This document shows positions 1 to 64,000 of a stretch of DNA of 64,000 nucleotides, piece by piece. Numbering within the stretch: the stretch's first letter is position 1; each line of letters opens with the position of its first letter. The notes beneath the pieces were generated by a model. That model ran no database searches, was not told where the DNA came from, and worked only from the letters and a program-made list of their open reading frames with translations. Location: positions 32,001-96,000 of the IMG/VR virus record IMGVR_UViG_3300032309_001546; one strand, 5' to 3'. The position numbers and the translations under genes were made by a program. Source of the DNA: a virus.

Positions 1-872
1 CTAGCTTGACCAGGAGTCAGACTTGAGCCACCTGCTGCCACAGTAGCCTTGAGACCATTATGGTAACAGGTAATCGTGCTGCTCTGACCCTCGAAAACAT
101 AGAGGGTATCAGCTCCTGACTTAATAGCTTGTTTTGCAATCTTATGATTGTAAAGCAAGTTGCTCTTATCAAAGATTGGAACAATGCCACTGGTATTTAC
201 CCACTTATCCTTGTCACCTTTTTGCCAGGTAATCTTACGAGCTGCAAAGCCAACAGTCCTACCTTTCTCGTCATAGAATGTAGTTACTAGCTTGTTCTGA
301 GGATCAGCAAACATACTTGTGTCATAGATGCCAAAGCCTTGGTCAGGCCGCTCTTCTCTTAGGTTATCTAGTACGGTAAGACCGTCACTAATCTCAACAT
401 AGCCAACACCCATCTCAAGCAGCTTATCTGCGTTCCATGAACGTTCTGCAATGTACTTATACAAATCTGGGTGAGCAGTATCAGTAATCTTTGCAAGAGA
501 TGAGGAGACCTCATGATATACTTGGAAATACTTTTGACGCTCAATTTCTTCTGGGCTTGGCTTACCAAAGTTATAGTCAATGCTGAATAAGTCCGCTACT
601 TCTTTGGCAATATCAACAAATTCATCACCAGCGAGTTGCCGGCCTGTTCTAATAGCATGGATGTTTAAGGAACTACCATAAAACCCACAGCTAAAACACT
701 TTACATAGCCACGGTCATCGTAGACATGCATACTAGGATTATGGTCGTCATGATCTGGGTTGACACAAACGACTTTCTTATTCTTTGTAACTTCAACACC
801 AATCTTCTCAAGGTATTGAGAAACTGGGATTCTATCAACTGTCTCTACTAACTCACTCAGATTTGTAATCAT
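1..872 (-). CDS. dnaG: DnaG-type DNA primase, truncated at window edge (not in ORF track)
   Basis: Manual translation MITNLSELVETVDRIP...CVNPDHDDHNPSMHVY...CFSCG (CHC2 zinc finger), FYDEKGRTVGFAAR, VFEG Toprim motif; AGGAG RBS at 876-880. Confidence 0.9.
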   Translation of the reverse strand, partial: MITNLSELVETVDRIPVSQYLEKIGVEVTKNKKVVCVNPDHDDHNPSMHVYDDRGYVKCFSCGFYGSSLNIHAIRTGRQLAGDEFVDIAKEVADLFSIDYNFGKPSPEEIERQKYFQVYHEVSSSLAKITDTAHPDLYKYIAERSWNADKLLEMGVGYVEISDGLTVLDNLREERPDQGFGIYDTSMFADPQNKLVTTFYDEKGRTVGFAARKITWQKGDKDKWVNTSGIVPIFDKSNLLYNHKIAKQAIKSGADTLYVFEGQSSTITCYHNGLKATVAAGGSSLTPGQA

Positions 873-880
873 ACACTCCT

Positions 881-1987
881 CTATTTTAGTATTTCATTAG
901 CGATTTTAGCTAACGCAGTTTTTCTAAATAAAACTGGCTGTTTAATCCCCATGGACTTTAGCCATTCTTTTAATTCAATAGGATTTTGCTCTTTATGATT
1001 GAGCAATCCATATCTCTTACAGATATACTCTTTTTCTAAAGGTAAAAGATTATCTAGTACCGAAAGAAAACTCAAGCAAAACGTAACATGATCCATGTTC
1101 ATATCTATTGCTTGGAGATGTTCATCTTTCTTCTCACGATCTACGATGTCAGTCATAGGATCTTCAATCAACGCATGTTCATTATTGTACATTGCTATTT
1201 GATTGTATGGAGTATAGCTATAGATAAAACTAAAAGCATGAGAGACGTTGCTTTCTTTCATCTTAGTTAATTTAGCTAGTTCACTAACTGTCTTATGAGA
1301 GTAGGGAACATTGTGTCTTCTAATTGCTCCTAGGACTTTAGTTATATCAATTGTCAGGTGGACTGGCAAGCGAATTAATCTAGCCTTGTTACTTAAGGCG
1401 CGGGTAATCTTTTGCTTCACCCACCAAGTAGCGTAGGTTCCTAGCTTAACATTCTTGTTAGGATCATAACGGTCGATGGCATATAGAAATCCAAATACTC
1501 CCTCTTGGATAAGGTCATCCACAGACAGGCCTTTACCAGCATAACTGTTAGCAATCTTAAGGATAAGGCGAAGGTTATGAGCAATAAGAGTTTCTTGTAG
1601 TTCTTTGAATATGTCGTCATAGGGCATAATTCCTATAAGGTAATTAAGTTCTTCTTTCTCCGCGACAAGAAGACCATGAGTAATGTCATCATTATCTTTT
1701 GCTAATTTTTCATCAACAATAGACAATCGATCTTTCATGTTTGAGAATTGTTGCTTCAGATAGAAGTACTTGCAAGCAAGACGATGCATTTCTGCATCTT
1801 TCATTCTGGGATGGTTTTTGATATATTCGCTAAGATAAGCAATGCTATCTTTTTCCATGCCATATATAACTGAAGTGGATTCATTCTTAACATGATGATC
1901 GTATGTTAGACTTGTTTTCTTTCTTCGATCAGGAATTATAATATCTATCTTAACTTTGGGAGTTACGCTATTCGGATTCTTGTTCAT
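881..1987 (-). CDS. sigma70-family RNA polymerase sigma factor
   Basis: HNLRLILKIA, DDLIQEG, DRYDP, TYATWWVKQ, RLIRLPVH = regions 2.1-3.0; region 4 divergent. Confidence 0.9.
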   Translation of the reverse strand: MNKNPNSVTPKVKIDIIIPDRRKKTSLTYDHHVKNESTSVIYGMEKDSIAYLSEYIKNHPRMKDAEMHRLACKYFYLKQQFSNMKDRLSIVDEKLAKDNDDITHGLLVAEKEELNYLIGIMPYDDIFKELQETLIAHNLRLILKIANSYAGKGLSVDDLIQEGVFGFLYAIDRYDPNKNVKLGTYATWWVKQKITRALSNKARLIRLPVHLTIDITKVLGAIRRHNVPYSHKTVSELAKLTKMKESNVSHAFSFIYSYTPYNQIAMYNNEHALIEDPMTDIVDREKKDEHLQAIDMNMDHVTFCLSFLSVLDNLLPLEKEYICKRYGLLNHKEQNPIELKEWLKSMGIKQPVLFRKTALAKIANEILK

Positions 1988-3155
1988 CGCTTGATTCTCC
2001 TACAAGTGAAATTCGCTCAATGTCAGTGACATCTAATTTTGTTAAGTCTCTGGGAGTACCATTTGTCTCATAGCATATATTCTTGAATGGACAATAGCTA
2101 CAATTCCAATCGCCTTTCTTAACTTTCTTGCCTTTACTGAAAAGCTCCATGTCAACTTTTGATAGCTCTTTGCGACCAGCTAGTAAAGCAATCTTAGTCT
2201 GGTCATAGAATAATTCAAAGTCTCTTACTGGCAATGTTTCATTCTCTAAGTGAGTATGAAGTTCTTGATAGCGTTGGAGTATATGCTCAGCATATAAATC
2301 ATACTTGTAAGGTTGTCTATCTACATAGACTCTATGTAAGTACTTGCCACTGGCAATCTTTTCTTTAACAAGATCAATGTCGAACTCTTTACGTTCTCCA
2401 TTTTCACGATTGATATAGGCAAGCTTCCAGTAACGATATTCTTTTTTCAATATACAGAAGTACATATGATAAAGAATAGACTGAAGTAAATGCTCTGGCT
2501 TTGGCTCAGGAATGCTTAACCAATGGCCTTTCTTGCTCTTTACTCCAAAGACTTGTCTTGGTCCTTTGTATCCTGAGATACTCTTAATCTCAATGCCTAC
2601 AATGTTATCTGTTTTAATTTCTTTTGGATCTATAGATGGATTGCCGTCTCTATCAAATGTAGGAAGAGTGTAGTCTTCTTTGTTTGGTATTGCAACTGCA
2701 AGATCTAATTCACCACTGATAACAGGCTTTAATGCTTTATATGGGAAAGGAAGTTCCCATTTAAATCTAAGGCTATTTGTTTCATATACACAAGCTCTTT
2801 TGCTTTCATCCGTAATAGCTATTTCTGCATACTTACTTAATGAAAACTTCCAAAGCTCTTTAGGTGTGAAAGGCTCAGCCGCAAGAACATGATCAAGATT
2901 AGGCTTGACATTGGTTGCCTCCATTCTTTGAATCATAGCTCTAAACCATGACTTGCGAAGGCATCCTCCAATAATAAGATCCTCATCGTGTTCGTTTTTA
3001 ATCTTTGCGCTAGCTTCACTGGGATATAAATTTATATCTGGTCGAAGACGGCTTGGTTGATTACCAATACTTCGATCTAAAGTTTGCCAAAAAGAAAAAG
3101 GGTACTGCTCACTAGCCAGCACCACTTCTTTCTTCTTGCTAGTTTTCTTTGCCAT
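1968..3155 (-). CDS. Cas4-like/PD-(D/E)XK exonuclease with Fe-S staple cysteines
   Basis: PSEA..GGCLRKSW, SGELD, GIEIKS, QxxxY, C-terminal CSYCPFKNIC; start moved to MAKK (RBS AGAGG). Confidence 0.7.
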   Translation of the reverse strand: MAKKTSKKKEVVLASEQYPFSFWQTLDRSIGNQPSRLRPDINLYPSEASAKIKNEHDEDLIIGGCLRKSWFRAMIQRMEATNVKPNLDHVLAAEPFTPKELWKFSLSKYAEIAITDESKRACVYETNSLRFKWELPFPYKALKPVISGELDLAVAIPNKEDYTLPTFDRDGNPSIDPKEIKTDNIVGIEIKSISGYKGPRQVFGVKSKKGHWLSIPEPKPEHLLQSILYHMYFCILKKEYRYWKLAYINRENGERKEFDIDLVKEKIASGKYLHRVYVDRQPYKYDLYAEHILQRYQELHTHLENETLPVRDFELFYDQTKIALLAGRKELSKVDMELFSKGKKVKKGDWNCSYCPFKNICYETNGTPRDLTKLDVTDIERISLVGESSDEQESE

Positions 3156-3195
3156 ACTAGCCTCTGTACGAATATAAGAGAATATTTTAATCAAG

Positions 3196-3268
3196 CTCTG
3201 GCTATAGGATTTGAACCTATGACCTAGAAATTAACAGTTTCCCGCTTCTACCACTGAGCTAAGCCAGA
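3196..3268 (-). tRNA. tRNA-Asn(GTT)
   Basis: Cloverleaf TCTGGCT/AGCCAGA acceptor, GGAAA-CTGTTAA-TTTCT anticodon arm, ATAGG-TTCAAAT-CCTAT, discriminator G. Confidence 0.9.
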
Positions 3269-3317
3269 TCATGATTAATATTTTTATATTAACTTCTTTA
3301 ATACTTTTGTCAAGGGA

Positions 3318-3683
3318 TTAAAGAACAGAGATATCTACTTCCTTGCTAGCAACAGGCTGAGCTCCAGCGGCTGGGGCAGCAGCCTTATCAGCATGAGCTT
3401 GCATTTCCTTCATCTTCTCTTCAGCGTCTTTGATAATCTTTGTATTATGTTCCGCAAAGCGCTTAGTGAACTCTTCAATGCCAATAGAGCTTCCCATTTC
3501 TTTTAGGAAGTCAACAATTGTTGCAGACAGTGCCGCAACAGTGTAGCCTTGGAAGACGCCAAAGTTATTATTGATCATCATGAATAGATTATTCATGTAC
3601 TTGTTTACTTCATCTCGGGTAGGATTACCGGCCATGAAATCTTCGTTTACGCTATCTGGCTCAGTCTTAATCTCTTCGTTCAT
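3318..3683 (-). CDS. hypothetical protein
   Basis: ORF with GAGG RBS, in operon context. Confidence 0.7.
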   Translation of the reverse strand: MNEEIKTEPDSVNEDFMAGNPTRDEVNKYMNNLFMMINNNFGVFQGYTVAALSATIVDFLKEMGSSIGIEEFTKRFAEHNTKIIKDAEEKMKEMQAHADKAAAPAAGAQPVASKEVDISVL

Positions 3684-3693
3684 TCTGTACCTC

Positions 3694-4854
3694 TTACTTT
3701 AAGTAATTTAATGTTCCGCAATACTTAACGTCAGTCTCGTTAAATAATGTATTGCCATCTTCGTCTTGGTAAATGACTGCATATCCTAATGTAACTGCTT
3801 CCTTTGTAAACTTAGCACTGCGCTGATAGTCCATCAACTTAACCAAACAACCTTGTTCCATTACAAGTTTACCCTTGTAGACAAGCTTACCTAGCTTATG
3901 TGTATGTCCCATGACAACGCAATCGTAACTATCCCATTCTAGGAAGTTTTGTAAATAATCGCAAGCTTTAACTACAGTGCCTAGAGGAGCGCTGAGATAG
4001 GTGCTTGGGTGCAAGAATACGGTTTTATTTAGTTGGAGAATCCAAGGGTTACCCTGTGGATTGTATATTACGTTTGGTAGTTCTACAGTGCCAACATGTG
4101 CACCATCTTCATCTAAGATATAACCCTTTGCTAGATAGTATAGAGTGTCTTTACATGCAAACATTTGCATGGTGGGATCAATCTTATTAGCAAAGTATTT
4201 TTCAAGTCTATGCTCGTGGTTGCCACGCACGATATAAACTTGAGGAAAGATTCCAGCAACTTTACGAACAAACTCTAAAGCCATTGTATACTCTAGATGC
4301 ATTGGAATATTCTTATCCTTGGCAAAGCTACTAGCGGCATAGCCATCGAGTAGGTCGCCATTAAGAACAAGAATGTCTGCATCCTTATGTAGCTCAATAA
4401 CTTCGTCAATTAGTTCTTGGTTTTGGAATGGAAAATGAATATCACTTAAACTAAGAATCTTAATTGCTGCTTCTGCAGTGCTAGCCTTCTTAGTCAGATA
4501 AACCTTATCCTTGGCGTCTTTAACAGCTTCAAGATAGGCTTGTATACTACCTGCCTTCTCAACATCCTTAGTAACGTCCTTGGGGTCTTCTGCGCTTGCT
4601 AAAGCCTGGATAACAGTTGGCTTAGTCGGGCCAATCTTCTTAGTCTTGATATTCTTACTACTAGGAATCTTATAGTAATTAATAATCTTATTCAGGGTAG
4701 AAGTGGCTTTAGGATTCTCACCCTTCTGTACTTCTATTGCGCCTCTCTTGGCAAGGCGCTCTAGCGTGTGTCTAGATATATTGTACTTAATACATAGTAA
4801 AGTACCAGGAATCCAAGTATCAAGATCTTCTTTCTGCCAAATAACTGTATTCAT
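3694..4854 (-). CDS. metallophosphoesterase with N-terminal HTH-like region
   Basis: SDIH, NGDLLD, GNHE, GHTH motifs. Confidence 0.85.
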   Translation of the reverse strand: MNTVIWQKEDLDTWIPGTLLCIKYNISRHTLERLAKRGAIEVQKGENPKATSTLNKIINYYKIPSSKNIKTKKIGPTKPTVIQALASAEDPKDVTKDVEKAGSIQAYLEAVKDAKDKVYLTKKASTAEAAIKILSLSDIHFPFQNQELIDEVIELHKDADILVLNGDLLDGYAASSFAKDKNIPMHLEYTMALEFVRKVAGIFPQVYIVRGNHEHRLEKYFANKIDPTMQMFACKDTLYYLAKGYILDEDGAHVGTVELPNVIYNPQGNPWILQLNKTVFLHPSTYLSAPLGTVVKACDYLQNFLEWDSYDCVVMGHTHKLGKLVYKGKLVMEQGCLVKLMDYQRSAKFTKEAVTLGYAVIYQDEDGNTLFNETDVKYCGTLNYLK

Positions 4855-4863
4855 ATATGGACC

Positions 4864-7278
4864 TTACTTTATTAAGGTAATTTTTCCGACTGGGCGAATC
4901 CTTAAGAAATCATCTTTCTTAGTTGCTTTGTAGGAGAAAAATAATAGGGAACAATAGTCAAGCTTTTCTTTCAGTTCTTCGTATTGATCTGAGAACAGCG
5001 TGACTTCTGATATAGAAGATAAATCTTCGATTGTCAATGTTGCCATTAATTTTCCTTTTGATTTACCGCTTTTGATTTGCTGTTCTTTAATATGAGATAC
5101 CGCGACGAGCAGATTGCCTTCGTTGCTATTTGTCTCATCAATATCTTCTATCTGATTAATTAAGATTCCGGGTGGAGTCTTAGTAATATAAGATAGTGGA
5201 TGGCGACTAATAAAGAACTTACAATACTCTGATTCCCACTTAACAATTTGCAGTGGGACTTTATAGTCAGACGTTTTCTTGATAGATTCTAGGTCAGGGA
5301 AAGTAGGCTGATCAGGAACTTTAAGAACTAATGGCTTCTTAGGTCTTGGTTCTGAATACACTTTCTTACCATCTGAGTCTATACTTAAACTAATTACGCC
5401 TGCCTTTAATCTTGCAGACCAATCGTCGAGCAAGGCGGGATAAGCATCTACTTCCTTGTTACGCTCAAAGGCTTGAACTATTCTTGTTTGATAGTTTTCA
5501 ACCTTTGTATAGTAATCAAAGATATCAGAAAGCTTATCTACAAGCTTGACTCTGTCGTAGCCAAAGCTATCGAATGCGCCGACCTTTGCAAGTATACTAA
5601 CAACACCAGAATTAATCTTTGTGCGATTGATTCTAGTAAAGAAGTCAGCCATGCTTGTAAAAGACTTGCGACCGCGTGCCTTAAGTATAAGGTCACTAGC
5701 TTTGTTACCGATGCCATTGATCATGCCAAGGCCAAACAAGATAGTATTGTCATCCAACTTAGTAAAACCAATATCACTATTGTTAATACTAGGTGGAAGA
5801 ATGTTGTAACCCATCTGGCGATACTCGTTGATATATCTGACTAGCTTCTCAGGCTTACCACTTCTGACAGTCATTAGCGTAAGCATAAAGTCTGTAGGAT
5901 AGTAAGTCTTAAGATAAGCATTGAAGTAAGTAATGAAGGCATAAGCAAGAGCATGACTCTTATTAAAACCATACTCAGCAAATGCTGCAATGACATTCCA
6001 AATACGAGTTGCCTCTCCCATATCAATCTTATGAAGACGAGCACAGCCATCTACAAAAAGTGTGCGATATTCTGCCATCAATGTAGCATCTTTCTTGCCC
6101 ATTGCTTTTCTAATCTTATCAGCCTCTTGGAGTGTTACTCCTGCAAGTATCTGACAAGCGGCCATAATCTGTTCCTGATAAATAAGAACACCGCCGGTCT
6201 CAGCAAGTACATCATCAAGTAATGGATGTAACTTATTCTGAGTCTGACGAGTCTTCTTATAGTCAATGTAGTCCTGAAGCAGACCTGAGTCACGAGGACC
6301 AGGACGATTAAGAGCTGAGAAAACTGCAAGATCCTGGACACTCTGTGGCTTGAGATCGGCTACAAGTTTTAGTAGATAAGTCTCTTCCATCTGGAATAAG
6401 CCAGCTGTGAATCCTTTATTGATTAATTCAAACACATTGGGATCATCAGTAGGAACTTCTTCCTCTAGCCACTTGAGTGACTTACCAATACGCTTACAAG
6501 TAAGATCGTTAATTGTAAGGCAATCGATTCTAAGAATGTCGAACTTAATAAAGTTCATTTTCTCTAGAGTTGGACCTTCCCATTGGGTAAGATTGAACCA
6601 GTCTGCGCCTTCAGTCTTGCTCTTCCGGATTGGAATCATCTGATCTACTGGACTTGTGCCAATAAGAACTGCACTAGCATGAACGCTAACTTCCTTTGCT
6701 TGTCCATCTACTGGTCCGCAAAGGCTAAAGATATCTTGATTAGCTTCTACAATCTTTTTGATGTGTTCGCTATTGTCTTCGATTAGTTCTTTATAAGTTA
6801 CATACTTGCCACGGTGACTTTCAGGCAAGCTGTCAGCTAACCGTTCCGCATCGGCAATAGTTCTATATGTGCCATCTGCATGCTTAAGTAACTTAGTGAA
6901 AGCTTTAACGCTTGTCTTAAGAGACCAAGGCTTATAGGTAGATACACGAAGAACACGATCATGACCATACTTAGTTTGCAGTGCCTTGATTAGATCATCA
7001 GCACGAACATTACAAAAGTCAGTATCGATATCCGGGCCTTCGCCATCAACATGATAAGTAACACGCTCATCCGGATTATAAGTGTCAGACAAGCCAAGCG
7101 CATATAGTAATGCAGAGTTACTTTTATTAGCAAGTTTTGCTTTAGACTCAAAGGCCTTGTTGATAAAAGCTAGAGTTTCATCGGTAAGATACCTGACCTC
7201 AAAGTCCAAGTAGTCTTTGCTTATTACATTTAATCTATCATCTGAATAGAATTTATTAAGGTTTTTCTTGTTGATCAT
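4864..7278 (-). CDS. dnaE: DNA polymerase III alpha, C-terminal part (palm Asp, fingers, HhH, OB)
   Basis: PDIDTDF, SVHASAV, KFDIL, GLFQME, ALNRPGP, YQEQIM, YGFNKSHA, C-terminal OB fold. Confidence 0.93.
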   Translation of the reverse strand: MINKKNLNKFYSDDRLNVISKDYLDFEVRYLTDETLAFINKAFESKAKLANKSNSALLYALGLSDTYNPDERVTYHVDGEGPDIDTDFCNVRADDLIKALQTKYGHDRVLRVSTYKPWSLKTSVKAFTKLLKHADGTYRTIADAERLADSLPESHRGKYVTYKELIEDNSEHIKKIVEANQDIFSLCGPVDGQAKEVSVHASAVLIGTSPVDQMIPIRKSKTEGADWFNLTQWEGPTLEKMNFIKFDILRIDCLTINDLTCKRIGKSLKWLEEEVPTDDPNVFELINKGFTAGLFQMEETYLLKLVADLKPQSVQDLAVFSALNRPGPRDSGLLQDYIDYKKTRQTQNKLHPLLDDVLAETGGVLIYQEQIMAACQILAGVTLQEADKIRKAMGKKDATLMAEYRTLFVDGCARLHKIDMGEATRIWNVIAAFAEYGFNKSHALAYAFITYFNAYLKTYYPTDFMLTLMTVRSGKPEKLVRYINEYRQMGYNILPPSINNSDIGFTKLDDNTILFGLGMINGIGNKASDLILKARGRKSFTSMADFFTRINRTKINSGVVSILAKVGAFDSFGYDRVKLVDKLSDIFDYYTKVENYQTRIVQAFERNKEVDAYPALLDDWSARLKAGVISLSIDSDGKKVYSEPRPKKPLVLKVPDQPTFPDLESIKKTSDYKVPLQIVKWESEYCKFFISRHPLSYITKTPPGILINQIEDIDETNSNEGNLLVAVSHIKEQQIKSGKSKGKLMATLTIEDLSSISEVTLFSDQYEELKEKLDYCSLLFFSYKATKKDDFLRIRPVGKITLIK

Positions 7279-7576
7279 AATCGTCCAATAAACAATGTTT
7301 AAGAAATACTTGTCTGAAAAGATTTAAAGTTTCCTTTTTCTTCTCAGAGTCACTTGTCCAGTAATGACGAAAAAATAAATACAAAAAAGTAAAGAATGGA
7401 ACTTTATAGATCCAACCTAATTTTTCATGCCAAGTTTGAGTATGGTCTAGCGTAAAACTTTTTACTGGAGAAAAAGTCTCAGTTTCTTTGTTCCAAGTAT
7501 ACTTCTCTTTAAAAACTTTTCTGTAAGATAACTTCTCAGGTGTATATACTATAGACTTTTCATTAGACATTTTCAA
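7256..7576 (-). CDS. hypothetical protein between the two dnaE halves; one hydrophobic segment
   Basis: ORF overlaps stop of dnaE-N and start of dnaE-C; WIYKVPFFTFLYLFF. Confidence 0.6.
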   Translation of the reverse strand: MKMSNEKSIVYTPEKLSYRKVFKEKYTWNKETETFSPVKSFTLDHTQTWHEKLGWIYKVPFFTFLYLFFRHYWTSDSEKKKETLNLFRQVFLKHCLLDDYDQQEKP

Positions 7577-8846
7577 GCTCTTTAATATCTTCTGAGTAGT
7601 CTAAAGTAATTCGGACTCGACCAGGATTGAGAAAGCGCTCGAACAGCAGACCATGTTTAACAGGATCAAGATGCTTAGCTGTGATTCCTAGTGACCATGA
7701 GATCAAAGATCCACCACCAGAACCACGCGCTGGGCCAACAGGTATACCCATATCCTTAGCTAGGCTAACATAGTCTTGAACGACAAGGAAATAGGAACTA
7801 TACCGTGCCTCGTCAATGACTTGGAACTCATATCTAATTCTATCCTTGTAGGCTTTAGGGACATCAGCCCAGCTCTTTACGCCAAGCCGAGATATAAGAC
7901 CAGCCTTAGCCTTCTTAAGAAGCATTAGGCTTGTCCCCTCAGGCGTCATTCCTTCAAGCTGAAGATTCGGTGCCTTAGTTACTCGCTCAAAGTATGAGCC
8001 ATCTACAAGATCTGCTACATGCTGAGTATTAGTGATTGCTTCATGTGGTAACTGCCAGTCATCACAAAGAGTCTTTGCGAACTCTGCATCATACATCCAA
8101 GCATTATGATCTTGAACTTCATATGGCATTGTGTCTGGAGTCTTATGCATGCTCACACACATAACATAGCTACGCAACTTGTACTGATCTTGGTTCTGAT
8201 GATGAGCATCAGCTGTAAGTACAAGAGGAATATTCTTGCGTTTGCTTAGATCAATTAGATATTGATTGTAACCATACTGCTTTTCAACATTATTATGCTG
8301 AAGCTCTAAGAAGAAGCTGTCGTCGCCGACCGCCTCCTTAACTTCATCACACCATCTATCTATCTTTGCATGTTCACCCCAGTGCCAATACTTAAAGCAC
8401 TGACTACTGATACAAGTACTAGTAGCAATTAAGCCTTTAGCGTGTTGCTTAAAAGTATCTAGATCGATACGAGGATAGCGATAAAAGCCATCTTCATATG
8501 AATACTTAGTAAGCTTCATTAAGTTCTTATAACCTTCTTCGTTCTTAGCAAGTAATAGGAAGTGGCCATTGTTAACTGCTTTCTCGGCTACGCCATTCTC
8601 TGGCATAAAATCAGACTTAGTCTTGGCATCGCCAAAAGCAAGATATGTTTCATTACCAATGATAGGCTTTACGTTAGCAGCACGACAGCCCTTTACAAAT
8701 TCTGGGATGCCACCCATATATCCATGATCTGTCAATGCAACTGCATTCATTCCTCTGGCAGCAACAGTCTTACCCATTTCATCGGCTGGCTGTAAGCCAT
8801 CAAGCAATGAGTAGTAGCTATGCGCATGGAGATGTACCATTCCCAT
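7563..8846 (-). CDS. dnaE: DNA polymerase III alpha, N-terminal part (PHP domain and start of palm)
   Basis: HLHAHSYYSLLDG, ALTDHG, LLAKN, TADAH, GPARGSGGGS, LLFERFLNPGR. Confidence 0.93.
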   Translation of the reverse strand: MGMVHLHAHSYYSLLDGLQPADEMGKTVAARGMNAVALTDHGYMGGIPEFVKGCRAANVKPIIGNETYLAFGDAKTKSDFMPENGVAEKAVNNGHFLLLAKNEEGYKNLMKLTKYSYEDGFYRYPRIDLDTFKQHAKGLIATSTCISSQCFKYWHWGEHAKIDRWCDEVKEAVGDDSFFLELQHNNVEKQYGYNQYLIDLSKRKNIPLVLTADAHHQNQDQYKLRSYVMCVSMHKTPDTMPYEVQDHNAWMYDAEFAKTLCDDWQLPHEAITNTQHVADLVDGSYFERVTKAPNLQLEGMTPEGTSLMLLKKAKAGLISRLGVKSWADVPKAYKDRIRYEFQVIDEARYSSYFLVVQDYVSLAKDMGIPVGPARGSGGGSLISWSLGITAKHLDPVKHGLLFERFLNPGRVRITLDYSEDIKELENV

Positions 8847-8902
8847 ATTATTCTCTCGTTTAAGTTTAAAGATTAATAAAACACCAATAGGCGACAAGGC
8901 TA

Positions 8903-8931
8903 AATATAGCCCGCCGCCACATGGTTTGCAA
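8903..8931 (-). promoter_or_regulatory. sigma70-type promoter upstream of dnaE-N
   Basis: TTGCAA-17 nt-TATATT on minus strand. Confidence 0.5.
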
Positions 8932-8943
8932 TAGCAAAAAGTA

Positions 8944-9846
8944 CTAGTCTACTAGTTTCTTGCAGATTTGTATTCCGAGCTCAGCTAATGGGCTGCGCTC
9001 AATCTCGATAAGCTCAATAAAGCTAGTAAGAGGACTTTGCTGATAGATGTCAAGTCCAATTGTCTGAAGCACTGGGCAAGGTTTGCCCTTGCGATTTTCC
9101 TTTTCATCAATCTGATCTGTGTCAGCCATAAGTATTAACTTACTCTTCTCACCTAGGCGAGTGATTAGAGTCTTGAACTGATGGATTTCAACGTTCTGTG
9201 CTTCATCGCAAATGACTAATGCATTTGTAAAGTCTTCACCGCGCATGTATTCCAAAGGAATGCACTCAATCTTTCCTTCCTCAAGCTTCTGCTCAAAGAT
9301 CTTTAGGTAGGTTTTACCCCAGATCTTAGCAAGAGCACGCTCATAGGAGCTGAAGACCGGTCTCATCTTGTCTATAATCGTACCTGGAACATCGCCAATT
9401 CTACCGCCACTGCTGGTGGTAGCCTGGGCTCTGCTCTTTGTCAAGATAATCTTGTCATATTTCTTTTCGTCAAGCATATTAATCGCCGCAACCATTGTCA
9501 CATAAGTCTTGCCAGAGCCAGCTCCACCAAAGACTGTAAGCATTGGAATGCTTTGATCATACAAAGATGAAAGTAAATATTTTTGCTCTAGATTCTTAGG
9601 AGCAAACTTCTTAACTGTAGGTAAATTAATATTGACTAATGCTTCGCCGTTCCATCTCTTAAGAGCGCTATAGCTACCATGTCTAAAGCACCAATAGCTA
9701 TTAACTGGTGGTGCAGACATCTCGAACCAAGGATCAAAATCAAGTTCATCAATAGTAACAGGGTCATCCGTGAACAGTGGACCTAGATCTGCAGAATATT
9801 CTACATCAATTATGGTCGGATGAAATACTTCCTTTGGTTCTTGCAT
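8944..9846 (-). CDS. phoH: PhoH-family ATPase
   Basis: GGAGSGKT, EYMRG, CDEAQN, TRLGE, DTDQID. Confidence 0.9.
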   Translation of the reverse strand: MQEPKEVFHPTIIDVEYSADLGPLFTDDPVTIDELDFDPWFEMSAPPVNSYWCFRHGSYSALKRWNGEALVNINLPTVKKFAPKNLEQKYLLSSLYDQSIPMLTVFGGAGSGKTYVTMVAAINMLDEKKYDKIILTKSRAQATTSSGGRIGDVPGTIIDKMRPVFSSYERALAKIWGKTYLKIFEQKLEEGKIECIPLEYMRGEDFTNALVICDEAQNVEIHQFKTLITRLGEKSKLILMADTDQIDEKENRKGKPCPVLQTIGLDIYQQSPLTSFIELIEIERSPLAELGIQICKKLVD

Positions 9847-9854
9847 TGGCTTCC

Positions 9855-11291
9855 TTACAAAAGTAGTTTGTTGTACCTCTCAAGAAACTCAGATTTAGCA
9901 AATTTTTTGTAATCACTAGGCAGTATTAGATAGAAGTTTTCAGGAATAAGTTCTTTTTGTATTTCAGGAATTATGCCGTCCGTAAAGCAAAGCACTGCAT
10001 CATATTTATATCTTCCGTTGTATTGGCCAATTATTTTTAACGCCGGATTCAAATCTGTGCAGCCACCGCCTTTCCATTCAATCGTCTCTGCAAAGTTCTT
10101 ATTTCTTGCCTTCTCTATGTCTCCTCTCACCTCGCTATCATTCATAACATAATGAACACTAGCATAACTTGCTAGCTTCCTTAAATAAGATACAAACTTT
10201 TCAGCAAGCTGAGTATCAATACTTCCAGAAGTGTCGAAAATACAAGCAATTAGAGGCTTGTCTGATTTCTTAGGACCAGGTAGGATTCCAGGCAAAACTA
10301 CGTTATAGCTTGCCCATGAGACACCTGTCTTGTATCTTTTGCCAGGTCGGTTTAGAGTCTTTAGAAAAAGAACAGCATCTCCTTCGTAAGGTTTTACCTC
10401 AATATTTTTACTGTCAAATTTATCTAATTTCTCGAATGAAAGAAACGGAGTAGTATTAATTTCAACAATTTTTGCAATTTGTTTTTCAATTGAACTAATT
10501 CTTTCATTTTGTTCTTCCTCGGAGATATCACTATCATCAAGGACCATGTCCATACTTAACTGATTTATTTCTTTTTGTTCTTGCTTTTCTATAAAGTCTT
10601 GATAATCGGGACTATTTTTTAGCCAGTTAAAGATTTCTTTAGCTGTAACATTATAGATTCCTTTTCTTAATCCATATTCTGCATGGAACAACTTACTGTT
10701 AGGATGTAAATAGTAAGCAGATAAATCAGGATGAGCAAAAGCAGCTTGCTCATCAATGCGGAAAGCATTGAAGAAAAACTTACCTTGTGCATTCTGCAAA
10801 GGATAATTTACAAAATCACTTGGATCATCTAGTTGAGTAAAAGATTCTACATATTCATAAAGTAACTCAGTATTAATTTTCATGTCCTGAGCAACATTCA
10901 TAAGATAGCGATCTTCAGCTGGGACCTTAAACATAGAAACAGGATGAGCATAAACAAAATGCTTTAGCTCATGTAGCAAGATAAAATAGAAAGTCTTATC
11001 ACTTAATCTGCTAATGTTATCTATGTTAAAGTATAAAGCATATTCTTTAGTACTAGGAGTCCAGGCGATACAAGCTATAAACTCAGGATTAAAACCTTGA
11101 CCTGTAGCTTCTTCTTTGGTTAAGAAGTATCTGTCTAGACAAATCAAGTACTCAGATAGATTAATAAATGTATAAGCAATTGCATATGGGATGTAATCAG
11201 TAATAGGACTGTCTTTGCCCTCCTTGATAGCAATCAAAGAGCGACAAAGATCAGTAATCTTATTAGCGTAAATCTTTTTTAAAGCATCCAT
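9855..11291 (-). CDS. HExxH metallopeptidase-like + VWA protein (DUF2201-like), copy 1
   Basis: LLHELKH, NVAQD..IN, DTSGS MIDAS, GGGCTD, FTDG. Confidence 0.8.
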   Translation of the reverse strand: MDALKKIYANKITDLCRSLIAIKEGKDSPITDYIPYAIAYTFINLSEYLICLDRYFLTKEEATGQGFNPEFIACIAWTPSTKEYALYFNIDNISRLSDKTFYFILLHELKHFVYAHPVSMFKVPAEDRYLMNVAQDMKINTELLYEYVESFTQLDDPSDFVNYPLQNAQGKFFFNAFRIDEQAAFAHPDLSAYYLHPNSKLFHAEYGLRKGIYNVTAKEIFNWLKNSPDYQDFIEKQEQKEINQLSMDMVLDDSDISEEEQNERISSIEKQIAKIVEINTTPFLSFEKLDKFDSKNIEVKPYEGDAVLFLKTLNRPGKRYKTGVSWASYNVVLPGILPGPKKSDKPLIACIFDTSGSIDTQLAEKFVSYLRKLASYASVHYVMNDSEVRGDIEKARNKNFAETIEWKGGGCTDLNPALKIIGQYNGRYKYDAVLCFTDGIIPEIQKELIPENFYLILPSDYKKFAKSEFLERYNKLLL

Positions 11292-12379
11292 TATTTCTTT
11301 ATATGAAGGCTAATCATTTCATAGAACTCGGGCACAAACTTCTTAGCATAATCTCTTAGATACTTAGTCTGATCAAGTTGTTCCTGTGACATATTAGGAA
11401 TTAGATTTCTATATGTAAAGTAGATGCCAACTAGCTCTGATCTAGAAACATCTGGAGTCTTTAGCCAAGCTTCAAGTTTACCATTATAGAAACTTGCATC
11501 TGCTAGCCAGTCTCTTCCATTTAGAATCTGGAACCATTTAAAGGCAAGATTTGCTTTAACTAATCCGGTAGCTAAGGCAATAATTGCTTCTCTTAGGTCG
11601 CCTGTGATGTTCTGATTATTATTATTAATCTTCCACCACATACACCAAGCAGCAAGCCTAGCAAGTATCTCTATGGTACGAGGACATGGGCTAACTTCCT
11701 TATCAACAGACCAGGTTCCGGTTAGTTGATTATTCTGAAATCCCTCTATTAGATCAGTACTATTATTAAGTATAAAGCTAAAAGCAGGATCTATATGACC
11801 TAACCTTGACTCAAGGAAGGAGTTGGTATCTAGTGCGTAGTGCACATGACTCCATCTAGCTTTCATTGCTTTATCAAGCGTGTCTGTATTGAATTCTCCA
11901 GTAGGTGGGTTACAAGCAGATAGTAAACGACTGACAGGAGGTAGTTTATACTCTCCAAGGCGACGTTCTGCGGTAATACTCATCATTGCATTTATACCTT
12001 CTTGCGTGCCGCGATTTAACTCGTCAGCAAACAGGACATATATACCACTGAGGCTAGCAGGAATCCAAGATGGCCTGGTCTTAGTATGAGTCATATACTG
12101 ATGATCAACAACTGGGATACCCCAGTCAGCTGTGTCAGTATGCGCAAGACGAAGATCATAAAAGGTCTGAGGACCTAACTTATTAATCTTAACACTAGCA
12201 AACTCACTATTACAGAACATAGGAACATCTGCTTTTATATCAGCAAAAAAGCTCCTAGTAGTCTGTTCAATGATTGTACTTTTACCAATACCACTGGCTC
12301 CCCAGACGCAGACAGGAATATCTGCGTCCAGGGAGATTCTAATAGCAAGCTCCAATTGCTTGTTATTAATTGTAGACAT
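11291..12379 (-). CDS. MoxR-like AAA+ ATPase, copy 1
   Basis: GASGIGKS, LFADELNR, ACNP, CPRT. Confidence 0.85.
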   Translation of the reverse strand: MSTINNKQLELAIRISLDADIPVCVWGASGIGKSTIIEQTTRSFFADIKADVPMFCNSEFASVKINKLGPQTFYDLRLAHTDTADWGIPVVDHQYMTHTKTRPSWIPASLSGIYVLFADELNRGTQEGINAMMSITAERRLGEYKLPPVSRLLSACNPPTGEFNTDTLDKAMKARWSHVHYALDTNSFLESRLGHIDPAFSFILNNSTDLIEGFQNNQLTGTWSVDKEVSPCPRTIEILARLAAWCMWWKINNNNQNITGDLREAIIALATGLVKANLAFKWFQILNGRDWLADASFYNGKLEAWLKTPDVSRSELVGIYFTYRNLIPNMSQEQLDQTKYLRDYAKKFVPEFYEMISLHIKK

Positions 12380-12381
12380 TT

Positions 12382-13518
12382 TTACTCCTTGTCCGGTGCT
12401 TCCTCAGCGAAAGAAATCTTGCGCTTACGAGACAACGGATATCTGGCATCAAAATGCGCCACACCTAATAGATCACAAAGAGAAGCTCTTGCTCCTGCAT
12501 CGCTTCTAAGGTTTTCAGAAAGATTATTTCTACCTTGAACCTTAAGGCCAATTGCAGGAATCTGTAGCCATGCACCAGCAGCAACGATATGCTTCTGAGC
12601 TAGACCCATAGTAATAAGCGAGTCAACTCGGTCAAGGCCGATACCCCACTTAATGCTAATCTCTACCTCATCCTCAGCACGAGCTGCGCCCTGAGCCTTA
12701 ACAATCTGGACCTTTCTAAGATTCTCTTTGCCATCACCAGGGATAGGAAGAATCTTAAGACGAAGTCTAGCATAATAGCGAATAGCACGACCACCTGTAG
12801 TGATAGTACCACGCGCACCCATTGGAGTAATATTAACTCTCATCTGGTTACTCGTAATAAACGTACAGTCATAGGCCTTATAAGCAGTAGCAAGACGGCC
12901 TAGGACCTTCGAGCTAAGCAAAGCATGCCAACCGATTGCACCATCACCAGCTTCTGCATTAGTATCAGCACTAGCAGGAGGACTAATAGCAGCCCAGCTA
13001 TCTAGAGCAACACATGAAAACATGCCACTGCGAACAAGCTGATCTAGTAACGTAAGAGCTTGCTTGCCATTTTGAGGAAGACTATAAACAAAGCGCTCTT
13101 CGTCTACAGGAACACCAAGGTGTCTTGCATACTCTGAGTCAAAGTTACCTTCCATATCAATGAAAGCAATGCCACGGTCAGGAAAAGTTCTAGCAAAACT
13201 AGCTAGAGCTTCGTACATTAACGTAGTCTTACCAGATGATTCCTCACCAGCAATCTCAATAAAAGTACCACGTGGCCAGCCGGCATTATCACCAAAGCCA
13301 CCAAGTAGACTGTCTAAACAGGGATCACCTGTTGCAACAAAGCTAAATACAGGAAGACTATCTTTGCCAGTGACAAGGATAAGATCTTCGCCGTATTGCT
13401 TTAGCTTACTCATCTTGAATGCATTAAATGTCTTTGCATTCCATGTGCTGGCTCCAGGAGTACTAAAGTTATCTTCATGCTCCCAGTCGCCGTTCACTCC
13501 ATTCATTTCTTCTGACAT
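12382..13518 (-). CDS. recA: RecA/UvsX recombinase
   Basis: GEESSGKTT, FIDME, LDS, NQMR, TTGGRAIRYYA. Confidence 0.92.
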   Translation of the reverse strand: MSEEMNGVNGDWEHEDNFSTPGASTWNAKTFNAFKMSKLKQYGEDLILVTGKDSLPVFSFVATGDPCLDSLLGGFGDNAGWPRGTFIEIAGEESSGKTTLMYEALASFARTFPDRGIAFIDMEGNFDSEYARHLGVPVDEERFVYSLPQNGKQALTLLDQLVRSGMFSCVALDSWAAISPPASADTNAEAGDGAIGWHALLSSKVLGRLATAYKAYDCTFITSNQMRVNITPMGARGTITTGGRAIRYYARLRLKILPIPGDGKENLRKVQIVKAQGAARAEDEVEISIKWGIGLDRVDSLITMGLAQKHIVAAGAWLQIPAIGLKVQGRNNLSENLRSDAGARASLCDLLGVAHFDARYPLSRKRKISFAEEAPDKE

Positions 13519-13544
13519 ATAAACCTCATAGTTGTATTGTTTAA

Positions 13545-13743
13545 TTAGCCCTGCGAATAGAACAAGTCCTTCAGGTCTTCTTTGGTATACTTACGACCGT
13601 TCAAGGAAAGACTTCCTTTCCCGGCCATAAATAGTTTAAGCTTTTCTTCTTGAGGAGCAGTAAGTTCTAGTGCAAAGATATCTTTAAGAAGTCTTAAGAG
13701 ATCTTGCGAATCTGTCTTAACTTTAGGATCTGAATTTTCCATA
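13545..13743 (-). CDS. hypothetical protein
   Basis: Start MENSDPK with AAGGA RBS immediately after nrdJ stop. Confidence 0.6.
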
Positions 13744-13749
13744 GGTTCC

Positions 13750-15681
13750 TTATTTAACAGGACAGAATCCGCCTTCACAATCACTAGAGTCAACACTCGC
13801 ATCAAATGAAATACCATTGATTAGCTTAGTTGTTCTAACCAGTTCATTATAGACATCTTCTGTGATTTCTTCAAGAGGAGCTTGCTTGAAACCATGTTCA
13901 GAATGCAATAAGAATGAAAGGCTTTTGTGGTTTAAGGTATAGTTCTCACGAAGGTATTCCTTAACCTGCTCAAGCTCTTCCTTTCTATAATAAATAGTGC
14001 AAGATACACTATTGTCAGACCAGTCTTCCTGAAGTCTCTTGACTACAGCAAGCTGATCAAGGGCTGTCATATCCTTAGCTAGAAGTGTTCCTTCAGGATA
14101 GGCAAATGGAAACTCAGCTACCATAGTTGAATAGTCAAGGCTACCATCAAAGTTTTCTTGATACTCAATCTTATAGTTGTGTGAACGTACCACTTCAATC
14201 AGTGGATGATTAGCAGCAATACGAATACGACGAATAAGATGTCTAGCATATGCAGGATGTGCACCCGGTGTAACACCAGGAAGCAAACTAAGTGTACCGC
14301 TAGGCTTTACGGTAGTAAGTTTAACGCTAACAGGGAATCCCTTTGCAGCGCTATACTCAACATCGTAAGCACGAAGCTCACCATAGACATCTTTAAGCCA
14401 AGACTTTTGTTCATCTGTGGCTTGCAGATAACCAGTTATACCAATACCCATACGCATATGCTTATTGACAATCTCTTCGGTCTCCGAATGATGGCAATGT
14501 AAAGCCAAGCTATGCTTATTAATACGGTAAAGTAGTTTACATACATCAGCCAATTCGGCCGCACTTGTTATATTGGGAAGGAATACTTCTGCAAGACAGC
14601 AAGTCTCAAAGTTAGCAAGGCTCTGTTCTGCACAAGGGTTGTAACCCATGACAGCAGGATCAGGATACTCTGTCTCGCCAAGGCGACCCATAGCACGTGA
14701 AAGCTTAAGGTTGATTAGACCATAAGGCTCTCCTTTGCCTTCGTAACCATCCCAGAACATATCAGGAAGATCATTGATATCGTCACAAGCTACACTATTA
14801 TTGGACATTGCACGCCAGCTGGGAATTGTCCCAAGGTCCCAACGCTTAGCAAGTAGGAACTCAATATCGTCACAGTCTCCAATGGCGATCTGTGCGCTAC
14901 GTCGTACGTTACCAGCTACTACGATGCTGCCAATAATGTTCATGATATCTAGACAATCAACACTGCGTAATTGCTTACCAGCGCGCTTCTCTAGGACCTT
15001 ACCAATATTAGCTATACCTTCACATAGAATCTCAGGACCGCTAGCTACGCCACCAAAGCCTTTGATTGGCGCGCCCTTACCACGGATTAGCTGAGTGCTA
15101 AATGTAAATGTATTCTTCTTGTCTGCAAGGAATGCAGCCTTAAGAGTCTTAGCTAATAGTGCAACCCAACCTTCTCTTGTATCGGACACAATAAAGTCAG
15201 AGTCCCCCTGGTCTCTGCGGGTTGGGCTCTTAAAGTTCTTACGAACCTTAGGAATCTTGTTAATATGCTCACGCTGAATATTGTAGCCAACGCCACAACC
15301 AAGCATAAGCATATCCATTGTCCAAGTAAATGGACGAACGGGATTATCAACAACGGTAAAAGCACAGTTCTGAAGACTTGGAAGACCCAAGTCCTTAACA
15401 GTCCTAGTGCCTAGCTGCCACAGAAAGCGGCCAGCAACGGTACCCTTAAGCTCAAGCATATACTGCCTAAGTCGGGCACGCTCATCAGGCGTAAAGCCTA
15501 CCTTAAGCTGCTTATCACTGGCATTAAGAACACGTTCTACAGTGTCAGTCCATTCCTCGGTCGGACCATTAAGATCAGACTCACTAAGTCGTCTTGCATA
15601 GGTTCTCTTATAGGTAAGATAGCCTACAGTACTCCAGGGCGTTACTACATCTTGTAGCGAAAAATTATTAATATCTGTCAT
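13750..15681 (-). CDS. nrdJ: class II (adenosylcobalamin) ribonucleotide reductase
   Basis: RTYAR, AGRFLW, NCAF, GNVRRSA, NPCAEQ, TTVKPSGT, C-terminal CEGGFCP. Confidence 0.93.
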   Translation of the reverse strand: MTDINNFSLQDVVTPWSTVGYLTYKRTYARRLSESDLNGPTEEWTDTVERVLNASDKQLKVGFTPDERARLRQYMLELKGTVAGRFLWQLGTRTVKDLGLPSLQNCAFTVVDNPVRPFTWTMDMLMLGCGVGYNIQREHINKIPKVRKNFKSPTRRDQGDSDFIVSDTREGWVALLAKTLKAAFLADKKNTFTFSTQLIRGKGAPIKGFGGVASGPEILCEGIANIGKVLEKRAGKQLRSVDCLDIMNIIGSIVVAGNVRRSAQIAIGDCDDIEFLLAKRWDLGTIPSWRAMSNNSVACDDINDLPDMFWDGYEGKGEPYGLINLKLSRAMGRLGETEYPDPAVMGYNPCAEQSLANFETCCLAEVFLPNITSAAELADVCKLLYRINKHSLALHCHHSETEEIVNKHMRMGIGITGYLQATDEQKSWLKDVYGELRAYDVEYSAAKGFPVSVKLTTVKPSGTLSLLPGVTPGAHPAYARHLIRRIRIAANHPLIEVVRSHNYKIEYQENFDGSLDYSTMVAEFPFAYPEGTLLAKDMTALDQLAVVKRLQEDWSDNSVSCTIYYRKEELEQVKEYLRENYTLNHKSLSFLLHSEHGFKQAPLEEITEDVYNELVRTTKLINGISFDASVDSSDCEGGFCPVK

Positions 15682-15732
15682 TTTAAACTCTCTTAAAATA
15701 ATAAGAAATAGAAAGGGGTAAGGAATATCTTA

Positions 15733-16248
15733 TCACTGAGTTTCAAAACCCTCAGAACCTTTTCCAAATGCTTTTAACTCGCTATTAACAGAGTAAGCAA
15801 CACTTTCTAGAACTCGTCTCATACCTATAAGTTGACCCTGAATTCTTTCAAAAAAATCTACTAGGAATGTATGTAATACTTCCTTTGTATTATCATCATC
15901 GAACTCTACATCAAGACTCGCCTGTAGTTGATCTACAGTAAACTTAGGATTGTCTTTCTTAAGTTCTAAAAGCTTTGCAGCTTTACGAGACTTGATTGCA
16001 GAGTGATGAAGATCTCTGGCCAGAACGGCTTGACTGTGCTTGTGATTTACATCACTAAGTAAGTCTGCAATACGTCTAAATTGCTTATAGACGTCCTTAA
16101 CAGTCATATCATCGGGCAAACTTACCCGATAATACTCAGCCCATTCTGTCAGAGTCTTCTTGTTGAAAGAAATAGTATTGACTAGGTTGATATCAGTTAC
16201 GCAGCTTTTCTTTGCAGACTCAACTTTATCTTTATCTATTTCCATCAT
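15733..16248 (-). CDS. hypothetical helical protein (possibly UvsY-like mediator)
   Basis: Coiled-coil character and context only. Confidence 0.55.
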   Translation of the reverse strand: MMEIDKDKVESAKKSCVTDINLVNTISFNKKTLTEWAEYYRVSLPDDMTVKDVYKQFRRIADLLSDVNHKHSQAVLARDLHHSAIKSRKAAKLLELKKDNPKFTVDQLQASLDVEFDDDNTKEVLHTFLVDFFERIQGQLIGMRRVLESVAYSVNSELKAFGKGSEGFETQ

Positions 16249-16255
16249 CTACTCC

Positions 16256-16675
16256 TTAGTCAGTTTCCCACTCGTCTGAGGTGCTAGCCTTGGGCGCAAC
16301 CTTACCAGGTGCGGGCTTCTTCGCAAGATATGCGTCAGGAACACTGCTCTTCGTAGCTGGCTTACCTGCAGCAGGCTTAGCAGCTGACGATGGCGAGCGA
16401 GTCGAACCGCCCGTCTGGCTCTCATACTCATCGACAAGCGCCTGCTTGATGTCAGCAAGGAATTGACCGCTCTCCTTAGGAGCAATAATCGTATCTTCAT
16501 ATGCCTCACCGCGCTTAGCGCTTGGAGCACCAGCAAATAAGCCGTTCTTTCCGTTGACTACCTTCCATCCCTTAAGGATAAGTTCGCCATCATCAGTTAC
16601 AAGGGTTACGTCACCCATAGCGACAACAGGACCAGTAGGATTACTAAGGGGGTTTACACGAACTCTAATTTCCAT
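16256..16675 (-). CDS. spoVG: SpoVG-family nucleic-acid-binding protein with Ala/Lys/Pro linker and acidic tail
   Basis: VAMGDVTL..LKGWKVVNGKNGLFAGAPS..YEDTIIAP. Confidence 0.8.
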   Translation of the reverse strand: MEIRVRVNPLSNPTGPVVAMGDVTLVTDDGELILKGWKVVNGKNGLFAGAPSAKRGEAYEDTIIAPKESGQFLADIKQALVDEYESQTGGSTRSPSSAAKPAAGKPATKSSVPDAYLAKKPAPGKVAPKASTSDEWETD

Positions 16676-16817
16676 AATTTACCTCTTTGGTTTTGCCAAG
16701 CTTTCGTTCATTGTGCCTGGCGAGCAAGTTAAGGCCAATCTCAAAAATGATTGGCGCTACAATTGAAATAGTTTTTTTAATAGTGTATTGATTTCTTATT
16801 AAATAAGAATACATGTG

Positions 16818-17195
16818 TTACTGTACAGGCTCTTCAGCACTTGTGTTTTTGAACGGCATAGTAATTTCGACTGTGTCGTCCGGACCTGGCTCTGCAAATG
16901 CAAGATCCTTAGCTCCAAAATTATAACCAAGCTGAAATGTAACAAAAAGTAGAATGCCTAATGCATTGACTGACTTCTCATTGCCTAGCGTTGCGAGAGC
17001 TGTAATGAAAGGATCTTCCTTGTCCATTAGAATATCTAAGAACTCTGATATGACAAGTTTGCCTTTTGAATTCTCAATCATATTCTCTTCAGTGATAAGC
17101 TTAAGAAGCTTGTCTATTACATTCTGAAGATTTGTTTCATCTCCGGCTTTATCGAGTAGTTTGAGGCCAGGATTCTTTTCGGGTTGTTGCTGCAT
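16818..17195 (-). CDS. hypothetical protein
   Basis: ORF in co-oriented operon. Confidence 0.7.
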   Translation of the reverse strand: MQQQPEKNPGLKLLDKAGDETNLQNVIDKLLKLITEENMIENSKGKLVISEFLDILMDKEDPFITALATLGNEKSVNALGILLFVTFQLGYNFGAKDLAFAEPGPDDTVEITMPFKNTSAEEPVQ

Positions 17196-17197
17196 TG

Positions 17198-17746
17198 CTA
17201 TCCTTCGGGTAAATAAGTTATAAATAAGTTGCCATTAGAATGGTTAAAATTATAAGGAATGCCATGTTGGTCCACAGGTTTCATCCCCATTGCTTGAAAG
17301 AAATAGGGATTGTAACCATATGGATCTTTGAATCTACTTAAGTGGTTGCGAAGCTCTCCAGCTACATATGGACTGTTAGTATAGATCCTAAGTTTTGTTC
17401 CTGTCATTAAGCTATTGAATCCTAAGCCCCTAGTATACTGTTTAAGTGCAAGACTTGCAAGTAAAAAAGTAGTCTTAGTGTAAATGTCATAGCCCTCAGG
17501 AAGCAACTCTTCATATTTATAGACAAAGAAATCTGTTTTGTCCATATCTATATTTGGACCTTCGGTGGATCCATATCTATAAATAACCATCTTCTCTGTG
17601 TCATCAAAGAATAGGCCAATATGAGTCCACAAGCCAGATCTATATGGGAAGCCAGGTATCGGATTGAAGCCATATCCAAAAGAAAAGGCTATAGTCCAGA
17701 TATAAGTTCGAATTTTATCTAATACTTTATAATAAAAATTCTTCAT
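17198..17746 (-). CDS. hypothetical protein
   Basis: ORF in co-oriented operon. Confidence 0.65.
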   Translation of the reverse strand: MKNFYYKVLDKIRTYIWTIAFSFGYGFNPIPGFPYRSGLWTHIGLFFDDTEKMVIYRYGSTEGPNIDMDKTDFFVYKYEELLPEGYDIYTKTTFLLASLALKQYTRGLGFNSLMTGTKLRIYTNSPYVAGELRNHLSRFKDPYGYNPYFFQAMGMKPVDQHGIPYNFNHSNGNLFITYLPEG

Positions 17747-17754
17747 AGTAGATC

Positions 17755-18282
17755 TTACTTCTTAGGATCTCTTTCGCGCTGTAGATCAAGATGTAGGCCA
17801 GTCATATAGATGCTAGCAGTCCGGCATAGATTGATAAAGATATCCATCTCTCCTGATGTCATTGACGTAGAGATACTATCACCAGCCTCATTGCGCATCG
17901 TAAGCATGTAAGTACCTAGATACTTATCTACGCCACTCTGGAATGTAAGCTTCTTGACATTATCCTCGCTTGCGCCAGGCGGAACGTGAATAAGGTTTAG
18001 AGTTTGACGTTGTGATGTGTCAACCCAGCCATTCATTACACCGTTGTAAAAGCTAAGGATCTGGTAGATATCGTTAATGCCTACGGCAAAAACAATCTTA
18101 TTACCCCAATCAAAGGTGTTATGGCCACCTTCGTTCTTGCCACCAGTTGCACGGGCAAACTGGAGATACACTGCGCCTTCCTTTTCTACTTGCTTACCGT
18201 AGTCACTATCTTTAGTGGTTACTGGAATGTAAGAGATCTGGAGTGCGCTACTTTTCTTGACAATCTGAAATTGCTTTGACAT
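17755..18282 (-). CDS. Whirly-like ssDNA-binding protein
   Basis: KKSSAL, EGAVYLQFA, FDWGNKIVF, LIHVP, SGEM..YMTGL follow plant Whirly motifs in order. Confidence 0.7.
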   Translation of the reverse strand: MSKQFQIVKKSSALQISYIPVTTKDSDYGKQVEKEGAVYLQFARATGGKNEGGHNTFDWGNKIVFAVGINDIYQILSFYNGVMNGWVDTSQRQTLNLIHVPPGASEDNVKKLTFQSGVDKYLGTYMLTMRNEAGDSISTSMTSGEMDIFINLCRTASIYMTGLHLDLQRERDPKK

Positions 18283-18316
18283 TTTTCCTCTTTTGTTCTA
18301 ATTATTTCCTACAATA

Positions 18317-18784
18317 TTAAATAATAAAATCTTCCCAGATATCAAAACCTGGTTCTTGGACTTGCAACTTCCAATTAAATTTCTCGACCAAACGACTAAG
18401 ATAAAAACAAACAGTATTTTCATCTTCAAACAGATCTACTGATCTAAGAGTGATTTGCTCAGTATAAACTAGATCTTTGTCTTTTGCAAGAGGATCGCTT
18501 TTATAAGTCACACTAAACAACTCCTTATTCAAAGTAGTATTGAATATAGAGTACGGTTGTAGATCAATCAAAGTTTTAAAATCTTCAGACAGAACATTAA
18601 AAACTCCTTTGTTGTAACAAGAAAGTTTGAATGTATCTTTATCTAATCGATCCCAAACAAGACTAAATCCAACGCCCTTATAATCGTCTTCTTCTTTGAT
18701 GACGAAGGGCTTTGGATGGTCTTGCATTACTCTTATGCTATTTAATTCAAAAGACTCTTTTGAAGCGGCAAATCTTTGAGGCAT
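18317..18784 (-). CDS. hypothetical protein
   Basis: ORF in co-oriented operon. Confidence 0.65.
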   Translation of the reverse strand: MPQRFAASKESFELNSIRVMQDHPKPFVIKEEDDYKGVGFSLVWDRLDKDTFKLSCYNKGVFNVLSEDFKTLIDLQPYSIFNTTLNKELFSVTYKSDPLAKDKDLVYTEQITLRSVDLFEDENTVCFYLSRLVEKFNWKLQVQEPGFDIWEDFII

Positions 18785-19212
18785 TTAATTTTCCGGGGTT
18801 TAGGTGGTAATCTTTTGCTCTTTGGGACAAGAGCTTCAGGGTTAAGCAAGTTAATATTTTTACCAGAAATTAATGTATAAAAATTATTAATATTCTCTTT
18901 ATAAACAACATGGGCAAGCCATAGTCTCATCATGTCTGGTTCTTCTGCTATTACTTGCAAAGCATCTTCTTCACTATTTAGTTCATTGATCATGTCAGTT
19001 ATGAATACAAGTTTAGGATCAAGTTGTCTAATCATGTATTTGTTTTCTTCAATTTGCTCTTCGACGGAAAGTTTCTCGCCTTGGGGCATAGTAAATTCAG
19101 GAATCTTAGTCTGAGACTCAGGATTTACAATTGCAAGTTCCCGGGTCTCAGGTTGTATAAGCTCTTCAGTCTTATTAAAGAATTTATTAAAAGTTCTACT
19201 AATGATCCCCAT
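18742..19212 (-). CDS. hypothetical protein
   Basis: Probable start MGIISR overlapping thyX stop. Confidence 0.65.
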   Translation of the reverse strand: MGIISRTFNKFFNKTEELIQPETRELAIVNPESQTKIPEFTMPQGEKLSVEEQIEENKYMIRQLDPKLVFITDMINELNSEEDALQVIAEEPDMMRLWLAHVVYKENINNFYTLISGKNINLLNPEALVPKSKRLPPKPRKIKCLKDLPLQKSLLN

Positions 19213-20086
19213 TAGCAATCCTATTAAATTTTTCTTCAAACTCTAGCAACTCGCCTTTGCTAAAGTTAGTCCCTTGAATAGCTGCATTGAAAGCTTCTTT
19301 GCCAGTAAAGGGAATGAGATAGCGTAAAGCGTCTAGCTCTACCTTACTGAAAGTAACTCCACCTTGCCAGTAGTCTTCGAATGCTTCCCAGGTCCAAGGA
19401 CAATGTAGTTTTACAAACTCTGCAATTGCTTCTGCAAATACGCGGATCTCATACTGAGCATGAGGATCTAGACGAAGTCTAAGCATCTTGAGAAGATTAA
19501 GCAAGTCGCACTTCCATACAACACGTGTATATAGATTGACAGGAAGTACCATGCGGGCCTGTTCACGACTAACACCAACCTGAATCAACTGTTGATAAAG
19601 CTTATAGGCTTCATCAGTCTGATGATTCATAACTGCTGTTGCTGTTTCCTTGGGACCAATAAAGGGATTAAAGTCACCTTCAGCGCTTCCTTGCTTATTG
19701 GTAGTGCTTTGAGCTCTAAGAGTATCAGGTTCATAGAATACATCTTCCATTACACTGTAACGTGCGCTCTCCTCGTTAAGACTAGCAGTTCTGTGACGAA
19801 CTAGCTGGCGCATAACAAAGATAGGTAAACGCATCTCAAACTTAAACTCTACCATTTCAAGAGGACTAGTATGCCAGTGACGCATAAGATAACGTAGCAA
19901 TTGCTTATCTGACTGCTTGCGCGTCGTACCCGACTGGTAACTAACTCTAGCAGCATCAATAATTGCATAGTCAGCAATGTTAGTATTAAATGAAAGATCC
20001 TCTGCATCAGCATGAGGCATAACATCAATTAACTTAACATAACCATGATCAAGACATGGAATTAAATCATTAGTTCTTTCCAGCAT
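19199..20086 (-). CDS. thyX: FAD-dependent thymidylate synthase
   Basis: AARVSY, HTSPLE, RHRTASLNEESARY, REQARMVLP, HAQYEIR. Confidence 0.95.
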   Translation of the reverse strand: MLERTNDLIPCLDHGYVKLIDVMPHADAEDLSFNTNIADYAIIDAARVSYQSGTTRKQSDKQLLRYLMRHWHTSPLEMVEFKFEMRLPIFVMRQLVRHRTASLNEESARYSVMEDVFYEPDTLRAQSTTNKQGSAEGDFNPFIGPKETATAVMNHQTDEAYKLYQQLIQVGVSREQARMVLPVNLYTRVVWKCDLLNLLKMLRLRLDPHAQYEIRVFAEAIAEFVKLHCPWTWEAFEDYWQGGVTFSKVELDALRYLIPFTGKEAFNAAIQGTNFSKGELLEFEEKFNRIANGDH

Positions 20087-20801
20087 CCTTCTTCTCCGAC
20101 AAATGTGTAACATTCATTACTGGGACTCTATTTGATAAATCATTATAAGCTTGTCCAATATTAAAAGCAGTAGTCAGCTCACTTATGAGTTGTCCATTCT
20201 CTTTATTGGCGACCTTCTTATAAACCATATAATGTGTTCTATAAGAAAGATTAGACTTGTTGTCAATCACTCGCTTAACAAAAGCAGAGTAATTATCAGC
20301 AGATGAAATAAAGATTTCCTTATCTTCGTCCAAGTCCCATAGGCTATACTTTGTATATATGTTATAGGTATCAACACCATTCATTACGCTAGGAAAATCA
20401 AATTTCTTAGGACCCTTGAATAGTTCTAGCTCGTCTGGATCGTCATTGTACTCTTCTTCAGCATTCTGAAGAGCACCAATAACATTTCTATAACCTAAAA
20501 AGATGTCAACAATTCCTGCTAGCAGGCTTGCATAGGGAACATAAGCAGTCTCATTCTCGCTAGCGGCGAATTGAAATCTTTCATGTAGATCGTCAACTTC
20601 AATATCTTTTGAGAGAGTCTCGCTAGTTAATGCTTCATTAGGAAATTGAATATGAATTTCCTTAGGATTGATATGATCAACAAAGGTAATCTCACGTTCC
20701 CAATAGTAAATTGTTTTGATTATTCTATTGAGACTAGATAGAAGAGTATATGTTAGTCCAGCAACACCTAGTAATGCAATTATTAGTGTTAAGGAAGCCA
20801 T
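20070..20801 (-). CDS. membrane-anchored hypothetical protein
   Basis: N-terminal hydrophobic helix. Confidence 0.65.
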   Translation of the reverse strand: MASLTLIIALLGVAGLTYTLLSSLNRIIKTIYYWEREITFVDHINPKEIHIQFPNEALTSETLSKDIEVDDLHERFQFAASENETAYVPYASLLAGIVDIFLGYRNVIGALQNAEEEYNDDPDELELFKGPKKFDFPSVMNGVDTYNIYTKYSLWDLDEDKEIFISSADNYSAFVKRVIDNKSNLSYRTHYMVYKKVANKENGQLISELTTAFNIGQAYNDLSNRVPVMNVTHLSEKKDAGKN

Positions 20802-21337
20802 TACTTCTTCACATGCTCAAAGTACCCAGAGCCATTACAGATGTAACAAACAACAGAAGCTTCAGGAGGAGCATTAGGATCAATGCCATCTCCATAGCAA
20901 GCATGGCATACATTGTTATACTTACGGTATAAGAAGGCACATTCTGCAGCAGCAGGAGTCTTCTTTACAGTATTGTAAACAAACTGCCAAAGCTGAAGAC
21001 CCCATTCCCATGCCATATAAGCATGATCAGATTCTTCTCTGGTTTCATATGTTCCCTTCTCAAAGACTTTGCTAGAGAATGGAATAACTGCGACTACGAT
21101 ACGATCAGGATCATTAGGGTTAGCTAATGACATGCGCATTGTAAAGTCAGGAAAAGAAAGAAGACGGTCTTCTTCCCACTCTGCTACAACTGGCATAGAG
21201 ACTAGATGTGGTTCCTCTGCTGTTACAATCGTTTCGTTCTGATAATGCCAATGGTTAGTTTCTGCCTCGACAAAAACAGACTTGGCATCCAGCTTTAGTT
21301 CAAAATTTTCAAATAATTCTTCTAACGTATACTTCAT
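20801..21337 (-). CDS. hypothetical protein with two CxxCxGxG zinc motifs
   Basis: CHACYGDG and CYICNGSG. Confidence 0.7.
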   Translation of the reverse strand: MKYTLEELFENFELKLDAKSVFVEAETNHWHYQNETIVTAEEPHLVSMPVVAEWEEDRLLSFPDFTMRMSLANPNDPDRIVVAVIPFSSKVFEKGTYETREESDHAYMAWEWGLQLWQFVYNTVKKTPAAAECAFLYRKYNNVCHACYGDGIDPNAPPEASVVCYICNGSGYFEHVKK

Positions 21338-21361
21338 ATAACACCGTGGTTATAGGTTAAT

Positions 21362-21385
21362 AAAATAAAACCCCAGATTGGGGTT
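21362..21385 (-). terminator. intrinsic terminator
   Basis: AACCCC-AATCT-GGGGTT then TTATTTT. Confidence 0.6.
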
Positions 21386-21400
21386 CTAATAATAATCATA

Positions 21401-23374
21401 TTAGCAATTTAATTTTTCAATTGCAAGTTTAATTGCTGTTGGACTAGCTGCAAACTTATTTACAAATCGAAAAACATCACTAGGCTCTGTAAAGTCATAT
21501 TCATAATGTAGCTTAATAGCAAGATAGCTTTGTGATCTTAATTCTTCCGGGCTAATTAGCCCAGCATTATAAAGAGCATTCTTGCTTTTCTCATTACTAG
21601 GTACAGGAAGACTTTCTACTTTATAGACGAAACTAGTTGTGCCCGAGTTTGTAAGTTGCTCTAGCGCTACAACTGGAACACGATCAGCCAAAATGTCTTG
21701 CTCTAGAACAGTTCTTAGTCTAGAGAAAATTTGACGAATAACAGGGACCTGTTGTTGAGCAGATACAATTGCTCTACCGTAAGCCTCAAGACAGTCGCTT
21801 AGGATATCTAACTGCTTGCGAGTAAAAGGTAGCTCATTAAGAAGCCAACCATATTGTCTCATAGTCCGGCTACTGACAGTTTTAACCCGGCGATTACTAT
21901 TGTAAAGCTTGATTATGTTCTGAATTGAATCTCTGTTACGTCTAGATTTTGGGCTATTCAAGTACTTAAATGCTGTTTCTTTCCATGCAATATACTCTGC
22001 ACTTTCATAACCATACATCTCGACTGTCTTGGTAAGGTAGCCAAGCTTATCTTGTAGCTTCTTAGGCAGCATAAAGTAGATGGCATCCTCTGCATTACCA
22101 GTCTTGAATATATCCGCGGCTTCCTTGCTTGATGTAACTGCTAGGGTTGTATTCTTACCAACAGTAAGAACATAGTAATTAGTATTAATTCTTTCTAGGA
22201 TACTAGACTTAAGAGTTAAGTAGTTGTCAATTAGCTCACTTAATCCCTCATGTCCAATGGCTTGCAAGCAAGGAGCAGGCTTTTTATTATTATAAAGATC
22301 TGCGCTCCAATCCATCACATCTCTATAGGACCTATCAGAGATAAGATGTTGTTTTAACTTATCCCAGTATAGATCTTCTGTAAGCTCTCGGATATGGCCT
22401 ACAATAAAAGCAGTAATGGCGTTGTCTTCATTGATTGCATTAGCAAGATAAGAGTAATTTTTCTTAGCTTCTGCTAGATTGTCCGGAGTAACTGGAAGAT
22501 GATCAATTGAGTCAAGCTCTCCATCTTGATTATAGATGGGAAGAATTCCACTAGCAGAGAGAAGCTTGTGCATTTCTTCAATTCTAAATGCTGTTGAGCT
22601 TGGTTGGAAAGAGTTAGGGCTCTTATATAATTTCAGAGCACTAATCCCTGGACCATAAGGTCCAAAGACTTTCTTGCCATTTCTTAAAGCAAATCCGAAC
22701 TGACGAGTGCCTTCGGCCAATTTAATTTCATACTCATCATGAATGTCATGAATAACTTTGACAGACTGAACATCTGCATAAGGTACGCTTGAGATTACAC
22801 GACCAGCATTAGCTCCACTGGCAGTGAACTCTTCAACTAGTCGAGTAGCATCAGCATCATAAGCATGTTCCTGTGCGTAGATGATGGCATCCATTGCCCA
22901 CGAGGGAGCATGAATAAAGCCTTCCTCTTCGACTTGGCGAGCTTCATAGCCACGGATCTCTGCTACCATACTAGCAAGGCTGTTGTAACGATCTGAGTCT
23001 ACTTCACCTTTGGCTTCAAGCTTACTCATCTCAGCCAAGGTCCACTCAAGAGCAGGATCACTTTCAATCATACGATTGACTGGTCCGAGGTCTGACTGGT
23101 CTGCGTCTGGATGCTCCCAAGGATACTGGATAAAACTTAAAGTTCTACTACCAGGATAAAGAGCTTCAAGAGCTTCGTCTCCAAAAGGCAACCGTCTGGC
23201 CTCACGCCAGTCTGGATCGCCAACATCTCCGATACTTAGGAAATTAGCAGTAGCGTATTGAGCCTCTGCATTTCCATATGCACCAGTATAACCTAAAGCA
23301 GCTGGAGTCCAGTGCTGTAAGCTATATTCATTCTCATCGAAAATACTGAAATCAATATTCATTCTCTTGCTCAT
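21401..23374 (-). CDS. large hypothetical protein (657 aa)
   Basis: Long ORF, GGAG RBS, no recognised motif. Confidence 0.8.
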   Translation of the reverse strand: MSKRMNIDFSIFDENEYSLQHWTPAALGYTGAYGNAEAQYATANFLSIGDVGDPDWREARRLPFGDEALEALYPGSRTLSFIQYPWEHPDADQSDLGPVNRMIESDPALEWTLAEMSKLEAKGEVDSDRYNSLASMVAEIRGYEARQVEEEGFIHAPSWAMDAIIYAQEHAYDADATRLVEEFTASGANAGRVISSVPYADVQSVKVIHDIHDEYEIKLAEGTRQFGFALRNGKKVFGPYGPGISALKLYKSPNSFQPSSTAFRIEEMHKLLSASGILPIYNQDGELDSIDHLPVTPDNLAEAKKNYSYLANAINEDNAITAFIVGHIRELTEDLYWDKLKQHLISDRSYRDVMDWSADLYNNKKPAPCLQAIGHEGLSELIDNYLTLKSSILERINTNYYVLTVGKNTTLAVTSSKEAADIFKTGNAEDAIYFMLPKKLQDKLGYLTKTVEMYGYESAEYIAWKETAFKYLNSPKSRRNRDSIQNIIKLYNSNRRVKTVSSRTMRQYGWLLNELPFTRKQLDILSDCLEAYGRAIVSAQQQVPVIRQIFSRLRTVLEQDILADRVPVVALEQLTNSGTTSFVYKVESLPVPSNEKSKNALYNAGLISPEELRSQSYLAIKLHYEYDFTEPSDVFRFVNKFAASPTAIKLAIEKLNC

Positions 23375-23415
23375 ATTTTCTCCATTGCTTAGTGCAAATA
23401 CAAACTACAAAACAA

Positions 23416-23432
23416 GGCCGGCGCAGCCGGCC
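23416..23432. repeat. GGCCGGC-GCA-GCCGGCC hairpin, copy 1 of 3
   Basis: Identical 17-mer at 23416, 47173, 55938, all intergenic. Confidence 0.9.
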
Positions 23433-23447
23433 CATTCTAAGTCTATT

Positions 23448-24104
23448 TTAAATATTAGCAGTATCGATATAAGATTTAGCTTTCAAGAATTTCTCATTGT
23501 AATTAGATTCAAAAACTTGCCATTCTCCTTCATCTAGAAAATTCTTCTGACGAAGATAGTAGCTAGGATGATAAATAGGAACGACTGGATAAACCTTAGA
23601 GCCAAGGCCAAAAGTATAAGTACGAGAAGCGTTGTTATACTCAATGTACTTAGAACTAAAAGTTCCTGTTAACTGTAGTCCGGAGATTGCACTCTTACCC
23701 AAGGTTATAATTACACTTGGATTTAATTCTTCAATCTGTCTTACAAGATAATGAGAGCAATTCTTAATCTCATCTTCAGTTGGCGTCCTGTTCTTGTCTG
23801 GTCTACATTTAACTATGTTTGTAACATAACTATAATGTTGAAGCTCATGTAGGTTTAGATACTTGTCTAGGACTTTACCACTAACGCCCATGAAAGGCAT
23901 TCCTACTTGATCTTCAGTTTCGCCAGGGGCCTCACCAATAATCATAATAGGTAGAGCTTTGTCTTGCCAAGGAGCAGCAGTTGTCTTGGTATACTTATCA
24001 ATTACAACTTGTGTTCGTGAAGCACATAGAGCAGTACATTTCTTACATTTCTTAATTTCTTCTTTGCGAATTGCTAAATTAAAAAGTTCTTTATTAAAGA
24101 TCAT
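23448..24104 (-). CDS. uracil-DNA glycosylase family 4 (Fe-S)
   Basis: CKKC..C, GEAPG, PFMG, TNIVKCRP, HPSY. Confidence 0.9.
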   Translation of the reverse strand: MIFNKELFNLAIRKEEIKKCKKCTALCASRTQVVIDKYTKTTAAPWQDKALPIMIIGEAPGETEDQVGMPFMGVSGKVLDKYLNLHELQHYSYVTNIVKCRPDKNRTPTEDEIKNCSHYLVRQIEELNPSVIITLGKSAISGLQLTGTFSSKYIEYNNASRTYTFGLGSKVYPVVPIYHPSYYLRQKNFLDEGEWQVFESNYNEKFLKAKSYIDTANI

Positions 24105-24637
24105 TCGATACCCGAAAGTAAAAGGTTTCCTTCTTTAATAATGCCTAATGCATTATCAGTTTGATAAGCAACAGCAGTTTTAATATCTTTTTTAAGCGTA
24201 TCTAAAGATAAGATTTGAAAACTAGGATTAACTCTAGCCTTTTTATTAGAAAATGAAAGCCAAAAGAAAATAAAATGCTGAGACTCTTTATCAAAAAGAA
24301 CAAGAAATCTTTGCTTTTTATTTTTATCTCTTAGCTCTGCAAGTTTATCTCTCCATACATAGTGGCAAACCATAGGCAAATAACAAAGTTCATAAATGCC
24401 CAAGACACCAAAGTCATTCATTGTTTTATGAACAGACTTAATATCATTTTGAGTAACTGCAAAAGACCCAGTAGGAAAACTAGTACCTACTGTAGATATT
24501 AGACTATGAAGATAAGCAAAACAATAATAGCCGACTAAGCTCATAGGCTTGTCAGCTAAAATATTGTATTTGATTTTCTCTTCTATATCAGTGCCAAACT
24601 TATCTTTAAACTTAAATAAGCTAAAGATATTGGTCAT
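24101..24637 (-). CDS. hypothetical protein
   Basis: ORF, ATGA overlap. Confidence 0.65.
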   Translation of the reverse strand: MTNIFSLFKFKDKFGTDIEEKIKYNILADKPMSLVGYYCFAYLHSLISTVGTSFPTGSFAVTQNDIKSVHKTMNDFGVLGIYELCYLPMVCHYVWRDKLAELRDKNKKQRFLVLFDKESQHFIFFWLSFSNKKARVNPSFQILSLDTLKKDIKTAVAYQTDNALGIIKEGNLLLSGIE

Positions 24638-25095
24638 TACAAGACTCGATTAATTAGACTTGAGTAGATCTTACGATCATTTCTTTCCCTTGAATTCTTA
24701 AGCGAATCAAACTGCACAATCTTTGTCTGGTTATAAGACCATTCAGATAGATCAGCAATTTCTAAGTACAAATTAACCTTATTGCAATGCTTCTTGCCAC
24801 CATCAGTATAGTAATCAAACCAAGTACTAACGTAAGATAAGGTCTCTTTGTCAGTGCTATTAGTAGGATAGATGGCAATTGCGGCATCTCTAGTGACAGA
24901 GTCTTCTGTTAGATGAACAGCAGCTACAAGATCTAGAGTAGCATTATGTAGTTCTTCATGCTCATACTTACCAAGATCCTCATTCTCTTCGTCGCTTTCC
25001 ACCTTGAGCTCATCTGGGATAAAGATAGTTAAAGTATCAAGATCCTCATCAGAATGGTCGTCAATAAAAGCATTGATATCGAAATCTTCTTCCAT
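24637..25095 (-). CDS. acidic hypothetical protein
   Basis: ORF in operon. Confidence 0.65.
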   Translation of the reverse strand: MEEDFDINAFIDDHSDEDLDTLTIFIPDELKVESDEENEDLGKYEHEELHNATLDLVAAVHLTEDSVTRDAAIAIYPTNSTDKETLSYVSTWFDYYTDGGKKHCNKVNLYLEIADLSEWSYNQTKIVQFDSLKNSRERNDRKIYSSLINRVL

Positions 25096-25097
25096 GT

Positions 25098-26171
25098 TTA
25101 TCTCACTAGTGAAGTGTTATTTTCAGATGTAATACTAGGTGAACAAATAAGCTTTGTTGCACTTTGAAATTCAGCAAGTGTATGGCTATTAGTATAGCTC
25201 ATAGCACTACGTAGGTTACCTTCAATGCCCTTGAGCAAGTCAACAACAGGTTCGGTCATAGGTATAAGGCCAGCTTGCCCTTCAATACTACTCTTATTGT
25301 TATAAGAGCTGCTTGCAAGACCTGCATATTCCTTGTACCAGACTCCAGTGCTTTCATTAAGTACGGCAGTAGCTGCACTTTCTGGAGTAGCGGCCAACAT
25401 CTTACCCAACATAACAAGATCTGCACCAGATGCAAGAGCTTTGCAAATGTCACCATTGGTACGAATACCACCATCAGCAACAATATAAGCAGGAGCTGCT
25501 ACGTCTTTTGGATAGGTATAAAGCAAACGCTTACGCTCTGCGCTGCAGCGAGCAAGGGTTGTGATATTACCTGCACCTACTCCAGTATTAATGCGAGTAG
25601 TGCATGCGCTGCCACCGCCAATGCCAACACGAACATAATCGCATAGACTAGCAATACGGCTATAAGCAAGTTCGTTTGTTACATTGCCTGCCCAGATGAA
25701 GACACCTTCGTCAAAGCGAAGATCTTGTAGCTTGATTAGATAGTCATAAAGGCTATCAAGATTACCATTAGCAATGTCAACTAGGACATGTGCAATTTCA
25801 TACTCGCTTACTTTATGAAGCAACTTATCAAGTGGATAGTCAAGGCCAATGCTAATGCCACAGCCTCGCATATACATCTCATCTAGCTCATGCTCAGGCC
25901 TGAATCTATCAGCAAAGATAGCAAATGGCCTATAAGTGGAGTCAGTGATTGCATCCATAAAGGCGTGACTAGCAATGCTTGGCATAGGACTAGCAACAAT
26001 TGGCAAAGCATCAAAAGGTTTCTGATAGTAACCATTCTCATTCCTATGATATGGATTAATATTAGCTCCATATCGGCTATTAATATCGGATACTGGCGCT
26101 TGATTAAGCAAAACGTCATCATAGGTAAGCTGATAATTAGCAGCTACCGCATCCTCAAACTTAAAAAACAT
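25098..26171 (-). CDS. IMP dehydrogenase/GMP reductase family (no CBS domains)
   Basis: LTYDDVLL, DIANG, AGNV, VGIGGGSACTTR, ADGGI, KALASGAD, SAMSY. Confidence 0.9.
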   Translation of the reverse strand: MFFKFEDAVAANYQLTYDDVLLNQAPVSDINSRYGANINPYHRNENGYYQKPFDALPIVASPMPSIASHAFMDAITDSTYRPFAIFADRFRPEHELDEMYMRGCGISIGLDYPLDKLLHKVSEYEIAHVLVDIANGNLDSLYDYLIKLQDLRFDEGVFIWAGNVTNELAYSRIASLCDYVRVGIGGGSACTTRINTGVGAGNITTLARCSAERKRLLYTYPKDVAAPAYIVADGGIRTNGDICKALASGADLVMLGKMLAATPESAATAVLNESTGVWYKEYAGLASSSYNNKSSIEGQAGLIPMTEPVVDLLKGIEGNLRSAMSYTNSHTLAEFQSATKLICSPSITSENNTSLVR

Positions 26172-26173
26172 TT

Positions 26174-26689
26174 TTACTCCGCGAAACGAGACAGGTCCAA
26201 AGTTCTACGGACCATATGAACACTCTTCTCAATATCTTTTACACCAGGAAAGAACATCCTGTCAAATATTTCTTCAACAAGCTTTGCATCAAAGTCTTTG
26301 CATGAATAAACATCAGCCGTAACAAATCCTTGCTCGGGAAATGTATGAAAAGCAATGTGAGATTCTGCAATCATAGCAATAGTGCTATAGCCATAAGTTT
26401 GTTCAGCACGCTCCTTGAGAGCATTCGAAATAAACTGAGCAGTAGCAGAGTCAGCAAGACCCTCAGCGCCTAAACGCTGAAGGACTCGCTCAAGTTCGCA
26501 CTTGTTATGTGGGAATTCTATAGTAAGTGGAGGAACAATTAATGTCATATCAATTGCATCTACAAGGGCTGAAACAACTTTATGACCCATACTAGGATCA
26601 TTAAGAGGATTTAATCTATCAGTTGATGGGACTGACTTAGCGCCAGCATCATAAATTAAATGTAAACCATTGTATTTGTAGTTAGACAT
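26174..26689 (-). CDS. speD: S-adenosylmethionine decarboxylase proenzyme family
   Basis: GLHLIYD, IAESHIAFHTFPE (E-S cleavage site), DVYSC. Confidence 0.85.
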   Translation of the reverse strand: MSNYKYNGLHLIYDAGAKSVPSTDRLNPLNDPSMGHKVVSALVDAIDMTLIVPPLTIEFPHNKCELERVLQRLGAEGLADSATAQFISNALKERAEQTYGYSTIAMIAESHIAFHTFPEQGFVTADVYSCKDFDAKLVEEIFDRMFFPGVKDIEKSVHMVRRTLDLSRFAE

Positions 26690-26691
26690 AA

Positions 26692-27585
26692 TTAATCGGA
26701 TCCTTTCTTTTTCTTATCGGTTGTAGAATTCTTCTTTGACTTGCCCTTAGACTTCTTAGACGAAGCTAGCTTTGGAGTTGATTTTGTTTTAGGACTATGG
26801 ACTTTGCCATACTGGACAAATTGATCATCAGTGTCATATATGATTGACAGCTTGTGAGGGAAAGGCTTAGTGAAAATAGTGTCTACTTCACTATAGGTTT
26901 CCTTGACAACATAGATTGTCTCTTTCGTTTCAGTATTATATACTTGTTCAACCATACAGAATGGACCAGCTACTCCCATATGAATATCACAAACTGAATC
27001 CATAACGGTATCTAGTAGTTGCTCACCATCAAGATGGACTGAATCATCATCTGTAGGGTCAAGAAGACCAAGACGACGAGCTAGCGCGTAAGCACCAAGA
27101 GCTGTAGGCTGACCACTGCCTGTGGCCTGGAAAGGCTCAGCCAGTAGGGTAACACAAAGGAATGCGTCTACATGATAAAGATTACCACGATAGCCAACAA
27201 GTAGATTAAGATTGCTAGCTGGTAGTGGATCCATATCATCGGTGCCCCGACCCTTGCTAACCATCTTACTCTGCATACTGGCAGGAATAATCTCGTTAAG
27301 TACGTTGTGGATATAAGCAATATCGCTTACATCATCAGGGCGAACAAGCTCGTAATAAGTATGCTGGAAAAGCTGAGCGTCCTTAAGAACACCAGCGTAA
27401 CCAAACATAATATCATCACGAATAAAAATCTTAGGCTGCTTAAGCATAAAGCCGTAGTCTGCATAACTTACACGGCTATCTGCCTTAAGTAGAACTGACT
27501 TAAGCAATGGATCAAGATCCATATTAGTAGGCATACCAGTTGTTGTATCAATGCCCGTATTTGAATATCCTAGAATGCAAGTCAT
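26692..27585 (-). CDS. HslV/proteasome-type N-terminal Thr peptidase
   Basis: MTCILG, ADSRVS, PKIF, GYAG, ATGSG. Confidence 0.75.
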   Translation of the reverse strand: MTCILGYSNTGIDTTTGMPTNMDLDPLLKSVLLKADSRVSYADYGFMLKQPKIFIRDDIMFGYAGVLKDAQLFQHTYYELVRPDDVSDIAYIHNVLNEIIPASMQSKMVSKGRGTDDMDPLPASNLNLLVGYRGNLYHVDAFLCVTLLAEPFQATGSGQPTALGAYALARRLGLLDPTDDDSVHLDGEQLLDTVMDSVCDIHMGVAGPFCMVEQVYNTETKETIYVVKETYSEVDTIFTKPFPHKLSIIYDTDDQFVQYGKVHSPKTKSTPKLASSKKSKGKSKKNSTTDKKKKGSD

Positions 27586-27594
27586 TGGACCTCC

Positions 27595-27855
27595 TTATCG
27601 TTTAAAACACACAATAACTTGTCCTGAATCCTTATCATAAAGATATTCGGTAACAGAACACTCTAATAAATCTGCAAGTGATCTTAAAGTAAGATCAAGA
27701 TCCTTAGACCAGATAGAGCGACGGAAATAAAGAGTTGCCTCATTTACTCCATCGTCTATCCGGCTAAGAATAGGCCCATGTGCAATACAGATAGTTTGCA
27801 TCTCTACCACTGCACGCTGGGCTTTGGAATTACTAGCAATTAGTAATTTAGTCAT
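27595..27855 (-). CDS. hypothetical protein
   Basis: ORF in operon. Confidence 0.55.
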   Translation of the reverse strand: MTKLLIASNSKAQRAVVEMQTICIAHGPILSRIDDGVNEATLYFRRSIWSKDLDLTLRSLADLLECSVTEYLYDKDSGQVIVCFKR

Positions 27856-28060
27856 TTACTTCAATTTCTGTACTGCAGCTATAACATTTACTATTACGAG
27901 CTAAGTAAATATAAGTCAAAAACTTCTTACACCTAGGACAGGTTACTCCATCTTCTTCTGACAAAGTTATAAAGGTCTTAGAGTCTCTTGTGTTATTCCT
28001 CTGAGCATTAAAGGCACGGACCTCATGTTCAGTGTAATCATCTCTATAGCTTCTTCCCAT
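27848..28060 (-). CDS. small zinc-ribbon protein
   Basis: CPRC...CYSC. Confidence 0.55.
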   Translation of the reverse strand: MGRSYRDDYTEHEVRAFNAQRNNTRDSKTFITLSEEDGVTCPRCKKFLTYIYLARNSKCYSCSTEIEVND

Positions 28061-28187
28061 AACTGCTAGTAATCCTATATTCTATTGGTAATTAACAACA
28101 AAGAAATAAGTTTTCTTTGCAATAGTTTTCATCAATGCTCTTGCAAGCTCAATATCATTCATAATAATCCTAAAATAAGATAACAGG

Positions 28188-28490
28188 TTATTCTTGTTTA
28201 GCGCTGCTATAAGCAGTCATCAGTAAACCATAGCCAGCAATATCTTGCCATGGACTTTCGCCAAACGCATCTTTGCTATTTGCTATACGAAACAACTTAT
28301 CAACAATACGAACAGTCACCAAAAGGTCAACATATTGCTCTGGCCGGACGCCATCCGGGTACAAGACCCGAATGACATCACCAGCCTGAGAGAATGCATC
28401 ACCATATGCAGCATTCTTTTGTGAAACGAGGGTTCCTAAAGTCTGCGCTATTGTAAGGATAGTTTCTGAATTCAAGGAGTCGGCGCTCAT
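28188..28490 (-). CDS. nucleotide-modification-associated (Nmad1/DUF1599-like) protein
   Basis: KNAAYGDAF, RIVDKLFRI, ESPWQDIAGY; start MSADSL with GGAG RBS. Confidence 0.7.
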   Translation of the reverse strand: MSADSLNSETILTIAQTLGTLVSQKNAAYGDAFSQAGDVIRVLYPDGVRPEQYVDLLVTVRIVDKLFRIANSKDAFGESPWQDIAGYGLLMTAYSSAKQE

Positions 28491-29142
28491 AATCTCTCCA
28501 ACTAAAAAGGGAATGACTCCAAGGAACATCTCTAAGAGTACTAAGTGTCTGATAGATGATCTTGGTAATTGATCTTATATTGGGACACTCAGCTGTTCCA
28601 TAGGTAAGATCTGAAATCGGAAGAATGATTTCATCTAAATATCGAAGATTGTTTTCTGCACGTGAGTAGACCTTAACTGATCTATCAGTGTCAGTTTCCT
28701 TAATATCAACATGCCAACAAAACGACGAAAAAGGATCTCCTAGTCTAATTGCAGCAAGGTTTCTACCAAGATACTTATTGTATTGATCCTCAGGAGACGT
28801 AATAGCAATACCAAAGTCATAGGAATAAAGTCCTACTTCCTTATAGGCAATACTAATACATCTAGCGTCATAAGCCTCACTGGTAGAGAAACGCATATAG
28901 TTACCAAGAAGAGTGTCGATTAGCTCCAAGTCAGAGTCACTAAGATCTCTGTCGTAAAGGTCTTCGTTGGCAATTTTAAGCAAAGATAGAGCTCTCTGCT
29001 TATCACGTGCAAAAGCCGCCAGAGCCTTAATATGCTTCTCAACAGGCATATCAGCAAAGTCCTTGGGTTCAAGGACTGTAATGTTACGCTCTCTATCAAA
29101 CTCTCTAATAGCTAGCAAGCTAGCAAACTTAACGTCACTCAC
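28399..29142 (-). CDS. hypothetical protein
   Basis: GTG start with GGAG RBS; SPEDQYNKYLGRNLA phage-type motif. Confidence 0.65.
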   Translation of the reverse strand: MSDVKFASLLAIREFDRERNITVLEPKDFADMPVEKHIKALAAFARDKQRALSLLKIANEDLYDRDLSDSDLELIDTLLGNYMRFSTSEAYDARCISIAYKEVGLYSYDFGIAITSPEDQYNKYLGRNLAAIRLGDPFSSFCWHVDIKETDTDRSVKVYSRAENNLRYLDEIILPISDLTYGTAECPNIRSITKIIYQTLSTLRDVPWSHSLFSWRDYERRLLEFRNYPYNSADFRNPRFTKECCIW

Positions 29143-29184
29143 AGTAACTCTCCAAATTTAAGGTAATTATAATAGTTCGCTATT

Positions 29185-29457
29185 TTAGATTCCAATTGTC
29201 TTAGATTCTAACTGTCGCTTACGACGACCAAAGAGGCCTAAGCAAGTAAACTCGCTAATTACACCAGCTGCTACTGCCATAAACGACATAGATATATTAG
29301 TTATAAATAGTATGTTAAGAATAGTAACTGCCCCATCAAAGAACAATTCATGTTTAAAACAAAAAGCTTGAATCTTTGCTGGTAACTTAGTAAAAGTATG
29401 GTACGTTGAATAGCCTAATAGGCCTCCAAAAAATAAAGCGCCTAGAATAAGTCCCAT
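29185..29457 (-). CDS. small membrane protein
   Basis: Several hydrophobic segments. Confidence 0.6.
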   Translation of the reverse strand: MGLILGALFFGGLLGYSTYHTFTKLPAKIQAFCFKHELFFDGAVTILNILFITNISMSFMAVAAGVISEFTCLGLFGRRKRQLESKTIGI

Positions 29458-29473
29458 AAATTAAACCTTTAGT

Positions 29474-29989
29474 TTACTTTCCAGTAGTTGTAAATCGGAA
29501 AGTGGAAGAATTAATGCTAGAAAGATCAGTGAGAAAGGACTCGGCGTAACGACGAGAAATCTCCTTACGCTCATTCTGAGTCCAGACACTAGCAGTGCTA
29601 GGTGAGATACCAGCGAGTGCAGCAGCCACACGGGTTGAATACTTAGTAGACACAGCATGGACTAGTGAACGATGCATAGGATGCACCTTGCCAGTGCGAG
29701 TACGGTACTCACGGGCCTGTACAAGCGTCGTAATGATATTGTCAAAACGACCATCAGTCTTGTTGCGATTGCGAACTAGATTGGTAAGCGCGGTAGTTGA
29801 GATCTTGAGATCTCGGCTAACCTGAGTAGTTGAAATGCCACAGGAACGACCAATGTCTCTTGCACGAATTGCAAAAGTGCTGTTGTTAGTCGTATTGTAA
29901 GTGTCGATATTGCGCCAGTAAGCCGTAATATTGTACTCAGAAGTGGGACGAATATTAGACTGAGTATCTGAATTATTTGTATTTGACAT
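29474..29989 (-). CDS. basic protein with probable HTH repeats
   Basis: GISTTQVSRDLKISTTAL and AAALAGISPSTASVW. Confidence 0.6.
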   Translation of the reverse strand: MSNTNNSDTQSNIRPTSEYNITAYWRNIDTYNTTNNSTFAIRARDIGRSCGISTTQVSRDLKISTTALTNLVRNRNKTDGRFDNIITTLVQAREYRTRTGKVHPMHRSLVHAVSTKYSTRVAAALAGISPSTASVWTQNERKEISRRYAESFLTDLSSINSSTFRFTTTGK

Positions 29990-30003
29990 TTAACATCCTT
30001 GTG

Positions 30004-30639
30004 TTAAGTAGGTAAAGTAGCAATATTAGACAATAATTGCAATGATTCAAAATTTGTTTGCAAGTCAAACTTCTCAGCAGACTTCTTAAAACTAACCAAA
30101 ACGTCTTCGATATTCTCTTCAGCAAAGAATTCTGCGTTCCTTTTCCTATAAATGTAAGGAGTCAGAGGACTGTATTCGCTGAATACAAAAGAATAGTTGA
30201 ACATATTTTGATTAATAATGGTTTGATAATTGATAAATCTACCGTCAAGATAAAAAAGTTTACTATACCCAGTAGACTCAACTAAAAGTTTATTATCTGT
30301 AATAGCTTGTATCGTTATAAGATAGGTATAAAGATCTAAATCAACCAATTGATATTGCACTCTTGTGGAGAAAGTATCATCAGGTAACTGACAGTAACTT
30401 TCAGGACAAGCAAGAATTGCAAAATCTTTAGAGATAGATTGGCGAAAACGTTTATATGTCTGATTGACAACAGGAGTAAGCCCTATATCTTCTAGAGTAC
30501 CTGTCTCAAGGAACACAGTATCCGGAGGTCTAGGCTTTAAGCCAAATACGCCTAAAAAATTACCTGCTGGCCGCGCCTTATACATAACTTTGCCAATGTC
30601 AGACTTGCGAATAGCAGCAACAATCTTTTCAATTTGCAT
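30004..30639 (-). CDS. hypothetical protein
   Basis: ORF with GAGGA RBS. Confidence 0.65.
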   Translation of the reverse strand: MQIEKIVAAIRKSDIGKVMYKARPAGNFLGVFGLKPRPPDTVFLETGTLEDIGLTPVVNQTYKRFRQSISKDFAILACPESYCQLPDDTFSTRVQYQLVDLDLYTYLITIQAITDNKLLVESTGYSKLFYLDGRFINYQTIINQNMFNYSFVFSEYSPLTPYIYRKRNAEFFAEENIEDVLVSFKKSAEKFDLQTNFESLQLLSNIATLPT

Positions 30640-30640
30640 T

Positions 30641-31225
30641 TTATTCCTCTAAGTGTTTAGTCGCCTTATTCAATTCGTCTAAACTAGACAAATCAAAAAC
30701 AAAACGTTTAAACATTTTAGTCTTTTTAAAGTTTTTATCTAAAGTTAATATTTTATATTTGCATATGCTATGCTTTTTACTAAGATCAAGAACAATATTC
30801 CTTATAGAATCATAAGTTGCATCGTCTCCATATTTAATATAGTAGACGGTGTTTTCCTCCTCTATAAGGAATACGTTCTTTTTTCTAAAACTCTCGCTTG
30901 GATAAAAGACTATATTATGACCTAATTTAGCATGCAAATAAAAGAATATAGCTAATGTCATTATGGACCCCTCGCTTATGTGGGGACGCTCTGAGGGATT
31001 TTTTGTATATTCTTCTATAGCTGCATAACTATTTAAATCATAATAGTATTTATCTAAGTCTAAAGTATTTAGAGTTTCTGGAAAAGTAATATCTCTAGGA
31101 TCAACTAAAAGTGTATCACTGAAATAATCAGTAATATCTAATACTTGAGTATAGAACCATATTACTATTTGCCAGATAATCTGATCATTAGTCAAGCTGG
31201 GCGTATCTATCTTGCTGACGCTCAA
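30641..31225 (-). CDS. hypothetical protein
   Basis: ORF; start uncertain. Confidence 0.6.
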   Translation of the reverse strand: MSVSKIDTPSLTNDQIIWQIVIWFYTQVLDITDYFSDTLLVDPRDITFPETLNTLDLDKYYYDLNSYAAIEEYTKNPSERPHISEGSIMTLAIFFYLHAKLGHNIVFYPSESFRKKNVFLIEEENTVYYIKYGDDATYDSIRNIVLDLSKKHSICKYKILTLDKNFKKTKMFKRFVFDLSSLDELNKATKHLEE

Positions 31226-31733
31226 ACTGTCTCCTAAGTCTATAATGATTCTTCATATAAGCATATCCACGCTTACCACAATTAATGCCTTGATTATAAT
31301 GGCAAGGCCAGTCTTTATGATAACGCTTCTCTAGATGTCTATATGTATTTATAAACTCTTTAGTTCCACTATATGGATTCTTAAGAAGTTTACAAGTCTC
31401 ATCATATTCCATTTCACGCAATTCTTTATTAGGTAGCCATTTAGGTATCTGTTGATACAGACCGCATTCCCCAGAGTAGCCTATTGCCTCTTTAGTAAAT
31501 CTGCTTTCTTGGTATGCGACGGCTAGAACAATTGCTTTTTCTTCCTTGGATAATTCTTTCTCAATTGAAGTTTTTTCAATTGCATCCGAGATTAAGTATT
31601 TATCTGAATCAGAGATGTATTCATATTTATCCAAGATCCGATATGTGTCTGTTGCCTTTATTGCATCATACTCAATGAAATTTTTCATTGGTGTGATCCA
31701 AAATGACAGCAACATTAGTATTTTCGTAAGCAT
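31188..31733 (-). CDS. lytic transglycosylase (SLT) with signal anchor
   Basis: AVAYQESRF, GLYQ, HYNQG. Confidence 0.8.
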   Translation of the reverse strand: MLTKILMLLSFWITPMKNFIEYDAIKATDTYRILDKYEYISDSDKYLISDAIEKTSIEKELSKEEKAIVLAVAYQESRFTKEAIGYSGECGLYQQIPKWLPNKELREMEYDETCKLLKNPYSGTKEFINTYRHLEKRYHKDWPCHYNQGINCGKRGYAYMKNHYRLRRQFERQQDRYAQLD

Positions 31734-31745
31734 TTTCTCCTTGTA

Positions 31746-32141
31746 TTACAATGCGCTAAACAATCCTCCTCCGTTAGAATAGATTACCTTTTTCAAAGGG
31801 TACCAGCTAATGAGCTCTTCGCAGAGCGCACAAGGCTTACTATTCTTAAGTTCAAGAGTGTTAGGTTGAACCCTAACTACATACAGGCTAGCGCCACTAA
31901 GGTCGCTAGTAGGGAATCCATGTAAACATGTCATCTCAGCGTGCATTGTATCTCTTAAACTATTCGGGAAGTTATGCTTTAGGAAGGGTGAACCTTTGAC
32001 CGTGTTAAAACCGGTACTAATGATTGTACCACCCTTAATTAGAACTGCGCCATGGCAGAACCTCTCATAACTGGATCGTCTAGCTTGTTTAATAGCAACT
32101 CGAATATATCCTAGTTCTTTCTTACTCAGGTTATACTCCAT
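31746..32141 (-). CDS. zinc-dependent CMP/dCMP-type deaminase
   Basis: HGAVL, HAE, KPCALC. Confidence 0.85.
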   Translation of the reverse strand: MEYNLSKKELGYIRVAIKQARRSSYERFCHGAVLIKGGTIISTGFNTVKGSPFLKHNFPNSLRDTMHAEMTCLHGFPTSDLSGASLYVVRVQPNTLELKNSKPCALCEELISWYPLKKVIYSNGGGLFSAL

Positions 32142-32152
32142 AAATTATTTCC

Positions 32153-33301
32153 TTATTCGTAGTCTCTTAATGCTTTCGCATATGGAAACCTAGGTACCCC
32201 ATCAGGGGTTAGATTGAAATATTGAATAGTTACCTGCTTACCTATAAGTGAATCCTTGTTCTCCCATAGTCTTACAAGATACTCATGAGGGCCCATAATA
32301 TTACTATTAAAGTGGCGACCATCTGACATGACCAGGGTAAATGCCCCAGCCATGCCAGACTTGTTCCCCTCGCCCTCAACAACACCAACAATTTCATATT
32401 CGCTATCGATAAACTTCTTAAGCTTTAGAAGATTCTTACTTCGCTTATTTTCATAAGCAGTATTTCTTCTAAGCATAAGACCCTCATATCCTTCCTTAAG
32501 ATATGCAGTAAGCTTAGCCTGGACTTCTTCCTGGCTGTTTACAGTGTGCGTTTCAACTGTTGTGACATATTTCATGTCGATCAGTTTCATACCAAACGTA
32601 TTGTATTGCTTAAAAAACTTAAGACGATCAATGAAGTTACCATCTACCATGTTGTCGTAGCACCAGAACTGAATATACTTCTTGCTTTCAGCAAGTTGCG
32701 CATCATCAATCTTCTGGCGCTTAACAAGTTCTACAATCCTATTAAAGTTATCTTTAAATTCATGATTGTAAAGTTCACCATCTAGCTGGACATCCGGGCA
32801 CTTCTCAAAGAATGACTCAAGAGCTGAGTTAATATGAGGGCATGAAACAATCTTTTCATTGTTTCTAGTCCACATACCATCCTTATTGATCCTGCATCGA
32901 ATGCCATCGAGCTTAGGTTGAGTATAAGCGGGCCAAGTAATGTCATCTGCATAGTCATCGTAATTCTTAGCGAGCATTACCTGATAGGGTAAAGCCTCAT
33001 CTACATTATCGACAGTCTCAGTATAACCCTTCTTGATCTGTTTATCCCACTTAGCTTTTGCTTCCTTTGCAGCTTGGTCAGCTGCAGTAGTCGCATTCTT
33101 CTTGCCAACATTCATTGGCTCACAAACAGTAGGCTTACTGGTAGTCTTAACACCATCAATATGCCCACTGGTTGTATAAAATGAACCATTACCTAAAACG
33201 GCAATGGTCCATTCCTCAATCTTATTGCCATTTACTTTCTTATAAAGTGTAGGTAAAAAGTAATTAGTTACAACATCATCAACAGTTTCTAGCTCTGCCA
33301 T
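32153..33301 (-). CDS. ATP-dependent DNA ligase
   Basis: MLAK, QPKLDGIR, LDGELY, YEGLMLR, LLKLK, VPRFP. Confidence 0.92.
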   Translation of the reverse strand: MAELETVDDVVTNYFLPTLYKKVNGNKIEEWTIAVLGNGSFYTTSGHIDGVKTTSKPTVCEPMNVGKKNATTAADQAAKEAKAKWDKQIKKGYTETVDNVDEALPYQVMLAKNYDDYADDITWPAYTQPKLDGIRCRINKDGMWTRNNEKIVSCPHINSALESFFEKCPDVQLDGELYNHEFKDNFNRIVELVKRQKIDDAQLAESKKYIQFWCYDNMVDGNFIDRLKFFKQYNTFGMKLIDMKYVTTVETHTVNSQEEVQAKLTAYLKEGYEGLMLRRNTAYENKRSKNLLKLKKFIDSEYEIVGVVEGEGNKSGMAGAFTLVMSDGRHFNSNIMGPHEYLVRLWENKDSLIGKQVTIQYFNLTPDGVPRFPYAKALRDYE

Positions 33302-34350
33302 GCAAAGTAGTCCTCCCAATTAACAAATTCTGGATGATCAGAGAAAATAACATCTTCCTCAAGAAGATTAGAGCATTCGCCCTCGATGATCTCTGCAATA
33401 GTAGTCTGCATTTCTTTGAGTGTCTTGCATGTAACAAGCTCGTCGCGAAAGCGGAACTTAAATGGGTTACCTTCTTCTATCTTAGTTAGAATGTCACCTT
33501 TATTAAGTACAACGCAGGTGACGCCAGACAGGCGAATCGCAGCAATCATCTTATCAAGATTAAGATAATTAACAATTCTTTGACGTCCGGTTGTAATACC
33601 TTGTTCCTTGCCAATTCTGCCAATCTCAGCAAGAACTGGATCCTGCATTAAACTAACAGGAAACATAGGATCTGCCCCACTCTTAGTGTCGTACATCTTA
33701 CCAATGCCAATAATGCGAGTAATATCCATAGGCGAGAAGCCAAGTGAACAAGCATTATAAGGCAAAGTAGAACTACTAGTAACGTAAGGATAAGATCCAT
33801 GATCGATGTCTAGCCAGACACTCTGCGCGCCTTCTGCAAGGATAGAACCAAAAAGTTTCTCATCCCAGATCCACTTGGGATCAAGAACTTCAGCTGCACG
33901 AATTCCTTTACGCAACATCTTATCTGAGTAGCACGGAGCAATACCTTGCCCTGTAGTCCCAAGATGCGAAAGATAATTAGTGTCATAGCTAATGTGATCT
34001 TGAGTAATTACATGAGCCTTAGGTGAAACCTTAACAAGACTCGTATCAAATCTATTAACTTCTAGATAAGCAATCTCTGCCATGAACTTGCTAATATTGA
34101 TTACACAAGCAGGGCCGATAATGCTAGGAACACCGTGGAATACACCACTAGGGATAAGATGAGTCTTGTACTGCTTACCATCCAAGTAAACAGTATGACC
34201 TGCATTAGGGCCGCCGTTAAAGCGACAGACAAAGTCATAGTGTTGGTAATTAACCAATGAACTAACGACCTTGCCCTTGCCCTCGTCACCCCAAGCAAGC
34301 CCAACAACAACATCTACTGTATCAATCTCACGAGAATTAGCAAACTGCAT
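33289..34350 (-). CDS. purA: adenylosuccinate synthetase (short form)
   Basis: WGDEGKGK, GGPNAGHT, EGAQ, YPYVTSS, TTGRQR, NKGD. Confidence 0.9.
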   Translation of the reverse strand: MQFANSREIDTVDVVVGLAWGDEGKGKVVSSLVNYQHYDFVCRFNGGPNAGHTVYLDGKQYKTHLIPSGVFHGVPSIIGPACVINISKFMAEIAYLEVNRFDTSLVKVSPKAHVITQDHISYDTNYLSHLGTTGQGIAPCYSDKMLRKGIRAAEVLDPKWIWDEKLFGSILAEGAQSVWLDIDHGSYPYVTSSSTLPYNACSLGFSPMDITRIIGIGKMYDTKSGADPMFPVSLMQDPVLAEIGRIGKEQGITTGRQRIVNYLNLDKMIAAIRLSGVTCVVLNKGDILTKIEEGNPFKFRFRDELVTCKTLKEMQTTIAEIIEGECSNLLEEDVIFSDHPEFVNWEDYFAWQS

Positions 34351-34358
34351 AAATTTCC

Positions 34359-35417
34359 TTAAAAGGCATAGCGAACTTCACACCAGGGAATAAATTTCTT
34401 AATACCAGCAGAGAAAGCTTTAACATTGTCACCTTTAAGTCCATACTGATAGCATAGGACATCAGGCTTATTAGCTTTAGTTTGCTGGATTTCAGGAGTC
34501 CAAAGAAATTCTTCACCCTTAGGATTCCATTGCATGTTAATATCATGCAGATCAGTACTGTGAGTTAGAAAAATAACCTCAGATTTCATCTGAAGCTTGG
34601 CTCTGTCTGTTAGCTTACTATCCATAAGTTGCCATAGCTCAATCCAATCTTTCTTCCATTGCTTATCTCCATACATAATGACAGGAGAAAAGTTAGCATG
34701 AACCTCATAGCCTGCCTCAACAAGTTCGTTCATTGCATCAATACGATCTTCGATTGGAGAAGTTCTAATGTCAACATATTTAGACACTGCCTGAGGCATC
34801 AAACTGTAACGAATTCTAGTTCTGCTCTTAGGATTAAACTTTAAGAACGGATCAATATTAACAGTTTTAGTTGCAAAAGTCAACTTACCATGCTTAGTAC
34901 TCTTGATAGCTTCCATTAGTACAAATGGATTGTCACTAATCATTGCATCAATGCTGACGTCATTGTTATTGCCAATGTCATAGATCCAATATTCAGGATC
35001 ACACTGATTAGATTCGGGCTTAGGACCAAGCTCATTGCAGTGATCTACAATGCTTTCAGCAACCTTCTCACTATTAAGAAATACTGTCAAAGGATTACTG
35101 CCGCCCTTGCGCCGAGCAACATAGCAATACTGGCATGCACTTAAGCAGCCATTACTATGAGATGGAGCAATGAAGTCAGAGCTTCTACCGTTGACTGTAC
35201 TTGCAAGAATCTTAAGCTTACCAAGAACCAAGATGTGCTTCTTAGCCTTAATCCAATCAACAGGATCCATATCTACTAGATCTGGAATTTTCCAATGACT
35301 AGCAACTTTTTTAACCTGAGCATCAGGAAATCTATTTAGAATAGAATCAAGTCTGCTTTGCTCAGACTGTGAATAGTTATTATTCTCTACATAGATAGTC
35401 TTAAAGTCCAACTTCAA
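34359..35417 (-). CDS. spore photoproduct lyase-family radical SAM protein
   Basis: NGRSSDFIAPS..GCLSACQYCYVARRKG, FATK, RYSLMP, NFSPVI. Confidence 0.85.
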   Translation of the reverse strand: MKLDFKTIYVENNNYSQSEQSRLDSILNRFPDAQVKKVASHWKIPDLVDMDPVDWIKAKKHILVLGKLKILASTVNGRSSDFIAPSHSNGCLSACQYCYVARRKGGSNPLTVFLNSEKVAESIVDHCNELGPKPESNQCDPEYWIYDIGNNNDVSIDAMISDNPFVLMEAIKSTKHGKLTFATKTVNIDPFLKFNPKSRTRIRYSLMPQAVSKYVDIRTSPIEDRIDAMNELVEAGYEVHANFSPVIMYGDKQWKKDWIELWQLMDSKLTDRAKLQMKSEVIFLTHSTDLHDINMQWNPKGEEFLWTPEIQQTKANKPDVLCYQYGLKGDNVKAFSAGIKKFIPWCEVRYAF

Positions 35418-35420
35418 GGT

Positions 35421-36053
35421 TTACTCCACGGTTGTGAACTCTGTCATGTAATGATCGCTTGTCTGCATAGCACGCAGATCTTCGACGGAATAAATATTCA
35501 TGTCAATCAAATAGCCAGGGTTGTTACGAATTCGGTTGCTAACCCAAGCAGAATCAATCCAGATACAACGATTGTTTGGATAAGCAAAATAGTTGCCATC
35601 TCTTCCTGCGAAGAAATGAGCGCATTTATGCTCTGGAGTCTCTGAGAAGTTGACGTCTAGAGCGCCGGCTTTGTTCTCCCAAGACCAGTCTAAAGTAAAT
35701 AGGTACTTACCTGTACGTCTAATGCCAGTAGGGCCAACAAGCTCTGCTGAGAGTCCTGCTAGCCGTGCTCTAACCTGCACATCAATGTAGGGTGAGAAGC
35801 AATCCCAGTAAACATGCTCTGTCAAAGGCAAGATTGGTGCATCCTTCTTCCAGCAAAAAGCTGTAATAGGACGACGAGTCCAATTTACCCCATTGTCGAG
35901 AAAGGCTTCAAACAGCGGAACCCGCTTTTCAATAGAAGCTACTGAGTGCACGTCACAGGGAGTAAACTCTCCATGACCCTTAGTATGATTGAACAAGTAC
36001 TCATTTCGAATTAGACAAGTAACTGTAGGGATATTATGGTTTAGATAAGACAT
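35421..36053 (-). CDS. conserved phage hypothetical protein
   Basis: MSYLNHNIP, WDCFS, YLFTLDW, EHKCAH, YPNNR. Confidence 0.75.
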   Translation of the reverse strand: MSYLNHNIPTVTCLIRNEYLFNHTKGHGEFTPCDVHSVASIEKRVPLFEAFLDNGVNWTRRPITAFCWKKDAPILPLTEHVYWDCFSPYIDVQVRARLAGLSAELVGPTGIRRTGKYLFTLDWSWENKAGALDVNFSETPEHKCAHFFAGRDGNYFAYPNNRCIWIDSAWVSNRIRNNPGYLIDMNIYSVEDLRAMQTSDHYMTEFTTVE

Positions 36054-36061
36054 TTTAAACC

Positions 36062-36427
36062 TTAGGGAGCGCCTTCTAATGCATCAATAAGAGCTAATCC
36101 TTCAAGAGGATAGCCCCAAGCATTGCAAGCTCTACCCTTAACCTCCCATCTGGGAATCGCGTAAATATCTCCTGCTGCCTTGCCTTCAGCAAGACGAACA
36201 TAAATACTATCGTCATTGTAGGCTTTGCGAACAAGACTGAGTAGACATCCTACTGTTGCAGGATCGTTGAAGTCTGGAAGCCCACCAGGTAGATCTTCAT
36301 AGTCTCCGTCAGGAATACGAATATAAGATTTAGTCTCAGGGAAATAGACCCGCATACCTCCGGTCCATTTCCAGTGCTTAGACTCAATAGCTTTCTCAAG
36401 TAAACCTCGAACTGCAATTACATTCAT
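36062..36427 (-). CDS. hypothetical protein, PDxxDPATxGCLL family
   Basis: Paralog of 36598..36993. Confidence 0.75.
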   Translation of the reverse strand: MNVIAVRGLLEKAIESKHWKWTGGMRVYFPETKSYIRIPDGDYEDLPGGLPDFNDPATVGCLLSLVRKAYNDDSIYVRLAEGKAAGDIYAIPRWEVKGRACNAWGYPLEGLALIDALEGAP

Positions 36428-36597
36428 TAGTATTCCTCTCCATCACCAGAAGGTGGCTCAAGATCATAACAATCATTAACACCAGCAACACCATGAAGCA
36501 TTGCTGTTTCCCAATAAGTTTCACTCTCTTCTAGATCATAATGTTCCATAAAAGTCTCCAGTTATTATTTAGATCTTTAATACAGAGTAATAGATAT

Positions 36598-36993
36598 TTA
36601 TGGCGCGACCTCTAGTGCGGCAACAAGAGCTTCTGCTTCGCTGGGGCCAACCCATTCACTAGAAAACGAGACGCCCATGCAACGCCACTTGTCACGAAAA
36701 GGCGAGTAAGCCTCAACAAATATCCTAGGGTCACGATGCGCATCTCGCACGAGAGCTAGTAAGCAACCAAGCGTAGCAGGATCTGAAAGATCTGGAATTG
36801 TATCTTGAGTTACCTGTGTTAGATAATTAAGGTAGCTTTGATAACCTAGAACATATCCATCAGAATCAATGCGAATAACACGTTGATTACTACTAGTAGA
36901 CATGCCAATTTTCCATTGCCAATGTTTACAAGCAATAGCCCGCTGGCCTAACTTATCAAAATAATCTAAGAGTTCATTTAGTTCATCTTTCAT
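36598..36993 (-). CDS. hypothetical protein, PDxxDPATxGCLL family
   Basis: Start MKDELN; longer track ORF runs into tRNA-Tyr. Confidence 0.75.
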   Translation of the reverse strand: MKDELNELLDYFDKLGQRAIACKHWQWKIGMSTSSNQRVIRIDSDGYVLGYQSYLNYLTQVTQDTIPDLSDPATLGCLLALVRDAHRDPRIFVEAYSPFRDKWRCMGVSFSSEWVGPSEAEALVAALEVAP

Positions 36994-37030
36994 TCTAGTA
37001 GAATCTCCAGTGATAAAGTAAATAAATAAG

Positions 37031-37112
37031 TGGGAGTAGATGGACTCGAACCAACGTAGACCGAAGTCGGGGGATTTACAGTCCCCTGCAATTGCCACTA
37101 TGCGATACTCCC
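37031..37112 (-). tRNA. tRNA-Tyr(GTA)
   Basis: GGGAGTA/TACTCCC acceptor, GGGGA-CTGTAAA-TCCCC, long variable arm. Confidence 0.92.
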
Positions 37113-37264
37113 AATATAAGTGCTCAGGACGGGACTTGAACCCGTAATTCCAAGGAAGGCAGATTTTCTTACCACTATAGTTTTCACTACCAGCATATGC
37201 CGTTTGTGGTCTGGACTATACCTTTACCATAGTATTTCTACATTAGGTAACAACCGTCTAGTCT

Positions 37265-37702
37265 CTACACTTTCCTTAAATGGTTTGCTTTTCTCCAAGA
37301 GTCTGTCATAGAATGACAGTTTGGACAAAGCAACTGCAAGTTTTCTTCTACATTATTTGTCCTATCTCCATCAATGTGATGTATTTCCAATTTTATCTGT
37401 TCAGAAAGCCATTCTGAAAGATTACATTGTTCGCATTGATGAGTACGCTTTTTTATTAAATGAGGTTTTAGATTAGCAGCTTTAGAATAAGAACTCCAGT
37501 CTTTCAACTGTTGATCTTTATTCCAACCCTTGCCAGTAAAGTGAGAGGTGTCACACAATAGTCTTTGGATGTTCCGTTGGACATTTGCGTAATTACCTCC
37601 AGCTTGCTTTAGCCCAAGAACTTTAAGTACTTGGGAAATGCTTTTACTAGCCTTAACAGCATCTATTATTTGCTGATCTGTATAATCTTTATATTTTCTC
37701 AT
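37265..37702 (-). CDS. HNH homing endonuclease (intron-encoded)
   Basis: CEQC...LEIHHIDGDRTNN..NLQLLCPNCH. Confidence 0.9.
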   Translation of the reverse strand: MRKYKDYTDQQIIDAVKASKSISQVLKVLGLKQAGGNYANVQRNIQRLLCDTSHFTGKGWNKDQQLKDWSSYSKAANLKPHLIKKRTHQCEQCNLSEWLSEQIKLEIHHIDGDRTNNVEENLQLLCPNCHSMTDSWRKANHLRKV

Positions 37703-37708
37703 AGTAAT

Positions 37709-37717
37709 ATTATAGCA
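37709..37717 (-). promoter_or_regulatory. extended -10 promoter inside intron
   Basis: TGCTATAAT 6 nt upstream of HNH ATG, no RBS. Confidence 0.6.
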
Positions 37718-37897
37718 TAGGTAATGGAGAATAAACTGTGCGTTTGCCATTTAAGGCTTAGCTCGGTATTAGCATGCTAGTAAACTAGTTTAGCCTTCAC
37801 CGAATTTGATTGTGTTCACCTATAAGGTTTCCCCTATAGGGCTCAAATTTTCTATAAGTCTGCTGCGTATGCCGATTTCGCCACCTGAGCAAAGGCA

Positions 37898-39067
37898 TTA
37901 CGCCACAAGTTCTTTATACTTGTCACGCAATGCAAAATAAGCTAAGTCTTTAGCCTTAGCCTCGACCTCAAGATCGAGATCAAAAGGTGCATAAAGTAAA
38001 TTGTCAGAAATCTCATTTACATAATCATGATGAGATCTGTCATATTCATGATCTCGACCTTTTGAAATATGCAGTAATGGTTTGTATGCTTTAGAGCGCC
38101 ACCAATGAAAATCAAATGAACTTACAGGCTTAATAGACATTTGATAATTAGCATTATTAATTTCTGAAGGATGATCAATTACAAACTGAATATGCTTACT
38201 ATAATTAGTACGAGTTTTCCATGTTTCATGGCATGCTTCAAGCGCTTCAGTTAATGGCTCGCCTTCGTTATTAATTTTCCAATGATGCACATCTAGAGTG
38301 ATGGGCATACCAGGAAAATGTTTAATAAGTTCTTGCCATGTCCAGCAACCCTTGTCCTCGGTCTCAAAAACAATACGCTTAAAAGCATTAGGATAGTGCT
38401 TTAGTACCTGCAAAAGCATGACATTAACATTATTTGCAGTTATAGCTGGATTATCAGCGCCTCTACTAACGTGAATGTTAAGTGGACAAGAGTAATCAGC
38501 TGGGGCACCAATCCAGTCAAGAAACATTGCATGGGCAATAAGTTCTGCTCTAGATGAGTTCTGCACTACAGGTGATCCACCAAGACTAACAAACTCTGGA
38601 GGATGCATAGTCAAGCGACCACCTCCATCCAGATATTTCTGAACAGTCTTTCTTAGTTGAAGCTCAAGGCCATTAAAAGCTCCATCAAATCTACCTTTGA
38701 TCATAGAGTTAAAAACTTTACATGGTCTAATCCAATAATTAAAATTTTTATAGGTAAATTCTAGACTCTGTCCATAACTCCAGAATGGAAATAAATTACT
38801 GCTAATGCGATACAACTTGATATTGTTCTGAATGTTATAGTCTAGAACAGCAATCAATTCCTTAATATTATGAACATAGATATTAAAGAGAACTTTAGCG
38901 CCAATCTCCATATGGTCATAGTGCGCATACCAGTCATCAAGATGACGCCAACTGCCGTCAAATTGAACTGGCTCAAAGTTAAGAGTCTTGATCTTCTTAA
39001 GAGTAATAGTTTTAAAGTTAGTTTTATGTGTTCCTAGGCTATTACAACAGTAACCAAGTGTAATCAT
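37898..39067 (-). CDS. uvsE: UV damage endonuclease
   Basis: LGYCC, LYRISSNLFP, RLTMHP, NIHV, FETED, TLDVHH, LLHIS, HHDY, EAKAKD. Confidence 0.88.
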   Translation of the reverse strand: MITLGYCCNSLGTHKTNFKTITLKKIKTLNFEPVQFDGSWRHLDDWYAHYDHMEIGAKVLFNIYVHNIKELIAVLDYNIQNNIKLYRISSNLFPFWSYGQSLEFTYKNFNYWIRPCKVFNSMIKGRFDGAFNGLELQLRKTVQKYLDGGGRLTMHPPEFVSLGGSPVVQNSSRAELIAHAMFLDWIGAPADYSCPLNIHVSRGADNPAITANNVNVMLLQVLKHYPNAFKRIVFETEDKGCWTWQELIKHFPGMPITLDVHHWKINNEGEPLTEALEACHETWKTRTNYSKHIQFVIDHPSEINNANYQMSIKPVSSFDFHWWRSKAYKPLLHISKGRDHEYDRSHHDYVNEISDNLLYAPFDLDLEVEAKAKDLAYFALRDKYKELVA

Positions 39068-39378
39068 AGTTCCTTACTAGGCCAACTATCTACCATACCA
39101 GTAATTAGAAATTCACGATCTGTTGAGTCCAGTCTAGGAAATGCTTCCTGAATCATCTTTCCCTGATTCCAAGCAGACAGACACAACATAAATTCACTAC
39201 TACTCATCTCAGGATAGAGAACGTAGTAAGCCCTACTAAAGGGATCCTTGCGAATAAGTCTAATCTCATCAGTCTCATGAACAATATAAGCCGTAAGCGG
39301 ACCTCTTGGAGTCGTAAGGGTGTGGTATTCACCATCAAGACTAGGCATCCAAAAAGTATCAGTATGAGGATACAACAT
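39064..39378 (-). CDS. hypothetical protein
   Basis: IQEAFPRL..DREFLITG phage-type motif; AGGAG RBS. Confidence 0.7.
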   Translation of the reverse strand: MLYPHTDTFWMPSLDGEYHTLTTPRGPLTAYIVHETDEIRLIRKDPFSRAYYVLYPEMSSSEFMLCLSAWNQGKMIQEAFPRLDSTDREFLITGMVDSWPSKEL

Positions 39379-39426
39379 AATATATCTCCTTTGTTACAGA
39401 TTAATTTTCAAATAACTAATTATAAG

Positions 39427-39498
39427 TGCTTCAAGTAGGATTCGAACCTACGCAATCTAGTTTACAAAACTAGGGCTCTGCCACTGAGCTATTGAAGC
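39427..39498 (-). tRNA. tRNA-Thr(TGT)
   Basis: GCTTCAA/TTGAAGC, CTAGT-TTTGTAA-ACTAG. Confidence 0.92.
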
Positions 39499-39499
39499 A

Positions 39500-39574
39500 T
39501 GGTCGGGATGACAGGGATCGAACCTGCGACATCTTGCTCCCAAAGCAAGCGCGCTACCACTGCGCTACATCCCG
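39500..39574 (-). tRNA. tRNA-Pro(TGG), CCA encoded
   Basis: CGGGATG/CATCCCG, CTTGC-TTTGGGA-GCAAG. Confidence 0.95.
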
Positions 39575-39604
39575 ATTAACAATAAGATACCGTACGAGTA
39601 CCAG

Positions 39605-39677
39605 TGCGACGGGAGGGGCTCGAACCCTCGACTGACGGATTAAAAGTCCGCTACTCTACCAACTGAGTTACCGTCGC
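39605..39677 (-). tRNA. tRNA-Lys(TTT)
   Basis: GCGACGG/CCGTCGC, GCGGA-CTTTTAA-TCCGT. Confidence 0.95.
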
Positions 39678-39698
39678 AAAATAGCAAACAAAATAAAG

Positions 39699-39779
39699 TG
39701 GACCGGGTGGGGGTCGAACCCACATAGCTTGCGCGTTCCGTTATGAGCGAAATTCCGTAACCAATTCGGAGGCCAGTCC
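39699..39779 (-). tRNA. tRNA with CAT anticodon, probably Ile2; atypical (12-nt variable region, C8)
   Basis: GGACTGG/CCGGTCC, TCCG/CGGA D stem, TTTCG-CTCATAA-CGGAA, GTGGG-TTCGACC-CCCAC; directly downstream of tilS. Confidence 0.8.
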
Positions 39780-39838
39780 AAAAGAGGGGATATCCCATCC
39801 CCAAGAAAAGCAAATTGCACCATAGTACAATTACTTTT

Positions 39839-40513
39839 CTAAATGTATTCAAATAGTACTTTATTATTTGGTGGATAAAGAATCTTTTCCACTACAGTAT
39901 ATAAACCAGCATTTACGAATAGTGCGTGAGGCACAATGTTCTTCCTAATGTAAGATCTCATGTTTGAGCCATCAAAATTAGTTGGATCAACATAATAGCA
40001 AAGATTATTTTCTTTGCAATACATTAGTAGAGATTCTTTTTTGTTTCTAATGAAAGGTCTAACTACAAAGACATCTGAATCTTCTTTTAAACGACGACTG
40101 ACTGGCATAGTATAAGCTTTGCCATTCAACGTATTAAAAAGGTATGTTTCAACAGCATCATCTAAGTGATGAGCTGTAATAATTTTACAAGCGCTAAAAC
40201 TCGCTGCTACTTGACCAAAAAGTCTGTATCTCTCGTCGCGCCAGTACTCTTCTTGACTGGAAGCCATTGGTCTATCTGGCTTGATAGCCAAGGACTTAAA
40301 CTGCCAAGAGTGAGCCTTACAATAATCTCTAACAATCTTTTCAGAAAGATCAGAAGTTACTGTGCCATGATGGATAAATACCACCATACCATGCTGACTA
40401 TGCTTACCCTTTGTTAAGAAGTGCAAGCAAGCCATACTATCCGGCCCACCTGAGCAGGCAAAAATAAATGGTTTGTCTTTTGAGAGTAATCTTTTGTCGT
40501 ACTTAAGATACAT
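39839..40513 (-). CDS. tilS: tRNA(Ile)-lysidine synthetase, catalytic domain only
   Basis: SGGPDS, TAHHLDDAVET, VRPF, DPTN, RSYIR. Confidence 0.88.
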   Translation of the reverse strand: MYLKYDKRLLSKDKPFIFACSGGPDSMACLHFLTKGKHSQHGMVVFIHHGTVTSDLSEKIVRDYCKAHSWQFKSLAIKPDRPMASSQEEYWRDERYRLFGQVAASFSACKIITAHHLDDAVETYLFNTLNGKAYTMPVSRRLKEDSDVFVVRPFIRNKKESLLMYCKENNLCYYVDPTNFDGSNMRSYIRKNIVPHALFVNAGLYTVVEKILYPPNNKVLFEYI

Positions 40514-40521
40514 ACTTTCCT

Positions 40522-42789
40522 TTAAAGATTAGCGATATAGTAGTCAAATACGTCTAGAATTTCAGTAGACTGTACTGTAATATCAGGACGACCTTGAGTA
40601 ATGATATTCTTAGGAAATCCTAGAAGGAATGACTGATTAGCATAATCAGCAATTAACTCAGATCTATAGCCAGAAAGACTATGAATATACTTTACTCGAT
40701 AGTCTGTCTCGTTCTTGATTAGAATTTCCATATACTTAACAGGATTGGCAAGAGCCTTAGCCTTAGCTTGAATAAACTTCTTCTTATACTCACCAAAAAT
40801 TGAGTTCATAAGCTTAGCATCGGCAACAGCTGGGATATCGGCACCACATTTGACATTTAAGTCATAGCCAATATTATTGCTCTGACCAAGGTAGTATCTT
40901 GTAAATGTATACTCGACGTAATGTCTCATAAACAATTGAAGATATCCAAGATTAATCTTTTCCTCTTGGGTAAGACTGTCTTCCCTGCTAGTAAGATCCA
41001 CATACATTGCAGTGTATGCTTCAAAGGTCTTATTCTTTACAATAGAAGTTGTAAAAGCATTAAAGTATTTAGGCATATGCTTTGTCTGCTCCTCAAAGTA
41101 AGCAGGAACAAGTTCGTTAATAGCATGTACAATCTCGTGCCACTTAGCCCTATCATCATAGGGCATTGCTGGATGAGCATCTTTCTCATTAAATCCACAA
41201 AATGTACGCCTATAATTATTTACGCCATACTGATAAGGAGTCGATGCATATCCATGTCTGGTTCTAGTGCGACTATTGACCAGACCAGTAAGAGTCTGAC
41301 CAACCTTCTTTTGAACCCACTTGTTAAGACTTGCGCCTGTAACATTAGAGTTGGCCACAAGATCCATAGCCATATCAAGGGCATAAGATTTGGGCTCTAC
41401 AGAATTTTGCCAAATAGATCCATGATAGCTTTGATCTGGGGCAAGTTCAGGCAAGTCAAAAGACTGAAGCATTTTACTTGCAGTCTTTCTAGTGTTTAAA
41501 TCCTCGCTTCGGAGCATACCATACAAAGAATCATATGTTGCAAGATTCAAAGTAGGATTACTTTGCTTTAGTTGAGCAACAAAAGCACTTTCACTAACAA
41601 CCGTGATATCAGGATTCTCAGAAAGAAATCCAAACAAACGGTCTAGTGAATCAAAATGAGTTTCCAGTGCAATATATCTATCAGTATTTACAACTTCATA
41701 GTGATCAGTATCTAGAAGATCAATCTCTAGCTTTGCAGGAATAACTTCAGAAGAAAATGATCCGCTATTAAGACCATAGCTATTGCCATAGTATTGTCCA
41801 GCATTTTTTCTTTCCCACCTGGCTTGCCACTCATTCCATTGAGCCAAAGGCATTTCAAGCTTAGGGCCATTCTTAAGATCTAAGATGTCTGCGTCAGACA
41901 TAAAAGACATATAAAGCATGGGAACATTATATATATGTGCAAATCCAGTAGTAGACTTTGGGATATCTAGTCCTCTGAGGATGCGATTTTGCCATCCCCA
42001 GTCAAAGGTAAAATGAGGAGAGCTCAGTACACGGCCTCTGCCTGGGATTTCCTCTATCTTCAAATCAGAGTAAGGACTGCTATAAGCAGGGCCAAGATAA
42101 CCATACTTAATAGTTTCAAGTATTCCTTCGTAAGGACTATGTTGATAATTGCCGCGACTAACAGCAGTGCTAGAATCCATTGAACGAGTACCAACAAGTA
42201 ACTTAACAATGTTATCCTTAATTGCTGATTGATTGTCTAGAAAATGCCGCTCAAGAGCATTCTTAATAGCATGTGGTGTTGCAATAACTGCCTTAATAGG
42301 AGCAGCCTTCATCATACCCTGAGGATACTTTACAATATGATTAAGACAACGTTCTTCATCGCTAGACAAAACATAATACTGTGTCTTGCTAGGAGCCTTT
42401 GCAACGCTACAATCATACTTTAAGGCAAAAGCTTTTTGCTCGTCATTGGAGTAATAGCCAGAGCCAAAAGCAATTGTAGAGTCATTAGGAATTGGCTTGG
42501 TTGAGATATCAACATACTGCATTCCAAGACGACGCACTGCTTCTTCCTGAGTAACAACAAGATCACAAGATGAGCCTTCGTTGTAAAAAGGAATAGGCAA
42601 TCTGGTACGACCACTATAATGATGCCGGGTACCCTGGTTGGGGATACAACAAACTGTATCCCACTCGGACACCAAAATGTTATCTAGATTATACTTAATA
42701 TTATTAAGAAGATAAGTACTAGAATCATTTGGTTTAGTTGCAACAATATCGAGAACAATAGACTTTAAATTAGACTTTCTCCCAATCAT
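40522..42789 (-). CDS. large hypothetical protein (755 aa) downstream of AAA/VWA pair
   Basis: Long ORF with AGGA RBS. Confidence 0.8.
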   Translation of the reverse strand: MIGRKSNLKSIVLDIVATKPNDSSTYLLNNIKYNLDNILVSEWDTVCCIPNQGTRHHYSGRTRLPIPFYNEGSSCDLVVTQEEAVRRLGMQYVDISTKPIPNDSTIAFGSGYYSNDEQKAFALKYDCSVAKAPSKTQYYVLSSDEERCLNHIVKYPQGMMKAAPIKAVIATPHAIKNALERHFLDNQSAIKDNIVKLLVGTRSMDSSTAVSRGNYQHSPYEGILETIKYGYLGPAYSSPYSDLKIEEIPGRGRVLSSPHFTFDWGWQNRILRGLDIPKSTTGFAHIYNVPMLYMSFMSDADILDLKNGPKLEMPLAQWNEWQARWERKNAGQYYGNSYGLNSGSFSSEVIPAKLEIDLLDTDHYEVVNTDRYIALETHFDSLDRLFGFLSENPDITVVSESAFVAQLKQSNPTLNLATYDSLYGMLRSEDLNTRKTASKMLQSFDLPELAPDQSYHGSIWQNSVEPKSYALDMAMDLVANSNVTGASLNKWVQKKVGQTLTGLVNSRTRTRHGYASTPYQYGVNNYRRTFCGFNEKDAHPAMPYDDRAKWHEIVHAINELVPAYFEEQTKHMPKYFNAFTTSIVKNKTFEAYTAMYVDLTSREDSLTQEEKINLGYLQLFMRHYVEYTFTRYYLGQSNNIGYDLNVKCGADIPAVADAKLMNSIFGEYKKKFIQAKAKALANPVKYMEILIKNETDYRVKYIHSLSGYRSELIADYANQSFLLGFPKNIITQGRPDITVQSTEILDVFDYYIANL

Positions 42790-42803
42790 TGTTATCCTTA
42801 CCC

Positions 42804-43997
42804 TTACGCCCCAAGGACGTAGCTAGAAAACTCTTGCTGCATTGCAAGACTTGCGAACTTATCATTATTGGCAATAAGAGACTGACAAATATGACGGGTC
42901 AGATCTTCCATAAAGATCTTTTCCTTCACAATATGCGTAAGCCGATCCTTGGTTCCCTTATCAACAGGCTTCTTAGAGTGAAGCTGATTAAGGAAGATTA
43001 CAAGTCGAGTTGCAAGGATGCTTGCAATAGCGGCCTTATAGGTGCCGTCAGTATTCGTAGCGCTGCGAATCTGATTGCCAAGGAAATCAATATCCTTGTG
43101 GTCGTAAGCAGCACGAATATCAGGAAGCTTATCCAACTCATCGTTAATGAAGTTGATAAAGAGGCTGGTAGTCTCAGGACCACAGCTGGCATCACCAACA
43201 AGTCGAATGAACTTAAGCTGCTTCTTGAAGTCCTTGAAGTCGCTAATCTGATTAAAGAAATGCACGATTGAACGCGGATTAATCTTCTCAGGAGACATAA
43301 TCTCAGGATGCTTAAGAACAAAGTTGATACAACGCTGGTCTAGGGCATTCTGCTCTGCCCAGGTAGCCCAGGTCTCTGCATCAAAGCCATACTGAATCGT
43401 AATGAAACGAGTCTTCATAGCATTGTCGATCTCCTGAACCATGTAATTATCATTAGCAGGGTTACTAGTCAGGATAATCGTCCAGCCCTTCGGGAGCTTG
43501 AAGCTAATATACTCCTGACGGTCAATAAGCTCCATGACAGCCTGCATGTAGCGGGGGTCTGCACGAGTGTAGTCGTCCAAGAGAAGGATACCGCCCTTGT
43601 CAGTGCGGCCCTGAATCCATGAGGGAACGGCATAGCCCATACGAGCCTGACCAGTCAACGGATTGCTGTCAAGATGGTCACCAGTCAAAACACCTAGGTG
43701 GTCACTGGTAATCCAAGTACCATTTTCACGCTCGTACTCCTTAACGGGGAAACCTACGATATCGCCAAGCTCTTCGCACTGTGCAAGATTAATCTTGACC
43801 ATGTGAAGATCATTGCGCTGAGCAACCTGAAGAACAGTAGAAGTCTTGCCAAGACCAGCATGGCCCTCGATGTTAACAGCCGTAGGCATCATGCCACGGT
43901 CCTGAAGATTCCTATTGGTACGAATTACATGCTCGAGAAACGTAACAATTTCACGAGAGTTGAGAACGAGACTATCATCAATCTTAATCTGAGACAT
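42804..43997 (-). CDS. MoxR-like AAA+ ATPase, copy 2
   Basis: GHAGLGKT, LLLDDYTR, TSNP, NPRS. Confidence 0.87.
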   Translation of the reverse strand: MSQIKIDDSLVLNSREIVTFLEHVIRTNRNLQDRGMMPTAVNIEGHAGLGKTSTVLQVAQRNDLHMVKINLAQCEELGDIVGFPVKEYERENGTWITSDHLGVLTGDHLDSNPLTGQARMGYAVPSWIQGRTDKGGILLLDDYTRADPRYMQAVMELIDRQEYISFKLPKGWTIILTSNPANDNYMVQEIDNAMKTRFITIQYGFDAETWATWAEQNALDQRCINFVLKHPEIMSPEKINPRSIVHFFNQISDFKDFKKQLKFIRLVGDASCGPETTSLFINFINDELDKLPDIRAAYDHKDIDFLGNQIRSATNTDGTYKAAIASILATRLVIFLNQLHSKKPVDKGTKDRLTHIVKEKIFMEDLTRHICQSLIANNDKFASLAMQQEFSSYVLGA

Positions 43998-44082
43998 TTT
44001 ATTTATCCTTGGTTATAAGGTATTAGGATAAATACTAAAGAATACTTTAATCTTTTTTACTTTAATTAATAATCAAAAAGTT

Positions 44083-45462
44083 CTATAGAACTTCTTTCAT
44101 AATAACAACATCGCCAGGAAACTTTTGGTCTTTGTATTGCTCGCGCTCACCGCGAGTCATAACCCAAAGAATTGGCTTAGTTGTCTTAATAGACGGAGGA
44201 CTACATGCTCCGTCGCTGAAATAAACAAGACAAGTATACTTGCTCTTATTCCTATTCATATACTGAACAGGAGGATCAAAATCAGTACCACCACGGCCAT
44301 AGATTTTAACAGTACTCTTCTTAGAGTATTCTTCAACCTTAGCAATTGCAGCATCGCAATGAAGAAGCGTCATCTTTGCGCCAGTCTTAGAGATAAACTC
44401 TAGTTCTGCCATAAAGTTTGCCAACTCTTGATCGCTAACGCTCCCGCTAGTGTCAATTGCAATAAGCAACTTATGCTTAGGATTGAACTTGAGACCAGGC
44501 TGGCCAAGGAAACGAATAGATTCCTTACGCTTAGTCTTCTTTACAACTACACTAGTACTTGCAGCAATGAATCTCCTGAAGTAAGCTTTCCAGTTAGTAA
44601 CTGGATCCTTCTTTTCAAGAAGACGATCAATCTCTGAAAGTAGGTTACCAGGGATATAGCCGCGAGCAGTAGAACCAGACTGACGAATAGTCTCATGGTA
44701 AGCTCTACGGACCTGCTGACGACGAATCTCGTCTACAGCTTCCCAGTATCCAGTAGAATCTTCACCAGGCTCAAGGTCTGGCTTGTCCCACTGGCTATGG
44801 CTAGGATCGCCCTGGCCATACATATCCATTAGATTCTGATCTGCCTTGGATGGACCTTTGCCAGACTGACTCTCAGAGTCACCATCTTTATCTCCTGATG
44901 GACCAGGAGAAGATCCTTCTTGCCCATCCTGACCGCCATCAGGACTATCACCAGGATTCTTAGGGCCCTGATCTGGTCCATCACCAGGACAGGGATCTCC
45001 ATAGAATTCCTCAGGATACTCTCCCTTTAGATCTTCAATCTTCTGCTTTAGAAAATCATAGTAGAAGACAGTACCTGCCTTTTCAGGCAAGTTGTAATCT
45101 GGGAAGGTATCCATCTGGATACAACCTTCAGGAAGTTCTGATCTATCAATATACTGATTGATCTCAAGATCAGCAGCAATATTAAAGATCTTATGATCTG
45201 GGCAACGGTTACGATAGTAAGGACTCAAGTGGCCAAGTGAGATATGAAGAATCTCATGCTTTAGTACACCAACCTGATGCTCAGGGGGCATATCAAGATA
45301 CGCACCTTTTCTAAGCAACAACTTAAAGTTGTATCCTTCCATCGCAACTGCTGCAATAGGAATCGAATGATCGATCTCATACTTATTGACACCCAATAGA
45401 TACAATCCGAAGAAAGGATTGTCGTTCATCAATAGCCGAAACGGCTTAGTATATTGTTGCAT
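44083..45462 (-). CDS. HExxH metallopeptidase-like + VWA protein (DUF2201-like), copy 2
   Basis: LKHEILH, NIAADLEIN, G/D/P-rich linker, IDTSGS, GRGGTDF, FSDG. Confidence 0.87.
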   Translation of the reverse strand: MQQYTKPFRLLMNDNPFFGLYLLGVNKYEIDHSIPIAAVAMEGYNFKLLLRKGAYLDMPPEHQVGVLKHEILHISLGHLSPYYRNRCPDHKIFNIAADLEINQYIDRSELPEGCIQMDTFPDYNLPEKAGTVFYYDFLKQKIEDLKGEYPEEFYGDPCPGDGPDQGPKNPGDSPDGGQDGQEGSSPGPSGDKDGDSESQSGKGPSKADQNLMDMYGQGDPSHSQWDKPDLEPGEDSTGYWEAVDEIRRQQVRRAYHETIRQSGSTARGYIPGNLLSEIDRLLEKKDPVTNWKAYFRRFIAASTSVVVKKTKRKESIRFLGQPGLKFNPKHKLLIAIDTSGSVSDQELANFMAELEFISKTGAKMTLLHCDAAIAKVEEYSKKSTVKIYGRGGTDFDPPVQYMNRNKSKYTCLVYFSDGACSPPSIKTTKPILWVMTRGEREQYKDQKFPGDVVIMKEVL

Positions 45463-45485
45463 TCTTACCTTATTTTATATTTAAC

Positions 45486-46151
45486 TTATCGGCGGAATCC
45501 TTTGAATACCGTCTCAAGTTCTCTCGTCAACTTTTCAATATCATTAATATCGCCATCAAACGAATAGCCTACACCAAAAGGTAGCTTATAGGATGTAACA
45601 CCCTTAAGTTTCTGATTACCCCAGATGTTCTTGTCAGTAATCTTGGAATCATCGCCATCGTAGTCTGAAGATCCCTTAGGCCAAACAGGAGGACGCACAG
45701 CAGGCTTATTAAGATCAGTCTTAGGCTTATCTCGACGAGCCCCTTCAAGGGTCCAAAAATACTTGTCAGCTGTCATAAACGCAGAAATAATCTTTGCTGT
45801 AAGCTCAGTGTACTGAGGAGTACGCTTCTCGTCGGCGGCCAGGGTAAGCTCTCTGCGGACTTCATGACAAGCAGTCTCAAGAAGAGCAATACCACTAGTA
45901 ATTAGCGCATGCTTACTGGCATCGCGAAAATTGAGAAGACGATCAGCCTTGGAGTCATAGATCAAAGACGGATCCTTCTCATAAACAAAGTGATATTCTG
46001 GGAATAGCGAAGAAAGCTCTCTTAGAACAGTGGCAAAATGCTGACCACTGACTGTCATGGGACGATCAGTGTTAGGCAATTGCACAATGTAGCAGCCCTT
46101 AGTAGGCGCATCAAAAATGACAATCTGGGGACGAGTAGTATTAACTTCCAT
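45486..46151 (-). CDS. hypothetical protein
   Basis: Start MEVNTT with AAGGAG RBS. Confidence 0.7.
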   Translation of the reverse strand: MEVNTTRPQIVIFDAPTKGCYIVQLPNTDRPMTVSGQHFATVLRELSSLFPEYHFVYEKDPSLIYDSKADRLLNFRDASKHALITSGIALLETACHEVRRELTLAADEKRTPQYTELTAKIISAFMTADKYFWTLEGARRDKPKTDLNKPAVRPPVWPKGSSDYDGDDSKITDKNIWGNQKLKGVTSYKLPFGVGYSFDGDINDIEKLTRELETVFKGFRR

Positions 46152-46260
46152 TTTATTCTCCTTCAAAAACAAGTAGTTACAAGAACAACAACAGGAAATA
46201 AACAAAATGTTCCTGCGTTATTTGAATATTTAGACACAATTATATTTGTGTCAAGTAATT

Positions 46261-46641
46261 TTATCCAAGCATTTTAACTGCGTCTTCAGTTTGACTAGCA
46301 GTAAACGTTTGAGTCTTAGCTGACTGATTCTGCAGACTAGGACAAATAATGTCTTCAACATGCACAATATGATTATAGGTTACACGGATAGGTTCAGTCT
46401 GTCCCTTTGGAACAAACGGCTTAGTAACATATGGTTCTCCTAGTCTGCAATTGTGCAATCCAATTACACTACCAGGAGGAACTCCCATAAGTTTATCAGT
46501 TAAAGTGCCCTTTTGAAGTCTAACCATAAAAGTTGTATACTTTTTATTTGCTTCTGAACTCGTTACTTTAATATACAAATAGTCAGAGCTATCTGCATTA
46601 TAATTACCAAGAACACCAGAAACATACATTGAATGGGACAT
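46261..46641 (-). CDS. hypothetical protein, possible OB fold/SSB-like
   Basis: MYVSGVLG..TFMVRL..PGSVIGL pattern. Confidence 0.55.
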   Translation of the reverse strand: MSHSMYVSGVLGNYNADSSDYLYIKVTSSEANKKYTTFMVRLQKGTLTDKLMGVPPGSVIGLHNCRLGEPYVTKPFVPKGQTEPIRVTYNHIVHVEDIICPSLQNQSAKTQTFTASQTEDAVKMLG

Positions 46642-46856
46642 TAATCCTCTATTGGTTTAACGTAAATTGTAGCTGCAGTATCTTTATCAAAAAGATAAAC
46701 TACATTATTAATACGAATTCTAATACCAAGAGCATTGTTAGCAATCAGATAAAAAACTTTATCTAAGGTAAATCCTAATTCTACTAAACGAGAAGACCAT
46801 GGTTGAATGGTAGCTATCTTATAGTTGCCAGGCTTACAAAGACTTATTTTAATCAT
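46641..46856 (-). CDS. FeoA-like (SH3-fold) protein
   Basis: SRLVELGF...IRIRINN..LFDKDTAATIYV. Confidence 0.6.
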   Translation of the reverse strand: MIKISLCKPGNYKIATIQPWSSRLVELGFTLDKVFYLIANNALGIRIRINNVVYLFDKDTAATIYVKPIED

Positions 46857-47119
46857 TAGATGGGATTGTCTCTATTTAGCCATGATGACTTGAAATTATC
46901 AATACCAACAGCTAAATCAACTTCAAATGCAGTAATAGTAGAGGTTCCAGATTCTCCGCTAACACACCAGACCATAGACCCATCAGATGTTTCGGCCTCA
47001 TAAATACTGACAGAGCCAACAGTGCCGGCTAAGCTTGCTGTGTTTCCAACAACAGTATCAGGTGATACCTCAAAACACCAAGTATAAAGTTCAACGAGTA
47101 TTGATTCAGAGTATTCCAT
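46856..47119 (-). CDS. hypothetical protein
   Basis: Start MEYSES with AAGGA RBS. Confidence 0.6.
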   Translation of the reverse strand: MEYSESILVELYTWCFEVSPDTVVGNTASLAGTVGSVSIYEAETSDGSMVWCVSGESGTSTITAFEVDLAVGIDNFKSSWLNRDNPI

Positions 47120-47172
47120 GATAATCCTTATATTGTTCATTAGATATATTAATATTTTAACGCAATAAGAAA

Positions 47173-47189
47173 GGCCGGCGCAGCCGGCC
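47173..47189. repeat. GGCCGGC-GCA-GCCGGCC hairpin, copy 2 of 3
   Basis: Exact 17-mer. Confidence 0.9.
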
Positions 47190-47197
47190 ATGCTTAC

Positions 47198-47476
47198 TTA
47201 ATTTTCTGTTCCATCGATTGCATACTCAATCTTAAATTGATGAATAGCCTTAAGAAGTGAAACAAATGCATTCAGAATGCAAAGACAAGAAGTGTCGTTA
47301 ACTTGCTCTGCCATCTGATTAGACAAATACCACATTGTTGATAGTAGGTGTCCAGGAAGCTGGCCATTCAAGTCATGAATAATCATGTCATATAATTCGC
47401 TCTTGCTAATTTGATCAGTCTGTTGAAGTCTATAAACTTGAAAAATAAGATCTGAATTAATTGAGGGACCAGTCAT
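47198..47476 (-). CDS. hypothetical protein
   Basis: AAGGAG RBS. Confidence 0.65.
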   Translation of the reverse strand: MTGPSINSDLIFQVYRLQQTDQISKSELYDMIIHDLNGQLPGHLLSTMWYLSNQMAEQVNDTSCLCILNAFVSLLKAIHQFKIEYAIDGTEN

Positions 47477-47486
47477 TGTTAACTCC

Positions 47487-48191
47487 TTAGGCTAAAGCTT
47501 TTTCCATTTGGTTACCATGTGCAATAAATGCAATAATAGGTGCAGCTTTCTTGCTACCATTACAAAGCCTACACTGATTACAAGTAATACTGCTTTTGGT
47601 TTGCGCTGGACAGACAACTACTTTATTACCAGCTGGACTAGTAAATGCATGAGGACTATCTTCACCTACAATTGTTGTAGCTCTCCATCCCTGAGCAACT
47701 GCAAGATCTGCGTCATTAATTTTTTCGCAGCTTGCCATAAGAGAACCACGCCAATTCTTAGCTACTTTCTCTTCTCTCCAGTGATGGGTATACCCTACTA
47801 ATTCAAGTTTTGTTTTGCTAATAGTTTCTTTGATCTCAGATGCTTGCGTTGCTGAGCATCTTCCGATGTCACCAATGGCGGATACACGAACCATTCTAGC
47901 GGCCTTGTGTCTATTCTTAAGAGCGTAAGATAAGGTCTTATCAGCGCCTTTTGCATAGGCACGCCTAGTTGAACTAGATCCAATATTGACGCTACCACTC
48001 CACGCATAACAGCCGTTACCTCTGAGCTTACATCCATCGCAACTCTCCCATGCTTCTTGCTTAGTATAGCCAATATATAGAGTAGGAACATTGCCAGTCT
48101 TTACGTTAACAGCCTGAGCATTCCAAATAAGGTTAAAGTCTACTTCTTGTGAAGAGGACTGTAGTGATTCTAAAATATTATCGTAATTCAT
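47487..48191 (-). CDS. Cys-rich phage protein (Gp88-like, possible Fe-S)
   Basis: NVKTG, SCDGC..GCYA, YTHH, CPAQ, TCNQCRLC, HG. Confidence 0.65.
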   Translation of the reverse strand: MNYDNILESLQSSSQEVDFNLIWNAQAVNVKTGNVPTLYIGYTKQEAWESCDGCKLRGNGCYAWSGSVNIGSSSTRRAYAKGADKTLSYALKNRHKAARMVRVSAIGDIGRCSATQASEIKETISKTKLELVGYTHHWREEKVAKNWRGSLMASCEKINDADLAVAQGWRATTIVGEDSPHAFTSPAGNKVVVCPAQTKSSITCNQCRLCNGSKKAAPIIAFIAHGNQMEKALA

Positions 48192-48317
48192 ATAAATATC
48201 CTAATATGAATAATTAAAAATCAAATATCAAAGAATACATTGTAAACAAATACAGATAAACAAAAAGTCCCAAGTATTTCTACTTGGAACTTATTTATTA
48301 CTTACATTTGAATATTA

Positions 48318-48761
48318 CTATTCTAAAGTTTTCTTAGCTATTTTCTTTGGAGCATAGCTAACTTTATGTAAACCATTTTTAATACCAAAATCTTTACCAA
48401 AAGTAGAAACTGCCTGATAGACATACCAAGCTCTAATAGCCCACATTCCATCTTCTTTGCACATTTGCTGAAGAAGACGGTCTGCTTTGTCTCTATAAGA
48501 CAAAGGAAGATGCTTTTCTATAATAAGCTGATAAAGAACATCATGGACTAAAGATCCACGCATGAAATCCTTACTGTCAACAGCTGGACCTGAAGCTCCA
48601 TCCCATGCATAGCCATGACGAATTGTCAATGTGCCATCACCAAGAAATTCTATATATTCGGTTTTGATATTCAAGGGAGGAATTATATTTATTTTACAAG
48701 TATAATCCTCTTTTAATTGATATTTCCAACCATCTGTATATGTAATGTAACCTTCAGTCAT
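48318..48761 (-). CDS. DUF1353-like protein
   Basis: GYAWDGAS, SLVHDVLY, AD, YQAV..FG. Confidence 0.75.
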   Translation of the reverse strand: MTEGYITYTDGWKYQLKEDYTCKINIIPPLNIKTEYIEFLGDGTLTIRHGYAWDGASGPAVDSKDFMRGSLVHDVLYQLIIEKHLPLSYRDKADRLLQQMCKEDGMWAIRAWYVYQAVSTFGKDFGIKNGLHKVSYAPKKIAKKTLE

Positions 48762-48770
48762 GATATTCCT

Positions 48771-49415
48771 TTAAGTGTGAGTTACTGCAGCTAATGCCAT
48801 CTTGGTACCATGACCATCATACCAAGCTCTATTCATCTTACCAAAGGCAGCAACAGTTTCCTGCTGCTTAATTGGATCAGGTCCGGCCTTAAATAACCTC
48901 TTAGCGCCAGTTTCTGTACAGTGAGACTGTGAAGTTATAGTAAGAGCTTGAAGCTCACTAAAGCCTGCAGCAAGACATGCCAGATAAATCTGGCGATATC
49001 TAGCCAAAGTTAAAGTGATCTCTTGAGTTGAAGTCATACTCCAAGGCTTTGAATCCTTAGGAATAGTAGCTTCTGTCTCAGGCTTATAGCCAGGTACCCA
49101 GTTAAGCCTTCGTCTAAGATCCTGATAAGCAGGGTTATTAAATTGATAACAACCCCAAGCAGTAACCATTGCCTTACCATTCCTTTGTTCCTTAGGAAGG
49201 AAATTAAAGGTATTAGCAGGTAAAGAAAGAGTAGCTGAACTCTCGTGCTTGGCAAGTAGAATTGCCCATCTCTGGAATTCCACAGAATCATTTGCAGTTA
49301 CAGATTGAATTAACTCAATCGCATCTCCCATTTCAACTACTGTCTTAGCAGTAGCTGGCATACCAGGAGGAACTTTATTCTTCCAATACCTACCGTAGTA
49401 AGGTAAGGTGTCCAT
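48771..49415 (-). CDS. possible lysozyme-fold muralytic protein
   Basis: LAKHESS...AWGCYQF. Confidence 0.55.
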   Translation of the reverse strand: MDTLPYYGRYWKNKVPPGMPATAKTVVEMGDAIELIQSVTANDSVEFQRWAILLAKHESSATLSLPANTFNFLPKEQRNGKAMVTAWGCYQFNNPAYQDLRRRLNWVPGYKPETEATIPKDSKPWSMTSTQEITLTLARYRQIYLACLAAGFSELQALTITSQSHCTETGAKRLFKAGPDPIKQQETVAAFGKMNRAWYDGHGTKMALAAVTHT

Positions 49416-49846
49416 TACTGAGCATCAACCTCAGCAGCAGTGGCTGCATCAGCAGGATGAGCAGGATGTGTATCGAAAGGCACACCTAGAACAGCCTCAG
49501 CCGCCACGGTCTTGGCATCATAAGGAAGTGCTCTAGGAGCAGCCTCAGTAGCTGCACTGCCACTAGCAGCAGGTGCAGGGGTAGCTGCACTACCCGATCC
49601 AGAGCCAACACCTGAACCAGCTGGAGCCTCAACGGCAGCAGGAGCAGTAGTAGCACGACCAGTCACAAAACCGACAACACCACCTAGAAGGGGAAGCACC
49701 AACGCTAGAACTGCAGCAGCTACACGAGAAAGGAACCAGCCACTCTGCTTAACTACCGCAGGAGCCGCAGCAGCAAGGGCTGCCTCAGCCATAACCTTCA
49801 TACCATCACCAGTAATCTTTGAAAGATCAGTACCATCAACACTCAT
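49415..49846 (-). CDS. Ala-rich membrane protein
   Basis: One TM segment, low-complexity tail; AGGAG RBS. Confidence 0.7.
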   Translation of the reverse strand: MSVDGTDLSKITGDGMKVMAEAALAAAAPAVVKQSGWFLSRVAAAVLALVLPLLGGVVGFVTGRATTAPAAVEAPAGSGVGSGSGSAATPAPAASGSAATEAAPRALPYDAKTVAAEAVLGVPFDTHPAHPADAATAAEVDAQ

Positions 49847-50093
49847 AATTATCTCCTTTGTCAAAATTAGAGGCCTGAGCCACCTCTGTTAAAATTGTTA
49901 TAATCTCAGCGTAAACAGTATAAGCATCGCAGTCATCTAGATTGTAACCTTTAGCTACAAATCTAGCATTAAGCATTTGCGCAATTGAACTAATTGCTTG
50001 AATATCTGGATAGAAGCCAGCGCCTCTGCTCATAAGCAAAGCGAATTGACCTTCTGTCGTGTTAATATCAAATCCAGTATTAAGATTATCCAT
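49836..50093 (-). CDS. hypothetical protein
   Basis: ORF with GGAG RBS. Confidence 0.6.
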   Translation of the reverse strand: MDNLNTGFDINTTEGQFALLMSRGAGFYPDIQAISSIAQMLNARFVAKGYNLDDCDAYTVYAEIITILTEVAQASNFDKGDNYEC

Positions 50094-50101
50094 TAGATCT
50101 C

Positions 50102-50443
50102 CTAGATAGATTCATGGCTCTTAAGTTTAAACTTAAGGTCTTTGCTTTCTGGTTGAGGAACATCACTAGCAATACTATGAAATTTTTCCAATGCAAGAGC
50201 AAACGAAGTTACAGGATGTAAACTATAAGCTGTGCCAAGTAAAGTGCCACGGTCATCTGCATGCATAAAGCATGTAGCCCATCTACCTTCACTATTTAAC
50301 CACATCTCAAATCTAAATCTGCCAAATCTACAATACCAAACACCATCTTTAGCTTTATCAAAAAGTATTTTATATGTAGCTTCTAGATGTTGTCGATAAG
50401 TAAGAAATTCTTGATCTGCTTTATTTATATTTAATATTGTCAT
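50102..50443 (-). CDS. hypothetical protein
   Basis: ORF. Confidence 0.6.
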   Translation of the reverse strand: MTILNINKADQEFLTYRQHLEATYKILFDKAKDGVWYCRFGRFRFEMWLNSEGRWATCFMHADDRGTLLGTAYSLHPVTSFALALEKFHSIASDVPQPESKDLKFKLKSHESI

Positions 50444-50464
50444 AGTATCACTTGTTATAAAATA

Positions 50465-50704
50465 TTATGTATTATGGCTTTCAACTAGTAAGTCTTGTTC
50501 TTCAACAATTAGAACAGTCTTAAAGACTTTAGTTTCTCCATAAATGGGAATCAAAGATTTACGCATTGCAAAAACAAGAGGCTTAGACTCAGAAGCATTC
50601 ATGTAATAGACTGGCTGAAAATTTTTATCTAAAAAAACATATATTTCATAGGTCTTAAGCCAACCAGCAGGAGTCTCTCCATGCTCATAAATTGCCTTCG
50701 TCAT
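50465..50704 (-). CDS. hypothetical protein
   Basis: ORF with GAGGA RBS. Confidence 0.6.
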   Translation of the reverse strand: MTKAIYEHGETPAGWLKTYEIYVFLDKNFQPVYYMNASESKPLVFAMRKSLIPIYGETKVFKTVLIVEEQDLLVESHNT

Positions 50705-50835
50705 TAGTTATCCTCTCTCTGCATACTTAGCAGATGTTGAATATCTTCACGGATATCTTCAACTTTTGTAATTAGCTCCTCAACTTGTCTTTCAAGCTGA
50801 GTAATCTTAAATTCTAGATCGTATTCATCAGGCAT
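50704..50835 (-). CDS. small coiled-coil protein
   Basis: Start MPDEYD after GGAGGA. Confidence 0.55.
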   Translation of the reverse strand: MPDEYDLEFKITQLERQVEELITKVEDIREDIQHLLSMQREDN

Positions 50836-51112
50836 TGTCGTCTTCCTCCTCCTCCTCAAGGTCTGCAAAGTCTTCCAGGACAAGAACAGGCTTGCTAAGA
50901 GCATCTCGCATCTGATTAAGCGTTTTCTGTAGTTCATCAAAAGACTCTGCACTTACAAAAGGCTCACAGTAAGTAGAAACAAGTCCATTTCTATACTGAA
51001 CTTCTACGATGCGAAAATCCTCATAAACAGATCCCTCAATCTCACTAGTAGTCTTAAGGACTCTATGATTCCATGTAAAGCTATAGTCAAGGTCGTATTG
51101 ATAATCACTCAT
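50828..51112 (-). CDS. hypothetical protein
   Basis: TWNHRV..IVEVQY..ALSKPVL phage-type motif. Confidence 0.7.
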   Translation of the reverse strand: MSDYQYDLDYSFTWNHRVLKTTSEIEGSVYEDFRIVEVQYRNGLVSTYCEPFVSAESFDELQKTLNQMRDALSKPVLVLEDFADLEEEEEDDNA

Positions 51113-51180
51113 CCCAATTCCTGTAAAGTAGTATTGCTGTATACGTAAATAAAGTAATCATAAATAGACAGAGTAAAACA

Positions 51181-51651
51181 TTACTCAGCATCTGGCTTAT
51201 CTTCCTCTTCTTCGTCCTCATAATCAAGCTCTACAAGCTTATTACCAGTTTCTGCAATATACTCATCACTATGAGTCTTGCATAGGGTCGTCCACCATCC
51301 TCTGTAGGAACCACAGTGTCCGGGCTCACCACAGACCTCACAAGTCTTAGCACTAAGAGCTCTGGCTTCTGAGATAAACTTGTCAATAGTAGGACAACTA
51401 TAGTCTAGATAAAAGGACAAAGTTCCAAACTTTTCTTTAACCTGAACAGCCTCAATAGTGTACCTAGGGTACGTAAGCTTAGTCTCATCAACATAAGCCT
51501 TAATCTTAGCACAAAGATCGTCAAGTAGCTGATACCATCCATCACCAGTATCAATGCCCCAACACATACATGTCTGAGTCATTGGAAGATGCCGCTGACA
51601 AAAGATATCAGGATATTTCTCAAAAAGCTGGTCTTGTAGTTCTTGTTTCAT
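51181..51651 (-). CDS. conserved phage protein with zinc motif
   Basis: GDGW, QVKEKFGTLSFY, CEVCG, TLC. Confidence 0.8.
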   Translation of the reverse strand: MKQELQDQLFEKYPDIFCQRHLPMTQTCMCWGIDTGDGWYQLLDDLCAKIKAYVDETKLTYPRYTIEAVQVKEKFGTLSFYLDYSCPTIDKFISEARALSAKTCEVCGEPGHCGSYRGWWTTLCKTHSDEYIAETGNKLVELDYEDEEEEDKPDAE

Positions 51652-51791
51652 TATTCATCCTCTTCTGTGAAAAGATAGTCGTCTTCAACAAACCAAGATT
51701 CTTCATCTTCTAGGTATTGACCTGAAGACTCGTCAGCAAGCTTATTAAGCTCATCAATAGCAAGGTCTTTCATTCTTCCCATGTTAATCTC

Positions 51792-52190
51792 CTACCACCA
51801 ACAGATATAGTAAACTTTCTTTCCAAGAGCAACTTCTATATAGGCTCTGCAAAAAATTTCAATATCTTCTCTAAGCCTATCTTCATTACAAAAGTCACCA
51901 GTATGAAATGGTCCATTTGCAGGCGGAAGATTACTAGCAAGAAGATCCTCAAAAAGTGCTTTAAGATCTTCTAAGTCTAGATAGACTTTCTCAACATTAA
52001 ATGCGCTAATATCAAAGTAATCATCACCAAATCTAACCGTACGCATAGTAACTTCTGGCTTATACTTTTTAAGCCAAAGTTTTTCAAACCAGGCATTAAG
52101 ATCGCCATGTTTACGCCAAGATCCAATTTCTTCGTCATTTTCATCAGAATTCTCAGGATCTTCAATCCTAAGATACATATCAAGTCCCAT
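51792..52190 (-). CDS. MGLDMY-family phage protein, copy 1
   Basis: MGLDMY..WRKH..VYYICWW. Confidence 0.8.
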   Translation of the reverse strand: MGLDMYLRIEDPENSDENDEEIGSWRKHGDLNAWFEKLWLKKYKPEVTMRTVRFGDDYFDISAFNVEKVYLDLEDLKALFEDLLASNLPPANGPFHTGDFCNEDRLREDIEIFCRAYIEVALGKKVYYICWW

Positions 52191-52199
52191 ATTATTCTC

Positions 52200-52592
52200 C
52201 TACCAGGAACTGGTATAAAAGACTTTCTTACCAATAGCAAGTTCAATAGCAGCTTTTCCAAGCAATTCTAGATCTATTTCTAGTTGTTCTTCAGTCTTCT
52301 CACTTCCTGCACTAAAAGGCACGTCTGTGTTAGGAAGCCTATCATTGATAATTGCATCTTGCAATTGAGTAAGAAGGGCCATATCCACGTAGACTGATAC
52401 TCCATTAAAGCAACTAAGAATAAAAGTGTCTTCTCCAAAGGACACATTTACACTGACTTTGTCTGGCTTATGATTTTCAATCCAAAAGTTTTCCATCCAA
52501 CCATGAAGGTTAGAATGATTACGCCAGTATGCAATCTTCTCAACGTCTCCTGTATTAGGATCCTCAGAAACAAAGTACATATCAAGACCCAT
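52200..52592 (-). CDS. MGLDMY-family phage protein, copy 2
   Basis: MGLDMY..WRNH..VFYTSSW. Confidence 0.8.
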   Translation of the reverse strand: MGLDMYFVSEDPNTGDVEKIAYWRNHSNLHGWMENFWIENHKPDKVSVNVSFGEDTFILSCFNGVSVYVDMALLTQLQDAIINDRLPNTDVPFSAGSEKTEEQLEIDLELLGKAAIELAIGKKVFYTSSW

Positions 52593-52942
52593 TTTATCAC
52601 CTGTTATTAAGTGTTGCTTAATAGGTAAAAAATACTATTTAAACTGTAAATTTAAATTATTAGTTGTTGCATAATCTGCAAGCTCTTGTCCATCACTAAA
52701 GCTTTTAAACTTTGAAAGATCAGGACCAAAAAGTAAATATTGTTTTGTTCCATCCTTTATAAAAGTATAAACAATACAATGATTTAGCTTTGTTGTTTCA
52801 TACCACTGTGACATTAACTCTCAGGTTCTTGTGGAGTTACTGGCTTGTCTTTGTCGATTGGAGCCTGATTAGCTAGCTTTGCAGCAAGTACAATCTCTTT
52901 TAGACGATTAGATAACATTGCAAATCTATCCATTTTAAATCC

Positions 52943-53203
52943 TTAGTCAACATAATTTTTAAAATTTGAATAATTAATTAGACTATTACCAAGTTTAGTA
53001 AGAACTCCGTCTTTCCAAGCAATTGAGCTATCCATAAGATCTCTTACTTCTTGCTCTGAAAGATTAGAAGTATCTTCACCTTCTTCGCTGTCATCAGTCA
53101 AGTAGATAATCCCATTACCTTTTGAGATTGCAATAGCGTCAAGAATATCTTCAGACTCAACAACTTCACAAGTTTTATTCTTGGGATTAGCATAAACGTA
53201 CAT
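52943..53203 (-). CDS. hypothetical protein
   Basis: AAGGAG RBS. Confidence 0.65.
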   Translation of the reverse strand: MYVYANPKNKTCEVVESEDILDAIAISKGNGIIYLTDDSEEGEDTSNLSEQEVRDLMDSSIAWKDGVLTKLGNSLINYSNFKNYVD

Positions 53204-53265
53204 ATATTATCTCCTTATTATTAATTACCAATAATAACTAATAATAAGAAATAATCAAAAAGTAC

Positions 53266-53844
53266 TTAGATTATATGGAAAGCTGTCTTATAAAGCTCAG
53301 AGTCTTCTATATACTCTTGTTCTTTATAATAAAATCCAGTATCTTTATCTTGTATTTGTTGTTGTTGCACCGCTTTTATTACTTCATTCTTAAATAAGCT
53401 TGCAAAACCAAGTGTCAAACCACCAAAAAGTAAACCAATTATTGTTCTAACTATAGTTCTAGTTAGCCATTCACGGTTTTCTGACTCTTTTTTCTCTTTT
53501 TCTGTCCGAATATCAACTTTTACACGCTCAATTTCTTTAGCTATACGGTCATTTTGATCAATCGTAAATCGCGTAAGTAATTTCTCATTTTCACTTCTAT
53601 TTAACTCTATAGTCTTATTAATCGCTTCTATCTGCTGACGCTGAAGCTCAGCAAGCGAATCAAGATCTTTCTCTACGTCTCTGAGACGCATATTTATTCC
53701 GGGATTTCCGTCATAAGATCCAAGGACTATTGTCTTTAGATCATCAATTGCTTTATCATGTTTTTCATGACTTTTCTTTAAATCATCAAGCTTAGTGTTG
53801 ATGGAGTCAAGTAAAGAATTAGGGCAATCGGTTGAGTTTGACAT
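53266..53844 (-). CDS. coiled-coil protein with C-proximal TM helix
   Basis: Heptad pattern; IIGLLFGGLTLGFASLF. Confidence 0.7.
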   Translation of the reverse strand: MSNSTDCPNSLLDSINTKLDDLKKSHEKHDKAIDDLKTIVLGSYDGNPGINMRLRDVEKDLDSLAELQRQQIEAINKTIELNRSENEKLLTRFTIDQNDRIAKEIERVKVDIRTEKEKKESENREWLTRTIVRTIIGLLFGGLTLGFASLFKNEVIKAVQQQQIQDKDTGFYYKEQEYIEDSELYKTAFHII

Positions 53845-53988
53845 TGGGAAATCCTCTATAAATAAATAGTATTGTTAAAACATTTTCACCACCTGTATAG
53901 AGGAAACTAGACAATTCTATCTAGCCCTAAATCATAGTGTAATTATACTAGAGTTTACAGTATCTTATACTTTTGATGTATTTTTGAT

Positions 53989-54097
53989 AAAGAAAAAACC
54001 CTAGGTTTTACGCCACTTTTTCAACCATCTATTTTACTTATAAGTAGCAAAATAAAAATAGTTAAAATTAGCATAAAACCTAAGGTTTTCTTTCTTT
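53989..54097 (-). repeat. about 110-nt imperfect inverted repeat
   Basis: AAAGAAAAAACCCTAGGTTTTACGC ... GCATAAAACCTAAGGTTTTCTTT. Confidence 0.7.
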
Positions 54098-54171
54098 TTA
54101 GCCTAAAGCGGCAAGCAAATTAAAATAAAAGCAATGACTAGAAATATGATAGCAGCTGCTTGAATTTCCAT

Positions 54172-54393
54172 TTAATATCCAGAACGAGTTATGTTTGCAA
54201 TCTCGTAGTGATCTTTATCATAAAGACGCCAAGAATTCCAATCATCTCCAGGATCACTAAAAGAACTATGAACTAGATGAAATGTTTCAGCTTGCTGAAG
54301 TACAACTTCATTAAAGTTCAACTTAATACGCTCACTTTTAAGATACTCGCGAATATTCTTATTACCATTAATGGTAGCTCCAATGTAAGGCAT
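54172..54393 (-). CDS. hypothetical protein
   Basis: GAGGAG RBS. Confidence 0.65.
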   Translation of the reverse strand: MPYIGATINGNKNIREYLKSERIKLNFNEVVLQQAETFHLVHSSFSDPGDDWNSWRLYDKDHYEIANITRSGY

Positions 54394-54406
54394 TTAGTTC
54401 TCCTCT

Positions 54407-55873
54407 TTAGTAAGGTGCATCAATCATTTCATAACCATATGCAGGAATTCCGTAAGGATATCCAGGAATAGCAAATTTAACTTTCTTTGGGGCAGGAGCA
54501 GGATACTCTAACTTAGCCTTCTTAATCTCAGCCTCGAGATAAGAAGAAAAGCTCTTACTAGCTGGTGTACTCTTATTGTTCCGGTCAAAACACTGAATAA
54601 TATGACCATTAGTCATGCTGACCATAGCACATACGTTTCCTTTACGGAAAAACATATGGCTATTATCATTGTAGTAACTACCAATACAGTGTGCACAGTC
54701 ACTGCCCGCGACTCTCATCTCATTAGAAGTCTTAATACGGATCTTTTCAAGATGCTCCGGCAAAGCAAGAGTAGGCATATCACGATCAGGAACATTAACA
54801 TCATACTTAAGCAGTGCAAGACGATTCTGTTCCGCCGCGATTCTATGATTATTAACACTAGCATTAATCATTTCAAGAACACTCATAGTCTCGTAATCAA
54901 TAGCACTAAGACGCTCATCTCTGGCTCGAAGACCAGGAAGGCCCATACGGTAACCATCCTTAATGAACTTTTCCACAGCCTCTGCAAGACCAGTACCAAC
55001 ATTAACAGGATGAAGATCCTTCATAGCCTTTACCCAGCCATCAAGAATCTTAACATCATTAACTTTGCTCATCTTCGTATAAAGAGTAGCCTGGTTCTTA
55101 TCAATATCAGCCAGTAGCTTAGGGATACCATTGCCACTCATCTCTTCATTATGATTAATAGGAATCAACTGAACATACTCACAAGCAAGACCAGAATGGA
55201 ACCAACTAAGCCGCCGATTACTAAAGGTACGGTACTTGTAGCTCTGAATGAATTCCGCATTAATAGGATGATTTTGCATTAGAGACTTTGTCTCTGGAGC
55301 TTCATCTCTAGTCATAGAAATTTTTCTAGGAGTCCAATTGCCACGAGGAGCATTGCCATTAGGCCAGATCTTAACAGAATCCCAAGCTTTCATAGTACGA
55401 ATAGACTGAGGAATCTTATTAAGCAGTACCCGTCTATCAGTATACTTCAAAGACGAGTAACCATGGTTAAAAGCGCGCTTTACAGTGAACTTTTCCCAAG
55501 GGGTACGGGCATTATGAAGATCCTTAAGAGCCCAAGTAAGATCAACAAGATCATTAGACTCTCTAGGGAAGGAACTAGGATCCTTACTTCTCTCAGTAGT
55601 CTGATGACAAGCAGAGATAAGAGTTATCGCAGCATCAAGCTTATCATGCATATCCTTATGCCAGTAAGCAAGGCCGGCAACCAAGTTAATAATAGTCTTG
55701 TGCCGAGACATCATAGGCTTAATATAGTGCCATCTAGCACTTACTTTATAAGCACCATTCTTACTCTTATTACTGTAGTGCCGCGGCATATTCTTCATCT
55801 TAATATCAAGACGATCATTCATATTCTTCCACAAGTAATTCTTATCCTCAACAAACGCATTAAAGTCATACAT
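54407..55873 (-). CDS. protein with C-terminal PcfJ-like domain
   Basis: EMRVAGSDCAHCIGSY, IIQCFDRNNK; start MYDFNA with AGGAG RBS. Confidence 0.65.
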   Translation of the reverse strand: MYDFNAFVEDKNYLWKNMNDRLDIKMKNMPRHYSNKSKNGAYKVSARWHYIKPMMSRHKTIINLVAGLAYWHKDMHDKLDAAITLISACHQTTERSKDPSSFPRESNDLVDLTWALKDLHNARTPWEKFTVKRAFNHGYSSLKYTDRRVLLNKIPQSIRTMKAWDSVKIWPNGNAPRGNWTPRKISMTRDEAPETKSLMQNHPINAEFIQSYKYRTFSNRRLSWFHSGLACEYVQLIPINHNEEMSGNGIPKLLADIDKNQATLYTKMSKVNDVKILDGWVKAMKDLHPVNVGTGLAEAVEKFIKDGYRMGLPGLRARDERLSAIDYETMSVLEMINASVNNHRIAAEQNRLALLKYDVNVPDRDMPTLALPEHLEKIRIKTSNEMRVAGSDCAHCIGSYYNDNSHMFFRKGNVCAMVSMTNGHIIQCFDRNNKSTPASKSFSSYLEAEIKKAKLEYPAPAPKKVKFAIPGYPYGIPAYGYEMIDAPY

Positions 55874-55937
55874 TAGTAAGTCTCCTAAGTAGATTAGATC
55901 ATTGTTTAGCCAAGAGATAAAAAAGAGCACTGTAAGA

Positions 55938-55954
55938 GGCCGGCGCAGCCGGCC
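55938..55954. repeat. GGCCGGC-GCA-GCCGGCC hairpin, copy 3 of 3
   Basis: Exact 17-mer. Confidence 0.9.
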
Positions 55955-56080
55955 CATAAATAAAGTACATTGAAGACTATATACTAGTAAAGAGAGATAG
56001 ACAGAGTAATAGGATATACAGAAGAGATTAAGGTCTAGACAGTAAGGAGTATACATGTAGCATGACAAGTCATGTCCTGC

Positions 56081-56425
56081 TATACCCTGCGTTATACCTT
56101 GCTATACCCTGCAAATACCCTGCAGATCCCCTTAAAATACCTTGCTATACCTACCCCGCTCCTACAAACTATACCAATATACCTTGTCCTCGCGTAAGCC
56201 CGTCTTATACCTCTATATACCCCTATATGCCAAAAGCATACAAGGCTATTCTCTGGACTCTTTTTGAACAAGTTCTTATACCCCTATATAGTAAACTTAT
56301 ATACTTGTATGTATACTTGTATACCCCTATGGGGCAAAAGCTGCCTTCATGAAACTCTGGATATCCATCGTAAAACTCTGGACTCTTTTTGGATCTTAAA
56401 AATGACTCTTATCTCTGGACTCTTT
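56081..56425. repeat. iterated WATACC and CTCTGGA(CTCTTT) motifs
   Basis: About a dozen WATACC in 56081-56325; CTCTGGA at 56251, 56355, 56376, 56413. Confidence 0.8.
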
Positions 56426-56488
56426 ATGGTCTCAGAATCCTGGCCCGGTTGCTTGCATGTATAGCCCTTTATAGCTATATCCTCCTTG

Positions 56489-56518
56489 AAAAGAAAAACC
56501 CTGCTGTTAGGCAGGGTT
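56489..56518 (-). terminator. intrinsic terminator
   Basis: AACCCTGC-loop-GCAGGGTT then TTTCTTTT. Confidence 0.75.
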
Positions 56519-56531
56519 CTCTTCCTTGAGA

Positions 56532-56921
56532 TTAGATCTCTTGGGCATGAGAGTGACGAGTCTCTCGATTAGGACTGTTAGCAGCACGGCGGCGCTTGAT
56601 AGCCTCCAACTTTGCAGCTAGTTCATTTTCCTCACGTTCAGCATTCAAAGCATCCAACTTACGCTGGTACTCACGCTGAGCACGGGTCGTCTTTACTTCC
56701 TCAACAGGCTTACTAGTAGATTGAGATGCTGCGGGTCTAATACCCTCAACCTTCTCAGTTACCATATTACTACCCTTCTTGAGGATAGGACCAAACAACC
56801 CCATGAAGATAGCAGGGATTACTAGAAGAACAGTACCGAAGATACCCCAAAGGGCACCTGCTGCACCTGCTGCTCCTGCTTTGGCAAGAAATGTTCCGCC
56901 TTCTGCGCCTACATCAGCCAT
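56532..56921 (-). CDS. membrane protein
   Basis: N-terminal TM, C-terminal coiled coil; GGAGG RBS. Confidence 0.7.
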   Translation of the reverse strand: MADVGAEGGTFLAKAGAAGAAGALWGIFGTVLLVIPAIFMGLFGPILKKGSNMVTEKVEGIRPAASQSTSKPVEEVKTTRAQREYQRKLDALNAEREENELAAKLEAIKRRRAANSPNRETRHSHAQEI

Positions 56922-56923
56922 GA

Positions 56924-57238
56924 TTAGCCCTCCACTCGATAGAATGCACCTGCATTAGGTGCGTGAATCTGAATAGCGCGATAACCTGGATGAAGCGGCT
57001 TACCCGTTGCATCCTTCTTGTGTCGCTTTAGAAATAGAGGAAGGTTCTTGAAGCCCAAGGTGAATCCCTCGGCACCAATCTCCCCATTGCTCCATACCTC
57101 GATATCATCACCACCCATCTTGCAACGAGTAACGACGAAGCTACCAGCCTCTGTACGAACTCGTGCTACAGTAGGAACTGCAGGGTTAGATGAACCAACT
57201 CGAATCACACCACTCGCGGTCAAAACATCACTCATCAT
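56924..57238 (-). CDS. hypothetical protein
   Basis: Start MMSDVL with GAGG RBS; track ORF extends through tRNA. Confidence 0.7.
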   Translation of the reverse strand: MMSDVLTASGVIRVGSSNPAVPTVARVRTEAGSFVVTRCKMGGDDIEVWSNGEIGAEGFTLGFKNLPLFLKRHKKDATGKPLHPGYRAIQIHAPNAGAFYRVEG

Positions 57239-57283
57239 ATACCTCTCATGTTGTACTCTAGAATATAGAGCGTTTGGGGAAAG

Positions 57284-57358
57284 TGTGCCCGACTGGACTT
57301 GAACCAGTGACCTACGGCTTAGAAGGCCGTTGCAACTATCCAACTGTGCTACGGGCAC
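57284..57358 (-). tRNA. tRNA-Arg(TCT)
   Basis: GTGCCCG/CGGGCAC, ACGGC-CTTCTAA-GCCGT. Confidence 0.92.
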
Positions 57359-57386
57359 GCAGCCTAGGTTTTACCCTAGTAGTTGT

Positions 57387-57881
57387 TTAGAAGCCGTCTC
57401 CATCCTCGAAGACAAAGTTGTCAGCAGGATTTCCGGCAGTCTGACGACGACGCACAGTAGTACGAGCCACAGCACGGACTGCAGGAGTTGCCACAGGACC
57501 AGCCGCCTTCATCTGCTGAGGAGCTGGAGTAGAAGCAGGTGCTGCTTCCTTGGTTGGCCGGCGACCATAGTTGATCTCATTCGCGACAACTTCAGTGATG
57601 TAGCGGGTCTCACCCTTGCTCTCATACTGACGAGTCTTGATTCGACCCTCGATCTCGGCCTCACTACCCTTTGACAGGTACTTGGCAGCATTCTCTGCAG
57701 CCTTACCCCACACAACAACACGATGCCACTCCGGCTCACTGACCGTCTCTCCCGCCTTATTTACGTACTCGTAATTAGTGCAGATAGACAAAGTAGCCCG
57801 GCTACGGCCAGTTTCAGTCGTAGACAACTTGGGATCATCACCAAGGAAACCACGAAGCTCAACACGATTCTTATTACGCAT
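57387..57881 (-). CDS. ssb: single-stranded DNA-binding protein
   Basis: NRVELRGFLGDDP, EWHRVVVWGK, YLSKG, EGRIKTR, TEVVA, acidic tail. Confidence 0.93.
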   Translation of the reverse strand: MRNKNRVELRGFLGDDPKLSTTETGRSRATLSICTNYEYVNKAGETVSEPEWHRVVVWGKAAENAAKYLSKGSEAEIEGRIKTRQYESKGETRYITEVVANEINYGRRPTKEAAPASTPAPQQMKAAGPVATPAVRAVARTTVRRRQTAGNPADNFVFEDGDGF

Positions 57882-57952
57882 CTCTCATCTCAACTTACCC
57901 ATCCACTGATGGTAATGTTTATTTCAATAAAGCATAATACTCACGATAAAAA

Positions 57953-57968
57953 GCGAGCGCAGCGAAGC
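57953..57968 (+). repeat. GC-GA-GC-GCA-GC-GAA-GC hairpin motif upstream of ssb
   Basis: Member of the GCGCAGC family. Confidence 0.8.
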
Positions 57969-58327
57969 TAATGTATGCCAAGTACAAAGATCTGAAACAT
58001 TGTACTAACAATGCTCAAAAATGTAATGGCAAAGTATAAAACGAAGATCCCACTGATAATGTCCCACAGTGTAGATTTCTTCATGCTAGGAAAAACACTA
58101 TCTCTGAAAGCACATTTGTGAAGAGTACCTTCAGTATCCAAGCTATTCCAATCAACGTAATGATTCTTTGCATTATTACCTCGTAGCTAGAGCCAAGATA
58201 GCAATAGCAGGCCAGATCAGACTAGCCGCAGTATAAGCAAACACAAACCAGACAGGAACCACAACGCTTGCAGTTCCATTGATGTGGCTCATAGTGAAGG
58301 ATACAGTACTCATAAGAATTGACTTCA

Positions 58328-58534
58328 TTAGATCCCCTTTCTGGTTTCGGCGTCTCCGATGTTGACGAACTTTGCTCCCTTGAATTTGCGGTACGAGGCG
58401 ATGAGAAGGCCTGGGACTCTCTGTACCCAGATGCCACCTTGTGCTTTGATTCGCTTTGCGATCCGCCTTGCAGCGTATCGATTAGGCGTTTCATGCACGG
58501 AAAGACATCCACTAGCAACAAGTACACTGTACAT
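58328..58534 (-). CDS. small basic protein
   Basis: AGGAG RBS, TAATG coupling. Confidence 0.6.
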   Translation of the reverse strand: MYSVLVASGCLSVHETPNRYAARRIAKRIKAQGGIWVQRVPGLLIASYRKFKGAKFVNIGDAETRKGI

Positions 58535-58731
58535 TAGATCTCCTGGTTGCGGATGATTTCAATTTCTTGACTGATCCGGATATCCCGGACAGCAAGCATC
58601 AAAGTACTGATACGGTCAACTCCCCAGACTGCTTCCAGCATTGCAATCAAGTATGCAATGTTCTCTGCATTTCGGTAGTTGATGTCAAAAAGACGGTTAT
58701 CGACTTTATCCATAGGATCTACGTTTTCCAT
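58534..58731 (-). CDS. hypothetical protein
   Basis: GGAG RBS. Confidence 0.6.
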   Translation of the reverse strand: MENVDPMDKVDNRLFDINYRNAENIAYLIAMLEAVWGVDRISTLMLAVRDIRISQEIEIIRNQEI

Positions 58732-58740
58732 GTTCTTCTC

Positions 58741-59022
58741 CTACTTGATGTCTTCAGCGCGGGCGATTGCCTCTGCTGCGAGAATGATGCATTCAAGGTT
58801 CTCGAAGTTCTTTTCAAGATACTCGATGCGGTTACGGGCCTTACGAGATCCTTCCTTGATTGCGAAGTCTTCATTCCACAGAGGAGCGGTGTCCTGAAGT
58901 AGATTGAATGCACAACGGTACTCTTGGAGCTGGGCCTTTCGACTTTCACGGGTATTAGCCGTAAGGTTGATGTAAGTCAGGTGATGAAAAGTATCGGTAA
59001 TCAGACTCTTTGTCTCGTACAT
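58741..59022 (-). CDS. hypothetical protein
   Basis: GGAGG RBS. Confidence 0.65.
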   Translation of the reverse strand: MYETKSLITDTFHHLTYINLTANTRESRKAQLQEYRCAFNLLQDTAPLWNEDFAIKEGSRKARNRIEYLEKNFENLECIILAAEAIARAEDIK

Positions 59023-59500
59023 TTATTCCTCCGAGGAATTGTTGTTGAACTTGAACTTGCGGCATCCATTCTTAGATTCCTCCTTCCGGGGGTCTCCATG
59101 GTTGCCGTTCTTGAAACCACCGTAAGCAAGCGTCATTGCGGCGCTATCACGACGAGGGACAAACTTATCTTTCTTTACAGTCTTTGACATTGTAACCTAC
59201 AGGTATAAGTAGCTAGAATCAAAGAACATCACTGCTGCGATGATCCAGAAAGCAACGCCGCCATAAAAACTGGCGACGAGAAGGGTTGTTTCAGCAAGGT
59301 TGAAGGTGTGCTCTTCAAACCGCTCCTTGTCAATGTTGAATGTAATCTTCATGACCAGTAACTCCAGCGAAGGATGTCAATGAGGACCATGAATGCGCAA
59401 GCAGCGAATCCAAGTCCACTAAGACAGAAAAAGAACAACGTGCAGAATTGCCAATTGTTCACAGTAACAGCATACTTACCAACTTGAATCTTGTGCATTC

Positions 59501-59647
59501 TTATTCTCCTTCAGGAAACAAACGAAAGAACTTATCCTCTGCCCAGTCTTCAAATGAGAAGTCCAGTTCTCGGTCAAGACCAAGTTCCGCAGCTTCAATC
59601 AACAAGTTATCCTCATTCTTGTCAAACCACTCTTCAAAGTCAATCAT
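59501..59647 (-). CDS. small acidic protein
   Basis: Start MIDFEE with GGAGG RBS. Confidence 0.6.
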   Translation of the reverse strand: MIDFEEWFDKNEDNLLIEAAELGLDRELDFSFEDWAEDKFFRLFPEGE

Positions 59648-59672
59648 GGTGTCCTCCTTAGGACATAAGGGT

Positions 59673-59858
59673 TTAGAATTGTTCGAATGCCTTCTCAGCG
59701 TGAGCAAGCGCAAGGACAAGGCTATCTCTGTAGCCCTCAAGCTCTGGATGGGTTGGTAGTACACCATTTGCCCGCGTAACCAAACTCTTGAGAGTAGATA
59801 CCATGCCTTTCAGCGCATCGTAATCTATTCCACTATGACCAGCATACATCTTCATCAT
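59673..59858 (-). CDS. hypothetical protein
   Basis: GGAG RBS. Confidence 0.6.
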   Translation of the reverse strand: MMKMYAGHSGIDYDALKGMVSTLKSLVTRANGVLPTHPELEGYRDSLVLALAHAEKAFEQF

Positions 59859-59861
59859 GAC

Positions 59862-60068
59862 TTACTCCTCCAAACCAGAGTGATTGAGGAAGTCCCCGAT
59901 AACGGCATGGATAGCGCTGACCTTGTCACCAGCATATCCGTTCCAGTCATGGACTTCCATGCTATTGTCAGCGCGGACATCAAGGCCAAGGATCATGACA
60001 TCTCCCTGGTAGATCTTGATAAACGCAGATCCAGTCTCTATGTTCTTCAAAAAGTCTACAGTCAGCAT
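59862..60068 (-). CDS. hypothetical protein
   Basis: Start MLTVDF with GGAGG RBS. Confidence 0.6.
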   Translation of the reverse strand: MLTVDFLKNIETGSAFIKIYQGDVMILGLDVRADNSMEVHDWNGYAGDKVSAIHAVIGDFLNHSGLEE

Positions 60069-60097
60069 GTTGTCCTCCAAGGACATAAGGGGGAAAG

Positions 60098-60165
60098 TCT
60101 TCCTGATAGGATTCGAACCTATCTGCTAGACCCGCAGAAGGCGGGTTTGCAATACCATAAGGAAG
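60098..60165 (-). ncRNA. tRNA-like element lacking a D arm
   Basis: CTTCCT/AGGAAG stem, ATAGG-TTCGAAT-CCTAT T arm, ACCCGC/GCGGGT hairpin. Confidence 0.45.
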
Positions 60166-60252
60166 TGATTCAGCCTTTGTGGCTACTGGACATGACACCC
60201 AATAGGTTATCCTACCAACGGGCAGGTTACAGGCTGTTGACCTATTGGACTA

Positions 60253-60816
60253 CTAGTTCTCTGGGAAGATGTTTCCCAGCAGAAACTCTTGACATTCCAG
60301 TCGGGAGCTGGGCTCGTAGTAAGGAGCGAGTTCAGGATCACGGGCGTTGACCTTGGCTCTCTTGGCCTTGATCTGTTCCCTGAAATCCTGAAGTTCCTTG
60401 CTGCCCTTCTCCATGCGCATGATAGAGTCTGTCTCGTTAGTGAGGACTTCTCCCCACAACTTCAGACCCTTCTTCAACGTCTCAAGGAACACGGGAGTCA
60501 TGGATACCAGGTGAGCAATCTGGTAGAAGCAATTCTCGTGGACACTGTTCTCCAAAGAGATGCCGACATCTCTCCAGCCAGTGCCATGGTCCCAGTACAG
60601 ACCCTGGAACTCCAAGTCAACTACCTGGATGGTGTTCGGAAAACTGACCTTGAAGGTCGTATCTTCCCACCTCTTGCTCCAGGGGTCCTGTTCCTTAGCG
60701 GAGTAGAAGTTCTTCGTGCTCTTCTGGACAACCTCGATGTTCCAATCATGCTCTTCACAGATACTCTCCAGAGTCTTCTGGATGATAAAGTCAAGGACAA
60801 TGTCTTTCATGTTCAT
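60253..60816 (-). CDS. hypothetical protein
   Basis: Start MNMKDI with GGAG RBS. Confidence 0.7.
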   Translation of the reverse strand: MNMKDIVLDFIIQKTLESICEEHDWNIEVVQKSTKNFYSAKEQDPWSKRWEDTTFKVSFPNTIQVVDLEFQGLYWDHGTGWRDVGISLENSVHENCFYQIAHLVSMTPVFLETLKKGLKLWGEVLTNETDSIMRMEKGSKELQDFREQIKAKRAKVNARDPELAPYYEPSSRLECQEFLLGNIFPEN

Positions 60817-61061
60817 TCTCCAGTAAAGAGGTAACATTACCTCTGAGGTTATAAAAAGTGCTCCAGTTTACAGACATGGAGCAAGGTCACGGGACACCAT
60901 TATTTGTGCTCCCCTATACTAGGCTGTTTCTCACCTAGTAATTCAATCATATGGGAATCGAACCCATAACTAGATATCCATAATGGTATATCTAGCGTCA
61001 CCAGACTAATCAAAAGGGTACGGGTCGTCTTATTTGCTAGCGTGCGAACCCCTTCCCAGTC

Positions 61062-61266
61062 GTTACTAGCGAACTAGTAACCACCCCATGTCTATATAAC
61101 TACTAGGGCAGGGGTCCCTAATAATTAGCCCATGTTTACTCTCATTACTCGCGGCAGGGCTCCGCCAGTAATAAACCCTATGTTTATCTCGTTACTAGAA
61201 GCAAGGGACTAACTAGTAACCACCCCGTGTTCATCTTGTCCATTAGTGGCTGAGGCCCACTAACAG
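61062..61266 (-). ncRNA. tandem array of four H-type pseudoknots plus terminal UUCG hairpin
   Basis: 44-49 nt period, covarying P1 and P2, G-U pairs on minus strand. Confidence 0.7.
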
Positions 61267-61470
61267 CCAGCCTATCTTTATAGCCAGGTTTGCAACCCTG
61301 ACACCCCTAGGTTTCCATGAACGGTAGGCGCGTTCATGTGTTTCTAGAAGGATTAGAAGGTGACGTCTTGCAGTACGAACAATAGGGTTTACATCCCCTA
61401 CTATTCGCAATGTAACCTGCGTGACGCCGTAAACTTGTGAGCATTTTATAGACCTACTCAGGTCTGAGGA

Positions 61471-61677
61471 TTACACGAAGAAGCGACGAGCCACGTGAAC
61501 GGCCTCAATGAGAGACTCAGAACCAGTGCTGGCATCTTCCTCGTATTCCTCGAAATCGACAAACTCTTCAGGACTGTCCGGGCGATGGCTCCAGTCGATG
61601 CGGTCAATGACCTCATCTTCGCTACCGACAGGAATGTTGAAGCAATCCTCAAAAGACACGAACTCAACAGGGACCAT
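61471..61677 (-). CDS. small very acidic protein (possible DNA mimic)
   Basis: GGAG RBS; D/E-rich. Confidence 0.6.
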   Translation of the reverse strand: MVPVEFVSFEDCFNIPVGSEDEVIDRIDWSHRPDSPEEFVDFEEYEEDASTGSESLIEAVHVARRFFV

Positions 61678-61726
61678 GACAGACTCCGTTTGTTACGAAG
61701 ACACACATAATGTCTTCACCATGAAA

Positions 61727-61743
61727 GGCGAGCGCAGCGAGCC
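61727..61743 (+). repeat. GGC-GA-GC-GCA-GC-GA-GCC hairpin motif
   Basis: Same as 62195..62211; flanks CATG(A/T)(A/G)A and TAATA shared. Confidence 0.85.
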
Positions 61744-61762
61744 TAATACTGTGTAGCGGAGT

Positions 61763-61800
61763 AAAAATAAAACCCCAACACATCCTACTGTGCTGGGGTT
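61763..61800 (-). terminator. intrinsic terminator
   Basis: AACCCCAGCACA..TGTGTTGGGGTT then TTATTTTT. Confidence 0.75.
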
Positions 61801-62190
61801 CTATCTCTCTATCTCGCATTAGGACACTAGCAGGGTCACTACTAGTTACGAGTCTATCAGCCCAAGAGGAGGCTTATCCAAATCGTAATGCGGAATTGGC
61901 AACCGCACCTGTCTACTTACACTAGAACCCGACAGGCCCTTTCTAGTGCTTTGATACCCGACAACTACTGGTGTGGTATCTACTGGAGTCTTGAGCCCAG
62001 TCTACTCTCCTCCTGGGTACGCCTAACTAGGCTCACCATGCTCCCCCGAGGTTGGGAACATGGGTACGGGGCGCGTAACTGCCCCTTCCCAGTTTTTATG
62101 TTAAGCGGACTGGGAACCGCCCCTGTCTGATACATACCAGAAGCCGACAGGCCTCATCTGGTACGAGTAGCGGTAGCTACTATCCGCCAT
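61801..62190 (-). ncRNA. candidate structured ncRNA with duplicated double-pseudoknot module
   Basis: No minus-strand ORF; many hairpins; two modules with covarying stems. Confidence 0.6.
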
Positions 62191-62194
62191 GTGA

Positions 62195-62211
62195 GGCGAG
62201 CGCAGCGAGCC
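62195..62211 (+). repeat. GGC-GA-GC-GCA-GC-GA-GCC hairpin motif
   Basis: Exact copy of 61727..61743. Confidence 0.85.
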
Positions 62212-62364
62212 TAATAGAATCCTATTACCTGGACTCTGTCTGGCCATACTAGTAATGCAACTATTTTTGGCCGACCCTAGTAAAGGGGTTTCCCCCCGAG
62301 TAGGGGGGTTTCGTGGGGGTAAAAAAGTTCCCCTCCCACACTGTAAGTGTGAGAGGGGGGTTCT

Positions 62365-62844
62365 CTAGTCCCAGTCGCCAGCAACAGGGGCGGACTTGCG
62401 GGCGGCAGGCTTGGCGGCGGGCTTGGCAGGCCTCGCGGGAGCCTTGGCAGCGGGCTTGGCGGGTGCCTTGGCGGGCTCCTCGACAACACCGTGACGACGC
62501 ATAAGCGCCTTCTCGGTGGCCAAGAGACGAATCTGGGCCTTGCTGTACACGATGAGCCTGGTGGCGTTGTGCCAGGCCTTGTCATCGCTCTGCCAGGACT
62601 CCGTCTCGAGGCCTGCCCCGTCGATGTGCACGAAATTGTACCCGCTCTCGTCCGCCTTTGCGACGAACCAGTTCACGAGCTCCTGGCCGACCAGACGCAC
62701 CCGCGTCCAGTTGGTGTCCTCCGTCCCGTAGGACGAACTGACCGAGAAGTCCGCGTACTTTCCGCTGGCCCCGATCACGGGCTGCTTGCCCATGTAGCCG
62801 AAGCCCGAGACCTTGAGGGTGAGAAACTTGCGATTCTGTTCCAT
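62365..62844 (-). CDS. SSB-like OB-fold protein with PAK-rich linker and acidic tail
   Basis: GYMGKQP, FSVSSS, TNWTRVRLVG, LETESW; start MEQNRK with GGAG RBS. Confidence 0.7.
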   Translation of the reverse strand: MEQNRKFLTLKVSGFGYMGKQPVIGASGKYADFSVSSSYGTEDTNWTRVRLVGQELVNWFVAKADESGYNFVHIDGAGLETESWQSDDKAWHNATRLIVYSKAQIRLLATEKALMRRHGVVEEPAKAPAKPAAKAPARPAKPAAKPAARKSAPVAGDWD

Positions 62845-62889
62845 TGACGTTCTCCGTGGTAAGTGAGCCAAAGGCGGCTCATCATGAAA

Positions 62890-63088
62890 GGCGAGCGCAG
62901 CGATGCCTGTGCTGCGGCGTTGTTGCTGTTGCCTGCGTAGCGCAGCGGAGCAGGCTGTGTTGCTACCTGCGGAGCGCAGCGAAGCAGGGTAACCACGTAG
63001 CGCAGCGGAGTGGTGTGTCCTGTGGTTCTGATGAGCGTAGCGCAGCGGAGTGAATCAGAGGCGAGGACTCGGCGCAGCCCAGCGGAGT
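62890..63088 (+). repeat. cluster of six GC-GCA-GC capped hairpins
   Basis: Units at 62890, 62931, 62966, 62992, 63028, 63071. Confidence 0.9.
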
Positions 63089-63169
63089 ATCTGGACTTTT
63101 TTACGACTATTTGTACTATTTTTGTATTATAGAAAGAATAGCCCATTGCTGGGCTACTCAATCTAATGG

Positions 63170-63940
63170 CTACTTCTTACCCGTGATACGGTTAAGACGT
63201 GCCGCGACACCGGCCTTCTTCTCCGAGGGAGCAGGGGCGGGCTTCTCTTCAGCCTCAACCTCGGCGTCGAAGTCATTGGGATCGATGAAGATAATCTTCA
63301 GGCCCGACTCTTCAGCGTAATCAACCGCATTCTTTGTACCGCCAGTGCTGCCATCCCAGACAGCAATGACGATATCGGCGCAGTCAATCATCTGCATGTT
63401 ACGGCGCTGCATGCAGAACTTGTCTTCGCCATAGGTCTTCTCGCTGACCTGGACGACTTCGCTGGCAACTTCCAGCATGTTCCAGTAGCGCTGCTTGGCT
63501 TCGCGGGGCCACATAGCCTCCTGCTCTACACAGGGGATCATGACCGTGAACGGGATACCCATCTCGTGCGCAATCTCTGCCGCATCCTGGTCAACGCCAA
63601 GGGCACCGCCAGTGATTAGCCAGAGCTTCTCACCGTGCTTGGCAAGACCACGCTCAAGCTGAGCCGCAATCTGTTCACGTACCCAGATGCGCTTCTCCGC
63701 ATTGGGATTGTATCCGCCGATCTTGTCGGGACGGTGACCAGTGAAGGCCACAAAGAAGTACTCCGTCTCTTCGGCTTCAACTTCCTCAGTTGCAGCCGCG
63801 ATCTTAACCTTGAAGGGATCGACATACAGCATACCGGGCTTGTAGTCTGCATACCCTTCGGGGCGGTTGTTGTGGGTAGACTTCGCGCCCGCAGGAGGAT
63901 TCGGCAGAGTGCTGACATCCCGCTTCTGGATGTAAAGCAT
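63170..63940 (-). CDS. SLOG-superfamily protein (YspA/DUF1273-like)
   Basis: AFTGHRP, TGGALGVDQ, RRNMQMID, AVWDGSTGGT. Confidence 0.85.
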   Translation of the reverse strand: MLYIQKRDVSTLPNPPAGAKSTHNNRPEGYADYKPGMLYVDPFKVKIAAATEEVEAEETEYFFVAFTGHRPDKIGGYNPNAEKRIWVREQIAAQLERGLAKHGEKLWLITGGALGVDQDAAEIAHEMGIPFTVMIPCVEQEAMWPREAKQRYWNMLEVASEVVQVSEKTYGEDKFCMQRRNMQMIDCADIVIAVWDGSTGGTKNAVDYAEESGLKIIFIDPNDFDAEVEAEEKPAPAPSEKKAGVAARLNRITGKK

Positions 63941-64000
63941 TACTCCATCAAGTCGGGCTTCGTCATACCAGGCTTGAGGGCCCTTCTGGCGGATCTGCCA

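Follow-up and report, generated by a model that had tools for sequence, protein, structure and literature searches.

A freshwater phage DnaE encoded in two pieces, split within the active-site palm and with no intein or intron recognised at the break

Cyanobacterial split DnaE is divided in the fingers (between ...AEY and CFNKSH), encoded at separate loci, and rejoined covalently by trans-splicing. The NrdA-a/mobE/NrdA-b locus of Aeromonas phage Aeh1 was reportedly described as "genes in pieces" by Friedrich et al. in 2007. In this locus, an essential enzyme gene is cut in a critical region by an insertion, without RNA or protein splicing (Crona et al. 2011, PMC3045599). The Aeh1 halves are adjacent and co-expressed, and at the junction each has a unique tail, C-terminal on one and N-terminal on the other, that the fragmented enzyme needs (PMC3045599). 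A B-family replicative polymerase made of two polypeptides, gp43A and gp43B, occurs in Aeromonas phages 25 and 44RR; according to Petrov et al. 2010, as related in PMC2988022, the two co-purify and are active, and by the same account the slot between them holds a seg endonuclease in one phage, whereas a second phage has a non-coding spacer there. For splits of this kind, functional precedent is thus experimental (PMC3045599, PMC2988022). "Fractured genes", in which split inteins are combined with free-standing homing endonucleases, have been described for loci that include three of DnaE, all of them with Hint motifs carrying the catalytic residues (Dassa et al. 2009, PMC2677866). Furthermore, group 2.2 jumbo phages have an intein-less minimal Pol III alpha module that is split into two proteins, of which the N-terminal one binds NTP and the C-terminal one binds Mg and the template (Iyer et al. 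2021, PMC7824862). That module lacks PHP and the other domains of DnaE, its genes lie far apart, and it stands alongside a family B replicase (PMC7824862).

We analyzed a DnaE locus in a window of 64,000 nt, which is the whole stretch of DNA under study, from a freshwater phage. DnaE was the sole recognisable DNA polymerase in the 146-kb record of this phage, and neither PolA nor PolB was found in that record. The ORF list and translations showed that DnaE was encoded by three overlapping minus-strand ORFs, each in a different frame: the N-half, a middle ORF, and the C-half (Table 1). The N-half ended with LLFERFLNPGRV followed by RITLDYSEDIKELENV and the stop codon, i.e., FLNPGRV and then a 16-aa tail (N-tail), and its palm segment held both RGS and FERFLNPGR. 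The ATG of the middle ORF overlapped the N-half stop, and its own stop overlapped the C-half start. Each step from the N-half through the middle ORF to the C-half shifted the frame by +1, with overlaps of 8 and 23 nt, and the junction length of 629 nt was constant within the clade. Such a layout might also be produced by programmed ribosomal frameshifting (two +1 shifts here, and one −1/+2 shift in the relative L019), which would yield a single fused DnaE with an internal insertion. However, this reading was considered very improbable, since every ORF had its own ATG with a purine-rich stretch upstream, a slippery site was not recognised by eye in the overlap, and the slot between the halves ranged from empty to a 270-aa LAGLIDADG ORF among relatives. 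Moreover, no fused protein with a C-head turned up when 5.8 billion proteins were searched over the 442-1407 aa range.

Table 1. Coordinates of the DnaE features, numbered from the first letter of the window
Feature	Positions	Strand	Description
DnaE N-half	7563..8846	minus	427 aa; PHP domain and N-terminal palm segment (PF07733 positions 4-100)
RGS motif (NTP-binding)	7719..7727	minus	N-half residues 374-376
N-tail RITLDYSEDIKELENV	7566..7613	minus	48 nt; 16 aa
Middle ORF	7256..7570	minus	104 aa; translationally coupled to N-half and C-half
C-head	7039..7278	minus	C-half residues 1-80; predicted five-helix domain
PDIDTDF catalytic strand	7015..7035	minus	C-half residues 82-88; catalytic Asp 1 and 2
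DnaE C-half	4864..7278	minus	804 aa; C-head, palm C-part, fingers, HhH, OB-like C-terminus

PHP, palm (PF07733), fingers (PF17657), and HhH (PF14579) domains were identified by Pfam in DnaE order across the two ORFs, and Foldseek and VIA gave matches to the Pol III alpha structures of Taq, E. coli, and Mtb. As observed, PF07733 was cut cleanly, with profile positions 4-100 in the N-half and 101-259, the palm C-part, in the C-half. The split point lay exactly between the NTP-binding (RGS) and the Mg-binding (PDIDxD) parts of the palm. The catalytic residues were intact (R374, G375, and S376 in the N-half; D83, D85, and D247 in the C-half, the third Asp being in IKFDIL at about 6538-6540) and corresponded to invariant columns in alignments of 60 and 70 sequences. 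All nine PHP metal ligands were also present and conserved in the N-half. A preliminary description of this DNA had proposed that DnaE is broken within the active-site palm, which was borne out by the ORF layout and the PF07733 cut at 100/101. The translations and alignments likewise agreed with its placement of RGS in one protein and of the three catalytic Asp in the other, and PDIDTDF, which it put ~80 residues into the C-half, was found at residues 82-88. The ~570 nt that it gave between the motifs was right as a distance but not as a gap, because all of it is coding (the 48-nt N-tail, the 104-aa ORF, and the 80-aa C-head).

The same architecture was found in seven close relatives, which are viral contigs from different metagenomes that share the breakpoint. 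The three-ORF layout recurred in public metagenomes, in 7 additional clusters of the C-half and 14 clusters of the middle ORF, and contigs of independent lake metagenomes bridged both junctions without joints. Thus, the split arrangement is not an assembly artefact, a possibility that had been raised beforehand. The layout was kept across clades at 38-98% identity, and homologous tails and heads were kept in split relatives at 38-57% identity. Among the best 150 representative homologues, ~96% were not cut at this site and most were contiguous with the canonical FLNPER-xx-PDIDxDF; the nearest contiguous homologue (P0019) was the sister of the split clade. Searches with the locus or the middle ORF by blastn and tblastn gave no matches among 50,697 deposited phages. 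The deposited phages had only distant DnaE homologues (≤36% identity), and the inspected ones were contiguous. Loose-end contigs at 7614 and 7655 were considered as a joined form of the phage and rejected, since they represented contiguous dnaE of other organisms (SMPDFDIDF).

Consistent with the earlier reading of the letters, which had noted no intein signature and no group I core, no intein was found by Pfam on the three ORFs or by a six-frame PF14890 search of the whole 146-kb record, and Rfam gave no intron match at E≤10 for the window junction. An intron of group I or group II, whether or not it contains an ORF, might run from tail to head and restore FLNPGRV-xx-PDIDTDF upon splicing. 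Conserved active sites such as this one are classic targets, the relative L020 has a LAGLIDADG ORF at it, of a type that is often intron-encoded, and tail plus head of L019 (about 285 nt) have the size of a small intron. Nevertheless, we gave this reading slightly less credence even than frameshifting. Rfam returned no intron matches at E≤1 for L007, L018, L019, and L020, the entire stretch was an ORF in every relative, and substitutions in the N-tail and C-head were codon-position-specific with conservative replacements, which is the opposite of RNA-core constraint. The single RNA-library contig (X20) also ran uninterrupted from the head into PDID, although this is weak evidence on both transcription and splicing, as it covers only 6929-7156 and DNA carry-over is possible.

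Distant phages (L013 and L016) carried a genuine split intein with an endonuclease at exactly this DnaE site. Atypical split inteins have very short N-parts. The N-tail and C-head might be a split intein of atypical or degenerate type with trans-splicing activity, or else a dead Hint module that serves for dimerisation, but this was judged extremely improbable. No Hint or intein match was obtained by Pfam, whereas the positive control L013 gave Hint at 8e-9. The 16-aa tail starts with Arg and lacks Cys, Ser, or Ala at position 1, and the head ends with TYHVDGEG before PDID, without HN and a nucleophile; even the His varies (TYHV/TYNV/TYKV). Furthermore, the C-head was all-helical in the AF2 model, in contrast to the beta-rich Hint fold, and its profile gave no match with the L013 or L020 intein pieces.

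The cores of the N-half and C-half showed pN/pS of 0.01-0.04, with synonymous sites near saturation. For the N-tail and C-head, pN/pS was 0.03-0.06 (about 0.06 in the N-tail), with pN of about 0.03-0.11 versus pS of about 0.4-0.7 and codon-periodic change. The middle ORF showed pN/pS of about 0.2 in frame versus about 1 out of frame. In the N-tail, the motif x-[IVA]-[ST]-L-D-[YF]-S-x-D was conserved in split relatives at 41-57% identity. Judged from these substitution patterns, the N-half and C-half are under very strong purifying selection, and selection at the protein level acts on the N-tail, C-head, and middle ORF alike. The locus could alternatively be a decaying pseudogene in a phage that uses the host polymerase or an unseen one, the record being only about 84% complete. 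This reading was the least credible of all, being effectively refuted by the selection data, together with the intact catalytic residues and the conserved layout.

The C-head was predicted by AF2 with pLDDT of 92-97 as an all-helical domain of five helices. N51, N54, and S55 were invariant across the C-head family, and replacements were conservative among relatives down to 40% identity. By hhalign, the C-head and the palm N-segment aligned colinearly over 59-65 columns (P=7e-5; score of 28.9, compared with ≤14.9 for 30 column shuffles), and against the whole N-half family the C-head landed at residues 315-396 (P=7e-4), the profile-profile comparison alone being positive. Pairwise and HMM-versus-sequence comparisons were not significant: Smith-Waterman and BLASTP found nothing between the C-head and its own N-half, the palm HMM scored C-heads no higher than shuffles, and the C-head HMM returned no DnaE from PDB sequences. 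Some structural alignments with Taq and E. coli Pol III alpha extended over the C-head, onto the residues before the catalytic Asp. Compared with the palm N-segment, the C-head lacked the RGS loop and one strand. Taken at the level of sequence profiles, the C-head probably arose as a copy of the palm segment that precedes it and has since decayed, with loss of RGS. When the C-half was modelled by itself in AF2, its C-head may have been put where the N-half segment belongs, so that either copy could sit at the active site.

The C-half might, on the other hand, be a self-sufficient core. The C-head, with a conserved N-x-S-N-S in place of GRGSAAGS, would then act as the palm N-subdomain in cis, and the N-half would be a separate PHP subunit with a proofreading or structural role, its own palm segment being only a docking surface. 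The very confident prediction of the C-head, its colinearity with the palm N-segment, its three invariant residues, and the conservation of the nine PHP metal ligands in the N-half are all compatible with such an arrangement. However, it was considered improbable, as the N-half palm stayed near the DnaE consensus (GPARGSGGGS...FERFLNPGR) in split relatives down to 41% identity, with pN/pS of about 0.03, and the C-head, besides its missing loop and strand, evolved about 10 times faster at non-synonymous sites.

The middle ORF was fast-evolving, under purifying selection, and had a hydrophobic helix at about residues 50-71; its AF2 model was of low confidence (pLDDT of 56.6). No significant match was obtained from Pfam, PHROG, NCBIfam, or PADLOC, and weak matches from PDB sequences and NCBIfam (E of 0.03-0.1) were to hydrophobic or membrane helices. 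The Atlas feature search gave scores of at most 0.85. A free-standing homing endonuclease was considered for this ORF and rejected, as no endonuclease signature was present in this clade; the ORF also showed no similarity to the LAGLIDADG ORFs of L020. A complex prediction of the N-half and C-half residues 1-300 with the 104-aa ORF as a partner scored 0.01 and weighs neither way. The middle ORF is probably not part of the polymerase. Among relatives, the slot contained nothing (L019), a 96–146-aa ORF, or the LAGLIDADG homing endonuclease (L020). L020 additionally showed a split-intein fractured arrangement at a second DnaE site.

Because both halves are under strong purifying selection and no other polymerase was seen, assembly in trans, which the preliminary description had already proposed, is the sole reading that fits these observations. 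We therefore infer from sequence that the N-half and C-half would assemble in trans. It is quite probable, in our judgement, that one C-family polymerase active site is rebuilt non-covalently by the two polypeptides, as what remains after a mobile element fractured the gene and part of it was duplicated. The PHP domain and, with RGS, the palm segment for NTP binding would come from the N-half, whereas the aspartates that bind Mg, the thumb, the fingers, and the domains for DNA binding would come from the C-half. The break falls at a DnaE site that mobile elements have repeatedly struck in phages; in this lineage no splicing element was recognised, and the junction bears two lineage-specific coding appendages. 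One is the short conserved C-terminal tail of the N-half, and the other is the 80-aa helical C-head, for which divergence from a duplicated palm N-segment is the most likely origin. Between the halves lies a variable slot, filled in this clade by the small 104-aa gene. By analogy with the junction tails of Aeh1 NrdA-a/b, the N-tail and C-head would stabilise folding or docking. The arrangement would have originated from partial duplication and/or endonuclease invasion.

A more specific proposal, which we consider unlikely though not far-fetched, is that an overlapping partial duplication made the fracture viable, leaving each half with one intact and one decayed element in a reciprocal, pseudo-symmetric swap. 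The N-half would then have an intact RGS segment and a decayed catalytic strand (the LD[YF]SxD tail), and the C-half would have a decayed segment (the C-head) and an intact PDIDxD strand. Endonucleases visiting the slot may carry the tail-slot-head cassette from one DnaE gene to another. If this is true, selfish endonucleases would have, in addition to inteins and introns, a third way of residing inside an active site, one that needs no splicing. The non-covalent two-piece enzyme itself would be a natural replicative C-family polymerase whose catalytic palm is divided over two polypeptides without splicing. At the same DnaE site, phages provide a comparative series of a split intein with endonuclease, an endonuclease alone, small ORFs, and nothing. 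This series could reveal how essential genes outlive invasion by selfish endonucleases, and how intein-free docking modules originate, here apparently from a duplicated enzyme piece. The palm junction would also be a natural split point for the engineering of two-piece DnaE.

The DnaE split resembles the "genes in pieces" described for other enzymes of phages (Aeh1 NrdA-a/b and gp43A/B). As in Aeh1 nrdA, the gene was cut in a functionally critical region, with no splicing, with junction tails, and with adjacent halves. In contrast to Aeh1 nrdA, the enzyme is a C-family polymerase known here from sequence alone, no endonuclease signature is present in the ORF that separates the halves in this clade, and the N-terminal appendage is an 80-aa domain, predicted to fold, that apparently came from the duplicated host gene and not from the mobile element. 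Compared with the type represented by Aeh1 nrdA, T4 39-60, and gp43A-B, contiguous relatives, a break in a conserved region, and junction tails were all present, whereas an endonuclease in the break was absent in the window and present in L020, and L019 was empty. The variation of the DnaE slot (LAGLIDADG, small ORF, or nothing) parallels that of the gp43A/gp43B slot, but the polymerase family and fold differ, and the break here lies in the palm, between the NTP-binding and metal-binding motifs. With the loci of Dassa et al., this locus shares the order of N-part, intervening ORF, and C-part in environmental phage-like DNA. Unlike those loci, however, this DnaE locus had no Hint motifs, and therefore no rejoining by protein splicing. 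Cyanobacterial DnaE is likewise encoded by two genes, but it differs in the site, in adjacency, and in covalent rejoining by the DnaE split intein. The split Pol III alpha of jumbo phages is similarly intein-less and has topologically the same breakpoint in the Pol-beta-fold module, whereas the present locus encodes a full-length DnaE, the only polymerase seen, by adjacent coupled genes and with an apparently duplicated head.

Essentially all genes of the source virus record (146 kb, ~84% complete) lie on the minus strand, as do seven scattered genes for tRNAs (Asn, Tyr, Thr, Pro, Lys, Met and Arg; window 3195-3268, 37030-39779 and 57283-57358). G+C climbs from ~38-40% to 58% at the window end (62000-64000), so this segment may have come from the host or another foreign source. 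The DnaE locus consists of three closely packed ORFs in three different frames, bounded by genes for a PhoH-like protein and a metallophosphoesterase. The N-half ends with LLFERFLNPGRV, then RITLDYSEDIKELENV and the stop codon; the overlap of this stop with the middle-ORF ATG reads ATGTCTAA.

Features of the two-piece DnaE locus
Feature	Coordinates	Strand	Remarks
DnaE N-half, 427 aa	7563..8846	minus	PHP domain and PF07733 profile positions 4-100 (Pfam)
Middle ORF, 104 aa	7256..7570	minus	ATG overlaps N-half stop; final 23 nt overlap C-half gene
DnaE C-half, 804 aa	4864..7278	minus	PF07733 positions 101-259 from residue 81, then fingers, HhH, OB-like end (Pfam)

The catalytic motifs are divided: RGS is found in the N-half, and PDIDTDF and the third Asp (IKFDIL) in the C-half. 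In alignments with 60-70 homologues, neither these motifs nor the nine metal ligands of the PHP domain vary. Thus, the ORFs, Pfam and alignments bear out the preliminary description, in which DnaE was cut inside the palm with RGS and the catalytic Asp residues on separate proteins. That description also placed a 570-nt gap between the halves; the separation of the motifs stands, but there is no gap, the stretch being wholly coding.

The three-ORF layout, with an identical 629-nt junction length, was observed in seven viral contigs from different metagenomes (N-halves 96-98% identical), and protein searches added 14 middle-ORF clusters and seven clusters of head-bearing C-halves (804-825 aa), the head being C-half residues 1-80 before PDIDTDF. 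The proposed survey of relatives yielded the same breakpoint in close contigs and further protein clusters, and no fused protein with the head was detected in these searches (442-1407 aa range). Both ORF junctions are spanned by lake-water metagenome contigs of other studies, without joints or indels. An assembly artefact is ruled out by the layout kept in seven contigs and by these bridging contigs, and a pseudogene by a pN/pS of 0.01-0.04 in the 300-codon cores of both halves (Nei-Gojobori counts). The two halves are the only recognisable polymerase of the phage and are strongly constrained.

In none of the three ORFs did Pfam detect a Hint/intein domain, whereas the distant relatives L013 and L016 have Hint and Intein_splicing matches at the equivalent DnaE site. 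The tail (16 residues ending the N-half after FLNPGRV) begins with Arg, the head ends TYHVDGEG directly before PDID, with the His of TYHV varying among relatives, and neither L013 nor L020 has intein pieces that match the head profile. Rfam at permissive thresholds gave no intron match at the window junction or four related loci. These results agree with the earlier reading that neither an intein signature nor a group I core is visible. Stronger evidence comes from the substitution pattern: changes in the tail and head are mostly synonymous among close relatives (pN 0.03-0.11 versus pS 0.4-0.7) and replacements are conservative at ~40% identity, indicating that the constraint acts on protein rather than RNA. 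In the 116-kb relative L019, the N-half stop and C-half start overlap (TAATG), leaving zero non-coding space.

An exhaustive phmmer search of 1.84 billion representatives was conducted with the N-half. Approximately 96% of the best 150 matches are uncut at the window's site, most being contiguous DnaE of ~1,100-1,200 aa with canonical FLNPER-xx-PDIDxDF; five other clusters are N-halves stopping right after FLNPxR. The tail motif is kept in those at 57% and 41% identity (RVQVSLDYSSD... and RVTATLDFSAD...), and the head motif (...FE..[YF]LT.E.L......N.SNS.[LI][LI]Y.LGLS[DE].Y....Y.V.G.GPDID) in C-halves of L019, L020, P0173 and P0174. The AF2 model of the head shows five helices (pLDDT 92-97), though only ~ten sequences cover it. 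The P0043 and P0064 contigs (L021/L022:4001-5326) carry a second, unrelated N-half group that ends at this site. The tail of this group differs (GRAA[LT]P[KL]IF...), and the ORFs that follow are on the opposite strand; a gene with an intein is found directly upstream in the P0043 contig.

The head probably originated as a duplicate of the palm N-segment. Pairwise alignment of the two, an HMM of canonical palm segments against heads, and a head HMM search of PDB sequences gave no support for this origin. Profile-profile comparison gave a colinear 59-column match (P 7e-5, score 28.9; 30 column-shuffled controls scored <=14.9), pairing palm RLxYELxVI, DFIxxAK and GSLVAYxLGIT with head DYLDFExRY, LxFxNxA and NSALLYxLGLS. 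When the head was compared with the N-half family over all 427 residues, its top match was to residues 315-396 (P = 7e-4). The profile-profile match implies that the head would have lost the YFLIV strand and GPGRGS loop. VIA alignments to Pol III alpha of Taq (2hpi) and E. coli (5fkv_A) run across the head onto residues before the catalytic Asp, and Foldseek alignments cover ~280-350 columns of the 300-residue model. The view of the tail (LD[YF]SxD) as a degenerate duplicate of the PDIDxD strand is only conjecture.

The middle ORF is a real gene: its pN/pS is ~0.2 in frame versus ~1 in the two other frames, differences cluster at third codon positions, and 18 columns are invariant between two subclades with only ~34% identity. 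It changes far faster than neighbouring genes. The junction island (7018-7601) shows 40-56% nucleotide identity to the related locus L007 versus 85-93% in the flanks. Since pS is higher in the head and middle ORF (~0.5-0.7) than in the flanking DnaE cores (0.3-0.5) of the same phage pairs, sequence divergence suggests that recombination has moved this island between lineages. The middle ORF matched no protein family, structure or defence system significantly, and its AF2 model is weak except for a helical hairpin (residues ~45-98) with a very hydrophobic helix. The slot between the halves is empty in L019, and holds a 146-aa ORF in the P0173 contig, a 270-aa LAGLIDADG-like ORF in L020, and still other ORFs, partly on the opposite strand, in L018, L023 and the P0043/P0064 contigs. 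Therefore, the middle ORF is dispensable for the split; in our reading, mobile or accessory genes use the slot as a landing pad, and the 104-aa protein is a passenger there.

At the window's site, L013 and L016 carry a canonical split intein and a Vsr-like endonuclease. In these contigs (149 kb and 389 kb; L013:1241-7307 and L016:4323-10389), a DnaQ-like exonuclease is fused to the palm-split DnaE N-part, and the intervening ORF is a 364-aa Vsr-like/DUF7487 homing endonuclease. In L020, a 9-kb metagenome contig, DnaE is fractured twice (3518-9249), with one LAGLIDADG-like ORF per fracture: intein-less with a homologous head at the window's site, and with a genuine split intein at the cyanobacterial DnaE site (ADYSFN/LCLSS...; ...GIVSKN/SHA). 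Its PDID codons are frameshifted, and the assembly is low-coverage (cov 4). The L019 C-part occupies three overlapping ORFs (6293-8608; 418, 197 and 185 aa), reflecting either extra fissions or frameshift errors. Trees of both halves group the window clade with P0018, P0020/L019, P0173 and P0174, with contiguous P0019 as sister, and place L020 and the P0043/P0064 pair elsewhere among contiguous forms. The split is therefore old in the window clade, with several origins or transfer between lineages.

Taken together, the initial interpretation of a split DnaE is supported, while we infer the mechanism by which the halves would assemble. Researchers on phage replication, inteins or homing endonucleases would find the results of moderate interest. 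The L013/L016 arrangement is the "fractured gene" of Dassa et al. 2009 (PMC2677866). The best mechanistic precedent for the window DnaE is Aeh1 NrdA-a/mobE/NrdA-b, where the fragmented enzyme cannot do without the junction tails that the insertion created (PMC3045599). In the split gp43A/B polymerases of Aeromonas phages, the slot holds an endonuclease or spacer, and the fragments co-purify as active enzyme (PMC2988022). For jumbo phages, Iyer et al. 2021 predicted that a minimal Pol III alpha module is divided, with no intein, into NTP-binding and Mg-binding proteins (PMC7824862), a breakpoint topologically equal to that of the window. New here are the fracture, between those parts, of a full-length DnaE that is apparently the sole replicative polymerase; a folded head of 80 aa whose apparent source is a duplicated polymerase piece; and graded occupants at one DnaE site, namely split intein plus homing endonuclease gene, that gene alone, small ORFs, or nothing.

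Follow-up and report, generated by a model that had tools for sequence, protein, structure and literature searches.

Does a large tailed phage encode a true member of the Whirly family, and, if so, what would such a protein do for the phage? Plant reviews and a 2026 biochemical reconstitution call Whirly plant-specific or plant-unique (PMC9070903; 10.64898/2026.10.24.761589). The question is raised by a gene in a stretch of 64,000 nucleotides (positions 32,001 to 96,000 of IMG/VR record IMGVR_UViG_3300032309_001546), which we call the window and to which all coordinates refer unless another contig is named. The gene lies on the minus strand at 17755..18282 and encodes, from ATG to stop, a protein of 175 amino acids (aa). 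It is defined here by its open reading frame (ORF), Pfam family PF08536, a profile of its relatives, an AF2 model searched with Foldseek, and dN/dS ratios. A sequence-only reading had called the product Whirly-like from six motifs that follow those of plant organellar Whirly proteins, and had staked that identity on a match to the Whirly profile and a match to the Whirly fold. Both searches were carried out, and both returned matches.

All of the motifs are present in the order claimed: KKSSAL (residues 9-14), EGAVYLQFA (35-43), FDWGNKIVF (57-65), LIHVP (97-101), VKKLTF (109-114), and SGEM (143-146) followed by IYMTGL (158-163). The plant motifs given for comparison are also correct, as the profile alignment to potato p24 (1l3a) pairs them with YKGKAAL, REGMVMLQFA, YDWSRKQVF, FFHDP, RKVLKV, KAEF, and PYLLGW. 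The protein matches PF08536 at 32.9 bits (gathering cut-off, 23) over model positions 2-131 of 136, and a six-frame search of the whole genome returned the same single match. A profile built from 59 aligned relatives, each of which matches PF08536 individually, finds the PDB chains 1l3a, 4koo, 4koq, 4kop, and 3n1h over positions 5 to 152 of 153, with E values of 5.6e−21 to 3e−17; these chains comprise potato p24, Arabidopsis WHY1, WHY2, and WHY3, and potato WHY2. Chance cannot account for matches of this strength: the single sequence against Pfam gives an E value of 6.8e−8, and the family profile gives 5.6e−21 with the Whirly chains of the PDB. Four columns are invariant among the 59 relatives (G36, W59, K62, and H99), all of them within the motifs, and the near-invariant residues F65, D71, K110, G144, E145, and G162 align to plant Whirly motifs.

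The ORF amounts to a bare Whirly domain, which extends from residue 4 to about residue 163 and carries no transit peptide, no N- or C-terminal extension, and no acidic (autoregulatory) tail. Its pI of 7.8 is near neutral rather than strongly basic, a point against the explanation that we favor below. PHROGs holds no family for it, and it has no match to the single-stranded DNA-binding protein (SSB) family PF00436. A putative Shine-Dalgarno-like AAGAGGA, read from the letters, stands at 18286..18292 on the minus strand, 4 nt 5′ of the ATG. The gene is real and constrained. Comparisons with six related phage records show 40 to 59 synonymous and 0 to 3 nonsynonymous differences, and comparison with a 92%-identical relative shows 73 synonymous and 20 nonsynonymous differences; the dN/dS ratios of 0.005 to 0.03 indicate strong purifying selection.

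The AF2 model, computed with the family alignment (pLDDT 93.2, pTM 0.85), consists of two repeats of four strands and a helix (E4-H, E4-H), with strands at residues 4-49, a helix at 69-83, strands at 94-141, and a helix at 143-161. In a Foldseek search against the PDB, the top 16 matches are all plant Whirly proteins (TM 0.66-0.75, E ~1e−10), with a TM of about 0.7 to both 1l3a and 4koo, at a sequence identity to plant Whirly structures of only 15 to 23%. The runners-up are well behind: MRP1/2 at TM 0.5 (E ~1e−3) and Pur-alpha at TM 0.37. These observations, all made in silico, leave us almost certain that the ORF is a genuine member of the Whirly family with the Whirly fold of two β-β-β-β-α repeats.

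The protein is also probably a tetramer, as far as structure prediction can tell. The four-copy prediction reached an ipSAE of 0.92, versus 0.00 for the best control, a result that may reflect likeness to, or memory of, the plant tetramers that have been solved. At least 84% of contacts recur between the four-copy runs, and partner pLDDT is at least 87. The predicted interface lies on helices 69-86 and 142-173. In calibration, 20 of 30 proteins with solved structures of one-chain pairs attained the mark, as did 1 of 23 with solved single-chain structures. Because plant Whirly tetramers have been solved, we read the four-copy pass as likeness rather than proof.

Among viral proteins, the best structural match in the library is A0A6J5NR37 (34% identity, TM 0.64/0.78, E = 7.5e−11), whereas jumbo-phage entries in the same fold search are weak (TM <0.45). 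The second-best viral match, BFVD entry A0A172Q074 (TM 0.52/0.71, 21% identity, E = 1.4e−5), is a 121-aa protein of the cultured Acinetobacter phage vB_AbaM_ME3, which could offer a culturable system for phage proteins of the Whirly fold.

How widespread are such proteins? When 1.84 billion cluster representatives were searched exhaustively with phmmer, 75 relatives emerged at E ≤ 1e−3, nearly all of them stand-alone proteins of 120 to 180 aa, and the relatives are almost entirely short metagenomic proteins. In this search, the family comprises no fewer than 70 clusters at 50% identity. All relatives for which DNA was fetched (L002 to L012) are on phage-like DNA, and some relatives are on contigs of 170 to 199 kb. 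Searches of nucleotide collections with members of this locus returned nothing: tblastn of the Whirly query and of relative P0015 against 50,697 GenBank phage records, a set that may exclude the genome of the record itself, gave no match at E = 1e−3, megablast of 20 kb of the window against GenBank phage records gave none, and a related-locus search with relative P0009 found none. PF08536 matched none of 14 control genomes and, among 401 sampled bacterial genomes of one phylum, gave two matches. One of the two is on L012, a contig collinear with phage genomes. The other, at 1138-1962 (plus strand) of contig L014 in genome G028, belongs to a 274-aa protein whose residues 122-180 match the first half of the Whirly model at a marginal 23.4 bits (cut-off, 23); this could reflect either the distant kinship of a cellular protein or mere chance.

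The description of the gene as phage-encoded is borne out by its record, which carries genes for a baseplate wedge and a major head protein and is that of a tailed phage. The record is 145.9 kb long and rated 84% complete, near-identical records reach 174 to 176 kb, and near-identical DNA is present in lake-water metagenomes of many studies. The Whirly gene belongs to a leftward block that encodes a sigma-70-like protein, a metallophosphoesterase, DnaE (in two genes), PhoH, RecA, a class II ribonucleotide reductase (RNR), a 171-aa helical protein, a SpoVG-like protein, proteins of 125 and 182 aa, Whirly, proteins of 155 and 165 aa, ThyX, and UDG. The further claim that the gene is in a replication cluster holds as well, since it is surrounded by split DnaE, PhoH, RecA, class II RNR, ThyX, and UDG in a DNA-metabolism block of one direction, with no terminator-like site in the intergenic gaps from 21366 to the RNR gene. 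Sigma-70-like promoter sites numbered 34, versus 29.6 in shuffles, and are thus not in excess.

Within this block, on the minus strand throughout, the 182-aa ORF (17198..17746) begins 8 nt past the Whirly stop. Its product has no Pfam or PHROG match and no BLAST partner in the distant syntenic phages L010 to L012 described below, and an RNase H-like lead from atlas features is weak (0.87; bar, 0.9). No annealase was recognized beside Whirly, where the flanking 155-aa and 182-aa proteins are both without Pfam or PHROG matches. The gene for the SpoVG-like nucleic-acid-binding protein (16256..16675; Pfam SpoVG, 29.0 bits, just below the cut-off of 29.6) is followed by that for the all-helical 171-aa protein (15733..16248), which has homologs in the corresponding position of L010, L011, and L012. 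Atlas features (0.93) had proposed the 171-aa protein as a UvsY-like mediator, a candidacy not supported by matches to Pfam, PDB profiles, or the UvsY HMM, of which there were none; its AF2 model is poor (pLDDT 54.8). Farther on are the class II (B12-dependent) RNR gene (13750..15681; Pfam RNR domains) and the gene for a RecA-type recombinase (12382..13518; Pfam RecA, 142 bits), the proposed functional partner of Whirly. The SpoVG-like, 171-aa, and 182-aa genes are represented among RNA contigs of two metatranscriptome runs from lakes. Of the Whirly gene, these contigs contain only a 40-nt piece with loose ends, the absence of contig cover being uninformative either way.

Several other features of the window were recorded. 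The DnaE-type PolIII alpha is split into two minus-strand genes (4864-7278 and 7563-8897), one for the PHP and the first part of the NTPase domain and the other for the rest of that domain, the finger, and HhH, and a 106-aa ORF (7256-7576) is found between them. An adenylosuccinate-synthetase homolog (33289-34350, minus strand; Pfam, 260 bits) has as its best PHROG the PurZ-type "2-aminooxy adenylosuccinate synthetase" family (E = 8e−59); it could point to 2-aminoadenine (Z) DNA or be merely a PurA-like auxiliary gene. The seven tRNA genes of the window (Asn, Tyr, Thr, Pro, Lys, Met, and Arg; 3195-3268, 37030-37112, 39426-39779, and 57283-57358) include four in one cluster. The G+C content climbs from about 38 to 40% to 46 to 53% at 56000-64000, and past the window end there is a 2265-aa ORF that is overlapped by long ORFs on the opposite strand.

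We examined genomic context in the near-identical phages L002 to L008 and in the distant L010 to L012, and the results below apply to these. In the distant IMG/VR phages L010 and L011, Whirly proteins that are 32 to 34% identical to that of the window are encoded in the same arrangement: Whirly, a small gene, SpoVG-like, a 179- to 202-aa homolog of the 171-aa protein, and class II RNR. The same Whirly-to-RNR order is found in L012, a 112-kb contig (PBLS01000003.1, 111,807 bp) filed in a metagenome-assembled genome (MAG) as Magnetovibrio sp. One end of L012 is collinear gene by gene with L010 and L011 (PhoH, Whirly, SpoVG-like, RNR, and others, at 40 to 74% identity), and the contig probably represents a phage genome that ended up in a bacterial MAG through binning. 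Given that the syntenic proteins are only about 23 to 35% identical to those of the window, the arrangement of the Whirly gene has survived deep divergence. The RNR counterparts in all three are 33 to 35% identical, and in L010 the RNR gene is followed by RecA (15206-16264). SpoVG-like genes (L010, 8843-9232; L011, 8918-9322; L012, 1947-2354) are conserved close to Whirly in four phage lineages, with proteins 24 to 29% identical, and the L010 counterpart scores 37.6 bits on Pfam SpoVG. Proteins of the SpoVG family reportedly bind both DNA and RNA. The nearest conserved neighbor of Whirly is the SpoVG-like gene, not RecA, and gene proximity in a phage early/middle block is weak evidence for a partnership between Whirly and RecA.

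What, then, could the protein do? The overall explanation that we consider best, and moderately probable, is that it is a Whirly-family tetrameric binder of single-stranded DNA (ssDNA) that assists RecA recombination of the phage, where both the binding and the role are argued from homology and context. Four Whirly copies, held together by their helices, would form a whirligig tetramer, which would bind ssDNA without sequence preference along the β-sheet edges, as potato WHY2 does. Homology makes it likely that the phage protein binds ssDNA. It would then be a second, specialized ssDNA binder and a working partner of the phage RecA, the gene for which lies 4.2 kb downstream in the same string. 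By coating resected or displaced strands, it would favor RecA strand exchange and suppress microhomology-driven mis-annealing in recombination-dependent replication and repair. For this RecA-accessory role, which is suggested by gene context and plant biochemistry, we put the chances at slightly short of even.

The plant biochemistry comes from two sources. Tetramers of plant WHY2 bind ssDNA and guard against error-prone microhomology-mediated repair, and the second lysine of KGKAAL is required for the cooperative 24-mers of WHY2 (PMC3245945). According to a 2026 preprint, complete strand exchange by plant RecAs is promoted by Whirlies and not by the mitochondrial SSBs of the canonical type (10.64898/2026.10.24.761589). 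The phage equivalent of KGKAAL is K9-K10-S11-S12-A13-L14, in which the position of the critical plant lysine (K67) is taken by a serine (S11); among the 59 relatives, this column holds K in 18 and S in 15. Because the K67-equivalent residue is not a lysine here and is a lysine in only 18 of the 59 relatives, the higher-order plant mechanism may not apply to the phage protein.

Of the alternatives, the one that survives best, though we regard it as improbable, is that the Whirly-fold tetramer binds RNA, acting on phage mRNAs or large non-coding RNAs and controlling their stability, translation, or localization. MRP1/2 and the jumbo-phage protein ChmC are RNA binders with the Whirly fold (PMC11077065, PMC7549692). 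Maize WHY1 is in part another example. MRP1/2 are moreover the next-best fold match after plant Whirly, and the conserved SpoVG-like neighbor would suit such a role, as would the metatranscriptome contigs over the SpoVG-like and 171-aa genes, which show only that the block is present in RNA libraries. However, in sequence as well as in fold, the protein is far nearer to the ssDNA-binding plant Whirlies (TM ~0.7, E = 1e−10) than to MRP1/2 (TM 0.5, E ~1e−3), and the adjoining genes are those of DNA metabolism, not of translation or RNA processing.

A little less probable still is a transcription or nucleoid factor that binds melted or hairpin promoter DNA, or coats and compacts phage DNA, and thereby switches expression. 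Phage N4 is said to use SSBs at its promoters, which would be comparable to the promoter version of this proposal. Plant Whirly provides a precedent, since it was discovered as a transcriptional activator that binds ssDNA and is also a nucleoid architectural protein (PMC9070903), and the window encodes a sigma-70-like protein. The earliest description of potato PBF-2 was likewise of this kind. Yet the phage gene sits inside a nucleotide and recombination block, no DNA-sequence-specific element or partner is evident, and the K67-equivalent lysine that supports 24-mers of the compaction type is absent.

The location of the Whirly gene within a replication block could also suggest that the protein is the main replicative SSB of the phage, in place of an OB-fold SSB. 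The genome, however, has a canonical OB-fold SSB gene elsewhere (57387..57881, minus strand; PF00436, 96 bits; phrog_44, "single strand DNA binding protein"), the product of which ends in an acidic/aromatic C-terminal tip (…FEDGDGF). Such a tip is missing from the Whirly protein, and the LGW motif is directly followed by the end of the protein in most relatives. No T4 gp32-type or Enc34-type SSB was found in the genome. Because the separate OB-fold SSB carries a partner-recruiting acidic tip, we rule out Whirly as the SSB of the fork and consider the replacement of the OB-fold SSB very unlikely. The phage thus carries RecA, a bacterial-type SSB, and Whirly, a trio that is also that of plant organelles. 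Equally slight is the prospect of a counter-defense decoy or sponge for single-stranded nucleic acids of the host or its defenses (e.g., retron msDNA or Shedu/Menshen signals): although two antiphage systems, Shedu and Menshen, use Whirly/sPC4-like domains as sensors (PMC12065111; 10.1101/2023.08.10.552793), no defense or anti-defense gene was recognized beside Whirly here, and strong purifying selection together with deep synteny with core DNA-metabolism genes fits housekeeping better than an arms race.

If the protein is a recombination-associated ssDNA binder, as we favor, where did the plant family come from? That a phage Whirly bears on the origin of organellar DNA-maintenance proteins, as the sequence-only reading held, is reasonable. 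Phage-like sources have already supplied organelles with other proteins, namely the single-subunit RNA polymerase, the primase-helicase Twinkle, and polymerases of the PolI-like type. The phmmer search with the phage query reaches green-algal Whirlies directly (Mesostigma and Edaphochlamys), and a third homolog search yielded Chlamydomonadales alone. In a quick maximum-likelihood tree (86 rows, unrooted, and without land plants), the algal sequences group together (8 rows, 2 label changes) among several metagenomic clades, with weak deep branches (34 to 90 SH-aLRT). The phylogeny that had been proposed as a check therefore yields the algal grouping but, given its weak deep branches, its lack of a root, and the absence of land plants, no direction of gene transfer. 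We advance as a speculative and rather unlikely scenario that Whirly is an old phage family of recombination ssDNA binders, which the green lineage acquired from a large tailed phage. If so, the phage trio of RecA, SSB, and Whirly would be the ancestral unit of the plant organellar recombination system.

The Whirly family itself is already known, and databases already label such proteins: UniProt has automatically named A0A6J5NR37, a 141-aa protein of an uncultured Caudovirales phage, "Whirly transcription factor." Our full-text literature search found no paper that describes a phage Whirly recognized at the sequence level or that describes or tests A0A6J5NR37. A diverse family of minimal Whirlies in large phages alters the plant-specific picture and opens the origin of an organellar genome-maintenance factor to phylogenetic tests. 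The phage proteins offer small, soluble versions free of targeting peptides for structural and biochemical work, and the natural set of RecA, SSB, and Whirly lets one ask what Whirly adds beyond an OB-fold SSB. Should they bind ssDNA as their homology suggests, large freshwater phages would have a further class of ssDNA binder, the second, in their recombination toolkit.

Compared with the plant organellar set (potato PBF-2 p24/StWhy1, StWhy2, and Arabidopsis WHY1-3; 1l3a, 3n1h, 4koo, 4kop, and 4koq), the phage protein shares PF08536 and the two-repeat β4-α fold over the full domain, and the motif order EG..L.FA, DW..K..F, H, K.L, GE, and G[WL], and is predicted to form a helix-mediated tetramer; it likewise co-occurs with RecA and a bacterial-type SSB. 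It differs in being encoded by a phage rather than the nucleus and in having KKSSAL for KGKAAL, with a serine at the lysine of the 24-mers (PMC3245945). The features of the land-plant Whirly subgroup, namely the KGKAAL lysine, a transit peptide, and a C-terminal extension, are absent from the phage ORF. Because green-algal Whirlies also do not have the full KGKAAL motif (PMC9070903), KKSSAL excludes the protein from the land-plant subgroup, not from the Whirly family. The green-algal Whirly-like proteins (Chlamydomonas "Pbf-2," Edaphochlamys, and Mesostigma), which the phage query reaches at a phmmer E value of about 2e−4, are longer than the phage protein (230 to 470 aa), with targeting or extra regions. 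A0A6J5NR37, in turn, is likewise a minimal phage Whirly.

Trypanosome MRP1/MRP2 and Pur-alpha have the general β4-α repeat fold in common with the phage protein (PMC7549692) but are more distant structurally (TM 0.50 and 0.37), show no sequence match, and bind RNA or adopt other oligomeric states. ChmC of the Chimalliviridae (PhiPA3 gp61 and PhiKZ gp67) is a homotetramer of the Whirly-type fold that binds single-stranded nucleic acid, with a preference for RNA, and serves to export mRNA from the phage nucleus; its sequence shows no detectable similarity to Whirly, so that it was recognized by structure only, and it has β3-α repeats and a disordered, N/G-rich tail (PMC11077065). Unlike ChmC, the protein encoded in the window has four-strand repeats and no long disordered tail in its AF2 model, belongs to the Whirly family at the level of sequence, and is found in a context of DNA metabolism.

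Follow-up and report, generated by a model that had tools for sequence, protein, structure and literature searches.

The window, as we call the whole stretch of DNA analysed here (64,000 nucleotides of a 145,919-bp IMG/VR virus record), carries on its minus strand a whole tRNA-Leu(UAA) gene, at 37121-37890, which is split by a group I intron with an endonuclease gene inside it. With introns allowed, ARAGORN called one tRNA-Leu(taa) of 83 nt running from 37890 to 37120, with a 688-nt intron inserted at gacTT^AAaat, i.e. between U34 and A35; the spliced tRNA takes the normal fold with a long variable arm, and its CCA is not encoded. The split gene is the sole tRNA-Leu of the record and one of eight tRNAs that read A/U-ending codons, and the record also encodes a DNA polymerase, a ribonucleotide reductase and a UvsE-like endonuclease. 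DNA near-identical to the window is present in many lake-water metagenomes. The gene and its parts are as follows:

37121-37890, minus strand: split tRNA-Leu(UAA) gene (ARAGORN, introns allowed; spliced product 82-83 nt)
37856-37890, minus strand: 5' exon, from the acceptor stem to U34, ending ...GCAGACUU (ARAGORN)
37168-37855, minus strand: group I intron of 688 nt, first base A, last base the omega-G at 37168
37265-37702, minus strand (the intron strand): HNH endonuclease ORF, 145 aa plus stop (Pfam HNH, PHROG 10822, N-termini of homologues)
37709-37717, minus strand: TGCTATAAT, resembling an extended -10 element and sited 6 nt before the HNH ATG, conserved in 4/4 aligned intron-bearing relatives
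37121-37167, minus strand: 3' exon, AAAAUCUGC... to the discriminator A (ARAGORN)

An earlier note on this DNA had read the locus as a phage tRNA-Leu(UAA) gene with a group I intron at the U^AA site of trnL. The ARAGORN call bears this out, and the arrangement CUU/a...g/AAAA in a tRNA-Leu(UAA) is the classical setting Leu.3Ug of Williams 2020 (bioRxiv 10.1101/2020.01.27.920355), whose insertion point between U34 and A35 is matched exactly by the window intron. The three motifs quoted in that note are all present on the minus strand (AAAATTTGAGCC at 37851-37840, GTAGAGACTAGACGG at 37268-37254 and ATAGTCC at 37219-37213). It had also expected standard tRNA callers to miss the gene, and they do: default ARAGORN and the Rfam tRNA model both list the neighbouring tRNAs and leave out the split tRNA-Leu, and an Rfam scan at the gathering threshold reports neither the split gene nor the intron. 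Default annotation also misses the intron-split tRNA genes of two cultured phages, Agrobacterium phage Atu_ph07 and Gordonia phage Daredevil. Since such genes escape default annotation, phage tRNA inventories are undercounted.

We assigned helices P1 to P9 to the window intron and counted their pairs on an alignment of 115 distinct tRNA-Leu(UAA) introns. From the 5' splice site onwards, the elements are:

37842-37858, minus strand: P1, exon CUU and intron A1 paired with UGAG (37845-37842), U·G in 115/115 related introns
37819-37840, minus strand: P2 hairpin of 9 bp with a GAAA tetraloop, covarying with up to 6 pair types per position
37808-37813, minus strand: P3 5' strand, ACAAUC, its partner at 37255-37250
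37763-37803, minus strand: P4-P5-P5a domain, P4 being 37803-37798 with 37768-37763 (115-intron alignment)
37747-37756, minus strand: P6 5' strand, CCUUAAAUGG, perfect reverse complement of 37283-37274
37274-37283, minus strand: P6 3' strand, CCAUUUAAGG, paired with 37756-37747 and overlapping the last ORF codons
37250-37263, minus strand: P7 5' strand, GACUA (37263-37259), and P3 3' strand, GGUUGU (37255-37250) (115-intron alignment)
37226-37248, minus strand: P8/P8a hairpin with a GAAA loop, covarying
37214-37218, minus strand: P7 3' strand, UAGUC, paired with GACUA in 115/115 sequences
37171-37210, minus strand: P9 (ACCAC/GUGGU) around hairpins P9a and P9b (GAAA loop), covarying

The U·G kept in all 115 aligned tRNA-Leu introns is a wobble pair between U34 (37856) and the G at 37843, at the 5' splice site. 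Across the alignment P2, P3, P4, P6, P8, P9 and P9b are nearly always canonical, with many compensatory exchanges. For example, the six pairs of P3 are all canonical in 114-115 of the 115 sequences and show compensatory changes, whilst P9b is canonical in 115/115 with exchanges UA<->CG and AU<->GC. The P6 stem is a perfect 10 bp and closes a loop of ~460 nt with the ORF inside, and its basal pairs covary. The 3' strand of P7 lies outside every search motif used to gather the introns. All parts of a group I core, namely P3, P4-P6, P7-P8 and the P3/P7 pseudoknot, form in the window intron and covary in its 115 relatives, and the intron ends in ...GGUAAG with the omega-G at 37168, directly followed by the exon AAAAUCUGC.

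The earlier note had proposed group I covariance models as a check, and this gave a mixed answer. Rfam Intron_gpI (RF00028) matched the 5' half of the intron at 26.5 bits (E 2e-4; 23.6 bits in a scan of the whole record), which is a match under the gathering threshold of 50 bits, with the 3' half misaligned; we attribute both the low score and the misalignment to the ORF insertion of ~460 nt in P6. When the P6 loop was swapped in silico for a tetraloop, the resulting ORF-excised ribozyme of 229 nt could be aligned over its full length with ORF-less tRNA-Leu(UAA) introns of viral contigs. It matched dozens of tRNA-Leu introns, with identities of ~75% and E-values as low as 1e-37, which on the sequences compared is far beyond chance. 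Six ORF-less relatives which we scanned, all sited in dense phage-style tRNA arrays, scored 57-76 bits, above the Rfam gathering score in every case. The window feature has the architecture of a canonical group I ribozyme, and from this architecture it would be expected to self-splice in a guanosine-dependent manner.

The loop of the perfect P6 stem holds a full HNH ORF, as the earlier note had described. Read from its first ATG, which lies inside the 5' strand of P6, the ORF spans 37265-37750 (161 aa), but the homologues point to a later ATG, at 37702 (MRKYKDY...), as the true start: the free-standing genes most closely related to the ORF begin MRKYREY.... The 145-aa protein matches Pfam HNH PF01844 at 24.5 bits (cut-off 21.4) and PHROG 10822 at E 2e-35, and it has >1,265 database homologues, most of 139-148 aa, among them one (P0002) with 86% identity. 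The catalytic His and Asn residues (H109, N117, N128 and H130) and the zinc-ligand cysteines C90, C93, C126 and C129 (CxxC...CxxC) do not vary among 50 homologues. In an AlphaFold model (mean pLDDT 84), three helices form an N-terminal domain, and the C-terminal part has a strand-strand-helix segment (E106-109, E122-125, H127-130), which as modelled is consistent with an HNH fold. A sequence search of the PDB with the protein gave no match to any solved structure, and Foldseek of the model against the PDB returned weak matches to McrA-type HNH domains only (E >= 0.03). Nor is any characterised enzyme close to it. The TAG stop (37267-37265) falls inside the conserved core element GUGUAGAGACUA, and the last ORF codons therefore overlap the 3' strand of P6 and J6/7.

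The bases near TGCTATAAT vary among the four aligned intron-bearing relatives while the element itself is kept, and TGNTATAAT has just three occurrences on both strands of the whole 146-kb record. The extended -10 element was spotted by eye and by counting, and its reading as a promoter is a consensus match; a sigma-70 scan ahead of the HNH gene found no two-hexamer promoter, and no Shine-Dalgarno sequence is evident before the ATG. We infer that TGCTATAAT is a candidate internal promoter, which may drive a leaderless HNH mRNA.

Comparison with other intron-bearing contigs shows selection on both layers of the element. The HNH ORF differs from its most diverged relative (L126/L172) at 22 positions, 16 of them synonymous (pN/pS about 0.09), every difference from closer relatives (L122-L124) is synonymous, and the ORF is under purifying selection. 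In the same most diverged relative, a single one of the 286 positions of ribozyme and exons has changed, compared with 16 of 84 synonymous sites in the ORF (Fisher p = 2e-10), so that both the protein and the RNA are maintained. At the RNA level, contigs from four lake metatranscriptome runs (four studies) cover 37213-37832, all of it intronic, at 95-100% identity, which weakly suggests the presence of RNA from the intron or the HNH gene, DNA carry-over being possible; the lack of RNA cover over the flanking genes and exons is not usable as evidence. No exon-exon joint of the phage tRNA-Leu was found among the contigs of the lake RNA libraries. One RNA contig touching both exons and another with a 'skip' were rejected, as their mismatches and foreign letters assign them to other organisms.

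It could be argued that the tRNA is dead, disrupted by a decaying intron and the remnant of an endonuclease, which would account for the Rfam score under the threshold and for the exon-exon joint missing from the RNA-library contigs. However, the ribozyme is undamaged in all its core pairings, its U·G pair and its terminal G, it and the exons have changed far less than synonymous sites (p = 2e-10), and the phage would have lost its sole tRNA-Leu from a set that reads A/U-ending codons, which together make a dead gene barely credible.

Among viral contigs, six were found with the same 688-nt intron and one without it. This intronless sister contig (L171) has an uninterrupted tRNA-Leu(taa) at the same place (about L171:4178-4260); the 5' exon of the window is 100% identical to L171:4178-4212 and the 3' exon 100% identical to L171:4213-4259, and the UvsE-like gene adjoining the tRNA-Leu shares 97.5% DNA identity between L171 and the window. 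As the exons are identical and L171 lacks the intron, the intron is polymorphic, and the L171 allele is a natural empty site. The tRNA-Tyr region 8 bp downstream is partly replaced in L171: a 25-nt tRNA-Tyr remnant is left, and after it come another member of the HNH family, here free-standing (36% identity, E 4e-22), and a different tRNA-Tyr. From the remnant and the extra HNH gene we conclude that the tRNA cluster is a playground for such endonucleases. In three other contigs (L173-L175) the intron is 99% identical while the neighbouring UvsE-like gene is 80% identical; a recent sweep of the intron was considered on these figures and rejected, the other flanks being ~98% identical and the UvsE-like gene merely a mosaic patch.

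In our reading, a phage tRNA-Leu(UAA) gene here harbours a group I intron which belongs to the type of bacterial tRNA introns (IC3-like) and is mobile, spreading by homing; we place the probability of this reading at roughly 0.82. The tRNA cluster would be transcribed leftward and the intron would fold, with P1 presenting U34 as the U·G pair and P3-P9 forming the catalytic core; free guanosine would attack after U34, the terminal G (37168) would dock and the exons would be joined, and ordinary end processing and CCA addition would then yield a working tRNA-Leu(UAA). The 145-aa HNH enzyme, encoded in the P6 loop, would probably be expressed from its own extended -10-like promoter, on an mRNA with a short leader or none. 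In a cell co-infected by an intronless relative, the enzyme would nick or cut that relative's tRNA-Leu gene near the anticodon, and recombinational repair would copy the intron into the cut allele. The route for horizontal spread which the earlier note had put forward is plausible, since a sister phage has an intronless allele.

The polymorphism could instead reflect loss, the element being immobile now and vertically inherited, and the L171 allele a precise excision of the intron, e.g. through recombination with a spliced copy, either foreign or made by reverse transcription. A single intronless contig found against six intron-bearing ones would suit such a history, as would flanks about as identical (~98%) as the intron itself, with no clear signature of a recent sweep. 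Yet purifying selection on the HNH ORF (pN/pS 0.09) is hard to explain without ongoing nuclease function, and the HNH family is repeatedly tied to different tRNA introns; we therefore hold simple loss to be distinctly improbable. The intron is probably actively mobile, and introns of its kind have hardly been recorded in phage tRNA genes.

The HNH family itself occurs among tRNA genes in several arrangements. The closest relatives whose genomic context was seen (55-60% identity; L127/L128 and L129) are free-standing and lie directly beside an intronless tRNA-Leu(UAA). More distant relatives lie inside other tRNA introns. In three other tRNA-Leu introns (L061, L119, L259) and one tRNA-Lys intron (L009), the HNH gene lies in P6 antisense to the intron. 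It is in sense orientation in two further tRNA-Leu introns (L130, L131) and in a tRNA-Thr intron (L141); the L141 intron gave no group I match at E <= 0.001, so its identification comes from the ARAGORN call only. ORF-bearing tRNA introns are rarer than ORF-less ones, yet several were found among viral contigs. The earlier note had set the window intron apart as a phage copy with a homing enzyme, which overstated its uniqueness, as viral contigs commonly carry tRNA-Leu(UAA) introns that lack an ORF, and others besides that of the window bear an HNH gene. In a tree of HNH proteins (small sample, midpoint-rooted) three intronic groups are each paired with a different free-standing gene (supports 0.89, 0.92 and 0.998), a pattern that suggests repeated capture or escape.

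These arrangements also bear on whether the HNH enzyme acts at the intron's own insertion site. The intron might splice itself while the enzyme cuts elsewhere in tRNA clusters and merely lodges in P6, intron spread then being a side effect of co-conversion ('collaborative' mobility). The nearest relatives, free-standing beside intronless tRNA-Leu genes with different anticodon stems, speak for this, and so does the related free-standing HNH gene that replaced part of the tRNA-Tyr region of L171, 8 bp downstream. On the other hand, the exons of the intron-plus and intron-minus alleles are identical, as expected if the intron disrupts a target spanning the insertion site, and the junction GACTT^AAAATC is common to all HNH-bearing tRNA-Leu introns checked (that of the window, L061, L119, L259, L130 and L131). 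We judge such lodging unlikely, and favour homing of the intron into its own insertion site: probably, a tRNA-type group I intron has here been made mobile by an HNH family which is otherwise free-standing among phage tRNA genes.

To place the ribozyme, viral contigs were scanned with the core 15-mer GTAGAGACTAGACGG, which gave at least 119 stretches that were checked by ARAGORN. Most of those listed hold intron-split tRNAs: at least 75 are tRNA-Leu(taa), including sister phages and Agrobacterium phage Atu_ph07, and the others among the listed matches are Met, Lys, Gln, Phe, Cys, Thr and Arg tRNAs and one suppressor tRNA. The Atu_ph07 homologue is ORF-less and scores 48.9 bits, its split tRNA gene being unannotated there. 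In bacterial genomes the same 15-mer was found in Proteobacteria, Acidobacteriota, Chloroflexota and others, mostly in tRNA-Leu(taa) among the matches listed. The ribozymes closest to that of the window belong to tRNA-Leu introns which lack an ORF and lie in other viral contigs (~75% identity). A core motif ascribed to the Anabaena intron, CAGAGACTCGACGG, gave at least 120 viral-contig matches with 0 inside a tRNA, and these were set aside as chance; a text search turned up no paper with this motif.

The earlier note had called the intron cyanobacterial/plastid-type and proposed an intron phylogeny. As to insertion site and general type the label is apt, whereas a specific affinity is not borne out by the introns compared, the nearest ribozymes being viral and cyanobacteria accounting for 0 of the matches listed. 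In a tree of tRNA-Leu introns the window intron sits in a clade (support 0.988) whose members are 52 viral sequences and 3 from bacterial assemblies, apart from 59 bacterial ones; with its short alignment and both sets picked by one motif, this tree is indicative only, and it speaks to viral and to non-cyanobacterial bacterial introns. If the intron had recently been acquired from the trnL of a cyanobacterial host, the phage being a cyanophage, the lake-water habitat would fit, and so would the place at which the intron is inserted and its two ends, which are those of the classical Nostoc/Anabaena intron (Williams 2020). That origin appears quite unlikely, however, given that the nearest ribozymes are viral at ~75% identity, that the 25 best ribozyme matches include 0 bacterial-genome introns (from the listed, non-cyanobacterial sample), and that there is no cyanobacterium among the 120 bacterial loci listed for the exact core 15-mer.

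Several known systems resemble parts of this element. The classical trnL(UAA) intron (Kuhsel et al. 1990, as cited in PMC3984707; Williams 2020) shares, so far as these sources describe it, the tRNA, the insertion point, the compact P1-P9 core, the U·G pair and the terminal G. Unlike it, the window copy belongs to a phage, has an HNH gene within its P6, is polymorphic for presence and absence and has viral nearest relatives; the two are likened by site and architecture. Introns over about 400 bp may hold genes according to Williams 2020 (bioRxiv 10.1101/2020.01.27.920355), a study which does not treat phages or enzymes. The tRNA-fMet intron of Synechocystis PCC 6803 with I-Ssp6803I (Bonocora & Shub 2001, cited in PMC3984707) interrupts another tRNA at another insertion site. 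As described there, it is cellular and not of a phage. I-Ssp6803I is a PD-(D/E)XK enzyme, in contrast to the HNH enzyme of the window intron. The IC3 introns of Azoarcus tRNA-Ile(CAU) and Agrobacterium tRNA-Arg(CCU) have the overall architecture of the window intron. They also share with it the core element GUAGAGACUAGACGG, and this element was seen in many proteobacterial tRNA introns among the bacterial matches listed. Both differ in tRNA and insertion position, and they are ORF-less and cellular.

Among phages, the introns encoding I-HmuI (SPO1), I-BasI, I-TwoI and I-PfoP3I (PMC3428280) and I-TevIII (PMC1865063) are likewise group I introns whose looped-out ORF is an HNH homing enzyme, and phage introns of this kind spread during co-infection (PMC3428280, PMC1865063). 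They interrupt protein-coding genes, whereas the window intron interrupts a tRNA gene, and the layout of its enzyme, an N-terminal three-helix domain followed by a C-terminal zinc-binding HNH domain, is unlike that of the I-HmuI-type enzymes. As of 2014, all known phage introns lay in protein-coding genes despite the many tRNA genes of phages (PMC3984707). T4 SegB is a phage endonuclease gene amid tRNA genes, free-standing, which drives preferential inheritance of the tRNA region (PMC2330249; PMC13096335), and the free-standing HNH relatives of L127, L129 and L171 have the same habit. SegB is a GIY-YIG enzyme outside introns, whilst the window enzyme is HNH and intronic. The 'enigmatic' tRNA introns of Lak megaphages, which Devoto et al. 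2019 called the first in phage tRNAs, also have intron-plus and intron-minus variants and were not classified as group I (PMC6784885), in contrast to the canonical group I ribozyme architecture of the window intron. A search of the open literature, subscription journals lying outside its scope, found no paper on group I introns in phage tRNA genes and no description of a trnL(UAA) intron with an endonuclease gene.

Textbooks present the intron of trnL(UAA), common to cyanobacteria and plastids, as the 'ancient' intron, and whether it spreads horizontally has long been argued; we know of no homing enzyme for it. We raise, tentatively and as something possible rather than probable, the wider idea that phage tRNA arrays are the main reservoir and vehicle of IC3 introns, and that one tRNA-associated HNH family has been captured several times (sense here, antisense elsewhere, free-standing between). 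If true, the sense, antisense and free-standing HNH genes would form a natural series for the assembly of mobile introns, and the 'ancient' intron of trnL(UAA) would have a definite path along which it may have passed from one bacterial phylum to another, the cyanobacteria among them. Between them, the intact and selected endonuclease gene at the trnL site of a phage, the natural empty allele and the free-standing HNH relatives make both the assembly of such introns and the movement of tRNA introns testable.

The tRNA-Leu(UAA) introns of viral contigs formed a clade (support 0.988) in the tree of stretches L003-L121 and L176-L295, apart from nearly all of those from bacterial assemblies. The exceptions inside the viral clade were three Acidobacteriota contigs (L209, L212 and L248), which may represent prophages or else phage DNA that was binned in error. 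A further Acidobacteriota assembly, the 14.9-kb scaffold L259 of MAG BP_34, has a tRNA-Leu(taa) whose intron contains, in antisense, an HNH gene belonging to the family of the window intron enzyme; the two introns are equal in length (688 nt) but unlike in sequence and orientation.

Relatives of this enzyme also occur as free-standing genes beside tRNAs. The nearest, at 60% identity, is in L127 (region 2501-3014), where it overlaps the 5′ end of the neighbouring intronless tRNA-Leu(taa) by ~15 nt. In the intronless sister contig L171, just a 25-nt 5′ remnant (4268-4294) is left of the tRNA-Tyr adjoining tRNA-Leu, and is followed by:

L171:4363-4839, free-standing HNH gene, 36% identity to the window intron enzyme
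L171:4846-4929, second, different tRNA-Tyr, after that HNH gene

The order across 4261-5012 is tRNA-Tyr remnant, free-standing HNH gene, different tRNA-Tyr and tRNA-Gly, an arrangement suggesting that a free-standing homing endonuclease has driven the replacement of a cassette. In the window itself, a 166-aa open-reading frame on the minus strand (36598-37098), as listed from a GTG start, overlaps the tRNA-Tyr (37030-37112), and its real start is probably downstream of that GTG. Two large open-reading frames match PHROG 1314 "HNH endonuclease", and the phage therefore has more nuclease genes beyond the tRNA region:

44083-45462, minus strand, 459 aa
9855-11291, minus strand, 478 aa

Among RNA data, a lake metatranscriptome contig (run X17 record 8) aligned to window positions 37162-37274, matching the conserved P7-P9 parts only, with 88 foreign letters between these matches; the RNA data therefore include an ORF-less tRNA intron that is related to this one but belongs to a different organism.

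Split tRNA genes were also found in other phages, including the cultured jumbo phage Atu_ph07 of Agrobacterium, whose tRNA-Leu(UAA) contains a group I intron of 278 nt that has no ORF:

L001:1495-1856 (MF403008.1, about 112890-113250), split tRNA-Leu(UAA), intron at 48.9 bits in Rfam

Record MF403008.1 annotates no tRNA at this position, and the 3′ end of the gene is overlapped by a CDS annotated "hypothetical protein". The core element of the window intron recurs in a 238-nt intron splitting a tRNA-Lys(ttt) in L075 (IMGVR_UViG_2974674860_000001, 90,490 bp), and is matched in Gordonia phage Daredevil, whose GenBank record has no annotated feature at the match. In the 163 kb contig L117 (IMGVR_UViG_3300010352_001405), ARAGORN called a UAA suppressor tRNA (anticodon tta) interrupted by a 180-nt intron bearing the group I core motif. 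This predicted phage tRNA would read a stop codon and depend on splicing.

Follow-up and report, generated by a model that had tools for sequence, protein, structure and literature searches.

The four tandem pseudoknots encoded on the minus strand of this phage DNA form, as sequence comparison with related loci indicates, one optional module in an uncatalogued non-coding RNA of about 550 bases, which also comprises a structured 5′ domain, a leader pseudoknot, and a tRNA-like element. The reading that we favor for the RNA as a whole, with a probability of roughly 0.4, is that of a stable RNA freed by tRNA-processing enzymes and binding several copies of one protein; this reading, release as well as protein binding, is a best guess that we infer. 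A preliminary description of the locus was right about the units but missed their setting as an optional module in a larger RNA with a tRNA-like end. Its fallback proposal, a new class of repeat ncRNA, is supported, the pseudoknot units being genuine, conserved, and without a counterpart in Rfam.

The analyzed stretch of DNA (the window), 64,000 nt in length, corresponds to bases 32001–96000 of a 145.9-kb IMG/VR virus record, which is 84% complete. All long ORFs of the window are located on the minus strand. The genes of the phage include those for a DnaE-type polymerase, a ribonucleotide reductase, and seven tRNAs (the latter identified with ARAGORN). The G+C content, about 38–40% over the greater part of the window, reaches 58% at the right end (62001–64000). 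The polymerase had at most 31% identity to that of any deposited phage, and no similarity to deposited phages was detected by DNA, in near and distant searches, or by protein downstream of the RNA. IMG/VR relatives with 91–96% identical polymerases are represented by records of 174–176 kb, one of them with terminal repeats. All homologues of the RNA come from one narrow clade of uncultured freshwater (lake) phages of ~174 kb.

Homologous loci were reached via the DnaE polymerase, a 19–25-nt anchor at the 3′ end of the tRNA-like element, and homologues of a 194-aa ORF located after the RNA. The comparison set consisted of about a dozen distinct locus versions with 26 distinct pseudoknot units. 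A first query of viral contigs with the 194-aa ORF gave no relatives, its homologues coming from later searches; a GTP-binding-domain ORF used as a query for relatives gave weak unrelated matches only, and a palindromic hairpin pattern gave 114 chance matches. Four of eleven metagenome pattern matches (L145, L149, L150, and L151) were rejected as chance occurrences in unrelated DNA.

Four consecutive units, 45, 46, 48, and 44 nt in length, were found on the minus strand at positions 61266–61083, each next unit starting 0–2 nt after the previous one. Every unit consisted of a 10–12-bp hairpin (P1) with a C-rich loop of 7 nt, a linker that is rich in purines and has ACAY at its end (10–13 nt in the window units and 9–14 nt over all units compared), and a 5-nt partner, GGGSU. 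The consensus over units was A-S-C-C-C-U-G for the loop and RACAU for the linker end, with loop bases 1 to 4–5 pairing with GGGSU (P2). Unit 1 (61222–61266, minus strand) has a P1 of 10 bp, the loop GCCUCAG, the linker end ACAC, and the partner GGGGU, while in unit 2 (61175–61220, minus strand), a P1 of 8+2 bp is combined with the loop UCCCUUG, the linker GAGAUAAACAU, and the partner AGGGU. The P1 of unit 3 (61127–61174, minus strand) is 12 bp long with one G-G mismatch, its loop being AGCCCUG and its partner GGGCU; that of unit 4 (61083–61126, minus strand) is 11 bp long with two G-U pairs, with the loop ACCCCUG and the partner GGGGU. The array is followed by a capping hairpin, GUUACUAG-UUCG-CUAGUAAC (61062–61081, minus strand), a plain hairpin with no pseudoknot partner, which is likewise present after the last unit in L012, L147, L282, L290, and L294. 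Across the window and its relatives, unit length was 44–50 nt, and the stems have a common TTACTAG/CTAGTAA theme. Pairwise identity among the four window units was 53–74%; TRF reported 1.9–2.4 copies with 76–80% matches for the array.

Folded singly, the units of the minus strand formed P1 with the 7-nt loop and a free tail at −10.5 to −16 kcal/mol, whereas plus-strand folding weakened the stems or led to their loss or replacement. Stability in comparison with shuffles was not significant (z-scores of −0.5 to −2.4 for the units and −1.27 for the whole array), and the minimum-energy fold of the whole array was no stabler than that of shuffles and did not recover the units. Thermodynamics alone is therefore uninformative here, and the support for the fold comes from comparison. 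The loop lengths relative to P1 and P2 (0–1 nt before P2, 2 nt after P2, and a linker of 9–14 nt across a P1 of 10–12 bp) were judged feasible for an H-type pseudoknot from general pseudoknot geometry.

The pairing statistics are counts of alignment cells and not of independent events, since the phages are close kin from one narrow clade and many units are paralogues: in an alignment of 16 units with the pseudoknot written in, 95.0% of the pairs were standard, compared to 87.5% in shuffles, none of 500 of which reached the observed value, and for all 26 distinct units, held-out and divergent ones included, 94.8% of cells paired, compared to 86.2% (0 of 500). Cells changed on both sides numbered 43 in the 26 units against 13.5 in shuffles, and sliding the partners by 1–3 columns reduced pairing to 32–58%. 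P1 cells were paired in 95.7% of cases, with double changes at five of ten pairs, and P2 cells in 93.1%, with double changes at two of five pairs. The second P2 pair (15:51) is C-G in 13 units, G-C in nine, and G-U or U-G in two; the last P2 pair is U-A in place of C-G once, in unit 2 of the window. Canonical pairs occupied 89 of 95 P2 cells, the mean after permuting partners among units being 79.1 (sd 2.4), and the observed value was reached in none of 20000 permutations. Loops matched their own 3′ partners in 51 of 55 cells and the neighboring upstream partners in 44 of 55.

A covariance model, R1, was built from P1 alone, with unit 4 left out of the building. Units 1, 2, and 3 scored 57.1, 55.3, and 59.6 bits, respectively, and the model detected the held-out unit 4 (E 5.7e-8) as well as more divergent units. 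According to searches with R1 and with motifs, the units are confined to one locus per genome and were found nowhere else in the 146-kb record. The 216 P1 pairs included 30 G-U and no A-C pairs; together with the weaker folds of the plus strand and the location of all genes on the minus strand, this identifies the minus strand as the RNA strand. We conclude from these comparisons that the H-type pseudoknot fold of the units is real and conserved, both helices having been kept in evolution.

Most of what the preliminary description had read from the units held. The tandem array of four H-type pseudoknots was placed at the right coordinates, and its fold is backed by the covariation tests; the four loop/partner pairs given (GCCUC/GGGGU, CCCU/AGGG, AGCCC/GGGCU, and ACCCC/GGGGU) are exact, and the purine-rich linkers ending in ACAU or ACAC are seen in the window units. 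The minus-strand repeat of 44–49 nt compares with measured unit lengths of 44–48 nt. The P1 hairpin is present, but its length is 10–12 bp instead of 8–11 bp. The claimed covariation of loops and partners was borne out for P2 by shuffles, slides, and partner permutation, and the claim that P1 sequences differ and keep pairing with G-U wobbles by the 30 G-U pairs among 216 and the 95.7% of paired P1 cells. Thus, the covariation of both helices, on which the description had made its proposal depend, was found against shuffle and slide controls.

Within the clade, the whole RNA measures 270–710 nt, and its modules are arranged in the order of 5′ domain, leader pseudoknot, array, capping hairpin, junction module, and tRNA-like element, followed by a terminator in the window phage. 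The 5′ domain (61358–61433, minus strand), as predicted by RNAalifold, consists of a closing helix, an inner helix, and a long hairpin. The leader pseudoknot (61267–61352, minus strand) is composed of an outer helix, a hairpin A, the loop of which (GCCUA) pairs with a downstream UAGGC, and a hairpin B, CAGGGUUGCAAACCUGG, located within the linker; it has the design of the units plus the outer helix and the second hairpin inside the linker. For the 5′ domain and the leader together, RNAalifold predicted 46 pairs from eight variants, 18 of them with compensatory changes, and the loop–partner match of the leader was read from the sequence in each variant. The leader module is present twice in G003, G002, and L148. 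In L133 (G002; about 1340–1450) and L290 (about 2285–2370), an insertion of ~85–110 nt replaces hairpin B of one leader pseudoknot. The junction module ACUGGGAAGGGG...CCCGUACCCUU (61014–61060, minus strand) is located between the array and the tRNA-like element. A palindrome, GCUGCAGC (e.g., GGUCUGCUGCAGCGGGCC), was observed directly 5′ of the tRNA-like element in L131, L132, L144, L133, L286, and L294; relatives bearing it are without the ACUGGGAAGGGG junction module.

The 3′ part of the RNA folds with a z-score of −4.96. A terminator-like hairpin, GCUCCA-11 nt-UGGAGC followed by ACUUUUUAU (60851–60882, minus strand), was recognized by sequence reading and in the minimum-energy fold; a simple terminator scan missed it due to the scan's loop limit of 8 nt. 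This terminator is absent from G003, G004, G002, L012, L144, L282, and L290, where a ribosome-binding site (RBS) and a gene directly follow the tRNA-like element. Each frame of every variant contained 4–23 stops across the region; the region is therefore non-coding, and a coding reading was ruled out.

The number of units varied: four were found in the window, two in L012, one plus three in G003, one plus two in G002 and L148, and a single one in G004, L282, L286, and L290. L147 has four units between two tRNA-like elements, while in L294 one plus two units are arranged around a tRNA-like element. No canonical unit is present in L144; the core RNA, whatever its function, can thus do without the units. 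These comparisons point to a constant core (5′ domain, leader, and tRNA-like element) and to the units as an expandable cassette of 0–4 copies. In G004, L012, L144, and L290, a separate terminator closes the upstream gene, and the RNA appears to have a start of its own; in several relatives, a hairpin-type motif lies ahead of the RNA.

The tRNA-like element, 72 nt in length (60942–61013, minus strand), has an acceptor stem of 7 bp (U1-A72, U2-G71, and G3-U70 being its first pairs), A73, a D-loop-like segment GUCUGGUGAC without a D stem, and a 6-bp T stem with the loop UUCGAUU, which gives a 13-bp acceptor/T stack. Its 3′ tail is UUAC and not CCA, and its central hairpin varies from 29 to 150 nt across versions. 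Twelve distinct versions were tabulated from the window, L012, L131, L132, L133, L147, L148, L282, L286, L290, and L294: G3-U70 was present in 11 and A73 in all 12, U1-A72 and U2-G71 were kept alongside them, and pairs 4:69 and 6:67 covaried. The first tRNA-like element of L294, a paralogue, has a fully Watson–Crick acceptor stem with A3-U70. These conserved features make up the set of alanine identity elements that tRNA-Ala and tmRNA carry. ARAGORN identified no tRNA or tmRNA at this element or in seven related loci, and no tRNA or tmRNA family of Rfam matched the element; elsewhere in the window, seven tRNAs were found by ARAGORN and six by Rfam. A canonical tRNA was rejected, as there is no D arm, the central arm is 29–150 nt long, and both searches were negative at the site. 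Membership in tmRNA was rejected as well: besides the negative searches, there is no tag reading frame, and the pseudoknots are located 5′ of a complete element. In G004 and L147, an insertion of 150 nt in the central arm has its own T-arm-like hairpin, AAGGGUUCAAUCCCCUU.

A 19-nt motif, aggctcgctgcgctcgcct, occurs twice in identical form (62212–62194 and 61743–61725, minus strand), each time just upstream of a transcription unit; the copy at 61725–61743 lies ahead of a 68-aa ORF and the RNA. In relatives, a like motif, GGCCTCCTKCGTCGGCC, was found ~70 nt before the 5′ domain of the RNA, after a terminator. aggctcgctgcgctcgcct is a candidate phage-specific promoter. The 68-aa ORF (61471–61677, minus strand; from the ORF list) is very acidic and lies directly upstream of the RNA. 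Its whole or partial homologues were found by tblastn upstream of the RNA in all related loci, parts of this ORF being the most constant protein neighbor of the RNA; it is modular, and relatives have its N-terminal or C-terminal third in common. The 194-aa ORF (60253–60837, minus strand) lies after the terminator and is not part of the RNA. Neither ORF matched a Pfam, PHROG, or PADLOC family; for the 194-aa ORF, a profile search against PDB sequences was also empty, and the AlphaFold model (pLDDT 52) was too poor for a fold search. This ORF adjoins the RNA only in some relatives, G002, G003, G004, and L012 not being among them.

A second ORF-free structured unit was observed at 62190–61765 (minus strand), with the aggctcgctgcgctcgcct copy at 62212–62194 ahead of it and a strong terminator (61800–61765) at its end. 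It has a ACUGGGAAGGGG...CCCGUACCC module (about 62093–62060) in common with the junction before the tRNA-like element, and its 3′ end (about 61845–61790) contains a unit-like hairpin followed by GCGAGAUAGAGAGAUAGAA.

We analyzed whether the array belongs to type III antitoxins, the repeats of which are 31–62 nt long and present in 1.9–5.6 copies, the array being followed by a terminator and then the toxin gene (PMC3401426). ToxI and pseudo-ToxI repeats differ at single positions, pseudo-ToxI closely resembling ToxI, and the copy number of pseudo-ToxI repeats changes in escape mutants of phage phiTE (PMC3475682). Unit lengths of 44–50 nt and a copy number of four (0–4 in relatives) are inside the published ranges. 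Near-identical direct repeats, a type III trait, were not found, since the units are 53–74% identical. ToxN (PF13958) was absent from four related genomes, three of which are complete, and no recognizable endoribonuclease toxin gene follows the array and terminator: the 194-aa ORF has no toxin-family match and is not a constant neighbor. Rfam 15 searched at gathering thresholds over the whole window yielded tRNAs only, and over the RNA region at E up to 10 yielded four chance-level matches with no antitoxin family among them; GOLLD, ROOL, and other catalogued large phage-associated RNAs of Rfam 15 gave no covariance-model match. An exact-motif scan of 185,579 prokaryote species, insensitive by its nature and covering one genome per species, returned at least 120 single matches; as for a bacterial look-alike array, none of the matches listed was tandem, and none had more than six contiguous stem pairs flanking the loop.

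Thus, the diverged units, the lack of an Rfam match, the absence of ToxN, and the inconstant neighbor lead us to reject membership in the type III antitoxin RNAs (ToxI/CptI/TenpI), with which only unit size and number agree. The toxin-less type III-like array suggested in the preliminary description keeps its size and copy number, but repeat identity, Rfam, ToxN, and the neighboring gene speak against it, and the Rfam search for ToxI, CptI, and TenpI that it had recommended gave no antitoxin family even at E up to 10. Its statement that no toxin ORF is adjacent agrees with the downstream 194-aa ORF, which matches no toxin family.

RNase P and 3′ tRNA-end-processing nucleases recognize structures of a tRNA-like kind. 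Excision of the RNA from early transcripts is proposed on the grounds that an element of this kind lies at the RNA boundary and punctuates the modules in L147 and L294: RNase P would cut at the 5′ side of the element and a 3′ tRNA-end-processing nuclease at its other side, and the RNA would be freed from its neighbors early in infection. Compact pseudoknots stacking end to end would give the RNA a long lifetime. Since every P2 directly adjoins the P1 that follows, the units can stack into a continuous rod; compact triplex pseudoknots, for their part, typically combine an A-rich linker with a P1 that has G-C pairs at its top. Bases kept in at least 90% of the 26 units are UG at loop positions 6–7, the GG/CC top of P1, and CAU before P2. 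Since the unpaired UG and CAU are conserved across paralogues, each unit may offer the same binding surface (multivalent display) and would show identical conserved loop and linker bases to several copies of one protein. The RNA would then act as a sponge, a decoy, or a scaffold of a phage ribonucleoprotein, and for the array itself, a decoy or sponge role is possible. The conserved unpaired bases might instead make tertiary contacts within the fold, e.g., A-minor triples.

A purely cis-acting role is rather unlikely. The stacked pseudoknots would serve as armor that blocks exoribonucleases or as a leader that shapes the processing of early transcripts, with no partner in trans, and would shield either the upstream message or the 3′ end that RNase P leaves behind. 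The array does lie on one strand between an ORF and the tRNA-like element, and the RBS and gene directly after this element in the seven relatives without the terminator (G003, G004, G002, L012, L144, L282, and L290) fit a cis-acting leader equally well; tandem pseudoknots before a tRNA-like cut site recall, in architecture only, MALAT1-mascRNA and tandem exonuclease-resistant RNAs, and a purely physical barrier easily tolerates a changing unit number. However, the RNA is not a 3′ UTR in G004, L012, L144, and L290, where the upstream gene has its own terminator, the flanking genes vary among relatives, and the strong conservation of loop and linker across paralogues exceeds the needs of a barrier. 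We regard as improbable a new counter-defence device in which the duplicable, stackable pseudoknot cassette, released via an alanine-type tRNA mimic, would titrate a host RNA-binding immune effector, such as a type III-like endoribonuclease or some other protein that senses RNA or targets tRNAs, with the number of units tuned by an arms race. A type III antitoxin mimic whose units would imitate the antitoxin of a host ToxIN, CptIN, or TenpIN-like system and soak up the endoribonuclease like phiTE pseudo-ToxI, is very unlikely. The units, each a pseudoknot, are 44–50 nt long in 1–4 copies, within the 31–62 nt and 1.9–5.6 copies known (PMC3401426), the copy number shifts between close relatives as in phiTE escape mutants (PMC3475682), the A-rich linker with RACAU at its end might serve as a site for nuclease cleavage, and the RNA is located in the early region. 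Such mimicry is opposed by unit identities of 53–74% versus single-position differences between ToxI and pseudo-ToxI (PMC3475682), by the lack of an Rfam family at E up to 10, by the insensitive exact-motif scan of 185,579 species, in which the matches listed were single ones with at most six contiguous flanking pairs, and by the placement of the units in a larger conserved RNA, the core of which persists without them in L144.

It is highly improbable that an aminoacylatable tmRNA- or tRNA-Ala-like element is the functional part and the pseudoknots are accessory, as PK2–4 are in tmRNA. G3-U70 and A73 are kept (11 and 12 of 12 versions, respectively) while neighboring pairs covary, a canonical T loop accompanies a D-loop-like segment that lacks a D stem, and tmRNA too combines a tRNA-like domain with a run of pseudoknots. 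On the other hand, ARAGORN was negative here and in seven related loci, no Rfam tmRNA family matched, no tag reading frame is present, the pseudoknots lie 5′ of a complete element and not inside it, the tail is UUAC rather than CCA, and one paralogue has A3-U70. A DNA-level feature with no role for an RNA, either palindromic sites bound by proteins or intergenic repeats of the REP-like kind, is scarcely credible: the TTACTAG/CTAGTAA theme of the stems and the variable copy number would agree with it, but the 30 G-U pairs of P1, found with no A-C, would fail to pair on the other strand and would be weak in DNA, the covariation between a loop and its distal partner has no DNA-level reason, and the stems change by compensatory substitution instead of holding one sequence.

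To our knowledge, both structure and role are known for very few non-coding RNAs of phages. In the RNA analyzed here, the pseudoknot, a type of fold overlooked by ordinary folding programs, has unusually clear comparative support, and pseudoknots can evidently act as duplicable cassettes in a larger RNA bearing a tRNA-shaped handle. If the RNA is a sponge or decoy, phage–host conflict would gain an RNA tool in addition to pseudo-ToxI and RNA anti-CRISPRs; if it serves processing or stability, bacterial viruses would have in it a counterpart to MALAT1-mascRNA and to the plant-virus ends in which pseudoknots are joined to a tRNA-like structure. In both cases, probing, cryo-EM, and pull-down have a well-defined target in this RNA. 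The family is uncatalogued, being absent from Rfam 15 and without a description in the searched literature, the ~10,000 candidates of PMC10690425 standing outside this comparison; that paper presents about 10,000 unnamed candidate structured RNAs from IMG/VR and describes no tandem pseudoknot array. The building blocks, H-type pseudoknots and tRNA-like elements, are known, and similar architectures occur in plant-virus 3′ UTRs and tmRNA. VIPR/vrRNA, built of alternating GGY/NN motifs, was rejected as a candidate, these motifs being absent here.

Regarding known systems, ToxI, CptI, TenpI, and the pseudo-ToxI of phiTE (PMC3401426, PMC3475682) likewise consist of tandem pseudoknot units of ~45 nt in few copies, the copy number of ToxI-type and pseudo-ToxI arrays also varies among close relatives, and phiTE is a precedent for a phage RNA decoy. 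In contrast, the units described here are 53–74% identical and keep their structure by compensation, with no sequence or Rfam similarity found to the ToxI type; no phage toxin gene was found, and the cassette is placed in a larger RNA with a tRNA-like end. A row of stackable pseudoknots followed by a tRNA-like element is also characteristic of the 3′ UTRs of tobamoviruses and related plant viruses. The plant-virus elements have short stems and end in CCA at the 3′ termini of the genomes of eukaryotic RNA viruses, whereas our RNA, transcribed from an internal unit of a DNA phage, has 10–12-bp stems and no encoded CCA. The two are unrelated in sequence; in the Rfam search at E up to 10, the plant-virus kind gave one chance-level match (E 7.7) on the other strand. 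With tmRNA, it shares G3-U70 and A73 in a tRNA-like domain that lacks a D stem, as well as several H-type pseudoknots in one RNA, but it differs in having no tag reading frame, in pseudoknots located outside the tRNA-like domain, and in negative ARAGORN and Rfam tmRNA searches.

The species 1 and 2 RNAs of phage T4 and MALAT1-mascRNA similarly combine a structured non-coding RNA with a tRNA-shaped handle; they have no sequence or fold relation to the RNA of the window, for which we only infer processing. The T4 species 1 and 2 RNAs lie in a tRNA cluster, and tRNA-linked stable RNAs are released by tRNA-processing enzymes. Finally, sponges of the CsrB/RsmZ type are also structured RNAs that display one short conserved motif in a varying number of repeats; their CsrA sites are GGA in hairpin loops, whereas in the phage RNA the C-rich loops are engaged in pseudoknots.
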